A DNA stretch of 64,000 bases from Dicyema japonicum (Eukaryota; Animalia; Dicyemida): assembly GCA_011109175.1 (NCBI GenBank), contig RDEW01000007.1, forward strand, positions 1,498,236-1,562,235, given 5' to 3'. The position numbers were made by a program, and so were the translations under genes. The notes below the pieces were generated by a model. It was not told the origin of the DNA, did not search any database, and saw nothing but the letters and a program-made list of their open reading frames with translations. Positions 1 to 64,000 of the stretch are shown in pieces. Each line of letters opens with the position of its first letter. Position 1 is the first letter of the stretch.

Positions 1-1069
1 TTTCGAATTGATCTTCGAATTTGATTCTCACTTGAAAATAACCCATTTTTAAAGGGACCCCGATTTCTCCCTCTGCAAGAAAAGTCATCGGTTTGGCAAA
101 TAAAATCTGTAGCTGGGGAAAATAAAAGTGGTTTTTATTCAATGAAACATATCTGAGATGGTTCACAAATACTTTCAACAACAACAAAAAATCATTAACT
201 TTTTGTGCTTTAACGTATTTCTATGTTTATTGATAAAATAGTTCCATTCAATTTTTTGACAAATTCCTTGAAGATCGAAGCTATCCAAAAAGGGCTTCTA
301 AAATTACAGAACAATGGACTTCTGGTAAATTCCAGTCTCCAATGCTTTGGAATCGATAAAACGTAGAACCGAGAAACGTGCCTTTGCGACTTCGAAAATT
401 TAGTTAAACACACGATACGTGATTGAGTAGGCTCGAGGGATAAGCATCGGGCCGAGTTGAGGTCTCTATTAGAGCATGATAGGATCAATTGTTTAATTAG
501 TTTGTTTTATTGTGATCTTTAGAATTTTTTTAATTTTTATTTCACTGAAATATTATCATCCAAAAATATTATTCAACTAAACATTTAGCATTTCGAAAAC
601 AGTGTTGTTGTACTATTTAGCTTTTTCCATTCTTGATATGTTATAGCATCCTTAAGGCTTATTTCTTTACATGTCTCGGTTGATGATTTTCCGAGTTCAA
701 TTTTTTTCAGTTTTTGAATTAAAAAAATAAAAATAATAAGAAAATAAAAAAAATTTTTAAAAATGAGGCGGATTCGAGAGGTTTTACTGTATTTTGCTAA
801 ATCAGGGAATTATAAGGAAATTACAGAATTTGAGTTTTCATTATCTTCTGAGTCCGTCACCACGTCCATATAATGCAGAAAAGATAAAGTGTAGTATTTC
901 AGAAAATTTATAAGATTTTTAATAAAATTCAATTGATTCTAATAATTTCCAACTTAGTATTAAATGACTCCTTTTTTGCATTTTATTTGATTTTAGACTT
1001 TTATTTCTAACTAGCTCGGCTGCTCGCTTTGCTCACTGCGATCTAGGTTCTGCGGAACGCAGAACGGGG

Positions 1070-1250
1070 AACTAATGCTGTTACTTGGTACATTGCTGGA
1101 CGAGGACGGTCAAAGGATGATACGGGTCATTATTGCGTACACAGAAATACAAGTCTGGGTGGGTTCAGAGCAATCCCGTAAATTTGAGACACATATTGGC
1201 ACTCCTCAAAAAGTTTCTTTATCGCATACTATTTGTTATCTACGGTTGAT
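1070..1250 (+). mobile_element. RTE-like LINE reverse transcriptase fragment (copy B ~33570-33730)
   Basis: LLDEDGQRMIRVIIAYTEIQVWVG...HIGTPQKVSLS aligns with FLDEDNTRLVRFLLSNTELTVRVG...VGIHQGDSLS of the element at 48020-50366. Confidence 0.7.
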
Positions 1251-1639
1251 ATTTTCTGAAACAACTGTGCTGCCAAGTTAAACTTCATAGAATGGATGGT
1301 CATCGATACCTTGGGTCCTGGAATATAAGATCAATGTTTTGGAGGGTAACTTACAGAAGAGGATCAATATTCAGTGTGATGCAAAACTCAACCACAATCT
1401 AGCTATTAGACTGATCAATGGTATTATGAAGATGTTAACAATTATTTAATCAAAGGAAGCAATCATTCCTGTTCAGTTCCCAGAATAATATCACTCCTTG
1501 TTGGTTACTGCAGGGGAACATAGTGTTGAAACAGCATCGCGAGCACTTTCTATAAACAATCAAATACACCCATATGAGATAATCCCACAAAAACAATGAG
1601 AGCGTGAGTACAGCAAGGGTCGGTCCCTGTGGATAACTT

Positions 1640-2240
1640 GATATCATCTATATTATGACAACCGTATAGGTTCTGGTTTCTGATCATCTTCGGATAGTGT
1701 ATGTCCAATAGGGATTTCAGTTGTTTTCTGTGTTAAGCTTTCAAGCTTTCAGTACAAGTTTGATTCAAATCCCAGTTGTACAGCAAAATGGTTAGAATAA
1801 ATGCATTGTATAAACGCACCAGACGTGTGAATATTTTAGCCACGTGGACATTAGTCGTTTAAGTGCTAGAGTAGATAACATTTTCCCAATCATCGAGTAG
1901 TGAGCCGACTTTGTTCTCCATTTCTCATCTGTCAATTGAGTTTTTCTTTTACAGTTGTGACCTCCGTCTTTTGTTTTGTCATTTTCAGAAACCATCCAGC
2001 GAATGCTCCCGGAGCTGATTTATAACAGTTTTGATCTCTTATGTGTTCTCCGAAATAAAGTCTACGTCTACGTCATCCGCGTAAATTTGTTCTGTGAACA
2101 AAGTCGGCCCATTATGAGAGTTTATCCACAATTGGCATTGCTAAGTTTTCAGCTCTTTCCACCGGAGTAGATTCTGACGCACGTGGAAATACTCTTCAAC
2201 AACAACTGATAGGTTGTCCACAAAATAATTGTTTCAGAAT
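1640..2240 (-). mobile_element. Degenerate RTE-like LINE RT/C-terminal fragment (copy B ~34125-34720)
   Basis: Minus-strand translation across frameshifts gives EQIYADDVD, KVGSLLD, ILLYN and HRKQLKSLLDIHYPKMI. Confidence 0.65.
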
Positions 2241-2744
2241 CGTAGAAGACTGTCTCCAACCTTTAAACGCAAATTAGACAGACTGAACTATCGTATTGGT
2301 CATTTTAAACCAAAGGTCGACACACACAGAATAAACGTTGAATAAACGAAGGAAAGAGCTGAAAATTACAGAAGACGATGGCTCATCCATTTTAGAAGAG
2401 ATAGAACGCAAAAATGAGCGACTGGAGACGATGAAGGGGGAATTGTGTGAAATATTTGAGAAGTATCGTCAAAACGAGCAAAATGAGGCAAATCTCTAAA
2501 AGGAACGGTTAATCACTGAGATTGCCAAGACATCACACAATGTTGCAAACATTCTGTCTCTTTAATAATTATCGCAGAAGTCGAAGCTTTGTCTTTAATT
2601 ACAATAAGCCCTTTAAGGGTTTTGACTCAAAATATAAGGTCTATGGAATCGTGGCTAACCTGATAAAACCTAAGAACACAAAGATGATCACTGTTATCGA
2701 AGTGGCGGCTAAAACGAAAATAATCCCAAATTGCATTGGCGGCT

Positions 2745-4374
2745 AAAACGTCACCAAAATTGTCTACAAGCTCCAATGTTATCCCAGTGAGGACGATGCA
2801 AGGAAAAAGATCCTCTTTTGATAATTTCAAAAAGATGGGTTTGTCGACCATCTGGAGATCGGAAGGGGGGAAATCCGACCATAAAAATATATGTAATGAT
2901 TCCCAAAGCCCACAAGTCGACCTCCATGCCATACCCGATTTCTTTAAGTATTTCAGGAGCCACATAAGTCGGGGTACCGCACACAATAAAGGCCAAACAA
3001 TTCGATTCTATTGCAAGTCCAAGATCTTTCAATTTAAGGCACTTTGTCCCATTAGGTCTTCGATTAATCTAAAAGTAATCCAAATGAACTACACAAGAAT
3101 ATTGTCAGGTTTGACGTCTCTGTGCATAATTAGCCTTGAATGAAGATAAGACAAATCATTATCGATGTCCCTCACCATTTCTGAGGAGTCCTTTTCTGAG
3201 AATTTGGAGGTCGCCTTAATGTGATCAAACAAGTCCCCCAACTTTGAAAAATCCAAATCCAAAAAAAACCTCCACCAATTCCATCACCATGAAGACTTCC
3301 TTGACTGTATAAAATTTTTCGTAAAGCGTTATAATGTTTTCATCATTGCATCGACTTAAAATGTTGACCTCCTGTCGAAGGAGTGATTCCTTTCCCACAT
3401 ACTTTGATTTGTCCACAATTTCACCGCGAAAATACCACCTGTATATGTTCAATAGAAAACACCTGTCGTTATCTTCTTAGTTTTGTGCACCACGGAAAAG
3501 TCATCACCCCTATTCTTCCAGATAAAATGTAGTCATCGTAGAAATTTGATCTCGTCTTTACGATCGTAGGTAGCTTGGTTGTCTATTCTAAACTATTCAT
3601 GTAATATATTACGATTTTCAAATTCTGTTTGATAAATTTAGACAGCTCATTATTAGAATGTTCAGCATGTTTTGACTGTAAAGTTGAATTGGGGGTCTTT
3701 ACTAATATTTGTTGACGGAAGAACTGAGGTTTTAGTACTCTTGACTAATTTTGGGAAGTTTCCTTGGTCATTTTGCAGCCTTGAGATGTATTTTCTCTTA
3801 TTTTTACTACAAATTAGCGGGGTATTTACTTTATTTCTGTGATATGGTCAATATGGGGGGACCTTTTTCGAAATTTCTGGAAAAATGTTAAGTTTTGGGG
3901 ATTTATTCCTTTTAAGGCGAGGTTTTTCTAATTTTGAGGAAATTTTTTTCGTGTTCCGGTTTCTTGGGAATTTTTGATTTGTGAGATTTTCAGAAGCTTT
4001 CAAAGCCTGACTCCAACAACTAAGAGGTGATTTGTGTGAGGTCCATCGTGGAAAATATTAATCAACATGGTGTGGACTACTCTAATTTTGGTGAAGTGAT
4101 TAAGAGGGACGAATATGAACACATTTCTCCGGAAAATAAGCTTTTCTGGCTTATTGAATATCCTTCCCCTGATTGAATATAACGTTCCAACCATTTTCCC
4201 CCTTCTGTTAACCCGCGTGAAATAATCGGTAATATCTTTGTATAGAATAGTGAATTTGTCGGGCTTTAAATATTGCTGTTTTAAAAGCAATGACATTTTA
4301 TGTTGTGAAAAATAGCCATACTGACATATTATGATCACTTTGGAGGAGACGGAGGGTTCTTGTCCTAGTTTCAT
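2745..4374 (-). pseudogene. DCLK: Doublecortin-like kinase (DCLK/DCLK3-like), copy A; DCX domain plus CAMK-group kinase, C-terminally truncated
   Basis: DCX-like segment KVIIICQYG...KFTILYKDITDY...VGTLYSIRG. Kinase motifs AVKIVDKSK..GKE.LLRQEV, HRDVKPDNIL, KLKDLGLA, CGTPTYVAPEILKEIGYGMEVDLWALG, PPFRSPD..Q..LFEIIK.G...PHWDNI. Introns at 3439-3462 (24 nt), 3242-3269 (28 nt) and 3069-3094 (26 nt). DFG reads DLG; subdomain XI not found. Confidence 0.85.
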
Positions 4375-4453
4375 TTCCCTTGTTTTTATTGTTTTTCTTT
4401 CAGCTGTAGAAAATTTTTTTTTTTTTTTCGTGAATTCCATTCAATAACGTGGT

Positions 4454-5604
4454 TCAAATCGAAAAGAGCTTAGCAAACCCGACGAAGGTTAAATCAATTG
4501 GATCAAAGTCATCAATTTCATCAAAGTTTATAGGTACACAGAGATCGACCAGTCTTCGGGTGTACAGAAAATTGACTTTTCAGAAGATGGTTGAGTTTTC
4601 GACTGACTTCCACGTTAAGGCGATTTTAACAGAGTAATAGTTTGGCTTCAATGGGCCCCCTCTTCCATTTCCAGGAATCAACCTTGATATTGTTCACCGA
4701 CCATTCTATGTGACTCCATCTGCGAGCGCTTGTTTCGAAACATAAAAGTTCTTCCATCATCTTTTCAGTGAATTCATCATTGTCAAACAAATCCAGGATT
4801 TTCATGCAATCTTCTTCAGTTTTCAGACTATCCTGCCCAATCAGGGCATAGTCAATAAAATAAGAGTCGATCACTTCCAAGGCTCTGGTCAGACTAGGAT
4901 GTAGAATATTCTCCTTGTCACAAATTTCCCCAAACTGAACTTTGTGATTTTTCTTTTCATTTCCTTTCAATCAGTTTATTTTAAACCCCAATGAGAGACA
5001 AGTCTTCTGCTATAGACCCTCGTGCTCTCTGGGATAAATACCGAGCTTTTTTATTACAAACCCAGCAATTGAGTCCACGTCTACCTGAATAAACCAAAGC
5101 AATTGGGAAACCTAAAATCCTCTGAAAATAAATCAGTAAATCACCATTCAAGGCAGAATTTAATATTTTGGCGGCAATCAACAGCAGTTTCCAACAGAGG
5201 GAACACATGTCGGTCCGTTTCCAGCATTTTCTGACATCATCAAAGTCAGTCAGGTCGATATCGAAAACTAATTCCATTCCACAACTTCCATGACTCCGGA
5301 TCTGACTGTTTTGTGATCCTTTTGTCTGAAATTGTAAACAGGGCCAATATTAATCTTCAAGGACATCTCTGCTGCACCGCCGACTTCAATTCCGGTGGAT
5401 TGCTAAAAGACAAATGTCGACAGTAGATATCATCTTTCAATATAAAAGAGAACTCTCTTCGAGAAAATTGAAGACACTTCAAGATCACAAATATGTTCTA
5501 CCTTGGCCACATGAGAGCCATCGATAAATGTCACAGTATGGATATAGCTTTTTGTTGTAAATTGACAAATATTCCCCAATGAACGTCGGGTCAAACTTAT
5601 TCAT
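4454..5604 (-). pseudogene. PRIM1: DNA primase small (catalytic) subunit, copy A
   Basis: MNKFDPTFIGEYL..Y.K.LYPY, REFSFILKDDIYCR, ELVFDIDLTDFDDVR, VYSGRRGLNCWVC, LNHLLKSQFSVHPKTG. Introns at 5477-5501 (25 nt) and 5122-5144 (23 nt). Frameshifts present; the conserved His of SGRRGxH is Asn. The 3' end is uncertain. Confidence 0.92.
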
Positions 5605-5612
5605 ACGCTCAT

Positions 5613-8600
5613 TTTATTATCCCCACTTTATTTAACAAACAATAAAAAGTTAATATATTTAATCAACAACCTTCCTCGCCTGCCTGTTCGCCAGCCTCCT
5701 CAGGCAGGTTCGATTCTGGTTGCTGAAACAACTCCGAGAGCGCCTTGTCTAATTGAACCCCCTTCCCCATATGGCATCTCAGGGCTCTGCCTCCTATACT
5801 CCAGTGTCAGGCTCTCTAGGGTCCGCTTTAACACAGTGGACTGTAAATAGGCCTGGGGCCTCTATCTACCCCCAACTGCTTCAGATAACCCTTGTGGTAC
5901 TTTGTTGCAATTCCTTCCCACGTCATTACTATAGGAATAACGAGGACCTTGCAACCAAGCATCTGCCCCATCTCGTTTGCAAGAAAGTCATACTTCCTTT
6001 TTTTCTCCACCTCCACAGTCTGCAAACGGTCTTGAGACGTGATGTTAACCTCTATGATAAGGACTTGGCCAGACTCCTTATCGTGTACCACAATGTCCGG
6101 TTTATTGTGCTTGACTAGCACCCAGGTTCGGATTACACTGTCTACCTTAATTTGGACCCTGGTGTTCTCTACTACAGATTGCCCCTTATGAGTCCGCCAA
6201 CTTTCTGGTGTGGCGATACCATACTTATTGCATAGTAGAAGATGAAGACTGCTCCTTGACTTACAGTGGGGACATGTATTTGTTGATCGACCCCAAAAAA
6301 TATTGCGGTCTTGCATATACGTGTACAACGCCTCCGATCGAGGTGAGTTGTCACCGTATTTTAGCCATATTGTCGACGACTTAAGGTCGACATGTGGGTT
6401 GTCCAATGCTCTGAAGAGGACCTTATGAAGGCTTTTTAAGTTGATCTTTTCCATCAAATTATTATATTGTAATTCGATCAACGCCTTCAAATTTACTAGC
6501 CCACCATCATCAACACCATACTTAGCAGACAAAAAAGGTCTGATAGTGCCTAGGTGGGTTGCCCGTGTTTTCTCGGTCGTTATTATGGCGTGCTTCCTAG
6601 CAGACACACTTGACCCAGCTATCAGGGTGTCGTGCATTCGCATTAGGATACGCTCACTTAGTTGGACTACTCCACACAGTCCACGGCCGAATTTATCACG
6701 GGGTAAATATAGTCTCTCCTTATTGGCTGCCAGCACATGGACATGGTTCTCTCTGAGTACTCCACGGATCATAACATCCATCTCATCATACTCTTTGGGC
6801 TCAAACTCCACAACACCTATGTAGTAGTTTAGCAGCGAGACAGCATACTCATTTAATGCTAGGAACAAATTCCTTGCATTTAGAGACGTCTTACACAATA
6901 ACGCTGCTCTTTTACGGATGCCTTCAGTAATTTGTCGCTTTGTCTCAGGCATTATAAGGGACTTTGGAGATTCGGTAACACCCAGATACTTATATCCTTC
7001 GTGTTCCTCTAGGACTCTTACTAACTCGCTACATACTTGCGTGTTAGTCGCAGACTTTGAATAATTCAAATCTAGCCCTATACTCTCAAAGAATTCCCTG
7101 GCACAGACCCCCATGGAGTAGAGCTCCTCGGCTGTTCGAGCATACATCTTCAAGTCATCGATAAAAAGAAGGTGATTTGTACTGAAACAGACCCCTTCAC
7201 AATGAACTGGTATTTGCTCAAACCGGTCATTGAGGCGGCGACTCAATGGCTCCAAACAGAGAACAAAGAGTAGCGGAGACATGCTATCCCCCTAAGGATC
7301 CCCTCTTGAGTTTTACCTCGCCTATCCGGTGCCTATTATAGTTCAGATGAATACTCCACCTATTCATCACAGCCACTACAAAGCTGATGAACCACACAGG
7401 CATACACAGACTGTGTAGGCACTCGACAAGGTAAGAATGATCAACTGAATCGTAAGCCTTCTTCACATCCACCCACATAGACAAAAGTGAGTTTCCGTGA
7501 GACACAGAAAGGCATTTGTTGATCAAAGCCTGCTCTTTTGCCCCCTGACAATTTCGCACAGTTCCCAACTGATTCTCGGAGAGAATCCCATTTGCGTCTA
7601 CAAAGCTCCTGACCTCATTAGCCACCAATTTGGTCATCAGCTTATACAGGGTTGGCATGCAGGTTATCGGTCGATAATCTGCAGCAGACTGGGGGTTGTC
7701 CAGCTTTGGGATCAAATAAGTTGTCCCTGTGCATGCCCAATCAGGAATCGTTTCCGGGTTAGTGATGCTTTTCTGTAATACACGACACATAGACTCGTGT
7801 AATGAAGTGCATCTTTTGATAAAGAAATTATAAACTTTATCGACCCCGGTCGTCTTCCAATCAGGGAGATGTCTCACTACCGCCTCAAATTTCTTGCGAA
7901 AATCGAAAATTCCGCAAGATTCCGCCAAGAAAGGAGCGGCGCTGTACGGGACATTCCACGCATTTCCTCTGCGTGGTTTAGCCTCCCACATACTACCCCA
8001 TGTGGAAAGCATTTCCGCGTCCTGCTGGGAACATACACTATGGCCATTTTCGTGTAGGCGACGGTAAAACAATCTGCGATTAAACTCAAACAGATTATTT
8101 TCTCTCCTTCTCTTACACCGACTTTCATGTGTATAGAGTTTCCTCTTATACACCATTATTGCCCCCTCTAACTCCACCTTTGCCCTCCTCAACTCTTTGA
8201 GGTCCCATTTGGGAACACGGAGTTTACTAATTAGCCCCTTTACTATAGCCGGTGCTTTTCCTCTAACCCCTCTCGCCACACTACTTATGTGCCCCTCCAG
8301 TGCTTCCAGCTCAGTCTGTCTCCAAGCAATCTTGGCACAGATCTGCTCCCTCCATTTACTGGGTGGTCTGGGCTTGTCCGTCAATTCCTCATAGGTGATC
8401 TGTGCTGCATACAGCACTAGGGAGATGTCACCCAATGACCCTACTGGCTTAGCCTCCACCGCATAAGCCACAGCCTTATTGATGCAGGTTAACACTACAC
8501 CGTTAACCTTACAATGAGGAATCTTGCGGGTAAATCTACGGTCCTCAAGTGGGACATCTGCCGCTGCAGCGAGATTCCGCGCAAAGACCTCATAAACATG

Positions 8601-8892
8601 CTTGAGCTGCAACGTATCACAGCTCTGGTGCTCGTGCTCTCTTTGACAGTTGTGGTCACCTGGTCCCCGCCCCTTTAGACCAGTACCCTCTTTGCCTACA
8701 GCCATCTTCTTGAGTTCACTCACAGATATAGCAGTACTGAATCTGCCACTGCAGAGCTCCGCCAAGTATGGCCATCCATTCCAGGGCATTCGAGATAGCC
8801 TGCTACGTACCTGCAGGACTACCTGCCTCGCCCATTCTTTTGGGTCATCTGCCACAACGCTCTCGGATATGGCAAGAATTACATCATGCTTG
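5613..8892 (-). mobile_element. 5'-truncated R4/Dong-like non-LTR retrotransposon (RT plus C-terminal restriction-like endonuclease); copy A only
   Basis: ORFs 7284-8924 and 5828-7282 are joined by a frameshift. Motifs: YRPITCMPTLYK, WVDVKKAYDSVDH, MSPLLFVL, HLLFIDD, YKYLG, CPHC, NKPDIVV..IIEV..KKRKY (PD-(D/E)xK). Visibly more GC-rich than its flanks. Confidence 0.9.
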
Positions 8893-10575
8893 TGTTGCTT
8901 CTGAAAATAGCTTAAAAATGACAATTATGAAAATACAAAAAAATTAAGATCATTTAATAATTTTTTACTGCTAATGCGTTAATATGAAGAACAGGAACAC
9001 CATACAATTGAGGGATTTGATGGAACAGAAAATCATTAATTTTTAGATGGACAATAACATAGACTTTTTTTTTAATAAAATAGGTTAAATATTTATATTC
9101 GTTCACAATGAATGGAAAATGAAAATAAAAAATATTAATTATTTAATCTTTAATAAAATCTTGGTGTTATTTTCATCAATAATAGAAGATTGCTTGTATC
9201 AATCGACGAATGCATAAATCTATGAGTGTTGCTTCTGATAATAGCTTAAAATGACAATTATGAAAATACAAAAAATAAGATCATTTAATAATTTTTTACT
9301 GCAAATTCGTTAATATGAATAACAGGAATACCATACAATTGAGGGATTTGATGGAACAGGAAATCATTAATTTTAGATAGACAATAACATAGACTTTTTT
9401 TTTAATAAAAATAGGTTAAATATTTATATTTTGTTCACAATGAATGGAAAATGAAAATAAAAAATATTAATTATTTAATCTTAAATAAAATCTTGGTGTT
9501 ATTTTCATCAATAATAGAAGATTGCTTGTATCAATCGACGAATACATAAATCTATGACTGTTGCTTCTGATAATAGCTTAAAATGACAATTATGAAATAC
9601 AAAAAATAAGATCATTTAATAATTTTTTACTTCAAATTCGTTAATATGAAAAACAGGAACACCATCAATTGAGGGATTTGATGGAACAGGAAATCATTAA
9701 TATTTAGATGGACAATAACATAGACTTTTTTTTAAGAAAAATAGGTTAAATATTTATATTTTGTTCACAATGAATGGAAAATGAAAATAAAAAATATTCA
9801 TTATTTAATCTTAAATAAAATCTTGGTGTTATTTTCATCAATAATGGAAGATTGCTTGTATCAATCGACGAATGCATAAATCTATGAGTGTTGCTTCTGA
9901 TAATAGCTTAAAAATGACAATTATGAAATACAAAAAAAGATATTTAATAATTTTTTACTGCAAATGCGTTAATATGAAGACAGGAACACCATCAATTGAG
10001 GGATTTGAAATGGAAAGGAATCATTAATTTTTAGATGGACAATAACATAGACTTTTTTTAAAAAATAGGTTAAATATTTATATTTCGTTCACAATGAATT
10101 GAAAATGAAAATAAAAAATATTAATTATTTAATCTTTAATAAAATCTTGGTGTTATTTTCATCAATTATGGAAGATTGCTTGTATCAATCGACGAATACA
10201 TAATTCTATGAGTGTTTGCTTCTGATAATAGCTTAAAATGACAATTATGGAAATACAAAAAAATAATTTAATAATTTTTTACTGCAAATGCGTTAATATG
10301 AAGAACAGGAACACCATCAATTGAGGGATTTGATGGAAACAGGAAATCATTAATTTTTAGATGGACATAACATAGACTTTTTTTAATAAAAATAGGTTAA
10401 ATATTATATTTCGTTCACAATGAATTGAAAATGAAAATAAAAAATATTAATTATTAATCTTTAATAAAATCTTGGTGTTATTTCATCAATTATGGAAGAT
10501 TGCTTGTATCAATCGACGAATACATAATTCTATGAGTGTTGCTTCTGATATAGCTTAATATAACAATTATGAAAT
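8893..10575. repeat. ~330-bp AT-rich tandem repeat, ~5 units
   Basis: Marker gtatcaatcgacgaat at 9196, 9528, 9858, 10182 and 10506. Confidence 0.97.
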
Positions 10576-10754
10576 AACAAATATTTAGGATTCTTCGATA
10601 TATATAAATATATATATATTCAAGTGATTTTGATTCATTCAAATGATAATTGACTGGTGTATTATATTTTTAACTGGATACGCAAGTAAATCTTTATATG
10701 TAACTTTAGGTTTCATACATATAGAGAATTTCGTTAATTCAAGTGAGATTACAT

Positions 10755-11525
10755 CAAATGGTTCATTAATAGTTATTTTAAGAAACGACAATGCCAGCAT
10801 ATTCATGGTTCATTAATGGTTATTTTAAGAAACGACAATGCCAGCAAATTCAAATGGTTCATTAATGGTTATTTTAAGAAACGACAATGCCAGCAAATTC
10901 AAATGGTTTATTAATGGTTATTTTAAGAAACGACAATGCCAGCAAATTCAAATGGTTCATTAATGGTTATTTTAAGAAACGACGATGCACCATATTCAAA
11001 TGGTTCATTAATAATTTATTTTAAGAAACGATCATGCGAGCATATTCAAATGGTTCATTAATTGTTATTTTAAGAGACGACAATGCCAGCAAATTCAAAT
11101 GGTTCATTAATGGTTATTTTAAGAAACGACAATGCGATCATTTAGAAATTGTTCATTAATGGTTATTTTAAGATACGATGATCCAGCATCTTCAATTGGT
11201 TCATTAATCGTTATTTTAAGTGACGATAAAGCCAGCATATTCAAATGGTTCATTAATGGTTATTTTAAGAAAAGACAATGCCAGCAAATTCAAATTGGTT
11301 CATTAATGGTTATTTTAAGAAACGACAATGACACCATATTCAAATGGTTCATTAATAGTTATTTTAAGAAACGATAATGCCAGCTTCTTCAATTGGTTCA
11401 TTAATGGTTATTTTAAGAAACGACAATTCGATCATTTAGAAATTGTTCATTAATGGTTATTTTAAGAAACGATAATGCCAGCATCTTCAATTGGTTCATT
11501 AATGGTTATTTTAAGATTCGACAAC
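10755..11525. repeat. 49-bp minisatellite, ~16 units
   Basis: Unit caaatggttcattaatggttattttaagaaacgacaatgccagcaaatt, e.g. starting at 10851 and 10900. Confidence 0.97.
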
Positions 11526-12029
11526 TGAATCAGACAGTATTTCTTGACTGTCCAAGATATTAATTAGTTTAATTCTGGCGTTTTGTTAAGGGCAAAAATT
11601 TGGTTTCTTTATAGCAAAATAAATTTAATATTTGAATATTTAGATATGTTAGCCTTTTTGTATTAATTTCCAATCATGTTGTTAAACACATTAAGCAAGT
11701 TTCTTGCATCTGTTGCTTTGGACCGCTTAGAGCATCCTGCAGGAAAATACTGTGAACAAGCCAAGCTGGCTACCTTGAACGAAGGACGACAACGATATTG
11801 TGTAGAGCCATAGATGGCAGTCTGCAACTGCTCAAAGATATGAAAATGACACGACAATCCTTAGGATCGATATGTCAAGCGCTTTTGAAACTATTAGCTG
11901 ACACAAACTATGGATGTCCTAAAACAATTAGTAAACTAATCGGTACAAATATTATTCGAGTACTGCTATCTAGTACTGATTTGTTAGGCTATAACTTTTT
12001 TCTTGCAGTCTCCGAATGTGTCTATTACT

Positions 12030-12560
12030 CCAGTAACTCTCCTACTCGTCGGATATGAGTTCTCCTTGCTCCTTCCAATTATTTTCCCAAATTGCTAGAC
12101 ATTCACTTTCATTTAAATAGAATATAGTATCCCTGGATTCTCCATTTAATTTTCTGTAAAAAAGCCTCCAATTGAGTTCGAAACATCAAATTTGTTTCCT
12201 GAATTCTTTCCGGGATTCGTGTACTCTGAGTTTTTAATCCACAATATTTATTTCATCTTGAATGCAACTAACTATTCTTTCCAATTCACCCTTCTTCGAC
12301 TTTTGATATCCATATTGGTACATTGTATCCCTCGTATCGTCATCGAACCTCATATTCCTTTCTCATATTCCTTCATATTTCCTTTCTTTTCGACAAGGAC
12401 CGAGATTTGCTTGAGCTGTTTATTCAACTTCAGAAGTCTTCCTTACATGCGCTCAACCCACTGGCTCTTCTTTCTCGTAGATTGAGTCTTCCTGTCCAAA
12501 TACAGCCTCTCTTTGAAAGGAAGAAGTACTTGTTGCAAAAGAAGTTCCGCTATTCTTCAG
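12030..12560 (-). mobile_element. Diverged R4/Dong-like retrotransposon N-terminal fragment
   Basis: KKSQWVERM..RLLKLNKQL and CFELNWRLFYRKLNGE resemble PSKWREQI and LFEFNRRLFYRRLHE in the 7284-8924 ORF. Confidence 0.6.
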
Positions 12561-13889
12561 GCCAAAACCTTAAGTAAAACTCATATGGCCACCATTGAAG
12601 AATTCAATCCCGAGACAAGTCAATCCCGAGACAGATGGTTATCCACTTCGGAGCGTGTTCTGTTCCAGATGAAACCAATTGACGATGATGAGAACGCGTT
12701 CAGCCATGCACTGCTGTGGGGGAAGAAACTGATAGAATGCAAGCCCGACGGTGAAAGTTTTCCGTTTCCATAAGGGTAAAGTGAGCATTTTTGTCTTAAA
12801 TATTGGTCCTATCTTCGATGATAGAACTATCATCGATCTACTAGACTTTCCCTTTTCGTGATCATCTGTACAATGACTTATTCCACGTCTAAAGGAACAT
12901 GTCTAAACTCTATGAGAATTAAGTAAACTCCTTGACGTCTTCAATTGTGGCACTCTATTTTTGAGTCCCTCAATTTCTTATACCACAAATGCTACCAATG
13001 CCTATTCAAATCAATACAAATAATTCACATTTTTTTCAATAATTTTTGCCATTCAGTATTAATATTCTTCTAGTATAAAATAGGGGTACCAAGACGCCAT
13101 AGAATATGAATCGAATTAATTCCAGAGATATTAATAGTTCATCCAATTTAAAGATTAGCCAATTAGCGAGGGTCGACTGAATTCAAAAAAACAGAAACAA
13201 CTTTATTAAACATAAATTCACAGATAAATGAGAGTTATTTAATTAGTCCTGCCTCTATGCACTAGACAATTTGTCAGACAGTTACGTAATCACAGTTCTC
13301 GTAATTAATCGAGCAATCCAACGTTTGTGTCTCCCATTCCCACTGTCGTACAAAAGATCTTTTTCTCATCCCTGCAGAGGAATCCGATTGGAGAGAGGAT
13401 TTTCTTAATTAATCGATTTTTTTGCATTGGAAATGGGCAGGCAAGCAGGTTTCCATCCTCTTCATAAGTCCGAAGGAATCCTCATATGCGATTAAGTGTA
13501 GTTTTTTCGGTTAGTAGGGAATTCAACATCGGATTTTTTATTTTCTCAACACTGTACTTTGTCAACAATATCTTGTCTTAAATTTGAAGAAATTGATTAA
13601 AAAATTTATTCTAAATAAATATAATTAAATTGTGATTTTCAAGAACTCTCATTTGCACAAGGCCTTAGCTAACAAGACATTTAAAGAAAATAGGTTAATC
13701 AAATTCAAAGAAATTAATAATGCCTAGACGGTTATGAGGCAACAAAGAGATGAAAAGTAGTGGTGAAAATAGAATTCGACAATATGGATGTGAAAGGAAA
13801 TTTATGTTAATCAAACTGGAATTAAAAACTAGAAATAATAGTGATTATATGGTATACTCACCCAATCCAGTATTATTTGTTATAGGACA

Positions 13890-14195
13890 TGTTTACCTCA
13901 CCCCTGCCGAGAAAGCATAATGATAGACTGCTATGGACTGCACCCTCTCGCCTGCAAGAGGAGCGCTGACAGATCTCCAAGGCACAAGGTTCTGAATGAG
14001 ATTGTCAAGCGGGCTATGGATGCTGCTGGATACTCGACCATTCTTGAACCGGTCGGGTTGTACAGAAATGACGGGAAACGACCGGACGGGATGACAATTT
14101 TCTTTTTGAAGGCGACAGACACGTTCGCCCAGAACAAAATTCACGAGTGCGCTTCAAGGGCCTTCTCTGCAGTAGTCAAAACGGAGAAAAACTAG
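13890..14195 (+). mobile_element. CRE-clade non-LTR retrotransposon C-terminal (Zn finger/REL endonuclease) fragment (copy B ~46770-47075)
   Basis: DCYGLHPLACKRSADRSPRHKVLNEIVKRAMDAAGYSTILEPVGLYRNDGKRPDGMT matches the CRE-type H.L.C...RH..N..R.L..AG...LEP.GL.R.DGKRPDG.T signature. Confidence 0.8.
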
Positions 14196-14331
14196 ATATG
14201 AAATATATCACAAGTCGGAAGGATATGTTCACAATTACGAAGGAACCCATTATACTGTGGAGAAGCATATCAAGTCGGAAGGATTATTCACAATTACTAA
14301 GAAACCTATTGAAAGCGCAATAGACGAAGGG

Positions 14332-14955
14332 TCAAAATCTCTGGATATTCTCCAAGTTGGACCTGGTACCCACAACAATTGAATCCCTACATTCGAATCC
14401 GGGTCTACACGGAACTTTGTCATCGTGTAGACTTTGATCCCTACAGGACCTGGGACTATCGTAGATGTACATACTAGAGTTGGGACCTACCGGGGGGTAC
14501 CCATACCAAATGTTCCCTACATTCGAATTGGGTTCTACGCAAGACTTTGTTAACCGCATTATTGGTCCCTAGAAGGCGGCTTGGGACTACTGTGGAAAAA
14601 ACATACTGGGGAAGGGACCTACTAAGGGAGAATTAACTGGAGATGGGGTTAGTAGCTTTGTACCTACTACGCTCTTGATATAAGGGCAGGATTCATGGGA
14701 TCCAACACTAGGACGAAATTCAACCAACGATAGAAGATAACTAAATGGAGTGTGGATACATCGGAAGTGTCCAGGCCGCATAGGTGGACACGTATAAATA
14801 TCCTGCTTTTTTGCAGACAAAAGTGAATTTTATAGGTAAAAATACAAAAATACTTTTTTGCTATTTTTAAAAAAAATTATTTTTTCGGTTTCCCTACTTA
14901 TTAGTAATTCTAATAGATTCAACATAAGCAGAATCACCAGCAAGATTGTGTTCAT
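14332..14955 (-). pseudogene. Putative secreted Cys/Pro-rich protein, disrupted (copy B 47214-47837)
   Basis: Hydrophobic start MNTILLVILLMLNLLELLIS at 14955. Internal repeated modules NKVLRRTQFECRE and DKVPCRPGFECRD. Stops and frameshifts present. Confidence 0.4.
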
Positions 14956-15139
14956 TGACTTTTTTTTAAAGATGATGTCTTCCTTAGTGACTAATTTGGC
15001 TGTCATTTAATTTTAAAATAGCGTACACATTTCCAAATTGTGCCTTTGCCATTACATGTTCAAAAAAGTAAATATTGTCAAACCTCTTGAAAATATTATG
15101 ATTAAAAGCACTTTCACACTACTAATAACGTTATAATAA

Positions 15140-17490
15140 CTAAGGTCCCGTTTGAGCCACACGTTTCAAATCTGCTTTACTAGGCGTATGCATCGCCGTC
15201 AACATTTCGCATCTGTGCTTAGATCTTTTAGGTCTTCTGTATATTAAAGTTTTCTTTTAATTCCATTAAGATCCTTGTTCAGAGCCACGGGTAGAGTGAC
15301 TCTGGGTCTTTTTCTGAACGATCGTTTGTTCTCATTAATAAAGTAACTGTCCATTATTATATTTGCAAGAGCGTTTATGTCCATTCTATGCACGTGCCCA
15401 AACAGTCTCCTTTTTGATTAAATAATGTCGATGCTTATTGGCCTCGTATTGTGCTACATGTATAAATCCTTATTTGAAATCTTCTTGGACAACTTAGGCC
15501 CAATAAATTGCGCAGTTGTTTTCGATAAAATATATCCATTTTCTTGAGCTCTGTAGTTCCCATGTGCTAAAGTTGTACATAAGCACCGGTTTTATATATG
15601 CGTTTTATAGTCTTATTCTTAAATTTGCTTGTTATTAGTTTTCGTCCACTTTATATCTTCTGCATTTTCTTTTACATGGCAGTGACTAGAAGTCTTCTAT
15701 ACATCATGTCTTCACTATCACCAAGTGAGGATCCCAATTTTCTTTTTCCCCCAATTTTCATCAATATATTTTAATTCCCTTTGATTCTTATGTGTTCAGT
15801 CTTTATTGATTTACTCGCAAAGATCAATTCTTAAATTCTCCTGGGATTTTTTCTAAAGCAAGTCCAACATCCAGATCATTTTCTGACACAAAATCTATGT
15901 CATCTGTATATATAATCTCCATAGGCATGCATTCATCACACTTTGTTCTAAGAGCTCTCAATCTCGGTTCCAGGTATACGACGAATAGAACCTGAGATAG
16001 AGAGTCTCCCTGATGTATTCCAACTGTTGTCCCAAAAGGATCGATGTTTTTTTCCGACTCGTACAGTTAATTCAGTGTTTGATAATAAGAAACGGACAAG
16101 TCTTGTGTTATCCTCATCAAGAAAACTCGCAGCAAAGTCCAACAATGTTTTTCTGTTCACAGTTTAATCGCACTGGATATGTCCACTCCCAAAATCTTAA
16201 AATCACTTATGTGTCGTTGACACATGGCACATATCCACATGTGAGACCAAACAGCATCTAAGATCAAGCGTCCCTTTCTGAATCCACTCTGTTTCGGCAA
16301 CAAAAATTCGTAAACATCAGAAGATATTCGACTAACGGTTATCAGAGAATATATCTTCCTCAATGTTTCCAGTGATATCACAGGTCTTAGAATTTTATAA
16401 GTCCTTTGCTATTACCTAGTTTATGCAGATGTATCAAACTTCCATCACCAAGTTTCAAGGGGGAATGCGTCTTAAATACCTTATTGAAAATCTTTGTAAT
16501 GAGGGTTATCAGTTCGCCTGGGGCATACTTGATCATTTCTTTATGTATGTTGTCTAATCCCGTTGCCTTGTTGTTTAATTTAATGATTGTCAGATTAGTT
16601 TTCCTCTGTAAAGATCGGTAGATTCAGGCATCTTGGTGATTTCTCAAATGGCTCCAGATATAAGGTTTCATTTCAAAAGTCCTGAAAAATGTTCGGCAAT
16701 AATCTCAGTTTTTTCTTTATTATCCAATACATTTCTTTCTTGACTGTCATGAATACAAATATTCGTAGGTTGAACTTTTCTCTGCAAAAGGCGAACTGCT
16801 CGAAACTTTTGCGTCCGTTTCCCAATTTCTAAATTTCACTGACACGTTTGTCAATTTTCTTGACATAAATTTCTTTCTTCCTCGTTCTAATCTACTTGAT
16901 AATACGATTTCTTTCTCTTTTTAACTCTTCGTATGTATCATTATTTGTACATGATTCCATTCTCTGCCGCTTTTTTTTGTTTAATTGATAATGATCCAAT
17001 TTCGTGATCGATGACACTTTTATATCCTGCCTGCCTCTTTTCCCCAAGCATGTCGAAACTTGCCTTCTTTATTCCACCAACAGTAGCATTCCAAATCATT
17101 TCTATGTGATTTTCCATATGTATGTTTAAAATCTATTTCTTATTTGCCATACACTAATCTTCACACGTCGAGTCACATAAGCATAATTTTTCTACAATAA
17201 AAAGATCCAAATAAGCTCTCTTCTTTTTAGCTCCCTCTATTCCGAAAAATCTTTTCATTCTGAAACGTGCAACCAGCAGTTTATTATCACTATAAGTGAT
17301 GGTGCCTTCATAGCTTCTGGAGTCAGTTAGTAAAGGACGAAGAAATATTTTACACATAACATAATCAATCTGATTGTATATCCGGACATAGTCACCATTT
17401 CCATCTTTTCTGAGTCCAGTCCACGTGGTCTTATGTCTCGCATTGTGGTCGAATGCAGAATTACAAATGAAGTAATCAAACATGTTACAA
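15140..17490 (-). mobile_element. RTE-like LINE (APE endonuclease plus RT), degenerate, copy A
   Basis: FDHNARHKTTW...NQIDYV...SDNKLLVARF; QSGFRKGR; GVDISSA; GDSLS; YTDD; RLFGHVHRMD. Confidence 0.85.
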
Positions 17491-17737
17491 AATATGTCTC
17501 AGAATACTACTGAAATCGTCAAAAAAGACCTTACGGAACGTCACCGGGAAAAATGGCAAAGTCTTTTGACCATCGCCTCGGGCAGCACATCAAACTATAT
17601 ATGAACGCCTTCCAGAGATATGAAAAGAAACCTTCCCCGCTGTGGAGATTATTTCAGGACTCCAAAACAAACCGCAGGAAAATTACTGATGGACACCAGG
17701 ATCACTTATTAGACGATAACTTTTATCTTAATAAAAT

Positions 17738-18435
17738 AACCGGTTTATTGTGCTTGACTAACACCGAGGTACGAATAAAAATGTCTACCTTGATCTGGAC
17801 CCTGGTATTCTCTACTTCAGATTGCATTTATGAGTCCGCAACTTTCTGGTGTGGCAAATGATGTATTGCATAACGGGAGAAGAAAACTCATTACTACCTC
17901 ATTATGCATCTATAGTCATGGTAGTGATGGATCCGCACCGAGTGACTAAATGATTAACCGACATGTTCTTTGACTTACAATGAGTACTTGTATTTGTTGG
18001 TCGAATTCAAATATTACAATGAGTACTTATATTTGTTGTCGAATTCAAAACGCCTTCACATTTACTAGTCCACCATCATCAACACCATACATAGCATACA
18101 AAAAGGTCTGATGGTGCCTAGGTGAGTGGCCCGTGTTTTTTCCGTCGTTATTATGGCGTGTTCATAGACTTACTATCAGGATGTCGTGCATTCTCATAAG
18201 GATACGCTTACTTAGTGGCTAATCAACACAGTTCACGACCAAATTTTTCACCGTGTATAGGTTCTCCTTATTGGATATGGTTTTCTCTCAATACTCCACA
18301 AATCCTAACATCCATCTTTTCATACTCTTTAGACTCAAACTCCACAACAACTATGAGTAATTTAGCAGCAATATATCATACTTATTTAATGCAAGGAACA
18401 AATTCTTTGAATTTAGTAAAACTCTTGCATAACAA
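17738..18435 (-). mobile_element. Internally deleted fragment of the R4/Dong-like family (copy B ~50638-51340)
   Basis: Nucleotide homology to 6097-6290 and 6480-6900 (ccggtttattgtgcttgact..., ccaccatcatcaacaccatac). Confidence 0.85.
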
Positions 18436-18439
18436 TGGT

Positions 18440-18700
18440 GCTCTTCTATTATCTGTGGTGACTTCAATGCGAAGCACGCATTTTGGTTGACAGGACGAAC
18501 GACGAACCCATGACAATAGGGAGAAGATGCTAATTGAGGACCATTACAGTTTATGTATATTCGACGATCCGGCTTCCCATACAAGAAGACCTACTCGACG
18601 TAACGATAAACCTATATCCATTGACATTTCACTGTCAAAACCGTCTTTGTTCCCTCATATTGACTGGTCAGTAAAACATGAGATCACTATTCACACAATA
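18440..18700 (+). mobile_element. LINE APE endonuclease fragment (copy B ~51345-51600)
   Basis: SIICGDFNAKHAFW ... HTRRP...SIDISL. Confidence 0.75.
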
Positions 18701-19339
18701 AATGACATTTGATCACTTTTGTATCTTTTCAATACATGGTTATCCCAAAATGGATTTTCTTATTATTAGGGAGTTGAAGATATTACTAATAAGTACAAAG
18801 GTTCTGGTGATCTCCGTTTGCTGGTTATTCCAGTGAGTTTGTTTGCACTTTTATTGTTTATTAGTTATTTAGTTTTCAAAAAATTAATTTTTAAATTCTA
18901 AAATGATTTAATGGAGACAGACAACACATATAAATTTGAAAAAAAAACATAAAATTACGTGTTGATATAGAAACACGACAGGCAACCTCAAACTATTTGA
19001 AAATTAGTGGTTTTATATATTTTTGTATAATTGTCCCTTAAGCTTTAAAATAAAACTATCACACCAACATCTCTTGTCAGACCTATCCAACAAAGATGAT
19101 TTTAGTCACTCTTCCAGTTGTAATGTTTCCATTAAATCCCCTGGATGCACACTTTTTTATCAAAAAGATAATTCACAGGATTTAAATTTGGTAAAACTTG
19201 AAAAGACCGTTTATTTTGAAAGAAGCAATGTAATTACTGTAGAAAACTGTACACATTAATAAGCCCAAGAAAGATATTGTTTCCAAGGATTTATCTATGG
19301 AAACCTAAGAAGGATGTCTGCAAGATTTGAAGCATAATC

Positions 19340-19682
19340 TCTAAATTCACATCCCCGAACACAAGTTCACGTGCACAGTCTTGAAGTCTCATCTTGTCTG
19401 CAAAATCGACTACCCAAATCAAAGCGTCTGTTTTCTGAAAATAATTCCGCCAATAAGAACGGATTGACTTTTGTCCCCCAACATCCCATACGTTGAGCTT
19501 GAAGCCGTTGCATCGATGGTGATTATGTTAAAGCCCAAGGTAGGAGACACACTATCGATGGACTGATTGCAAAACTTTCTTTTTATTGTCGTTTTTCCAG
19601 CATTGTCCTGGCCTAATACTAGTACTCTCAACTGCTTCTTTTTACGTTTTATTTGACACAATATAGAGTGCAATCCAATCAT
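19340..19682 (-). pseudogene. ARL2: ADP-ribosylation factor-like 2 GTPase, frameshifted and 3'-truncated (copy B remnant ~52240-52482 lacks the N-terminus)
   Basis: LRVLVLGQDNAGKTT...SPTLGFNI, then (shifted frame) [46 protein letters not shown]. The NKxD region was not found. Confidence 0.88.
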
Positions 19683-19789
19683 TTTTATTAAAATTTTAAA
19701 ATTTATTTTTAATACATTAATTAGTTTTATTTTGTTTCTGCTTAACTGTGTACAAAATTATCAATTTTACCATAAAATATTTGATTTGC

Positions 19790-20760
19790 TTGGAGCAAAC
19801 CACCTATCCCGTCTTCATCGAAATCTAACCGTCACTGTATTCACGTCCAACCGCCGCCAACTAAATTTTCAACCAATTTTAACAATTTCATGGAGAACCA
19901 CTCACCGTTACGAAACATCCCAAAATACTTGGAGTTAATTATGACCAATTACTAACTTTCTCCAAACATGTGGAGGACCAATGTACAAAGGCCTCTTACA
20001 AGATCAACATACTTAAAGCTGTGTCAGGCCATTCCTTTGGCCAAAGCAAAGAATCCCTAACCATCATATATAAACAATTCATTCGAACAACTATTAACTA
20101 TGCAAGCCCTTGCTGGTCAACCTCTGCCTCTCTTACTTTTATTGACAAACTACAAAAAGTACAAAACATCGCGCTCAGGATAACTACTGGATGTCTTAGA
20201 TCAACTCCTGTCGATCATCTACATTGGAGTCCAATTGGATACCATCTGGAAATGAGAGCTCTGCAGTTTTTCTCTCAAGCCTACAGTCTAGAACATCCCT
20301 GCCACTCCCTATGCAAACCGCAAAACAAAAGGAAAATTATCATGAAAAACAGTGACCTGTCTCGAATGTTATTATCCATTCCTTCCATCCCCAATGACAG
20401 GAGTCGTCTGAAACAGATACACGATTTTGTTTCTACGAGAAGCATCCGAAGACTCGGTCAACGACCCTCCTCCAATAGACCAATCAGAATCCTCTCTTTC
20501 AAGGGACGTGCGAGTAAACCTGGTTTGTCTACGATGTGGGCACCACCATATCTACCAACATATGATATACTCTGCCCCTTTTGCAACCTCTACGGGCTGA
20601 CAACAAATCACCTATTTTAATGTCATGAATTGGCACACAGCGTTTCTCCACAATGCCGGAACTGACCGATCGATGGGAGCGACAAACATCTGCTGCGTAC
20701 TACTTAATAGCTGCTGGCCTCCTACAAGTTAGTGAGGCTGGGGTTACTTAACTAACTAAT
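19790..20760 (+). mobile_element. 3' part of a Jockey/I-like LINE with (TAAC)n tail (copy B remnant ~52483-52978)
   Basis: KHPKILGV..D, YKQFIRTTINYASPCW, KLQKVQNIALRITTGCLRSTP, LARLRCGH...CPFC...HLFQC; ends in ttacttaactaactaa. Confidence 0.8.
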
Positions 20761-20799
20761 TATTTGTTTATTGGAATTTTTCTACTACAACTATTATCA

Positions 20800-23380
20800 A
20801 TTCTCTTTATTATCTCCAATAGACCGAATCGAAGAATTGAGAGGATTTCTTGAAGTACATTGATCTATAAGGTCACTCTTTTGTCGAATCAGATATTTTC
20901 TTGTATATGTTAAACAGAAACCCTTACGAGACTTATTTGGGGGTATTGGACACTATCTTCCCTTCTCTTACAATTGCCGAAAAATGTGTGTAAAAATAAT
21001 TACAGAGTCAGCTTGACAAAATTAAACTATTTTTGATGTTCTGCATGTCTTTAGTATTATGTTAATATAGAGGTATATGCAAATTAATAAAGAAGGAAGA
21101 AACACACTTCACAATAAAAGAGGTTGCTGAACACATTCAGAAATTGAATTTCGATTATGTGGAATCGGGAAGTATTTATTAAACCCTGGCTTGCTATATT
21201 TGATAACCCCAGCAGAAACAGCCATAACTATTAATCCAAGGAGGGGATTCAAAAGAGAAAGTCTGCTTGTGCTGACCAAATCGATACTCCAATATTACAT
21301 TACAGGCTTCTGCTTAAGAAGAGAGGTGAAGTAGGTCCGCCCTGTTCTATTATCATCGCAGGTCCTACCGTCATAGAGATCACTATATTATGCAGCGGAA
21401 AAGTTTTTTATTCAAAATGTAATCTTCACCAGAGGAGTTGGTCAGGGGAAGGTAGGACCCATGGTATTTATACTTTCCCTTTATCAAATACTCATTTCTC
21501 ACTGATCTTGACATACAAATGCAGATCTCATCCTTTTATACGCTATTTTCAGTCACCATCATTGATTTTCATATTTTCTTATTCAACTATTACAGAAAAC
21601 AAACTTTATAGACAATCTCCTCATCTTTTCCAAAATCAAATAATTCTCTACTTAGAAAAGGAAACCACCTCTCACATCAATATAAGACTGATGGCAGTGA
21701 TTCTTTTGAATCTAAAAAATATTTCACCGAATCTTGAACCTTTAAAGACAGCATCTTCAAAAAAGGCTTTTTTTCTGGTTTTAATATCTTCACTGTAGTG
21801 GCCTTTGTGTCCAATACACAAATAGCAAACTAGGTCCACACTTTTACCGCATTATTAAGCCATCTTTGCCATGGTAATTAAAAGGCACGTGCAGTCTGAG
21901 AAACTTGTAACAGTCATCTTCTCCACTTGCCACTGTTATACGCAAGTTCACGTAGTACATCTAGATCCTATCCCTCTATTAATCGTCTCCCAATCTTTTG
22001 GAGGTCCTTGTCGAGAACCATCGAGAGGGAATCGAGGAGCGTGGGAAGGAAAAAACCTTCCATAATCGGGTTAGCTGGATCCTCCAGGTCAATTCTCAGG
22101 TGTCCAAAGAGCCTCCATCTAGCTTCCGTGATCAATATAGATTGACAACCACTTCATTCTCTCGTACAAAGTTCAATTAGATATTCTGGAGCACCCTCGG
22201 AACAACACTTATCTCAATTGCATTTGATAGAGAGTCCAACTTCTGAGTGGGTCTCTGAGCAAGCTCAGGTGCTCGCGTTGTAAAAACAGTAAAGGTTTGA
22301 CCAACATGTTGTACAATTGTAGTCTCCAGGTTTTCTTCAGTTTTTGCAATGCTGAGTTTTTAATCGTCTTTCTCTTTGCAATATCTTTATGGTCTTCAAA
22401 GAGGGCGCATAATTTACGGTCTTGTGGCGGATTTTGATAGTCCTTGATTCCACTATTTTGAGTTCGGTCACTTCCATTTTGTCCATGTTTACCATAAGAA
22501 GCCATTAAGACAGTCTTTTGGGTATCACTCTCATTAATTGGGTGAATGCTTCTTGTCTTGTGAGAAAAAGTCCATATTAGCTACAACGTCTATTCTCCCT
22601 GCCTCAGTTGCCTGAGTATCGATTCCAGATATATTACAAATATCTTTACCACATGTAGTGTACGATCAGAATAAAATTCAGAGATCTAAAATACGAGTAG
22701 TATTTGTTTTCTAAGTAAATAGATTCAGATATCAACCGTCAAAGCAGCTCATGTATTCTAAATCCTTCTTTCCGATAGCTCAGACTTTTCGTATATATCA
22801 GAGACAAAAACATTATCAACATAAAAATTATTCTAAAGACCAAGGGTAACCAAACTAACTAACTCCTTGATCAGGACTCGTTCCAGAACATGTCTCCAGG
22901 TAACGAAATTGCCCCCAGGGAAAGAATAGTTGGATCCTCTTGATGAGGACCAGGCATTGGGTGTCTCCTCAGTAAAATGTATCCAATGACGCCATCAGAG
23001 GGAAGGAAAATAAATTTTTGACCACACAGGGCCATGCGGCTAAATAAAGGATTATAAATAAGCAATTGCTGTTGTATTTAGGCTGTAGGTATCCATAAAT
23101 ATATTGTAAAGAAGAGAACTCAGAACGGATCCCATCACAGAAAATTTTCTTGCAAATAGAAAACCTTTGATAAATCATAGAATCAAATCGGTGCACTGAA
23201 TGTGCTTCAGTAGTGCATCATGTCAAACACTTGTCGAGTCAAGATGAAAACGTATGTAAGAATTGTCATCCAAAATTAAAAAAAACTTTATTATCTTAAA
23301 GCTTACCATCTCCATGTTTGATAAACCAAATGTACAAAAGACATAAACGACACAATAAAAACAATAATTCACTTTATATA
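20800..23380 (+). pseudogene. FAM91A1-like gene, degenerate and interrupted by an RTE fragment (copy B keeps only the 5' half, ~53020-54100)
   Basis: Colinear motif resemblance to FAM91A1 from recalled sequence: NPYETYLGVLDTI ~ TPFSYYTGIMEDI; EVFIKPW ~ EIAIEAWW; LRLFVY...KG-intron-TRSR ~ WFKLYIY...SKGTRLR; NDAI...TQGHA ~ NDAL...IQGHG. Many stops. Confidence 0.45.
21905..22500 (-). mobile_element. RTE-like LINE 3' fragment
   Basis: RLQLYNMLVKPLL, ITEARWRLFGHLRIDLEDPA, LDKDL, LRELAYNSGKWR. Confidence 0.75.
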
Positions 23381-23400
23381 AATCCCCCATTACTATTATA

Positions 23401-25055
23401 TTAAAAATTGAAGAAAAAATCATTACCACCCCCAAAACCATTCTGAAAATTAAACCTGAAACCTCCAGGAAAACCACCAGGAAAACCACCATGGAAACCG
23501 TGGAATCCCTCTGATTTGGAGGACTCATCCAACGGATCAATTCCAGTATCAAACTGTTTCCTCATTTCTACAATCTCCACCAAAACAACTACCTGGGTCA
23601 CTCAAAACCTCCTTGGCATCAGAAATGTCCTTAAACTTGTTCTCTGCGAGTTCCTTATCATCACCAGAATATGCATCAGGATGCCACTTTTTAGCCAATC
23701 TACGGTAGGCCTTCACTACATCAGTTTTAGTCGCTGATCTACAATCAAACATCCACCAACCTTGGAAGTTCAAGGATATTATAGTAGTCCCTCTTTGATG
23801 CCTGTTTCTTCATCTTCTGACATCTCTGTAAGGACTCTTCAAGTCCCTCAAAATGAGGCTGGTCTCTCTTTATCTTTTGAAAGTCAGTCTCAGCTATCAA
23901 GTCATCCCATCTAATACCCTCATCGAAATCTCCCAAAAGTAAATGAGCTTCCCCGCGGTAGTAAAGAGAAAACAAGTCGTTCGGATCAATTCCTAGTATT
24001 TCTGAGCAAATATCCACAGCTTCCTTGGCCATTTGGGATTCCTACCATGAATAAATAGATTCCACCTTAGATTGACATTCACATTTGGTTTTCTTCCCCC
24101 GTAGTATTACTTGGGGATTGTAGTTTCCATTTAAAATGTTATTATCCACAAAGTTCACACATTTTACCCAGTCAGAGTTCTTTTTGGAGTCTTCAACGAC
24201 CGTCCAAAACCTCTCCAGCTTCTTTAACATCTTGTACTCTTCCATACAATTCTTATGGTCAGGATCGATTCGCAGACACTGCTTAACTTCTCTTAAAGCT
24301 TGTTCTGAGTCCCCCGTATCATAAATAATCCGAACGAGCTTAAGAATGTACTCAGGATCCTCTGGGTTGAGAGAGGAGATTTGTCTGAGGTCTACGATCA
24401 GTTTTCCCATTTCGTTCATGATGTGGTAGCATTCTATCCTGGTCTCATACAGTTTCACGTCAAATGGACAACTCTAGAATTTACACCACGTGTTACTTTT
24501 ATGGGTAGTTCCAAGGCAGCAATGACCTTATCGCATCGTCTATTGGTCAACTCCCTATTCGCAGTTATTATATTGTTTTTGATTTCTTTATTTTTATTTA
24601 TTCATCCTCGACTTTCTCTCCAGCTGCCTCGAGGACCTTATAATCCCTCTCAGAGTCTTCCAAGTGACCGAATTTCCTGTTTAATTCAGCTCGATAATTC
24701 AAAGCCTAATTTAAGTCAGCAATCAAACGGTCTTCTGTCCTGGATTGACCTGAAGGATCTTATTTAGGTCACTCATCATAAGCTTTGATTTCCCAACCGC
24801 CCTGTAAGTGATTAACCTTCCAAAGTAATATTTCGTATTATCTGGCTCAAGCTCTACAAAACTTCAATATTTATAATCAAACCGATGGCTTTCCCGAATG
24901 AACTAATCGCTTCCTGATACTCTGAAGCAGAAAAGTGAGCCATTGCTTTAGCATAGTAATCTTGACCTTCATCTATGGATAGGACTTTTATAAATAAATA
25001 TATGGAAACCAGTTATTATGAATAACAAAATCATATAAGGTTGACTACGTGTCAT
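23401..25055 (-). CDS. DNAJC3: DnaJ homolog subfamily C member 3 (P58IPK/ERdj6): signal peptide, TPR repeats, J domain; 9 exons
   Basis: [18 protein letters not shown]; [18 protein letters not shown]; [49 protein letters not shown]; GF-rich tail. GT-AG introns at 24985-25009, 24854-24882, 24706-24728, 24474-24496, 24042-24065, 23894-23917, 23739-23760 and 23568-23592 restore one frame, apart from one 1-nt gap in an A-run near 24595. Confidence 0.93.
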
Positions 25056-25185
25056 AAATAATTATTTATTTAATTTAAATTATTTATTTCTTAATATTAA
25101 GTTTATTAAAATTAATAGTTGGTAAAAATGTTGAAAGGAAAAAAAGAGAAGGGTCACTTGCGTTGCCAGATGGTATGGTATGAAT

Positions 25186-25470
25186 ATAATTCTTGCCATA
25201 TCCGAGAGCGTTGTGGCAGCTGACCCAAAAGAATGGGCGAGGCAGGTAGTCCTGCAAATACGTAGCAGGCTATCCCGAATGCCCTGGAATGGTTGGCCAT
25301 ACTTGGCGAGCTCTGCAGTGGCAGATTCAGTACTGCTATATCTGTGAGTGTACTCAAAAAAATGGCTGTAGGCAAAAAGGGTACTGGTCTAAAGGGGCGG
25401 GGACCGGATAACCATAACTGTCAAAGAGAGCACGATCACCAGAGCTGTGATACGTTGCAGCTCAAGTATG
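25186..25470 (+). mobile_element. Inverted fragment of the R4/Dong-like element 5' region
   Basis: Near-identical to the reverse complement of ~8600-8880 (aattcttgccatatccgagagcgttgtggcag...). Confidence 0.9.
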
Positions 25471-26179
25471 TGCATCCGGAAAAGATTCATTAATAATTTC
25501 TAGGTTTCATACATCCCGAGGACCACTTTTTATTGGTTTTTCCATCATTAATTTTCGTAGATAGGTCCTTGGAACTTGCTTCACAAACATGCACCACACA
25601 CCACAAGGAATTATCCAAAATCACATTCATCTTATATCTTCTACTTTCTATTAACTTGTGTGCTTAATAACGTAAACTCTTGCGTTTATTTACATGAACC
25701 AGGAAGGCAAATGCTTAATTTTTATTTATTTAAAAACCAAGAATTACTGACAAAACAAAGGAAGGTAGGGGCCGTCAGGTGATCCCGGCCCCATTGAGCA
25801 GCCGCCTCATTTTTACTCGGTGAGTGCCGACACACTTCCTGTATGGAAGTATTCACTTTTCGGAAGTTTAGGGTTTTGGCTGAGCTCCCGTTCTCCTCGC
25901 GAGTTCCTCGAACGAGGTTTGGTTTTAATGACGAGAAGATCTTTGTAGGGTTTTCGTTACTGTCTCTTGGAAGAAGTTTAATTTCTTTAGATTGGTGTGA
26001 AATATGTTAGTACCCCATGCCGCGCAGCAGTAACTGATTGACGGAAGCATATACCGATCATACAATTATTTCGAAGGTAGTAAGTTGCTTATTATCCAAG
26101 AAGGTTCAATGCGTGTTCTAAAGCTAAATGAATTGCGAAAAAAAATTTAACTACGTTACAGACTCATTTCACAAAAATC

Positions 26180-26910
26180 ATAATCGAAGTACTCATCAGT
26201 TACTGCAAACTATGAATTGCTTGCAATGAATGGAAAATTGTATTGCGATGGTGATTTCATCAAGCAATGTCCTGTAAAAACAGCGAAAATTAACTGGTAC
26301 CAATGCCCGAAAATACCACAAGTGAAGATATCTTTGTAAAACTACTACAAATTCTCTTTGATTATAGGTTTGATTTGAAGAAGCTTGTATGTTTGTGCTC
26401 CGATGGTGCTCCGAATATGGTCGGACGATATGCTGTGCTGCTGCCAAATTGCGAGCTGAAATAGAAAAGTTAAAACTTGGGTAATCATTTTCTCACTTTC
26501 ATTGTATTATTTATGAAAAAAAAATTGTGCTCACAGATTTTAAAAATTGAAAATACGACTAGTTTGGTCACGAAAACAATAAACTATATCATGCCTCATG
26601 CCATCGACCACCGCAGTTTAGTAAACTGCTGATAGATATTAATAATCAATTCATCGACATTTTTATTTATCCTCCAGTACGCTGATTATCGCTCCACAAA
26701 GTTGTTAAAAGATTTTATTTGGTGAGGCCGGAAATAATTCTATTTATGGTAATGAAAGGCTAAAACACAGACGAAATGAAAAAGCAGATGAAAGCTTACA
26801 AATGACACTATTGGAATTCCAACCAGATATTTAAAGCTAAATATTTGGAGGTTGGAATACCGCCTTCTTTTCATATCTTCCTGAAAAGTTTATAAACTTG
26901 AAACATTTTG
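26180..26910 (+). mobile_element. hAT-superfamily (SPIN/GTF2IRD2-like) transposase remnant
   Basis: CSDGAPNMVG, FHCII..KLC..IL...V.KTINYI..HAIDHRQF, VR*LSLHKVVKRF..EI..FM..KG. Confidence 0.8.
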
Positions 26911-28191
26911 ATATATCACGTGCATGAGCTGATTGACATACGGTTCTCCTACCATTAGCGTAACTTTTCCAATCAAAAACTAAGTGATCATTTCTTGTAA
27001 AAGCAAACCAAACCCTTGCAACTTATGGACCACGGATGAATACTCATATCACGAGATCATGGGCTAATTGAGATCATGTTATTAGACCTTGCGACATTTC
27101 AGCAATTATAGAATCAACTGAAATAGAAGATTCTCTGATCATTCATAGTACCTCACTTAGTTGATCTCTCTAATTATCGTGAAGGGCATCGTCAATTGGT
27201 GGATTCACTACTTCTGATCTTCAAACTTTAATTTTTGGATAACTGAATTCTTGAAGAATCACCGTTCAATTTGAGATATCCTCATTATTCGGATCTAAAG
27301 TCCAAAATTTTTGACGCAAATGGACAGCAAGCAAAACATCCCTTAAACAGCTTTTCTAAATAATCACATGCAGCACGTGATCCACCTATCTAGAAAACGC
27401 TCAATGATTGGGCGGAATCAAAAGAAAGATATTTCCTTCTACTTTATCTGAGGAGATTCACAATATTGATGAACGTGATACTTGAAAGGAATACGTCTCA
27501 CTTTTACTATGGGAACTTTATATACCTTAATCAGGAGTTAATTAACTTTTAATCTTTTCCCAGTATATCCAGGGATATTGAATAAATAAATTAATGCGGA
27601 TAAGTAGTAAAAAGTTTGTCATTGGTCTCTGCAACATATGTTTTTTGGTGATTAGGCTATGCCGAATAGGCTTAGGCTACTACTAAAACAGAATAAATAG
27701 GTATACCGTAGATCCGAGTATTTTGTTTATTGGACCTAATTTTATTGCATTAGCTCAGAAACATAAGAATTTTATCGAAATTGTGATGATTTCTGGTTAA
27801 CCTAGTTGATACTTTACATCTCCCACATCGGTAAGGAATTTTTGAATGCTTTTTTGTGAACACCGGTCTTCTGACCTTAAGCTATTCAATATTCCACAAT
27901 TCCATCAGAATTGTTCATATATCTTCTTAATTCACCATAAATTCCGGTTGTTGTTAAATTACCCTGACCTCGCTAACCGGCAGGAGGACGAGCCAGGTTA
28001 ACACAATTGTCCGGATTGTCGGCATCTTTAGGTGAAACACAATGACAACACTTACCTTCATAAATTGTCACGTGTTATTTTAACTTTTAATTTATTAAAA
28101 ATTGATATCAAAAATATTAGTTCATGTTAATTTTATGAGATTTCAGACATATATCCTCAGCTTCTTACAGACGACAAATTTCTTTCAATTT

Positions 28192-28255
28192 TGGGTCGAA
28201 TGGGATTCGAACCCGGATCCTATTGGTTTTTAATAAATAATGAGTGCTAACCGTT
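28192..28255 (-). pseudogene. tRNA-derived remnant or SINE head (copy B ~61235-61296)
   Basis: Minus strand has B-box/T-arm ccgggttcgaatccc and a partial A-box cggttagcac; no acceptor stem. Confidence 0.4.
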
Positions 28256-28499
28256 TTAGTAATTTATAAGATGAGTTAGAGCCTGAGTCCTCTGTGGCCT
28301 TGGAGGGAAATCTACTGAAATAGACGGGAACGCTCAGACAGGTCTCTGAATCGATGTGAGTCGGATTATTCTAGCTAATTAAAAAACAGATGTTTTTTTC
28401 TTAAATTTTTATTAATTTATTAAATTCAGACTTTTTCGAAATTATGAGTCATTTTTGCTAACGCAAACTCCAGCTGTTATTATGGCAATATTGTTACCT

Positions 28500-28740
28500 C
28501 AAGAGGAACATATGGAGTCTCAATGACAAGCGTCTATACTTTAGACTCATGCCCAAAGTTTCACGAAAAAATACAAACTTGAGGATTTTGTGTAATTTAT
28601 GCCTGGTCTTTAAAATACCTAGAAAGGGAATGTGATTTCTACACCAACAGGAGATCTCAGTTAGCGCTGATGGATATTTGAGCAAATCTCGCTTGCCATC
28701 ATGAGAGGGAATAGCCAAGGTGGCCATGTATGACCCTCGA
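28500..28740 (+). mobile_element. CRE-clade retrotransposon extreme C-terminus (copy B ~61540-61750)
   Basis: KKYK...F.P...TGD...WIFEQISLAIMRGN resembles the CRE terminal motif LFQRISLAIQRGN. Confidence 0.6.
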
Positions 28741-28912
28741 CAGACTGTTTCTTTATTTTTATTCCACTTAACTCATTAATAAAAAAATACCTAGAAAATC
28801 TATTTTATAATAAACAAGTTAAAGTCATCTGTAATTTTGATAAATTTTTGAGTCTGCTAATTAAGCAAGTCGATAAAATAATCCGACAGATGTTTTATTA
28901 CAATATAAAAGC

Positions 28913-29345
28913 ATGAAATTAAATTTCAATCAAATGCTGGGTTATTCGATTTTATTGATACTTTTTGTTGCATCCATGAGAGCCGTAATGTTTTTATATA
29001 ATCCAAAGACCTACAAAGAGAACAGGAGACTTCAAAATAAGAAGTTGATAGAGTCAAATATAGAAAGTAAATATTTTCTAACCTCAGATAGAAGGAAACA
29101 AATAAATGGCTTGGTACTCATTAATGGGGGTTGTTTGAACTTTTTATTTGATAGAGTATATTTGCGCCAAACCAGGAATACACGCACATCCTGATTGTTC
29201 AAAATTCACAATATGCGCACATATAGGAGAAAAGCCACGTATAAGAAATTGTCCACCTGAGTTTAAATTCGATTCAAGGATTAACACATGCAATTGGTCA
29301 TGGGATAGCAGATGCTATGAATCTTGGGAAGTCAAGAACATATAG
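28913..29345 (+). CDS. Small signal-anchored/secreted protein with chitin-binding type-2 (peritrophin-A/CBM14) domain, copy A
   Basis: Hydrophobic LGYSILLILFVASMRAV. A 25-nt intron (29130-29154) joins the two ORFs. Six-Cys pattern CAKPGIHAHPDCSKFTICAHIGEKPRIRNCPPEFKFDSRINTCNWSWDSRC. Confidence 0.85.
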
Positions 29346-29469
29346 AATTAGTGAGTTAATATTAATTATGGCTATTTTTCCTAATAAATCAAAAATTTAT
29401 GAATATTTGAAATTTAAAATACAAAATTTTTTTTAAAATTAATATAATTTAATTTAACATATCTAGGTA

Positions 29470-29815
29470 AGAATATCCCGTTTCGAATTTTGTTACCACC
29501 CATTCCGATTGAAAGTTTCGTTTACGATGCATTCGGGTTGACTCGTGACGTCGTCATCGTGCGTTTATTAAAATCTTTTTATGACTCCAGGATTCTTTCA
29601 CAGTTTTACCCCTTCTAGCTTCAAATTCTTGTCTGAACACACGTGTCAAGGACCCGAGTCATCAAAAGAATAACCTTGATTCGTTACTATTACGCTCTTT
29701 ATTCACTTGGTCAGCTTTTTATAGTGCTTCTTCACCTTTTTTTACGAAGGGCAACTTGATCGCCATCCTCCTAGTCTTATCAAGATGGTTGATTATTATC
29801 TCTCTTGGGCGAAAA
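29470..29815 (-). mobile_element. LINE 3' remnant homologous to 62500-62770
   Basis: Homologous to the end of the RT fragment at 62500-64000. Confidence 0.55.
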
Positions 29816-31114
29816 ATTTTATTGACTCAACTCATGTTGACTATTTTCAATTCTCCTATTTTCTTGACTCTTTCGCCATTCTGTAGTCTTAATTATTGCC
29901 AAATTTTCATTATTTAAAAATAATTGTTTTCTTTCAAAAAAAGTAAAAATAATTTCGTAACAAATAACTATAATTTTGATAGAAATTGAATTTTAATATA
30001 AAGATGCATGGAAGTAATCTATAAAATGATATATGGAGCAATTCATCAGCTATATTATGTCAATATTGGTTTATAAATTGATAAATATGACAATAAAAAA
30101 TTACTTCACAGTAGTAGACGCAGCTAGCATATAAAAAATTGTATTTCAGTTACAAATTATGCAGGATTAAGAAGAATCTGGAAGCTAGATTTACTGTTGT
30201 TTTTTCTATTAAAAATGGAACAATATATTTCTCAATGCATAAGGCTATTCGAAAAATATCCTTCCACATCAGTATTAGTTCAGAAAATATTTTTATAATT
30301 GATAAATTTATTATCTGAAGACCGAAAATTTTAACCTGAAAAAGTTTTTAATTATATTATTTTATATTTTTATAAAGTTTAGATTAGTTTTTTTATATTA
30401 AAAAAAATTTTTTTCTAGATAAATTTTTCATAATGTCAGAAAACGTTAAAAATTTGAATTTATAAAGTCAATTAAGTCAATTTTAATATCAAATTTTCAT
30501 AATTATAAAGTCAAAATAAAAATCTCCCTAGTAATAAGAAAAACCAAAAAAAAGCTGAAGATCCATTCAGTACAATCTTTAGTCGCAATTGAATTTGAGT
30601 AGATTCGACGATCATTACGGATATAGGGTCAAATCTTAAATACAAACGATAGTGCTACGGAAGAATTTGGAAAAGACATTGAATGTCAAACTAGTGTAGT
30701 CTCTAAACGTGGATTGTGCAGCGACGTGAACATACCTATACAGGAAATAAGGGTTGGCCTCAAGAAAAAAAGATTTATCAGACTGGCGCTATAAAATAAT
30801 TAATTTTACTTAAAATTTAAATAAACAATCTTTGGTATTTGAGAGAACTGGTTATAGGGGAAGCTAAAAGAGGCTGCTAACGAAGTTAAGTGCGCTGTAA
30901 GTTTATAATAAAGAATTAAAAACATAAAGAATCGTCGAAATAAAAAATCTTTTTTAAAAATTGATTACTTTATTATTGGGTTTTAGTTTTCCATTAAATC
31001 AATAGAAAATCATAAAACGATTCAATTACGACAAGAATATGATAAATATTGAATTATTTTACATTTAATAATAACTGCAGTTTCTGAATATGCCTTGGTA
31101 ATTGGAAGGGGCTA

Positions 31115-32023
31115 TTTCTCGAGATGTTAGTTGGTCTGACTTACTGAAGGGGGTTCTCGTATGTTTTGACGGGTCGTTCATGAGCGTGAAAGCTCCTTGT
31201 CTGCAAAGTAGTACTTTTACTCTTAAGTGGGACGATTGACTTTCCAGCCATAGAGTGTTTTTGGCGTTAAAATTCACTACTAAAGTCATGTCCACTCATA
31301 TAAACTCTTTCCGATATAAATCGAGTAGGCCACCCCCCACCCGCTTCTTCTTCCGTTCAGTCCGCATTGACTTGTATCCAGGGAACATCATTGTAGGACT
31401 ATTTGTAGGCAGTTTCGTCTCTTGTATCAAAGCCACGTCGATATTCAGCTACGCCAAAAGAGAGCGCAGTTCTAATAATTTGCTTTTTACTCCATTGACA
31501 TTTAGTTGAAGAACTGTGGTCAGTTTTTTGAGGTGGGCTAAGGGTTCATTTTAGATGGATGAGAATATTGTGCGTACCTCCGGGAGACAGTTTTTTTCGA
31601 AAGTAAATGTTTACTTCTTTGGAGGAACATTAGGTGCCTTCTGGGCGTTAACAACACTTCAGAATCGGTGAACCACATAACGCCACTCTAAAATTATTGT
31701 TCACATTTGGTTAACAGAAATAAGTAGACTTTTGATTAGTTCTTTTCTCCAGCCTCTTTATAAAATTTTTTTAGTTAAACTTTTATTTCGTTCAAAACAT
31801 AAGTTAGTTGTCGCTTTCATCGCCTGGCTTTTCCCTTGAGAATTGCGACGGAAATTCGCTCAAATAACAAACGGCGTTCACGGACATTTCCAGTGCATGA
31901 GATGATCCGGTTTACACGACGTTAGAAAAACTCGAGTGTATAGGAGGAGTATGATCTGGAAGTCTCCATAGCAAGGGGAACAATTTTGACATCATCGGGA
32001 AGGTCGACGTACTTTTCTTGTTT
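31115..32023 (-). mobile_element. LINE 5'/APE fragment flanked by 85-bp direct repeats (31030-31114, 32024-32108)
   Basis: TVLQLNVNGVKSK...IDVALIQETKL...PGYK...GGGLL, NFNAKNTLW, MNDPSKHTR. Confidence 0.8.
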
Positions 32024-35000
32024 GACAAGAATATGATAAATATTGAATTATTTTATTTCTAATAATAACTGCATTTTCTGAATATGCCTTGGTAATTGGA
32101 AGGGGCTAGTTTACAAAACATGCACTTTCTCTGACAAAATGAAAATTGCTGACTCTTCTAAAACTTTCAGCATCCATGAAGCCTCCAACAATTAATATCA
32201 TTCAAATTGATAAAAACCAACTCTAAGAAGAGATAAGACAAAGCTTCAAATTGATAAAAACCAAGCCCATTTTTTTATTTTAAAAAGATATCATTGCTTT
32301 GCTAAAAAATAAAAGTTAATATTAAAAATCGAATTTTTGATCTCTTCTAATTTAGAAAGTTTACTTATACCAGCTAAACTCAATTGTAGAATAATATAAA
32401 AATACATATTTTGACACCTTCTAGATTGAGTACCAACCTCGTGGTATCTAATTTCGAATTGATCTTCGAATTTGATTCTCACTTGAAAATAACCCATTTT
32501 TAAAGGGACCCCGATTTCTCCCTCTGCAAGAAAAGTCATCGGTTTGGCAAATAAAATCTGTAGCTGGGGAAAATAAAAGTGGTTTTTATTCAATGAAACA
32601 TATCTGAGATGGTTCACAAATACTTTCAACAACAACAAAAAATCATTAACTTTTTGTGCTTAAACGTATTTCTATGTTTATTAATAAAATACTTCCATTC
32701 AATTTTTTGACAAATCCTTGAAGATCGAAGCTATCCAAAAAGGGCTTCTAAAATTACAGAACAATGGACTTCTGGTAAATTCCAGTCTCCAATGCTTTGG
32801 AATCGATAAAACGTAGAACCGAGAAACGTGCCTTTGCGACTTCGAAAATTTAGTTAAACACACGATACGTGATTGAGTAGGCTCGAGGGATAAGCATCGG
32901 GCCGAGTTGAGGTCTCTATTAGAGCATGATAGGATCAATTGTTTAATTAGTTTTGTTTTATTGTGATCTTTAGAATTTTTTTAATTTTTATTTCACTGAA
33001 ATATTATCATCCAAAAATATTATTCAACTTAACATTTAGCATTTCGAAAACAGTGTTGTTGTACTATTTAGCTTTTTCCATTCTTGATATGTTATAGCAT
33101 CCTTAAGGCTTATTTCTTTACATGTCTCGGTTGATGATTTTCCGAGTTCAATTTTTTTCAGTTTTTGAATTAAAAAAATAAAAATAATAAGAAATAAAAA
33201 AATTTTTGAAAATGAGGCGGATTTGAGAATTTCTCATATGGAATTTTGTATTTTTAAAAAAATGCTGCGGATTCGAGAGGTTTTACTGTATTTTGCTAAA
33301 TCAGGGAATTATAAGGAAATTACAGAATTTGAGTTTTCATTATCTTCTGAGTCCGTCACCACGTCCATATAATGCAGAAAAGATAAAGTGTAGTATTTCA
33401 GAAAATTTAGACAAGATTTTTAATAAAATTCAATTGATTCTAATAATTTCCAACTTAGTATTAAATGACTCCTTTTTTGCATTTTATTTGATTTTAGACT
33501 TTTATTTCTAACTAGCTCGGCTGCTCGCTTCGCTCACTGCGATCTAGGTTCTGCGGAACGCAGAACGGGGAACTAATGCTGTTACTTAATACATCGCTGG
33601 ACGAGGACGGTCAAAGGATGATACGGGTCATTATTGCGTACACAGAAATACAAGTCTGGGTGGGTTCAGAGCAATTCCCGGCACTCCTCAAAAAGTTTCT
33701 TTATCGCATACTATTTGTTACCTACAGGTTGATATTTTCTGAAACAACTGTGCTGGCAAGTTAAACTTCATAGAATGGATGGTCATCGATTCCTTGGGTC
33801 CTGGTATATAAGACTAATGTTTTGAAGGGTAACTTACAGAAGAGGATCATTAATCAGTGTGATGCAAAACTCAACCACGTTCTAGCTATTAGACTGATCA
33901 ATAGTATTATGAAGATGTTAACAATTATTTAATCTAAGGAAGCAATCATTCCTGTTCAGTTTCCAGAATAATATCACTCCTTGTTGGTTACTGCAGGGGA
34001 ACATAGTGTTGAAACACCATCGCGAGCACTTTCTATAAACAATCAAATACATCCATATGAGATAATCCTACAAAAACAATGAGAGCGTGAGTACAGCAAG
34101 GGTCGGTCCCTGTGGATAACTTGATATCATCTATATTATGACAACCGTATAGGTTCTGGTTTCTGATCATCTTCGGATAGTGTATGTCCAATAGGGATTT
34201 CAGTTGTTTTCTGTGTTAAGCTTTCAAGCTTTCAGTACAAGTTTGATTCAAATCCCAGTTGTACAGCAAAATGGTTAGAATAAATGCATTGTATAAACGC
34301 ACCAGACGTGTGAATATTTTAGCCACGTGGACATTAGTCGTTTAAGTGCTAGAGTAGATAACATTTTCCCAATCATCGAGTAGTGAGCCGACTTTGTTCT
34401 CCATTTCTCATCTGTCAATTGAGTTTTTCTTTTACAGTTGTGACCTCCGTCTTTTGTTTTGTCATTTTCAGAAACCATCCAGCGAATGCTCCCGGAGCTG
34501 ATTTATAACAGTTTTGATCTCTTATGTGTTCTCCGAAATAAGTCTACGTCTACGTCATCCGCGTAAATTTGTTCTGTGAACAAAGTCGGCCCATTATGAG
34601 AGTTTATCCACAATTGGCATTGCTAAGTTTTCAGCTCTTTCCACCGGAGTAGATTCTGACGCACGTGGAAATACTCTTCAACAACAACTGATAGGTTGTC
34701 CACAAAATAATTGTTTCAGAATCGTAGAAGACTGTCTCCAACCTTTAAACGCAAATTAGACAGACTGAACTATCGTATTGGTCATTTTAAACCAAAGGTC
34801 GACACACACAGAATAAACGTTGAATAAACGAAGGAAAGAGCTGAAAATTACAGAAGACGATGGCTCATCCATTTTAGAAGAGATAGAACGCAAAAATGAG
34901 CGACTGGAGACGATGAAGGGGGAATTGTGTGAAATATTTGAGAAGTATCGTCAAAACGAGCAAAATGAGGCAAATCTCTAAAAGGAACGGTTAATCACTG

Positions 35001-35226
35001 AGATTGCCAAGACATCACACAATGTTGCAAACATTCTGTCTCTTTAATAATTATCGCAGAAGTCGAAGCTTTGTCTTTAATTACAATAAGCCCTTTAAGG
35101 GTTTTGACTCAAAATATAAGGTCTATGGAATCGTGGCTAACCTGATAAAACCTAAGAACACAGAGATGATCACTGTTATCGAAGTGGCGGCTAAAACGAA
35201 AATAATCCCAAATTGCATTGGCGGCT

Positions 35227-36841
35227 AAAACGTCACCAAAATTGTCTACAAGCTCCAATGTTATCCCAGTGAGGACGATGCAAGGAAAAAGATCCTCTTT
35301 TGATAATTTCAAAGAGATGGGTTTGTCGACAATCTGGAAATCGGAAGGGGGGAAATCCGACCATGAAAATATATGTAATGATTCCCAAAGCCCACAACTC
35401 GACCTCCATGCCATACCCGATTTTTTTAAGTATTTCAGTAGCCACACTAGTCGCGGTACCGCACACAATAAAGGCCAAACAATTCGCTTCTATTGCAAGT
35501 CCAAAATCTCCCAATTTAAGACACTTTGTCCATTCGTTCTTCGATTAATCTAAAAGTAATCCAAATGAACTACACAAGAATATTCTCAGGTTTGACGTCT
35601 CTGTGCATAATTAGCCTTGAATGAAGATAAAACAAATCATTATCGATGTCCCTCACCATTTCTGAGGAGTCCTTTTTCTGAGAATTTGGAGGTCGCCTTA
35701 ATGTGATCAAACAAGCCCCCAACTTTGAAAAATCCAAATCCAAAAAAACCTCCACCAATTCCATCACCATGAAGACTTCCTTGACTGTATAAAATTTTTC
35801 GTAAAGCGTTATAATGTTTTCATCATTGCATCGACTTAAAATGTTGACCTCCTGTCGAAGGAGTGATTCCTTTCCCACATACTTGATTTGTCCACAATTT
35901 CACCGCGAAAATACCACCTGTATATGTTCAATAGAAAACACCTGTCGTTATCTTCTTAGTTTTGTGCACCAAGGCGAAGTCATCACCCCTATTTTTCCAG
36001 ATAAAATGTAGTCATCGTAGAAATTTGATCTCGTCTTTACGATCGTAGGTAGCTTGGGTTGGTCTATTCTAAACTATTCATGTAATATATTACGATTTTC
36101 AAATTCTGTTAGATAAATTTAGACAGCTCATTATTAGAATGTTCAGCATGTTTTGACTGTAAAGTTGAATTGGGGGTCTTTACTAATATTTGTTGACGGA
36201 AGAACTGCTTGACTAATTTTGGGAAGTTTCCTTGGTCATTTTGCAGCCTTGAAATGTATTTTCTCTTATTTTTACTACAAATTAGCGGGGTATTTACTTT
36301 ATTTCTGTGATATGGTCAATATGTGGGGACCTTTTTCGAAATTTCTGGAAAAATGTTAAGTTTTGGGGATTTATTCCTTTTAAGGCGAGGTTTTTCTAAT
36401 TTTGAGGAAATTTTTTTCGTGTTCCGGTTTCTTGGGAATTTTTGATTTGTGAGATTTTCAGAAGCTTTCAAAGCCTGACTCCAACTACTAAGATGTGATT
36501 TGTGTGAGGTCCATCGTGGAAAATATTAATCAACATGGTGTGGACTACTCTAATTTTGGTGAAGTGATTAGGAGGGACGAATATGAACACATTTCTCCGG
36601 AAAATAAGCTTTTCTGGCTTATTGAATATCCTTCCCCTGATTGAATATTACGTTCCAACCATTTTCCCCCTTCTGTTAACCCGCGTGAAATAATCGGTAA
36701 TATCTTTGTATAGAATAGTGAATTGGTCGGGCTTTAAATATTGCTGTTTTAAAAGCAATGACATTTTATGTTGGGAAAAAAGCCATACTGACATATTATG
36801 ATCACTTTGGAGGAGACGGAGGGTTCTTGTCCTAGTTTCAT
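35227..36841 (-). pseudogene. DCLK: Doublecortin-like kinase, copy B
   Basis: Paralog of 2745-4374. HRDVKPENIL and GDFG are intact, but the activation segment reads CGTATSVATE and there are frameshifts. Confidence 0.85.
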
Positions 36842-36919
36842 TTCCCTTGTTTTTATTGTTTTTCTTTCAGCTGTAGAAAATTTTTTGTTTTTGTCGTGAA
36901 TTCCATTCAATAACGTGGT

Positions 36920-38065
36920 TCAAATCGAAAAGAGCTTAGCAAACCCGACGAAGGTTAAATCAATTGGATCAAAGTCATCAATTTCATCAAAGTTTATAGG
37001 TACACATATCGACCAGTCTTCGGGTGTACAGAAAATTGACTTTTCAGAAGATGGTTGAGTTTTCGACTGACTTCCACGTAAGGCGATAACAGAGTAATAG
37101 TTTGGCTTCAATGGGCCCCTCTTCCATTTCCAGGAATCAACCTTGATATTGTTCACCGACCATTCTATGTGACTCCATCTGCGAGCGCTTGTTTCGAAAC
37201 ATAAAAGTTCTTCCATCATCTTTTCAGTGAATTCATCATTGTCAAACAAATCCAGGATTTTCATGCAATCTTCTTCAGTTTTCAGACTATCCTGCCCAAT
37301 CAGGGCATAGTCAATAAAATAAGAGTCGATCACTTCCAAGGCTCTGGTCAGAGTAGGATGTAGAATATTCTCCTGTCACAAATTTCCCCAAACTGAACTT
37401 TGTGATTTTTCTTTTCATTTCCTTCAATCAGTTTATTTTAAACCCCAATGAGAGACAAGTACTCTGCTATAGACCCTCGTGCTCTCTGGGACAAATACCG
37501 AGCTTTTTTATCGCAAACCCAGCAATGGAGTCCACGTCTACCTGAATAAACCAAAGGAAATGGGAAAACCCGAAATCCTCTGAAAATAAAGCAGTAAATC
37601 ACCTTTCAAGGAAGAATTTAATATTTTGGCGGCAATCACCAGCAGTTTCCAACAGAGGGAACACATGTCGTCCCTTTGCAGCATTTTCTGACATCATCAA
37701 AGTCAGTCAGGTCGATATCGAAAACTAATTCCTTCTCCACAACTTCCATGACTCCGGATCTGACTGTTTTGTGATCCTTTGGTCTGAAATTGTAAACAGG
37801 ACCGATATTAATCTTCCAAGGACATCTCTGCTGCACCGCCGACTGCATTTCCGGATGATTGCTAAAAGACAAATGTCGACAGTAGATATCATCTTTCAAT
37901 ATAAAAGAGAACTCTCTATTCGAGAAAATTGAAGACACTTCAAGATCACAAATATGTTCTACCTTGGCCATATGAGAGCCATCGATAAATGTCAGAGTAT
38001 GGATATAGCTTTTTGTTGTAAATTGACAAATATTCCCCAATGAACGTCGGGTCGAACTTATTCAT
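36920..38065 (-). CDS. PRIM1: DNA primase small subunit, copy B (catalytic motifs intact; several single-base indels, so real pseudogene or sequencing error)
   Basis: FSNREFSFILKDDIY, PWKINIGPVY, EKELVFDIDLTDFDDVRKCC, SGRRGLHCWVCD. 23-nt intron at 37580-37602. Confidence 0.9.
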
Positions 38066-38819
38066 ACCGCTCATTAATTTAAGTATTTTTTAAATTTAAT
38101 TAAATTATATATTAATTCTTTGGCACTTTTTTTTAATGTTTTAAAAATAATTTTTTCTCATGTGATCCACTTGTCTCAGAAGACGCGCACTGCCTAGCCG
38201 GCATAAAAAGGATCAATTTTTTCCTTGTTCTACTAGGAGATCTCATGTGGATATGGATGGACGTGATGTTCGGAATGGAGACATCTTACTCCGACCATAG
38301 AAACTGTATATACCTTAATTAGACGTTAATTAACTCTCAACCTTTTTTTCAGTATATCAGGAGTTATTGAATGAATATTTGTTTCTCACTGCTACCCCCA
38401 CTGTTGTGAACTTATTATTGTGTGAATTCCCTACGTAAGCTAATGAAAATATCCACATTACTGACGCCGATGACATTGTACTGGACTTAATTTTCCTGGA
38501 CATTTAGATTGATTCGCAAGAATGCATCTGCGCTTATTCAGAATAAGACGTACAGAGTGACAAAACTCAATTACTGGAAGGAAATGTCTACTAATTCCTC
38601 TCAAAACCTTAATTCGTCTAAACGGAACAATGTGCCAGCTACAACGTGACTTCTATATCCATCACGACCTTGTGTGTGCTCAAAAGGAAACACTAAAAAG
38701 GAAACATGGAATCAAAAGGAAACATGATGTTTTGTTGAGTAAAAGATAACAATTTACTATATTTTCGACCAAATTGCCCTTCTATGCTCCCAACCTAACA
38801 AAATATAAAACATTTACTA

Positions 38820-38933
<114 letters not shown>

Positions 38934-39059
38934 TCAATGTTATTTCTTTTCTGGTTGAGCCATCATAATTAAAGTTTGCATAAAGCGCTTCTTTTCTTTA
39001 AAAGTCTAAAAATCACCAATCATACTATTATATCAGTAAACAGATTAATCTGAGAATCA

Positions 39060-39220
39060 CTGATGCTGGAAACAATTATCACTTCTAAGGAAGTTCAGAG
39101 TGCCTGTAGCAATCTAAAGAATCACATGAGCACTGGACAGATAGCATCTCTTCGGAACTGCTGAAAAATGGACTTATATATGTCTTCGAAACCATTGTGA
39201 CATTAATTAATTGTTTTCTT
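39060..39220 (+). mobile_element. LINE RT N-terminal fragment
   Basis: ITSKEVQSACSNLKNHMSTG.DSISSELLKNG. Confidence 0.55.
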
Positions 39221-39784
39221 AATACATATACCCAATCCCAAGAATTCCATTTCCATGTATCCCTAGAGTTTCATCCACCTTTACACTAAGAGTCTCATCC
39301 ACCATTATCTGCCTTTCATGTATCCTGTTACCACTTCGAGGAAAATCGTACCGCCAAGTGATTTGAGACGTGTTCATCCTATAGGCTAGTCAGAACCAGG
39401 AACCGTGGGATTTCCTGCTCTTCTTATGGAGATATTTTACACCTCTTGTGTATAAAGCTATCCCAAACAGCAGAGAGCACACAGTAGTATGGCATTGCCA
39501 AACATGCCTTGGCCTATGGAGGGAGGTTCTCCGTGCCCGCATTACTGTTAAATTTCCCATAATTACCATTCAACCACTGACCCAAAAACATTTTTACACC
39601 TCATCTCTGTTTACGTTCTTTACGGACTATCCCTGAGAAGATCCCCAAGACCATAAGACCTGTCGTTGCAGAGGCCCTTTTAAGTGTAACGCAAGATAAC
39701 GTAGCACAGGATTGGGTTCGCTTATTCAGTTTTGCGCCATCTGCACTCGGATCTGATCGAATTAATAATAAAAATTAAATAATA

Positions 39785-42490
39785 CTTGTATCAATCGACG
39801 AATACATAAATCTATGAGTGTTGCTTCTGATAATAGCTTAAAATGACAATTATGAAAATACAAAAAAATAAGATCATTTAATAATTTTTACTGCAAATGC
39901 GTTAATATAAAAAACAGGAACATTATACAATAGAGGGATTTGATGGAACAGGAAATCATTAATTTTTAGATGGACAATAACATAGACTTTTTTTAAATAA
40001 AAATAGGTTAAATATTTATATTTCGTTTACAATGAATGGAAAATGAAAATAAAAAATATTAATTATTTAATCTTAAATAAAATTTTGGTGTTATTTTCAT
40101 CAATAATGGAAGATTGTTTGTATCAATCGACGAATACATAAATCTATGAGTGTTGCTTCTGATAATAGCTCAAAATGACAATTATGAAAATACAAAAAAA
40201 TAAGATCATTCAATATTTTTAATTCAAATTCGTTAATATAAAAAACTGGAACATCACACAATAGGGATTTGATGGAACAGGAAATCATTAATTTTTAGAT
40301 GGGCAATAACATAGACTTTTTTTTTTAATAAAAATAGGTTAAATATTTATATTTTGTTCACAATGAATGGAAAATGAAAATAAAAAATATTATTATTTAA
40401 TCTTAAATAAAATCTTGGTATTATTTTCATCAATAATGGAAGATTGCTTGTATCAATCGACGACTACATAAATCTATGACTGTTGCTTCTGATAATAGCT
40501 TAAAATGACAATTATGAAATACAAAAAAAGACATTTAATAATTTTTAATGCAAATTCGTTAATATGAAAAACATGAACACCATCAATTGAGGGATTTGAT
40601 GGAACAGGAAATCATTATTATTTTTAGAAGATAATAACATAGACTTTTTTTAGAAAAATAGGTTAAATATTTATATTTCGTTGACAATGAATGAAGAATG
40701 AAAATAAAAAATATTAATTATTTAATCTTAAATAAAATCTGGTGTTATTTTCATCAATAATGGAAGATTGCTTGTATCAATCGACGAATACATAAATCTA
40801 TGAGTGTAGCTTCTGATAATAGCTTAAAATGACAATTATGAAAATACAAAAAAATAAGATAATTTAATTATTTTTAATGCAAATTCGTTAATATAAAAAA
40901 CAGGAACATTATACAATTGAGGGATTTGATGGAACAGGAAATCATTAATTTTTAGATAGACAATAACATAGACTTTTTTCAATAAAAATAGGTTAAATAT
41001 TTATATTTTGTTCACAATGAATGGAAAATGAAAATAAAAAATATTAATTATTTAATCTAAAATAAAATCTTGGTGTTATTTTCATCAATAATGGAAGATT
41101 GCTTGTATCAATCGACGAATACATAAATATATGACTGTTGCTTCTGATAATAGCTTAAAATGACAATTATGAAATACAAAAAAATAAGATAATTTAATAA
41201 TTTTTAATGCAAATACGTTAATATGAAAAACAGGAACACCATACAATTGAGGGATTTGATGGAACAGGAAATCATTAATATTTAGAAGAGATAATAACAT
41301 AGACTTTTTTTTAAAAAATAGGTTAAATATTTATATTTCCTTACAATGAATGGAAAATGAAAATAAAAATATTAATTATTTAATCTTAAATAAAATCTTG
41401 GTGTTATTTTCATCAATAATGGAAGATTGCTTGTATCAATCGACGAATACATAAATCTATGAGTGTAGCTTCTGATAATAGCTCAAAATGACAATTATGA
41501 AATACAAAAAAAGATAATTTAATAATTTTTTACTGCAAATGCGTTAATATGAAGAACAGGAACACCATCAATTGAGATTTGATGGAACAGGAAATCATTA
41601 ATATTTAGATGGACAATAACATAGACTTTTTTTAATAAAAATAGGTTAAATAATTATATTTTGTTTACAATGAATGGAAAATGAAAATAAAAAATATTAA
41701 TTATTTAATCTTAAATAAAATCTTGGTGTTATTTTCTTCAATAATGGAAGATTGCTTGTATCAATCGACGAATATATAAATCTATGAGTGTTGCTTCTGA
41801 TAATAGATCAAAATGACAATTATGAAAATACAAAAAAATAAGATCATTTAATAATTTTTACTGCAAATTCGTTAATATGAAAAACAGGAACACCATCAAT
41901 AGAGGGATTTGATGGAACAGGAAATCATTAATTTTTAGATAGACAATAACATAGACTTTTTTTTTTTAATAAAATAGGTTAAAATATTTATATTTGTTAA
42001 CAATGAATGGAAAATGAAAATAAAATTAATTATTAATTAATGAAAAAAAATTATAATAAAATCTTGGTGATTTTCATCCATGGAAGATTGCTTGTATCAA
42101 TCGACGAATGCATAAATCTATGAGTGTTGCTTCTGATAATAGCTTAAAATGACAATTATGGAAATACAAAAAAAGATAAATTTTAATTTTTTACTGCAAA
42201 TGCGTTAATATGAAGAACAGGAACACCATCAATTGAGGGATTTGATGGAACAGGAATCATTAATTTTTAGATAGACAATAACATAGACTTTTTTTAAATA
42301 AAAATAGGTTAAATATTTATATTTCGTTCACAATGAATGGAAATGAAAATAAAAATATTAATTATTTAATCTTTAATAAAATCTTGGTGTTATTTTCATC
42401 AATAATGGAAGATTGCTTGTATCAATCGACGAATACATAATTCTATGAGTGTTGCTTCTGATAATAGCTTAATATAACAATTATGAAATA
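39785..42490. repeat. ~330-bp AT-rich tandem repeat, ~8 units
   Basis: Same marker at 39788, 40120, 40450, 40774, 41105, 41433, 41758, 42094 and 42419. Confidence 0.97.
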
Positions 42491-42678
42491 ACAAATATTT
42501 AGGATTCTTCGATATATTAAATTAATATATATATATATATTCAAGTGATTTGATTCATTCAAATGATAATTGACTGGTGTATTATATTTTTAACTGGATA
42601 CGCAAGTAAATCTTTATATGTAAACTTTAGGTTTCATACATATAGAGAATTTCGTTAATTCAAGTAGTGAGATTATAT

Positions 42679-43300
42679 CAAATGGTTCATTATTAATTAT
42701 TTTAAGAAACGATAATGCCAGCATATTCAAATGGTTCATTAATGGTTATTTTAAGAAACGACAATGCCAGTAAATTCAAATGGTTCATTAATGGTTATTT
42801 TAAGAAAAAATGCCAGCAAATTCAAATGGTTCATTAATGGTTATTTTAAGAAACGACAATGCCAGTAAATTCAAATGGTTTATTAATGGTTATTTTAAGA
42901 AAAAACAATGCCATCAAATTCAAATGGTTCATTAATGATTATTTTAAGAAATGACGATGCCAGCATCTTCAAATGGTTCATTAATGGTTATTTTAAGAGA
43001 CGATAATGCCAGCATCTTCAAATGGTTTATTAATGGTTATTTTAAGAAAAACAATGCCACCAAATTCAATTGGTTCATTAATGGTTACTTTAAGAAACGA
43101 TAATGACAGCATATTCAAATAGTTCATTATTAATTATTTAAGAAACGATAATGCCAGCATCTTCAAATGGTTCATTAATGGTTATTTTAAGAAATCGATA
43201 ATTCGATCATTTAGAATTTGTTCATTAATGGTTATTTTAAGATACGATGATGCCAGCATCTTCAATTGGTTCATTAATGGTTATTTTAAGATTCGACAAC
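42679..43300. repeat. 49-bp minisatellite, ~13 units
   Basis: Same unit as 10755-11525. Confidence 0.97.
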
Positions 43301-43789
43301 TGAATCAGACAGTATTTCTTGACTGTCCAAGATATTAATTAGTTTAATTCTGAGGTTTTGTTAAAAGGGAAAAATTTGGTTTCTTTATAGCAAAATAAAT
43401 TTAATATTTGATTATTTAGATATGTTAGCCTTTTTGTATTAATTTCCAATCATGTTGTTAAACACATTAAGCAAGTTTCTTGCATCTGTTGCTTTGGACC
43501 GCTTAGAGCATCCTGCAGGAAAATACCTGTGAACAAGCCATGCTGGCTACCTTGAACGAAGGACGACAACGGATATTGTGTAGAGCCATAGATGGCAGTC
43601 TGCAACAGCTCAAAGATATGAAAATGACACGACAATCCTTAGGATCGATATGTCAACCGTAATAACCGAAATTAAAAAAATGGATAACATCCTTTATGAA
43701 CTTTGCCCACATGCTAATAAGCTTAGATCCCTTATGGGAGACACAGAAGAAATAAATAAAAACACTTTCAGGAAGAGCAATGCAAAAAA

Positions 43790-44310
43790 CACAAAATGGA
43801 ATGGCTGAAAGGACTTATTATTAATATACTGATGCGCATGTTTAATGCATTTGTGAAACCAATACTATCATATTATGCTGGTACTGTTCATTTGCGGAAT
43901 CGATGGGTCTCGATACGTGGACCTGTTCAATTGCGGAATCGATGGCTCTCTATATGTTTTACACAAGACAGCTTAGAGTGTTATTTGGCATGCAGTGGCC
44001 CGCCAGGATCTCATATGCTGGAATTTATAAAAAATGCAAGAGCAGGTCTCTAAGCTCGGAAATCACTGACCTTCGGTGGAGATTGTTTGGACACATTCTG
44101 CGTATGGATCTCGCTGCCCCATCGATTGCGGCGATGGAAGACCACTTCAACTTGGCGGTTAACTATTTCCTTGACCGACCAAGGAAACCACACTCTATCA
44201 TACTGCACATAGACTTCCAATGGGTGAGGAAATGCCTCAAGACGGAGACGGTCTGGAAGAGCTGAGGTCGATTGCTTGTAACAGTGGAAGATGAAAGAGA
44301 CTAACTAATA
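43790..44310 (+). mobile_element. RTE-like LINE 3' fragment (copy B specific)
   Basis: MFNAFVKPILSY, RQLRVLFGMQWPARIS, RWRLFGHILRMD. Confidence 0.8.
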
Positions 44311-45228
44311 AGACTTTTTGACATTATCCAAAATTTGGACGTTTTTTGATTTTGTAACTTTCGTTTTATAGAATATTTTTGATTAAAAATCACATATTAG
44401 TAAGTTTTAAACAATTATAAGGAGTGTGAATTAAAAATTCAAGTCATCTTACGTTCTCCCAGAACTCTTGATAGTATTGGAATGTGATCCATATCTAAAT
44501 CATAATTGACGTCCGACGTGATTGTGTGAGAAATAGATATCAAGAGAGAGATCTGGCGAGGTTAAGGACTCGCCACTTCTGGATGGAGCTCAAATTTGTT
44601 TGTCCAGAAGATTATCGATTCGAAATGAATCCATTCCCTTTCCCACAAATAAGCCCTGGATAATTTCTTATGCAGGTAACCATAAATGATATCATTGAAC
44701 GTGTTCTTGAAGCTGGTGAGTTCTCTTCGTCATCGACCATGTTTGACTTTATCGTGGAAATTGGAGAAGATTAACAGGATTGAAATCTTTCCATTTACCA
44801 AAAACACTCTTTGTATGGTTACCTTGGTGATATCTTCCATGACGAAACGATGGAAAAAGTTAAATATATATATGGCGTGACCATCGATGCTAAATTCAAT
44901 AACAATTTATTTTAATAATTTCTAGGCACTAATAAAAGATTTCTGAGATATGAGAAGGGGGACAAAGGGAGACAGCCCACGTGGGTAAAAAATCAAAACT
45001 TGATTTTTAAACTGCTAATTTAAACACTCTTCTTTTAACAAGACTTATTTCAAGTTTCCTAAGTATTTTTAAATCAAAACTAGACAACTGAGTTATCGTG
45101 CCATATATATATATATATACATACAACATTAAGCATTAATAAGGATACAAGTCCGGGCTGTGGAGGTCAAAGAAACGACTAACGTCGTATGTTAAATAAT
45201 CGAAACTCGCTCCGCTGGAGATAGACCA

Positions 45229-45257
45229 TGTGCACGCGGAGCGTGCGCAGGTCTAGT
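45229..45257 (+). mobile_element. Probable Helitron-type 3' terminus
   Basis: GC-rich hairpin tgtgcacgc-gga-gcgtgcgca (45229-45249), then CTAG (45253-45256) and T; (TA)n tract at ~45103-45119 upstream. Confidence 0.55.
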
Positions 45258-48019
45258 ATTTTATTAAAGCTCGTGAATAATGTATAATTGGCCGCGTAGC
45301 AATTGTGGTTCGACAGAATAATATGCTAGATATGGAGGATGTCCAGTCGCCAAAATGCCTGAACAAAACAAGAGAAAGAGAACAACAAAAAACCCGTTCG
45401 GATGTTTTCTATCACCACGATCCATGCCAACCGGTTCCAGATATCACGGGAATCCAGCGCCTCAAAAGAACGCTTCACAACCTAGTTGATGGATTCATGC
45501 CCCGAAAACCGGTCACTGCTGAGATGGCAAAAGAGCGAGGAAATCCTTTGCAGTCCACTATAGATTCACAACGGCATGGATGAGGCTGGGACAGGTCAAT
45601 CCCGAGACAGATGGTTATCCCACTTCGGAGCGTGTCCTGTTCCATATGGAACCATTGACGATGATGAGAACGCGTTCAGCCATGCACTGCTGTGGGGGAA
45701 GAAACTGATAGAATGCAAGCCCGACGGTGAATGTTTTCCTTTTCCATAAGGGTAAAGTGAGCATTTTTGTCTTAATATTGGTCCTACTACTCGGCATAAA
45801 CTTTCTGAATTGAAACTAGACTTTCCCTTCTTCTTGATCATCTGTAAAATGAATTATTCCACGTCTAAATGAACATGTCTAAACTCTATGAGGAATTAAG
45901 TAAACTCCTTGACGTCTTCAATTATGGCACTCTATTTTTGAGTCCCTCAATTTCTTATACCACAAATGCTACCAATGCCTATTCAAATCAAATAATTCAC
46001 ATTTTTTTCAATAATTTTTGCCATTCAGTATTATATTCTTCTAGTATTAAATAGGGGTACCAAGACGCCATAGAATATGAATCGAATTAATTCCAGAGAT
46101 ATTAATAATTCATCCAATTTAAAGATTAGCCAATTAGCGAGAGTCGACTGAATTCAAAAAAAACAGAAACAACTTTATTAAACATAAATTCAGAGATAAA
46201 TGAGAGTTATTTAATTAATCCTGCCTCTATGCACTAGACAATTTGTCAGACAGTTACGTAATCACAGTTCTCGTAATCAAGGATTTTCTTAATTAATCGA
46301 TTTTTTTGCATTGGAAATCGGCAGACCAAGCAGGTTTCCATCCTCTTCATAAGTCCGAAGGAATCCTCATATGCGATTAAGTGTAGTTTTTTCGGTTAGT
46401 AGGGAATTCAACATCGGATTTTTTATTTTCTCAACACTGTACTTTGTCAACAATATCTTGTCTTAAATTTGAAGAAATTGATTAAAAAATTTATTCTAAA
46501 TAAATATAATTAAATTGTGATTTTTAAGAACTCTCATTTGCACAAGGCCTTAGCTAACAAGACATTTAAAGAAAATAGGTTAATCAAATTCAAAGAAATT
46601 AATAATGCTTAGACGGTTATGAGGCAACAACAAGATGAAAAGTAGTGGTGAAAATAAAATTCGACAATATGGATGTGAAAGGAAATTTATGTTAATGAAA
46701 CTGGAATTAAAAACTAGAAATAATAGTGATTATATGGTATACTCACCCAATCCAGTATTATTTGTTATAGGACATGTTTACCTCACCCCTGCCGAGAAGG
46801 CAATGATAGACTGCTATGGACTGCACCCTCTCGCCTGCAAGAGGAGCGCTGACAGATCTCCAAGGCACAAGGTTCTGAATGAGATTGTCAAGCGGGCTAT
46901 GGATGCTGCTGGATACTCGACCATTCTTGAACCGGTCGGGTTGTACAGAAATTACGGGAAACGACCGGACGGGATGACATTTTCTTTTTGAAGGCGACAG
47001 ACACGTTCGCCCAGAACAAAATTCACGAGTGCGCTTCAAGGGCCTTCTCTGCAGTAGTCAAAACGGAGGAAAACTAGAAATGAAATATATCACAAGTCGG
47101 AAGGATATGTTCACAATTACGAAGGAACCCATTATACTGTGGAGAAGCATATCAAGTCGGAAGGATTATTCACAATTACGAAGAAACCTATTGAAAGCGC
47201 AATAGACGAAGGGTCAAAATCTCTGGATATTCTCCAAGTTGGATCTGGTACCCACAACAATTGAATCCCTACATTCGAATCTGGGTCTACACGGAACTTT
47301 GTCATCCTCCGGACTTTGATCCCTACAGGACCTGGGACTATCGTAGATGTACATACTAGAGTTGGGACCTACCGGGGGGTACCCATATTAAATGTTCTTT
47401 ACATTCGAATTGGGTTCTACGCAAGACTTTGTTAACCATATTATTGGTCCCTAGAAGGCGGCTTGGGACTACTGTGGAAAAAACATACTGGGGAAGGGAC
47501 CTACTAAGGGAGAATTAACTGGAGATGGGCTTACTAGCTTTGTGCCTACTACGCTCCGGATATAAGGGCAGGATTCATGGGATCCAACACTAGAACGAAA
47601 TTCAACCAACGATAGAAGATTACTAAATGGAGTGTGGATACATCTGAAGTGTCCAGGCCGCATAGGTGGACACGTATAAATATCCTGCTTTTTTGTAGAC
47701 AAAAGTGAATTTTATAGGTAAAAATACAAAAATACTTTTTTGCTATTTTTAAAAAAAAATTATTTTTTCGGTTTCCCTACTTATTAGTAATTCTAATAGA
47801 TTCAACATAAGCAGAATCACAGCAAGATTGTGTTCATTGACTTTTTTTTAAAGATGATGTCTTCCTTAGTGACTAATTTGGCTGTCATTTAATTTTAAAA
47901 TAGCGTACACATTTCCAAATTGTGCCTTTGCCATTACATGTTCAAAAAAGTAAATATTGTCAAACCTCTTGAAAATATTATGATTAAAAGCACTTTCACA
48001 CTACTAATAACGTTTATAA

Positions 48020-50366
48020 TAACTAAGGTCCCGTTTGAGCCACACGTTTCAAATCTGCTTTACTAGGCGTATGCATCGCCGTCAACATTTCGCATCTGTG
48101 CTTAGATCTTTTAGGTCATCTGTATATTAAAGTTTTCTTTTAATTCCATTAAGATCCTTGTTCAGAGCCACGGGTAGAGTGACTCTGTGTTTTTTTCTGA
48201 ACGATCGTTTGTTCTCATTAATAAAGTAACTGTCCATTATTATATTTGCAAGAGCGTTTATGTCCATTCTATGCACGTGCCCAAACAGTCTCCTTTTTGA
48301 TTAAATAATGTCGATGCTTATTGGCCTCGTATTGTGCTACATGTATAAATCCTTATTTGAAATCTTCTTGGACAACTTAGGCTCAATAAATTGCGCAGTT
48401 GTTTTCGATAAAATATATCCATTTTCTTGAGCTCTGTAGTTCCCATGTGCTAAAGTTGTACATAAGCACCGGTTTTATATATGCGTTTTATAGTCTTATT
48501 CTTAGATTTGCTTGTTATTAGTTTTCGTCCACTTTATATATTCTGCATTTTCTTTTACATGGCAGTGGCTAGAAGTCTTCTATACATCATGTCTTCACTA
48601 TCACCAAGTAAGGATCCCAATTTCTTTTTCCCCAATTTTCATCAATATATTTTAATTCCCTTTGATTCTTATGTGTTCAGTCTTTATTGATTAACTCGCA
48701 AAGACCAATTCTTAAATTCTCCTGGGATTTTTTCTAAAGCAAGTCCGACTTCCAGATCATTTTCTGACACAAAATCTATGTCATCTGTATATATAATCTC
48801 CATCGGCATGCATTCATCACACTTTGTTCTAAAAGCTCTCAATCTCGGTTCCAGGTATACGACGAATAGAACCTGAGATAGAGAGTCTCCCTGATGTATT
48901 CCAACTGTTGTCCCAAAAGGCATCGATGTTTGTTCCCAACTCGTACAGTTAATTCAGTGTTTGATAATAAGAAACGGACAAGTCTTGTGTTATCCTCATC
49001 AAGAAAACTCGCAGCAACGTCCAACAATGTTTTTCTGTTGACAGTGTAATCGCACTGGATATGTCCCCTCCCAAAATCTTAAAATCACTTATGTGTCGTT
49101 GACACATGGCACATATCCACATGTGAGAACAAACAGCATCTAAGATCGAGCGTCCATTTCTGAATCACTCTGTTCCGGCTACATAAATTCTTAAACATCA
49201 GAAGATTTCCGACTAAGGGTTATCAGAGAATATATCTTCCTCAATGTTACCAGTAATATCACAGGTCTTAGATTTTTATAGGTCCTTTGATAATTCCTGG
49301 TTTATGCAGAGGAATCAAACTTCCATCACCAAATTTCAAGTGGGAATGCGTCTTAAATACCTTATTGGAAATCTTTTTAATGAGAGTTGTCAGTTAACCT
49401 GGTGCAAACTTGATCATTTCTTTATGTATGTTGTCTAATCCCATTGCCTTGTTGTTTAATTTAATGATTGTCAGATTAGTTTTCCTCTGTAAAGATCGTT
49501 AGATTCAGTCATCTTGGTGATTTCTCAAATGGCTCCAGATATAAGGTTTCATTTCAAAAGTCCTGAAAAATGTTCGGCAATAATCTCAGTTTTTTCTTTA
49601 TTATCCAATACATTTCTTTCTTGATTGTCATGAATACAAATATTCGTAGGTTAAACTTTTCTCTGCAACAGGCGAACTGCTCGAAACTTTTGCGTCTCGT
49701 TTCCCAATTTCTCAATTTCACTGACACGTTTGTCAATTTTCTTGAAATAAATTTTTTTCTTCCTCGTTCTAATCTCTTGATAATACGATTTCTTTCTCTT
49801 TTTAACTCTTTGTATGTATCATTATTTGTACATGATTCCATTCTCTGCCGCTTTTTTTTGTTTAATTGTGATCGATTTCGATCGATGACACTTTTATATC
49901 TGCCTGCCTCCTCTTTTCCCCAAGCATGTCGAAACTTGCCTTCTTTATTCCACCAACAGTAGCATTCCAAATCATTTCTATGTGATTTTCCATATGTATG
50001 TTTAAAATCTATTTCTTATTTTCCATCCACTAATCTTCATGCGTCGAGTCACATAAGCATAATTTTTCTACAATAAAAAGATTCAAATGAGCTCTCTTCT
50101 TCTTAGCTCCCTCTATTCCGAAAAATCTTTTCATTCTGAAACGTGCAACCAGCAGTTTATTATCACTATAAGTGATGGTACCTTCATAGCTTCTGGAGTC
50201 AGTTAGTAAAGGACGAAGAAATATTTTACACATAACATAATCAATCTGATTGTATATCCGGACATAGTCACCATTTCCATCTTTTCTGAGTCCAGTCCAC
50301 GTGGTCTTATGTCTCGCATTGTGGTCGAATGCAGAATTACAAATGAAGTAATCAAACATGTTACAA
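48020..50366 (-). mobile_element. RTE-like LINE, degenerate, copy B
   Basis: ORFs 50030-50359 (APE) and 48684-48923 (GIHQGDSLS, IIYTDDIDF); paralog of 15140-17490. Confidence 0.85.
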
Positions 50367-53300
50367 AATATGTCTCAGAATACTACTGAAATCGTCAAAA
50401 AAGACCTTACGGAACGTCACCGGGAAAAAGATGGCAAAGTCTTTTGACCATCCCCTCGGGCAGCACATCAAACTATATATGAGCGCCTTCCAGAGATATG
50501 AAAAGAAACCTACCCCGCTGTGGAGAATATTTCAGGACTCCAAAACAAACCGCAGGAAAATGACTGATGGACACCAGGATCACTTATTTAGACGATAACT
50601 TCTATCCTCTTTCTCGTGATTTCGGGGTTAATAAAATAACCGGTTTATTGTGCTTGACTAACACGAGGTACGAATAAAAATGTCTACCTTGATCTGGACC
50701 TTGGTATTCTCTACTTCAGATTGCATTTATGAGACCGCAACTTTCTGGTGTGGCGAATGATGTATTGCATAACGGGAGAAGAAGACTCATTACTACCTCA
50801 TTATGCATCTATAGTCATGGTAGTGATGGATCCGCACCGAGTGGCTAAATGATCAACCGACACGTTCTTTGACTTACAATGAGTACTTATATTTGTTGGT
50901 CGAATTCAAAATATTACAATGAGTACTTATATTTGTTGGTCGAATTCAAAACGCCTTCACATTTACTAGTCCACCATCATCAACACCATACATAGTATAC
51001 AAAAAGGTCTGATGGTGCCTAGGTGAGTGGCCCGTGTTTTTTCCGTCGTTATTATGGCGTGTTCCTAGACTTACTATCAGGATGTCGTGCATTCTCAATA
51101 AGGATACGCTTACTTAGTGGCTAATCAACACAGTTCACGACCAAATTTTTTCACCGTGTATAAGGTTCTCCTTATTGGATATGGTTTTCTCTCAATACTC
51201 CACAAATCCTAACATTCCATCTTTTCATAATCTTTAGACTCAAACTCCACAACAACTATGAGTAATTTAGCAGCAATATATCATACTTATTTAATGCAAG
51301 GAACAAATTCTTTGAATTTAGTAAAACTCTTGCATAACAATGGTGCTCTTCTATTATCTGTGGTGACTTCAATGCGAAGCACGCATTTTGGTTGACAGGG
51401 AACGACCGACGAACCCATGACAATAGGAGAAGATGCTAATTGAGGACCATTTACAGTTTATGTATATTCGACGATCCGGCTTCCCATACAAGAAACCCTA
51501 CTCGACGTAACGATAAACCTATATCCATTGACATTTCACTGTCAAAACCGTCTTTGTTCCCTCATATTGACTGGTCAGTAAAACATGACATCACTATTCA
51601 CAACAATAAATGACATTTGATTACTTTTGTATCTTTTCAATACATGGTTATCCAAAAATGGGATTTTCTTATTATTAGGGAGTTGAAGATATTACTAATA
51701 AGTACAAAGGTTCTGGTGATCTCCGTTTGCTGGTTATTCCAGAGTTTGTTTGCACTTTTATTGTTTATTAGTTATTTAGTTTTCAAAAAATTGATTTTTA
51801 AATTCTAAAATGATTTAATGGAGACAGACATCTCATATAAATTTGAAAAAAACATAAAATTACGTGTTGATATAGAAAACACGACAGGCAACCTCAAACT
51901 ATTTGAAAATTAGTGGTTTTATATATTTTTGTATAATTGTCCCTTAAGCTTTAAAAATAAAACTATCACACCAACATCTCTTGTCAGACCTATCCAACAA
52001 AGATGATTTTAGTCACTCTTCCAGTTGTAATGTTTCCATTAAATCCCTGGATGCACACTTTTTTTATCAAAAAGATAATTCACAGGATTTAAATTTGGTA
52101 AACTTGAGAAGACCGTCTATTTTGAAAAGAAGCAATGTAATTACTGTGGAAAACTGTACACATTAATAAGCCCAAGAAAGATATTGTTTCCAAGGATTTA
52201 TCTATGGAAACCTAAGAAGGATGTCTGCAAGATTTGAAGCATAATCTCTAAATTCACATCCCCGAACACAAGTTCACGTGTACAGTCTTGAAGTTTCATC
52301 TTGTCTGCAAAATCGACTACCCAAATCAAAGCGTCTGTTTTCTGAAAATAATTCCTCCAATATGAACGGATTGACTTTTGTCCCCCAACATCCCATACGT
52401 TGAGCTTGAAGCCGTTGCATCGATGATGATTATGTTAAAGCCCAAGGTAGGAGCCACATTGTCGATGGACTGATTGCAAAAGTTCTTCTCTCAAGCCTAC
52501 AGTCTATAGAACATCCCTGCCACTCCTATGCAAACCGCAAAACAAAGGAAAATTATTATGACAATCAGTGACCTCTCCCGTATGTTATTATCCATTCCTT
52601 CCATCTCCAATGACAAGAGTCGTCTGAAACTTTTTACGAGAAGCATCCGAAGACTCGGAGACAATAAAATATTACAGCGACCTCCCCCTCCAATAGACCA
52701 ATCAAAATGCTCTCTTTCAAGGACGTGCGAGTAAACCTGGCTCGTCTACGATGTGGGCACCACCCATATCTACCAACATATGATATACTCTGCCCCTTTT
52801 GCAACCTCCACGTGCTGACAACAAATCACCTATTTCAATGTCATGAATTGGCACAGCGTTTCTCCACATTGCCGGAACTAACCGATCAATGGGAGTGACT
52901 AACATCTGCTGCGTCATACTTAATAGCTGCTGGCTTCCTACAAAGTTAGTGAGGCTGGGGTTACTTAACTAACTAATTATTTGTTTATAGGAATTTTTCT
53001 ACTACAACTATTATCAATTCTCTATATTATCTCTCCAATAGACCGAATCGAAAAATTGAGAGGATTTCTTGAAGTACATTGATCTATAAGGTCACTCTTT
53101 TGTCGAATCAGATATTTTCTTGTATATTTTAAACAGTAACCCTTACGAGACGTATTTGGTGATATTGGACACTATCTTCCCTCATCTTACAATTGCCGAA
53201 AAATGTGTGTAAAAATAATTACAGAGTCAGCTTGACAGAATTAAACTATTTTTGATGTTCTGCATGTCTTTAGTATTATGTTAATATAGAGGTATATGGC

Positions 53301-54207
53301 AAATTAATAAAGAAGAAAGAAACACACTTCATAATAAAAGAGGTTGCTGAACACATTCAGAAATTGAATTTCGATTATGTGGAATCGGGAAGTATTTATT
53401 AAACCCTGGCTTGCTATATTTGATAACCCCAGCAGAAACAGCCATAACTATTAATCCAAGGAGGGGATTCAAAGAGAACCTCTGCTTTGCTGACCAAATC
53501 TATACTCTAATATTACATTACAGGCTTCTGCTTAAGAAGAGAGGTGAAGTAGGTCCGCCCTGTTCTATTATCATCGCAGGTCCTACCGTCAAGGAGATGA
53601 TCACTATATTCTGCAGCGGAAAAGTTTTTTATTCAAAATGTAATCTTCACCAGAGGAGTTGGTCAGGGGGAAGGTAGGACCCATGGTATTTTATACTTTC
53701 CCTTTATCAAATACTCATTCCTCACTGATCTTGACATACAAATGCAGATCTCATCCCTTTATACGCTATTTTCTCATTCACAATCACCATCATTGATTTT
53801 AATATTTTCTCATTCAACTCTTACGGAAAACAAACTTTAGAGCCGATCTCCTCATCTTTTCCAAAATCAAATAATTCTCTCCTTAGAAAAGGAAACCACC
53901 TCTCACATCAATATAAGACTGTTGGCAGTGATTCCTTGAAATCTAAAAAATATTTCACCGAATCTTGAACCTTTAAATACACAGCTTCAAAAAAGTTTTC
54001 TTTCTGGTTTTAAAATCTTCACTGTAATAGTCGCCTTTGTGTCCAATACCCAAATAGCAAACTAGTTCCACATTTTCTGCATTATTAAGCCATCTTTGCC
54101 ATTTTAATTGTCGTATGTGATAGCGTCGTGGCTGATGAGACTGTCCGGGATGATAAGACAAATTTATCACTTGAAAACATTAACAACCACTAAGTTTTTT
54201 TCGAAAG

Positions 54208-55215
54208 ATCTGTCCCTTGTTCCCTCAAAAACGAAAAATTATAGTTTGAGTCAATAAAGCGATTAAGCAAAAAGAGGGTCGAAAATAGAATAAGTCGAAG
54301 GATCGGTCCTTGTTCTTTCAAAAACAAAAAAATTTAGTTTGAGTCAATAAAACGATTAAGCGAGAAAAGGGTCGAAAATAGAAGAGGTCGAGGAGGATCG
54401 GTCCTTGTTTTTTTCAAAAAACAAAAAAATTTAGTTAGAGTCAATAAAGCGATTAAGCAAAAAAAGGGTCGAAAATAGAATAAGTCGAAGGATCGGTCCC
54501 TTGTTCTCTCAAAACAAAAAAATTAGTTTGAGTCAATAAAACGATTAAGCGAGAAAAGGGTCGAAAATAGAATAAGTCGAGGGATCGCTCCTTGTTTTTT
54601 TCAAAAACAAAAAAAATTTAGTTAGAGTCAATAAAGCGATTAAGCAAAAAAAGGGTCGAAAATAGAATAAGTCGAAGGATCGGTCCCTTGTTCTCTCAAA
54701 AACAAAAAAATTTAGTTTGAGTCAATAAACGATTAAGCGAGAAAAGGGTCGAAAATAGAATAAGTCGAAGGATCGATCCTTGTTTTTTTTCAAAAACAAA
54801 AAAATTTAGTTTGAGTCAATAAAGCGATTAAGCAAAAAAAAGGGTCGAAAATAGAATAAGTCGAAGGATCGGTCCCTTGTTCTCTTAAAAACAAAAAATT
54901 TTAGTTTGAGTCAATAAAACGATTAAGCGAGAAAAGGGTCGAAAATAGAATAAGTCGAGGGATCGGTCCCTTGTTCTCTTAAAAACAAAAAATTTTAGTT
55001 TGAGTCAATAAAACAATTTTGCGAGAAAAGGGTCGAAAATAGAATAATTCGAAGGATCGATCCTTGTTCTCTCAAAACAAAAAAATTTAGTTTGAGTCAA
55101 TAAAGCGATTAAGCGAGAAGAGGGTCGAAAATAGAATAATTCGAAGGATCGCTCCTTGTTTTTTCAAAAACAAAAAAATTTAGTTAGAGTCAATAAAGCG
55201 ATTAAACGTGAAAAA
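54208..55215. repeat. ~94-bp tandem repeat, ~11 units, with A/B dimer periodicity
   Basis: Unit gatcggtccttgttctttcaaaaacaaaaaaatttagtttgagtcaataaaacgattaagcgagaaaagggtcgaaaatagaataagtcgaag, starting at ~54208, 54301, 54396, 54491, 54582, 54678 and onward. Confidence 0.97.
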
Positions 55216-55689
55216 GGTTGAAAAGACTTTTGTAACATTGAAATTTTAGCATTATTATGTGATTGGGGGATAACGGCGATTCATGGTAAACCAAGACAAC
55301 CACAATCACAAGGGTAGGTGGAACGCTAAATTAAACGTTACTATGATTGGATTGAAAACTACTGTTTATAATATAACATTTCTATGCGTAGTGTTACTGA
55401 AAAGTCACCTTTTAGGTTAGATTTATGATTTTATTTTTACACTATTATTTGTAACTTCAGGATTTAATACTGTTTCTGTGTCTGATATTAAGTGATCGAA
55501 TTACCAGCCCAAAGAGCTGAACATTTTTCAGATGATGAAAATCAATCAAGACAATCTTGAACTTTGCTTGGTGTATCAACTCCAACTCTTTGGAAAGAAA
55601 CTTTAGTTAGCATAAAAAACTTTTTAGTAAGCAAAAGAAATGATTCTACTTTTCAATTTTCCATTTTTTCTCTTTCCATTTTAATGGCT

Positions 55690-56870
55690 CATTTTTTCAG
55701 TGAAAAAAATGAGAAAAGGGTCCAGAGACGGTGAAATATAGAAACCGATACAGCATCTTCAACAGAGGTCCCTAGGCCAATTGCTCAGTGGTACTTGTCG
55801 CGTCTTTGATGTATAAAGCTTCCTAAACTCAGACTCTGGCATATGGACTGGACTTTCTAATATCGAAGATTACGCCTGAAAGTCAGAAAGATAGAAAAAT
55901 TTATTACATCACTTATGGAAAATGTGATGTAATTTTTGGGGTCCGAAACGAAGTAGAGACATGTTGGTGTCTCATAAAATGACCCTACACGATGAATACA
56001 AACCCACTTAATTAGTTTTGGTTCAGGTTTTGGTTTCTTTACAGTAATTAGTTTTGGGGTTTGTTAGAAAATAAAATTGTCTTGTCTGTCTTTGTCTTAG
56101 AAAATAATCTCTTTAGTTAGTTAGTAGGAAAATAATCTCTATAGCCAGCACGATCCAGATGGAAGTTCTAATTATAAACGAAACTAAATTATGGAAGATG
56201 CCCAAGGCTGTTGAAGCTAAGATTGCGAAGAAAAACAAAATTGACCAAAAAAGGAAAGAATCGAATGGAAAATTATTTCTAAAACGAGAAAATGCCCACA
56301 ATGGAGAAAGTGAAGTTTCCAAAATTGGAACGAATAAGAAATTAAAGTCAGAGTTTAGAATGTATGGGCAGAGTGGCTGGAATACGACATATAATAAGAA
56401 ACCTTCTAAAAAAAAACAGTAGAAGCTTCAACACAGAGAAGAGAGTGGTGCTCTTAAGAAGATAGGGCAGCCACCGAAAAAACCAGAAGTAGTCAGGATA
56501 ACCCTGATTAATGCCCGTTCTCTTCGGAAACGGGCCTCAGTGCTGGTCGCTATAGCCAGCACGAATCCAGATGGAAGTTTTAATTATAAACGAAACTAAA
56601 TTAAGCACATGGATTGGATTTAGCATCTGAAATTGATGACGAATATGAAAGAAAAACAAGAAGAATCGGTGATTTATTACATTGCTTGTGGAAACTCGCA
56701 TTGTAATTGGGGCTTTTTACGGAGAAGAAACATACGGTGTCTCATGAGAGTGCCCCGATATAGACGACCCCAAATCTTGGCTTTCCTCTTTAGTTAATGG
56801 ATCTTACCTTGTTTAGTTAGTTGGGGTTTTGCGAATAAATCATGTTATCTGTTATCTGTTAGGATTTGCT
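55690..56870 (+). mobile_element. Head-to-tail mosaic of deleted copies of the downstream LINE family (two 3' ends and one ORF1/ORF2 junction)
   Basis: 55837-56095 matches 60396-60657; 56410-56600 matches 57700-58035 with deletions; 56620-56870 encodes SEIDDEYERKTRRIGDLLHCLWK, resembling the ORF2 end SNIEEDYDLKVRKIEKLLHHLWK. Confidence 0.85.
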
Positions 56871-56890
56871 CGTTTTTTACTAAGACTACA

Positions 56891-57930
56891 ATGTTCTCTG
56901 TCAGGTTAATTATTAATTCTAAACATGGGAATTTAACTATTGTTAACATCTTTGATGGGATGGAATCAGCCAGAAGAGCTAGGATTTCTCGTCGACATAC
57001 TGGCGATTTTATCCTGCAGTTTAAGAACTTGGAAGACCTTGAAGATTTCAAAAAGTCAATGAATGATAGTAATCCTTTTGGATTGGGTGGACATGAGATG
57101 GAGGAAGTAAAACTGCCTCCTTCGACTATAATTCTAAAAAATGTTCCGACATGGATAGAGATGGATGAATTAAAGGATTTTCTTCGGTCAAAGTTGACAG
57201 GAGAGTTCCGAGCTGAAAGATTTGTACGCCGTGGTGTTAGCTTGCCTATTGTTAAGCTTGTCTTAACAAGCAGGGGAGAAGCAGAATCCATTGTCAGATT
57301 GGGATTGATTATTGGATTTTTGAAGATGAAAGCGGAATGGTATATAAAACGAGAAATTCAGTGTTTTCGTTGTCAACAGTTTGGACATATTGCTCGGTTT
57401 TGCAAGAACTTAGAAAAGTGTCTACATTGTTCGGGATCACATAGAAGATCTGAATGTAAAGCATCGCATGATACAAAAAATTGTGTTAATTGTGGGTCGA
57501 CTACTCATCTGGCAAATTATGGAGGTTGTCCGAAAGCTATGGAAGCCAATCGTGAGAAAATGAAGAAAGTTGCTGAAAAGTCAAAAGTCTCCAAAAAAGA
57601 AGATAAGAAACTTGCCAAATCCGGAAATAGTCATACTATAAAAATGCTAAGTCAGCTTTTCTTGATGGTCGAACTTGTTGGAATATTCCAACGGTCAAAA
57701 GGGCAACAGTAGAAGCTTCTACTCAGACAGAAGAACCTGTGAAGGGAAAGAAAGAAGAAATCTCAACACAGGTCAATGATGGTGAATGTCAACTTGATTA
57801 TTCACAAACTTTGAAAAAATTAGAGAAAAGCATTATAGAAGTAACGAAAACAAAAAAGGATACGAAGCATTTATTGGATTTGGTGGCGATCCTAAGAGGA
57901 GGGATCAGCCACCAAAAAAATCAGAAGTAA
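56891..57930 (+). CDS. LINE ORF1 nucleic-acid-binding (gag-like) protein; one internal frameshift near 57650
   Basis: QCFRCQQFGHIARFC, CLHCSGSHRRSEC, CVNCGSTTHLANYGGC; TAA at 57928-57930. Confidence 0.88.
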
Positions 57931-57973
57931 TCAGGATAACCCTGATTAATGCCCGCTCTCTTCGGAAGCGGGC
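57915..57973 (+). promoter_or_regulatory. Candidate -1 programmed ribosomal frameshift signal (second copy at 56477-56535)
   Basis: In-frame X_XXY_YYZ heptamer A_AAA_AAT (57915-57921), 6-nt spacer, hairpin taatcagg-ataac-cctgatta (57928-57948), hairpin gcccgct..tc(TTCG)ga-agcgggc (57951-57973). Confidence 0.65.
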
Positions 57974-60493
57974 TTCAGAGCTGACTGCATTGGTCAGCAC
58001 AGTGCATATGGATGTTTTGATAGTAAATGAGACGAAGATCAAGAAGGGAAGTTCTTTTAAACTTAATGGATTTTCATCAATTGATATTCCGTGGAAGAAG
58101 GGTTCTATTTCTGGAACTGGAACTTCGATTTATTATAAATCTAATTTGAATACGAAGAGACCAAGAATTATTGAAGAAGATGTATGTGAACTAGTCAGTG
58201 TGCAAATACAAACAAATATTGGATGGATAACAGTTGGAGGAATTTATTCTAAGAGCTTACGTGAGTACCCTTGGATCATTGAGAAATTTTTTAACGAAAA
58301 CGTGAATTCGATTTTGGTTGGGGACATGAACGCAAAGCATGTTGATTATGGATGTGTTACAACAAATCAGGATGGAAAATGTCTTATAAAGTGGATGGAA
58401 TCAGGAGAATTGAAAATTTTGACGTCAGCAGAAATAAATCACTATGCAACTTATAGTGGTGATAAACTTGGATTGTTCATAATGCCTCTGACGATGAGTG
58501 AAATGTGTGATCCTCCATATATCGAAAATGACATAGGAAGTGACCACATCCCACAAACGATTGAATTAAAAACTGGTCCGGTTTACACACGACAGTTATT
58601 CATTGGATATGATGTCAGCAAAATTGATTGGAATCACTTCAATTTCTACATCAGGCTGAAAATTGGTAATGTTTGTGATTTGGGGATTTCGAAACCGGAA
58701 GATATCGACATTCTGGATAACAAAATAAGATCTTTGTTGTTAAGTTATCTGGAAAATTATGGAAAAAGAAAAAATCTGTTGCCGCAGGAAAATATGATAA
58801 TAGGAGTAGAAGAACGCTCTTTGCGTCAGGAGAAGAATAAGTTAGAAAATAAATTAAAGAGGTGTTGGGATATCTTCGACTCTCAAGAACTTAAAATGCA
58901 GATCAAGTTAGTGAAGAAGAAAATAATGGATGTTGTAAAGAAGAATGAAGAAAAAGTATGGAAAAGAGAATGTTCAAAGTTACGTCGACAGAACCCAAAA
59001 TTTTGGAAACTATATGCAAGAATGAATTCTCCCAGTAATAAGAATGAAGAAATATCTCTCAAGTCAGATGATGGTCTCACTATTCCAAAAGAAGAAATTC
59101 CAAATGTTTTACGTCGACAATTGTCCAAAATTCAAGAGATAGATCCGGCATCTTTTATTCCGATAGAAGTACAAGATACAAGAAGTAGTTATAAAGAAAA
59201 GTCGAAATTGAGTGGTCCCTTGTGTCATCCTATAACGCTGGAAGAAATAAATGCTGCAATTAAGGGTTGCAAAAATAAAGCACCAGGGTGGGATTTTATC
59301 CCAATGAGTATTTTCAAGAACGCAGGCCCAATTTTGATTGAGTGCCTAAAATATTATATAATTCTTCTTGGAGTTTTGGTCATGTTCTAGCTTATTGGAA
59401 ACGAACAATTGTACGCATGGTTGTGAAAAAAGGAAAGCCAAGGTCAAAAGCAGATAGTTATAGGCCAATTAGCCTAGTCTGCTCAATATCGAAAGTTATG
59501 GAAAAAATTGTTTTCACTCGTCTATCAAGGCATGTTGAGGATAATAATTTTTTCTCTAATAATCAACTGGAATTTCGGCATAAAAAAGGGACTGGAGATT
59601 GCTTTAAAGAGCTAAGATCTGCAATCGAAATTTCACGAAATAAAAAGGAATTTCTTACAATAGCATGTTTGGATATAACAAAAGCGTTTGACAGTGTTTG
59701 GCACTTTGGACTTCTTGATACGTTGTCAAAAGCAGAAATTGGGAAAACTGCGTTATTATGGATAGAAAACTTTCTTTCAAAAAGAAAGTCATATATACGT
59801 GTTGGAAATTTAATTTCAAAGAAAATTGAATTGCGAAGAGGAGTTCCACAGGGTTCAATTCTCAGCCCGCTACTCTTCAATTGCGTAATGAGAGATTTGC
59901 CGAAAACAGAGAGCGTAAATAGTCAAATGATTATTTATGCTGATGACATTCTTGTGCTTGATTCAAGCATGAATAAACAAATTTCATGGAAAAGGGTGGA
60001 ATCCCATATTACTAAGATTGGAAAGTGGTGCCAAAACAATGGGTTGACTCTATCGAGGGAAAAAACAACAGTCACTTGGATTGCAAGTAAAAGAAAAAAT
60101 ATTAATCAATGTGTGAATACTGGGGATATAAAAATCTCTGAAACATTGAAGTATCTCGGATTGTTGATAGATCGAAGAGGATCTTTCAAGGAACATATTA
60201 AAACACGAAGAAAGAAAGCTACAGGAATGTTGAAATCTTTAATTCGATTTCATTTGGAGCTTGAAACTTTTCTTTTTGTGTATTCGGCGTGTGTTGAACC
60301 TTTCTCGATATATGGTTATCAAGGATGGTTTAGAACAAAAGAAAGTGATGTCTTTGTCAAAAAATTTGAAAAGTCCAGAAGATTTGCGATTAAATTGGCA
60401 TATGGACTGGACTTAAAATCCAATATCGAAGAGGATTACGACCTGAAAGTCAGAAAGATAGAAAAATTATTACATCACTTATGGAAAATGTAA
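57915..60493 (+). CDS. LINE ORF2 (APE endonuclease plus reverse transcriptase), -1 frame relative to ORF1; one internal frameshift near 59345
   Basis: ITLINARSL, DVLIVNETK, VGDMNAKH, GSDH, YRPISL, CLDITKAFDSVWH, GVPQGSILSPLLF, YADD, KYLG. Confidence 0.9.
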
Positions 60494-61929
60494 TGTAATT
60501 TTTGGGGTCCAAACGAACTAGAGACATGTGGTGTCTCATAAAATGACCCTACACGATGAATACAAATTCACTTAATTAGTTTTGGTTCAGGTTTTGGTTT
60601 CTTAACAGTAATTAGTTTTGGGGTTTGTTAGAAAATAAAATTTGTCTTGTTTTGTCCGAATTTACTATAAAGTTACTTTATATCTCGTTTCTTCTCCCAC
60701 ATCGGTAAGAAATTTTTGGGTGTTTTTTTATGGACATCAGTTTTTTGAGCCTAAGCTTTTCAATATTCCACAATTCCCTCAGAATTGTTCATTTATCTTC
60801 TAAATTCACTATAAATTCCGGTTTGTTGGTTGAGTTACCTGACCTCGCTAACCTGCAGGAGGCTAACTGCTATCAAATAAGATTTGATGAATGTCGGTTG
60901 CTCCCATAGATCGGTCACTTTTGACGCAGTAGGTTGGAAAGTTCCGGGCATTAGTATCATCTCGATGAAGAACCAAAAAACAGAGGACATCTTCGCTTTA
61001 TATGAGTAGGGAGATGTGTTTCAACACAGACGATCCAGGTTTACACACTTGTCCCAATTGTCGCCATCTTAAGGTGAACCACATTGACAGCCCTTCACTT
61101 CATAAAGTGTCACGTGTTATTTTAACTTTTAATTTATTAAAAATCGATATCAAAAATATTAGTTCATGTTTATTTTGTAAGATTTCAGACATATATCCTC
61201 AGCTTCTCACAGTCGACTGAGTGTTTATAATTTTGGTCGGATGAGATTCGAACCCAGATCATAATGGTTTTTAATAAATAATAAGTGCTTACCGTTTTAG
61301 TAATATATATAATGAATTAGAGCCTGATCTTATGTGGCCTTGGAGGGAAATCTACTGAAATAGCCGGGAGCGCTCAAACAGGTCTCTGAATCGATGTGAG
61401 TCGGATTATTCTAGCTAATTAAAAAACAGATTTTTTTTTCTTAAATTTTTATTAATTTATTAAATTCAGACTTTTTCGAAATTATGAGTCATTTTTGCTA
61501 ACGCAAACTCCAGCTGTTAATTTGGGAATATTGTTTCCTCATGACGAACATATGGAGTCTCAATGACAAGCGTCTATACTTTAAACTCATGCCCAAAGTT
61601 TCACGAAAATTTACAAACTTGAGGATTATGTGTAATTTATGTCTGGTCTTTAAAATACCTAGAAAGGGATCGGAGTAAGCGCTGATGGATATTTGATCAA
61701 ATTTCGCTTGCCATCCTGAGAGGGAATAGCGAGAGTGGCCGCTGTATGACCCTCGACTGACTGTCTCTTTATTTTATTTCATTTAACTCATTAATACAAA
61801 ATTACCTAGACAATCTATTTTATAATAAACAAGTTAAAGTCATCTGTAATTTCGATAAATTTTTGAGTCTGCTAATTAAGCAAGTCGATAAAATAATCCG
61901 ACAGATGTTTTTTATTACAATATAAAAGC

Positions 61930-62370
61930 ATGAAATTTAAATTTCAATCAAATGCTGGGTTATTCGATTTTATTGATACTTTTTGTTGCATCCATGAGAG
62001 CCGTAATGTTTTTATATAATCCAAAAGACCTACAAAGAGAACAGCAGACTTCAAAATAAGAAGTTGATAGAGTCAAATATAGAAAGTAAATATTTTCTAA
62101 CCTCAGATAGAAGGAAACAAATAAATGGCTTGGTCCTCATTAATGGGGGTTGTTTGAACTTTTTACTTGATAGAGTATATTTGCGCCAAACCAGGAATAC
62201 ACGCACATCCTGATTGTTCAAAATTCACAATATGCGCACATATAGGAGAAAAGCCACGTATAAGAAATTGTCCACCTGAATTTAAATTCGATTCAAGGAT
62301 TAACACATGTAATTGGTCATGGGATAGCAGATGCTATGAATCTTGGGAAGTAAAGAACATATATAATTAG
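61930..62370 (+). CDS. Chitin-binding type-2 domain protein, copy B (two homopolymer insertions in exon 1)
   Basis: Domain protein sequence identical to copy A; two extra C-terminal residues (YN). Confidence 0.8.
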
Positions 62371-62499
62371 TGAGTTAATATTAATTATGGCTTTTTTCCT
62401 AATAAATCGAAAATTTATGAATATTTGAAATTTAAAATACAAAAAATTGATTTTTAAATTAATAAAAATTAATATAATTTAATTTGACAAACTGAAGAT

Positions 62500-64000
62500 A
62501 AATGTATCCCGTTTCGAATTTTGTTACCACCCATTCCGACTGAAAGTTTCGATTACGATGCATTCCGGTTTGACTCGTGACGTCGTCATCAGTGTGTTTA
62601 TTAAAATCTTGCCATGAGGCATGGATTCCCCCTCTAGCATCAAAGTCTCGTCTAAACGCACGTGTCACCGACCCGGATCTCAATAAAAAAACCTTGATCC
62701 GTTCCACTATTGATCGTCATCCTCCTAGTCTTATCAAGATGGTTGATTATTATTTCTCTTGGGTAAAAAATACCACTCTCGACGTCCATGGATGAGAGAG
62801 AACAGTATAATTCTTTCAAAATAAAGATAAACGTCTCCTTCTTCAAATCGAGTTTCCGTAGACACAGAACAGCTTGATAAGCTTTTTTCATTACGGCACT
62901 TTCAACATTATTTTTTTACATCCAAACAGAAATTCGCATAACTTTAGACTATTCCATTTTTTTATTTTTTATTTATTAACCCCGATACACCGAGAATTCT
63001 TTCACAACTAATTAAGTGTATCCAGTTTCCACTTCTACCGAAACAGAGTTTATCCGGAATCAACATAAAAGGTAAAAGACGTCCATACTTGCAGTTGTGG
63101 AAACCCCTCCAGTGGAGTGGGGACTATTCCATAGAGAGAAATAAGCCACGGGATTTACACAATTCGAAAATCTTTAAAAAATTCACGTAATCTTCCCTCA
63201 GACACCACTGAACTTTTCGAGACGTCCGATATCAGTACATCTTCCGCGTAAATAATCACGTTAGTACTCGGATTTTTAGGAGCCTGGAAGTCCCTTTTCA
63301 GAAGTGAATCCTCTACATTTCACAAATGATTTTCTCCCCACCAGAAGATTCCTTAACCAATCGAGTAAAAGGAATTTCAGCTGTGACTTGTTGATAAAAC
63401 AGTGTGTCATGCCAGACACTATCAAAAGCCTCTTGTATATTCAAGCAGTCGACACTCAGCTGATACCTGAAATTCTGGACCTTCTAAATCTCAGAGTTCA
63501 AGATAGACAATCTCAACAGGATCTCCATTGGCAAAAGCCCCATTGTTCATGCTGAGAAAATTCCTAAATAAACAGACGAAATAAACCGACAAACTCCAGC
63601 AAAAAGTTCATATTTACCAGATGTTCTTCCCTCGAGCATATAACAGGATGCTCGTGGTAAAACAATAAAATTAATAATTACATGCAGGATCAAGTTGGGT
63701 CATATACATTTTCATTGGAAATTGACAGAATCCGGGTGATGCCGGAAATCTGGATATTTAGCAGCCATTTGTAAAGGCTGGCTTTGGTATCTTGACCTTG
63801 TATGTTTTGCGAGATGTGGCATTGAAAAGTAGCTTTACTAGTTTGCTCTCGAATAGACGGTCAATTGTAAACTTTTTCTATGAGTCTCGTGAGATTTGGC
63901 TTAGAAGAGGTGTCCCTTAATACATAATCTTGATATACGCTGCCGTCGTCATAATTTATGATGTCTCTTTAAATCCTATGATATCTAAGAAACGGTTGAA
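62500..64000 (-). mobile_element. Degenerate LINE RT region running off the window end
   Basis: LLDWLRNLLVGRKSFVK, IIYAEDVLI, LRKLDLKKETFIFI..., HLDKTRRM; related to ORF2 at 57915-60493. Confidence 0.7.

What the first reader, a model, noticed from the sequence alone, without database searches (positions are those of the whole stretch)
57915..57973. Retrovirus-style -1 frameshift cassette at a LINE ORF1/ORF2 junction, supported by covariation in a second family member
Seen in sequence: ORF2 overlaps the end of ORF1 in the -1 frame. That frame is open from ~57799 but has no ATG until 58008, which lies after the first APE motif (ITLINARSL), so ATG initiation would give a truncated endonuclease. 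In the ORF1 frame, A_AAA_AAT is followed by a 6-nt spacer, an 8-bp hairpin starting at the ORF1 stop, and a GC-rich hairpin with a C(UUCG)G loop. A diverged relative at 56477-56535 has A_AAA_AAC, the same spacer and stop position, a G-U-tolerated change in hairpin 1, and a C-G to T-A double change in hairpin 2. Established: a heptamer, a 5-9-nt spacer and a downstream structure is the canonical -1 PRF design; L1 and SART1 instead express ORF2 by reinitiation or coupling. Inference: this family makes an ORF1-ORF2 (gag-pol-like) fusion, which is unusual for a non-LTR element. Caveat: both hairpin-2 changes are also synonymous in ORF2.
Basis: partly seen in the sequence, partly recalled or inferred. 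Interest (0 to 1): 0.85.

Follow-up and report, generated by a model that had tools for sequence, protein, structure and literature searches.

The report
Slippery four-hairpin junction in a LINE
In this jumping gene (a LINE retrotransposon) the second gene has no start codon and overlaps the first inside a cluster of four predicted RNA hairpins that related copies preserve, so ribosomes likely reach it by slipping back one base on a run of A's, although restarting after the first gene's stop remains a serious alternative.

Summary
In detail: A_AAA_AAT (57915-21) lies in the ORF1 frame, 6 nt before a hairpin that starts at the ORF1 stop; ORF2 is in the -1 frame with no ATG before endonuclease motif 1; no contig shows another A-run length. 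The heptamer is less conserved than the structure: 6 of 8 contigs from a second organism read A_ATA_AAT or A_ACA_AAT, and an abundant sister family keeps the stop and hairpins without any A-run; a relative has Met at that very position. Hairpin 1 is weak. So covariation proves structure, not slippage. Best reading: an AUG-based stop/restart junction whose AUG was lost and replaced by -1 frameshifting (0.5); rivals: non-AUG reinitiation (0.28), a 26-nt mini-intron (0.08). This copy is broken in both ORFs as assembled. -1 frameshifting is already asserted for Dictyostelium TRE LINEs; I found no experimental proof in the papers searched.

The parts
55837..56085 (+). 3' end (ORF2 C-terminus, 3' UTR, short tail repeats) of another copy of the same family, head of a head-to-tail array
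   Evidence: 93% identical to 60396-60650
56136..56862 (+). Internally deleted sister-type element: patches of ORF1 tail, the whole junction, start of APE, then jump to ORF2 C-terminus, 3' UTR and TGTTATC tail
   Evidence: 79% identical to the main junction over 155 nt
56477..56483 (+). Sister heptamer A_AAA_AAC in the ORF1 frame
   Evidence: T57921C carries 174275 of 220954 summed depth in X2 and 214.8 of 218.6 in X5
56891..57712 (+). ORF1, 5' part as assembled; three CCHC knuckles; probably 5'-truncated; ends at TAG after a break near 57639
   Evidence: zf-CCHC E=0.0013; four more letters behind 57639 in 6 contigs of X2; P0161, 55% identical, has a longer N-terminus
57640..57930 (+). ORF1 C-terminal tail frame, ending ...LLDLVAILRGGISHQKNQK*
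   Evidence: loose ends of diverged contigs keep K-K-D-x-K-x-L-L in this frame (read by eye)
57880..57915 (+).
   Evidence: -21.3 kcal/mol; compensatory pairs 57889/57905 and 57892/57902
57883..57908 (+). 26-nt GT...AG stretch whose removal would join ORF1 to ORF2 in frame (rival model)
   Evidence: the only such candidate of 2 that is kept in the sister copy; 58% GC
57915..57921 (+). Slippery heptamer A_AAA_AAT in the single-stranded linker
   Evidence: 57917 is T or C in diverged contigs
57922..57927 (+). 6-nt spacer
   Evidence: substitutions at 57923, 57926, 57927 but no indel listed
57928..57930 (+). ORF1 stop at the base of hairpin 1; TAA, TAG and TGA all occur at this place in relatives
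57928..57948 (+). Hairpin 1, 8 bp, -8.5 kcal/mol
   Evidence: six stem changes all keep pairing, incl. U-A to U-G to C-G at 57931/57945, both nonsynonymous in ORF2
57951..57973 (+). Hairpin 2, 7 bp plus 2 bp, about -13 kcal/mol
   Evidence: compensatory 57956/57968; the stretch 57948-84 is the part shared with the heptamer-less family
57978..58000 (+).
   Evidence: compensatory 57984/57994
57798..59390 (+). ORF2 first part (APE endonuclease and linker), -1 frame relative to ORF1; first ATG at 58008
   Evidence: Exo_endo_phos_2 E=3e-9; TRAS1 endonuclease E=4e-4
59342..60493 (+). ORF2 second part (reverse transcriptase), after a frame break in this assembly
   Evidence: RVT_1 E=5e-39
60494..60655 (+). 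3' UTR and short TTGTC-type tail; no LTR

Best explanation
This is the ORF1/ORF2 junction of an APE-type LINE in which ORF2 overlaps ORF1 in the -1 frame, has no AUG before its first endonuclease motif and lies in four predicted hairpins whose pairs covary among subfamilies; ribosomes likely enter ORF2 by slipping back one base on A_AAA_AAY in the linker, which would give a small amount of ORF1-ORF2 fusion protein. Shown: frames, missing AUG, ORF2-frame constraint from about 57927 on, conserved hairpins, fixed stop position. Inferred: most ribosomes stop at 57928 and make ORF1p; pausing at hairpin 1, with the stop in its base, lets tRNA-Lys and tRNA-Asn re-pair in the -1 frame (junction peptide ...SHQK-N-SEVIRITLIN). 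Inferred history: the hairpin scaffold is older than the slip site and served an AUG at 57915-17 (13 nt before the stop; Met there in P0003); this lineage lost the AUG. Subfamilies with A_ATA_AAT or A_ACA_AAT would slip less well, on the A-site half plus partial P-site re-pairing.
For: No ATG and no conserved near-cognate codon upstream of the constrained region: 57930 is ATC, GTC, ACC or ATT, 57936 ATA, ATT or CTT; the invariant CTG at 57942 lies after loop codons that already show ORF2-frame constraint. Heptamer in frame, 6-nt spacer, no length change in 6 runs. Placement chance about 0.014-0.027; 1 of 33 distant LINE loci has such a heptamer within 25 codons of motif 1, and 0 of the 16 ATG-less ones. 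In the linker 57915, 57916, 57918-20 never vary and 57921 is only T or C. A_AAA_AAC, listed among the shiftiest heptamers for mammalian ribosomes (PMC5009743), is the majority form in X2 and X5, while XXX-broken forms are 665 of 108442 summed depth in X2. Natural sites with imperfect XXX exist (same paper). Relatives that start normally keep Met 7-11 codons before motif-1 Asn (P0003, P0004, P0005), so loss of AUG in a diversified lineage fits a mechanism that needs no start codon.
Against: XXX is broken in 6 of 8 organism-B contigs that cover 57917 (T in 4, C in 2; runs X6, X7, X9 are one study, so about 3-4 distinct types), and two of the T types differ at several other sites, so the change is inherited, not decay. 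A high-depth family (X6 record 12, X7 record 16, X9 record 22; depth 160-383 against 2-10 for the others) keeps hairpin 2, a TGA at the same place and its own 7-bp hairpin 1 but has no A-run (loose ends read by eye). Hairpin 1 is -8.5 kcal/mol and starts U-A, A-U, A-U, U-A, whereas HIV-1 efficiency follows the stability of the first 3-4 pairs (PMC3561942 abstract); no pseudoknot from its loop was found. Hairpin 0 lies under the ribosome at the slip site and is not explained by frameshifting. The element is A-rich: A_AAA_AAT occurs 5 times in frame. 16 of 33 control LINE loci also lack an ATG without any heptamer (many may be decayed). The fusion would have no protease to release ORF2p (no such Pfam hit).
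Confidence: 0.5

Rival explanations
1. Termination-reinitiation without AUG: ribosomes stop at 57928, are held between hairpin 0 and hairpin 2, move a few bases and restart in the -1 frame at a non-AUG codon near 57915-57930, making a separate ORF2p (SART1, L1 or calicivirus-like). The A-run is then a decayed start site in an A-rich element.
For: The stop position is fixed at the base of hairpin 1 with all three stop codons; hairpins outlast the heptamer; P0003 has Met at the heptamer's first codon, after the GG...QPP that hairpin 0 encodes. SART1 needs structure downstream of the ORF1 stop; calicivirus ORFs overlap by 1-14 nt and restart even when two or three bases of the AUG are changed; L1 tolerates any sense codon at the ORF2 AUG (PMC5972666, PMC10275272, PMC1965478; passages).
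Against: No UAAUG or AUGA overlap; the codon overlapping the stop is not kept near-cognate; codon 57915-17 is AAA, AAT or AAC, two changes from AUG; no UGGGA-type motif (motif recalled) in 57820-57930 (read); the known natural cases keep their AUG; it does not explain the invariant AAA-Y.
Confidence: 0.28
2. Rare splicing of a 26-nt GT...AG mini-intron (57883-57908) joins ORF1 to ORF2 in frame; hairpin 0 hides both splice sites and keeps the event rare.
For: The candidate is in frame and kept in both window copies; three introns read in a neighbouring kinase gene are 24, 24 and 28 nt; the acceptor A is the conserved bulge of hairpin 0; changes at 57914 and 57917 fall on ORF2-frame third positions.
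Against: 58% GC against 25-29% for those host introns; GT and CAG are explained by the stem; a LINE that copies its spliced RNA should leave intron-less copies, and no 57882-57909 joint is listed among 527 and 272 X2 contigs laid (threshold 1%, contigs drop rare forms).
Confidence: 0.08
3. The four hairpins form one folded domain (perhaps with a hairpin 0 loop to hairpin 2 loop contact) that recruits ribosomes internally, or that serves RNP assembly only, with ORF2 starting at a nearby non-AUG codon independently of ORF1.
For: The structure straddles the heptamer; the invariant AAGA of the hairpin 0 loop can pair with the TCTT of the hairpin 2 loop (5-6 bp in each window copy, in shifted registers); IRES-type initiation has been mooted for non-LTR ORF2 (PMC3894237 passage).
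Against: Only 4 bp of the contact are common to both copies, no covariation; 120 nt is small; no homolog of a known IRES was tested for.
Confidence: 0.06
4. ORF2 starts at ATG 58008 and yields an endonuclease without motif 1, or the lineage lives on ORF2p of AUG-bearing sister families.
For: Met at this place is shared by the window copy, the sister type, P0001 and two organism-B types, and is absent in P0003, P0004, P0005.
Against: Codons 57927-58007 evolve under ORF2-frame constraint, also in unpaired loop positions; motif 1 carries a conserved Asn in all relatives.
Confidence: 0.04

Closest known systems
Retroviral and LTR-retrotransposon -1 frameshift cassettes (A_AAA_AAC type)
   Same: X_XXY_YYZ in the upstream frame, 6-nt spacer, 3' stem-loop, gag-like CCHC ORF fused to an RT ORF in the -1 frame (PMC5009743 passages).
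   Different: Non-LTR element without protease; weak A-U-based first hairpin; extra hairpins 5' and 3'; XXX not kept in all subfamilies.
Dictyostelium TRE5-A and TRE3-A (APE-type non-LTR elements)
   Same: A review legend states that both require a -1 frameshift for ORF2 (PMC5911963).
   Different: Other host and ORF1 type; I saw no slip site, stimulator or experiment in the passages read, and did not see the cited originals.
SART1 of Bombyx mori (UAAUG translational coupling)
   Same: APE-type LINE, ORF2 in the -1 frame at the ORF1 stop, RNA structure downstream of the stop required (PMC5972666, PMC10275272, PMC3894237 passages).
   Different: No UAAUG here (UAAUC, UAGUC, UAACC, UGAUU); in sister families the probable AUG lies 13 nt upstream of the stop. 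Kojima 2005 itself was not held.
Calicivirus TURBS termination-reinitiation; mammalian L1 ORF2 translation
   Same: Short overlap and tolerance of non-AUG codons (PMC5972666; PMC1965478).
   Different: No motif-1 match seen; natural cases retain AUG; L1 has a 63-nt spacer, not an overlap.
Drosophila HeT-A
   Same: Non-LTR element reported to need a frameshift (PMC5009743); also forms head-to-tail arrays.
   Different: The shift lies inside gag; HeT-A has no RT.

Membership tests
APE-type non-LTR retrotransposon (LINE) | ORF2 with APE endonuclease followed by RT | tested here: met
   Pfam Exo_endo_phos_2 and RVT_1; TRAS1 endonuclease best PDB match
APE-type non-LTR retrotransposon (LINE) | No LTRs; 3' UTR with short tail repeats; 5'-truncated copies | tested here: met
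APE-type non-LTR retrotransposon (LINE) | Named clade (Jockey, I, R1, ...) by RT phylogeny | not tested
   No named references at hand; ORF1 with three CCHC knuckles suggests the I/Jockey group (recalled); 7 proteins form their own clade, 100/99
Canonical eukaryotic -1 PRF cassette | X_XXY_YYZ heptamer in the 0 frame with the -1 frame open | tested here: met
   both window copies
Canonical eukaryotic -1 PRF cassette | 5-9 nt spacer before a structure | tested here: met
   6 nt, no indel listed
Canonical eukaryotic -1 PRF cassette | Stable stimulator (strong stem base or pseudoknot) | tested here: inconclusive
   hairpin 1 real by covariation but -8.5 kcal/mol with A-U base; no loop pairing of 5 bp or more
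Canonical eukaryotic -1 PRF cassette | Heptamer conserved across related lineages | tested here: not met
   YYYZ half kept, third X is T or C in 6 of 8 organism-B contigs; absent in a sister family
Canonical eukaryotic -1 PRF cassette | Heptamer-dependent transframe product | not testable with these tools
   needs reporter, Ribo-seq or mass spectrometry
SART1-type translational coupling | Overlapping stop-start UAAUG | tested here: not met
SART1-type translational coupling | Conserved RNA structure downstream of the ORF1 stop | tested here: met
   hairpins 1-3
SART1-type translational coupling | ORF2 made as a separate protein, dependent on ORF1 termination | not testable with these tools
   needs experiment
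Calicivirus TURBS | UGGGA motif 40-90 nt upstream of the stop (motif recalled) | tested here: not met
   not present in 57820-57930 as read
Host-type spliceosomal mini-intron | GT-AG, 24-28 nt | tested here: met
   26 nt, both copies; host introns 24, 24, 28 nt
Host-type spliceosomal mini-intron | AT-rich, unstructured | tested here: not met
   58% GC and inside hairpin 0, against 25-29% GC in 3 host introns
Host-type spliceosomal mini-intron | Spliced reads | not testable with these tools
   only contigs could be laid

The most novel reading that the evidence does not exclude
One LINE clade caught switching recoding mechanism on a single RNA scaffold: sister families restart at an AUG boxed between hairpins 13 nt before the ORF1 stop, while this lineage turned that same codon into an A_AAA_AAY slip site and makes a protease-less gag-pol-like ORF1-ORF2 fusion, a route to the retroviral design inside non-LTR elements.
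Probability: 0.35. Interest if true: 0.78.

Novelty: new variant of a known kind. Interest (0 to 1): 0.56.

Why it matters
How LINEs translate ORF2 is an open question (PMC3894237, PMC5009743 passages); the tested cases (SART1, L1) use reinitiation, and frameshifting is asserted for TRE elements without an experiment that I could see. This junction offers a 150-nt, covariation-supported element with natural variants (AUG-bearing, perfect heptamer, half heptamer) on one scaffold, so one reporter series can separate slippage from reinitiation and show whether a LINE ORF2p works as a fusion. Even if slippage fails, the four-hairpin element around a fixed stop with no AUG is a real, undescribed translation signal.

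Tried and rejected
No whole genome is held for this window, so copies could not be collected; the junction comparison rests on two window copies plus difference tables of Logan contigs, which appear to list only differences about 30 or more letters from an aligned end, so known changes (57930, 57956, 57968) are missing there and counts are partial. No RNA holder listed. Exact-pattern scans for hairpin 2 in viral contigs and hairpin 0 in genome contigs gave 0 matches. The metagenome scan gave 79 loci, all distant (20-36% identity); 33 of 79 had motif 1 located with enough upstream DNA and served as a control. A search for longer proteins with ORF1 as query gave 1 unrelated ORF1, no natural in-frame fusion (weak evidence); the near-length search gave 1 close ORF1, cut short before the tail. 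Long-range pairing of the junction with the element's 3' end (lead from e1-9829915): no Watson-Crick-rich duplex shared by both copies; rejected. My early idea that ORF2-frame protein constraint begins upstream of the heptamer (GG...QPP shared with P0003) is explained by hairpin 0 pairing. An assembly error in the A-run: not supported. 'ATG-less' gene models P0001 and P0008 were not used as evidence for a shared state: they may reflect assembly breaks, and the label does not cluster on the tree (293 of 500 shuffles as low). Inner hairpin 0 is looser in organism-B types (57902A without 57892T in three types; 57889C without a listed partner change in one), and 57901T in the sister copy breaks the loop-closing pair. 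Shuffle control (a) on two sequences is uninformative (96 of 500); slid controls gave 0-1 double changes against 4. Literature searches for a tested LINE frameshift: searches found none; subscription papers and supplements were not seen.

Full report
What is there. The stretch 56862-60655 is an APE-type LINE: ORF1 with three CCHC knuckles, ORF2 with endonuclease and reverse transcriptase, a short 3' UTR and tail, no LTR. It ends a head-to-tail array of related pieces from 55837. As assembled the copy is broken twice: ORF1 runs into TAG 57710-12 after a break near 57639, where 6 contigs of run X2 carry four more letters, and ORF2 changes frame at 59342-90. The window has many indel-like errors in host genes too, so these breaks may be real or technical; the second was not checked against reads. 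Host introns of 24, 24 and 28 nt point to a dicyemid-type genome (mean intron 38 bp in D. japonicum, PMC6736024 passages); the closest proteins are labelled Octopus sinensis on small scaffolds. That assignment is inference.

The observation. The sister copy reads A_AAA_AAC with the stated changes. Folding is far beyond chance: z=-4.8 and -4.1 for the two copies, 0 of 200 shuffles; 0 of 2000 synonymous recodings. No change of A-run length is listed in runs X2, X5, X6, X7, X8, X9.

The structure is larger than reported. 57880-57975 folds at z=-6.7 because a 14-bp hairpin 0 (-21.3 kcal/mol) ends at the heptamer; a hairpin 3 follows at 57978-58000. Between the two window copies 4 of 40 pairs change on both sides (two in hairpin 0, one each in hairpins 2 and 3) against 0-1 in slid controls; 92.5% of cells pair (three of the misses lie beyond a deletion edge of the sister piece; the two-sequence shuffle control is uninformative). 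Contigs add a U-A, U-G, C-G series at 57931/57945, both changes nonsynonymous in ORF2, assigned to contigs by matching depth values. All 9 stem changes in hairpins 1 and 2 keep pairing. The inner part of hairpin 0 is looser in organism-B types. Summed contig depth peaks over 57910-57981 in X2, X5 and X6, as expected if more subfamilies match here than elsewhere; depth is not a copy number.

ORF2 is entered upstream of its first ATG. In 57928-75, 8 of 13 changes are synonymous in the ORF2 frame and the others swap I, V, L, T or S, also in the unpaired loop of hairpin 1. No near-cognate codon is conserved upstream of that loop: 57930 is ATC, GTC, ACC or ATT; the invariant CTG 57942 comes too late.

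Evidence on the heptamer. For: canonical in-frame heptamers occur 8 times in about 1180 codons of the element, so the position before hairpin 1 has a post-hoc chance of 0.014-0.027; among 33 distant LINE loci with motif 1 located (of 79 fetched), 1 has such a heptamer and none of the 16 without ATG; 57915, 57916 and 57918-20 never vary and 57921 is T or C; the AAC form holds 174275 of 220954 depth in X2 and 214.8 of 218.6 in X5, and A_AAA_AAC is among the shiftiest heptamers in mammalian ribosomes (PMC5009743 passages). Against: 57917 is T in 4 and C in 2 of the 8 organism-B contigs that cover it (one study, 3-4 distinct types) and in 665 of 108442 depth in X2, giving A_ATA_AAT and A_ACA_AAT. 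Imperfect XXX occurs in nature, but these two forms are not among those listed. A family at depth 160-383 in X6, X7 and X9 matches only 57948-84; the 30 letters printed before it read A-E-G-L-I-V-L-T-I in the ORF2 frame, close to S-E-G-F-L-A-L-T-I of P0003, with TGA at the stop position, a 7-bp hairpin starting at that stop, and no A-run (read by eye, ungapped continuation assumed). P0003 has Met exactly at the heptamer's first codon, after GG...QPP, the ORF2-frame reading of hairpin 0; for the high-depth family that codon lies just outside the printed letters, so its AUG is inferred. P0004 and P0005 have Met 7-10 codons before motif-1 Asn. Hairpin 1 is -8.5 kcal/mol with an A-U base and no pseudoknot partner, a poor stimulator by the HIV-1 rule (PMC3561942 abstract).

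How it likely works. The scaffold and the stop position are older than the slip site. The simplest history is an AUG 13 nt before the ORF1 stop, used by termination-reinitiation, then lost in this lineage. What replaced it is the open point. I put -1 slippage first (0.5): a diversified lineage lost the AUG entirely, kept AAA-Y at the right distance from a hairpin, and its most abundant form has the best heptamer; LINEs need little ORF2p (recalled), so a weak stimulator may suffice. Non-AUG reinitiation is second (0.28): structure 3' of the stop is required in SART1, calicivirus restart survives two or three changes in the AUG, and L1 accepts any sense codon (PMC5972666, PMC10275272, PMC1965478, PMC2881922; passages only; Kojima 2005 not held). 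A 26-nt GT...AG at 57883-57908 would fuse the frames and matches host intron size, but is GC-rich, buried in hairpin 0, and no intron-less DNA form is listed (0.08). Internal initiation (0.06) and a start at 58008 (0.04) are minor.

Comparison with what is known. It works like a retroviral gag-pol cassette if the best reading holds, but fails strict membership on heptamer conservation and is inconclusive on the stimulator. A review legend says TRE5-A and TRE3-A need a -1 frameshift (PMC5911963 passages; PMC5006619 passages add nothing); HeT-A needs one inside gag; Paramecium LINEs are suggested to use +1 shifting, reinitiation or readthrough (PMC5405496 passages). Searches found no experimental demonstration of -1 frameshifting at a LINE ORF1/ORF2 junction; subscription papers and supplements were not seen. 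Earlier AI notes of this scan report similar junctions in other LINEs; they are leads only. One prompted a test for pairing with the element's 3' end, which was negative.

Verdict. Real, conserved, AUG-less structured junction; mechanism unproven, frameshifting slightly ahead. New variant of a known kind; interest 0.56. The boldest reading, a switch from AUG reinitiation to frameshifting on one scaffold within a clade, has probability about 0.35 and would merit 0.78.

Noticed in passing
window 55837-60655: Head-to-tail array of related LINE pieces, each starting right after the 3' tail of the previous one; a contig of X2 shows another copy cut at 57873 joined to the same TGTTATC tail. Suggests insertion into the family's own 3' ends.
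   Followed up: partly
window 57894-57900 and 57957-57963: Purine-rich hairpin 0 loop can pair with the pyrimidine-rich hairpin 2 loop (5-6 bp); low-depth contigs of X7 and X9 delete 57888/57890-57955, joining just these two regions.
   Followed up: partly
window 2600-3560 (minus) and elsewhere: Host genes (a DCLK-like kinase, primase-like, ARL2-like; names recalled) with 24-28-nt introns and many apparent indel errors; the host looks like a dicyemid-type compact genome although the closest proteins are labelled Octopus sinensis.
   Followed up: partly
window about 2600-20000 and 35500-53000: A block of genes appears twice about 33 kb apart (similar ORFs): a segmental duplicate or two haplotypes assembled in tandem.
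   Followed up: no
window 5828-8924 (minus): A second RT element of another type, two long frames with RVT_1 hits.
   Followed up: no
window 54201-55224: Satellite of about 10 copies with a 92-97-nt period just upstream of the array.
   Followed up: no
L013, L014, L017, L022, L031: Five related LINE loci all lack an ATG before motif 1 and have no canonical heptamer; possibly another AUG-less junction type.
   Followed up: no
window 58008-58010: Met here is present in types without an upstream ATG and absent in those with one; unexplained, may be shared ancestry.
   Followed up: partly
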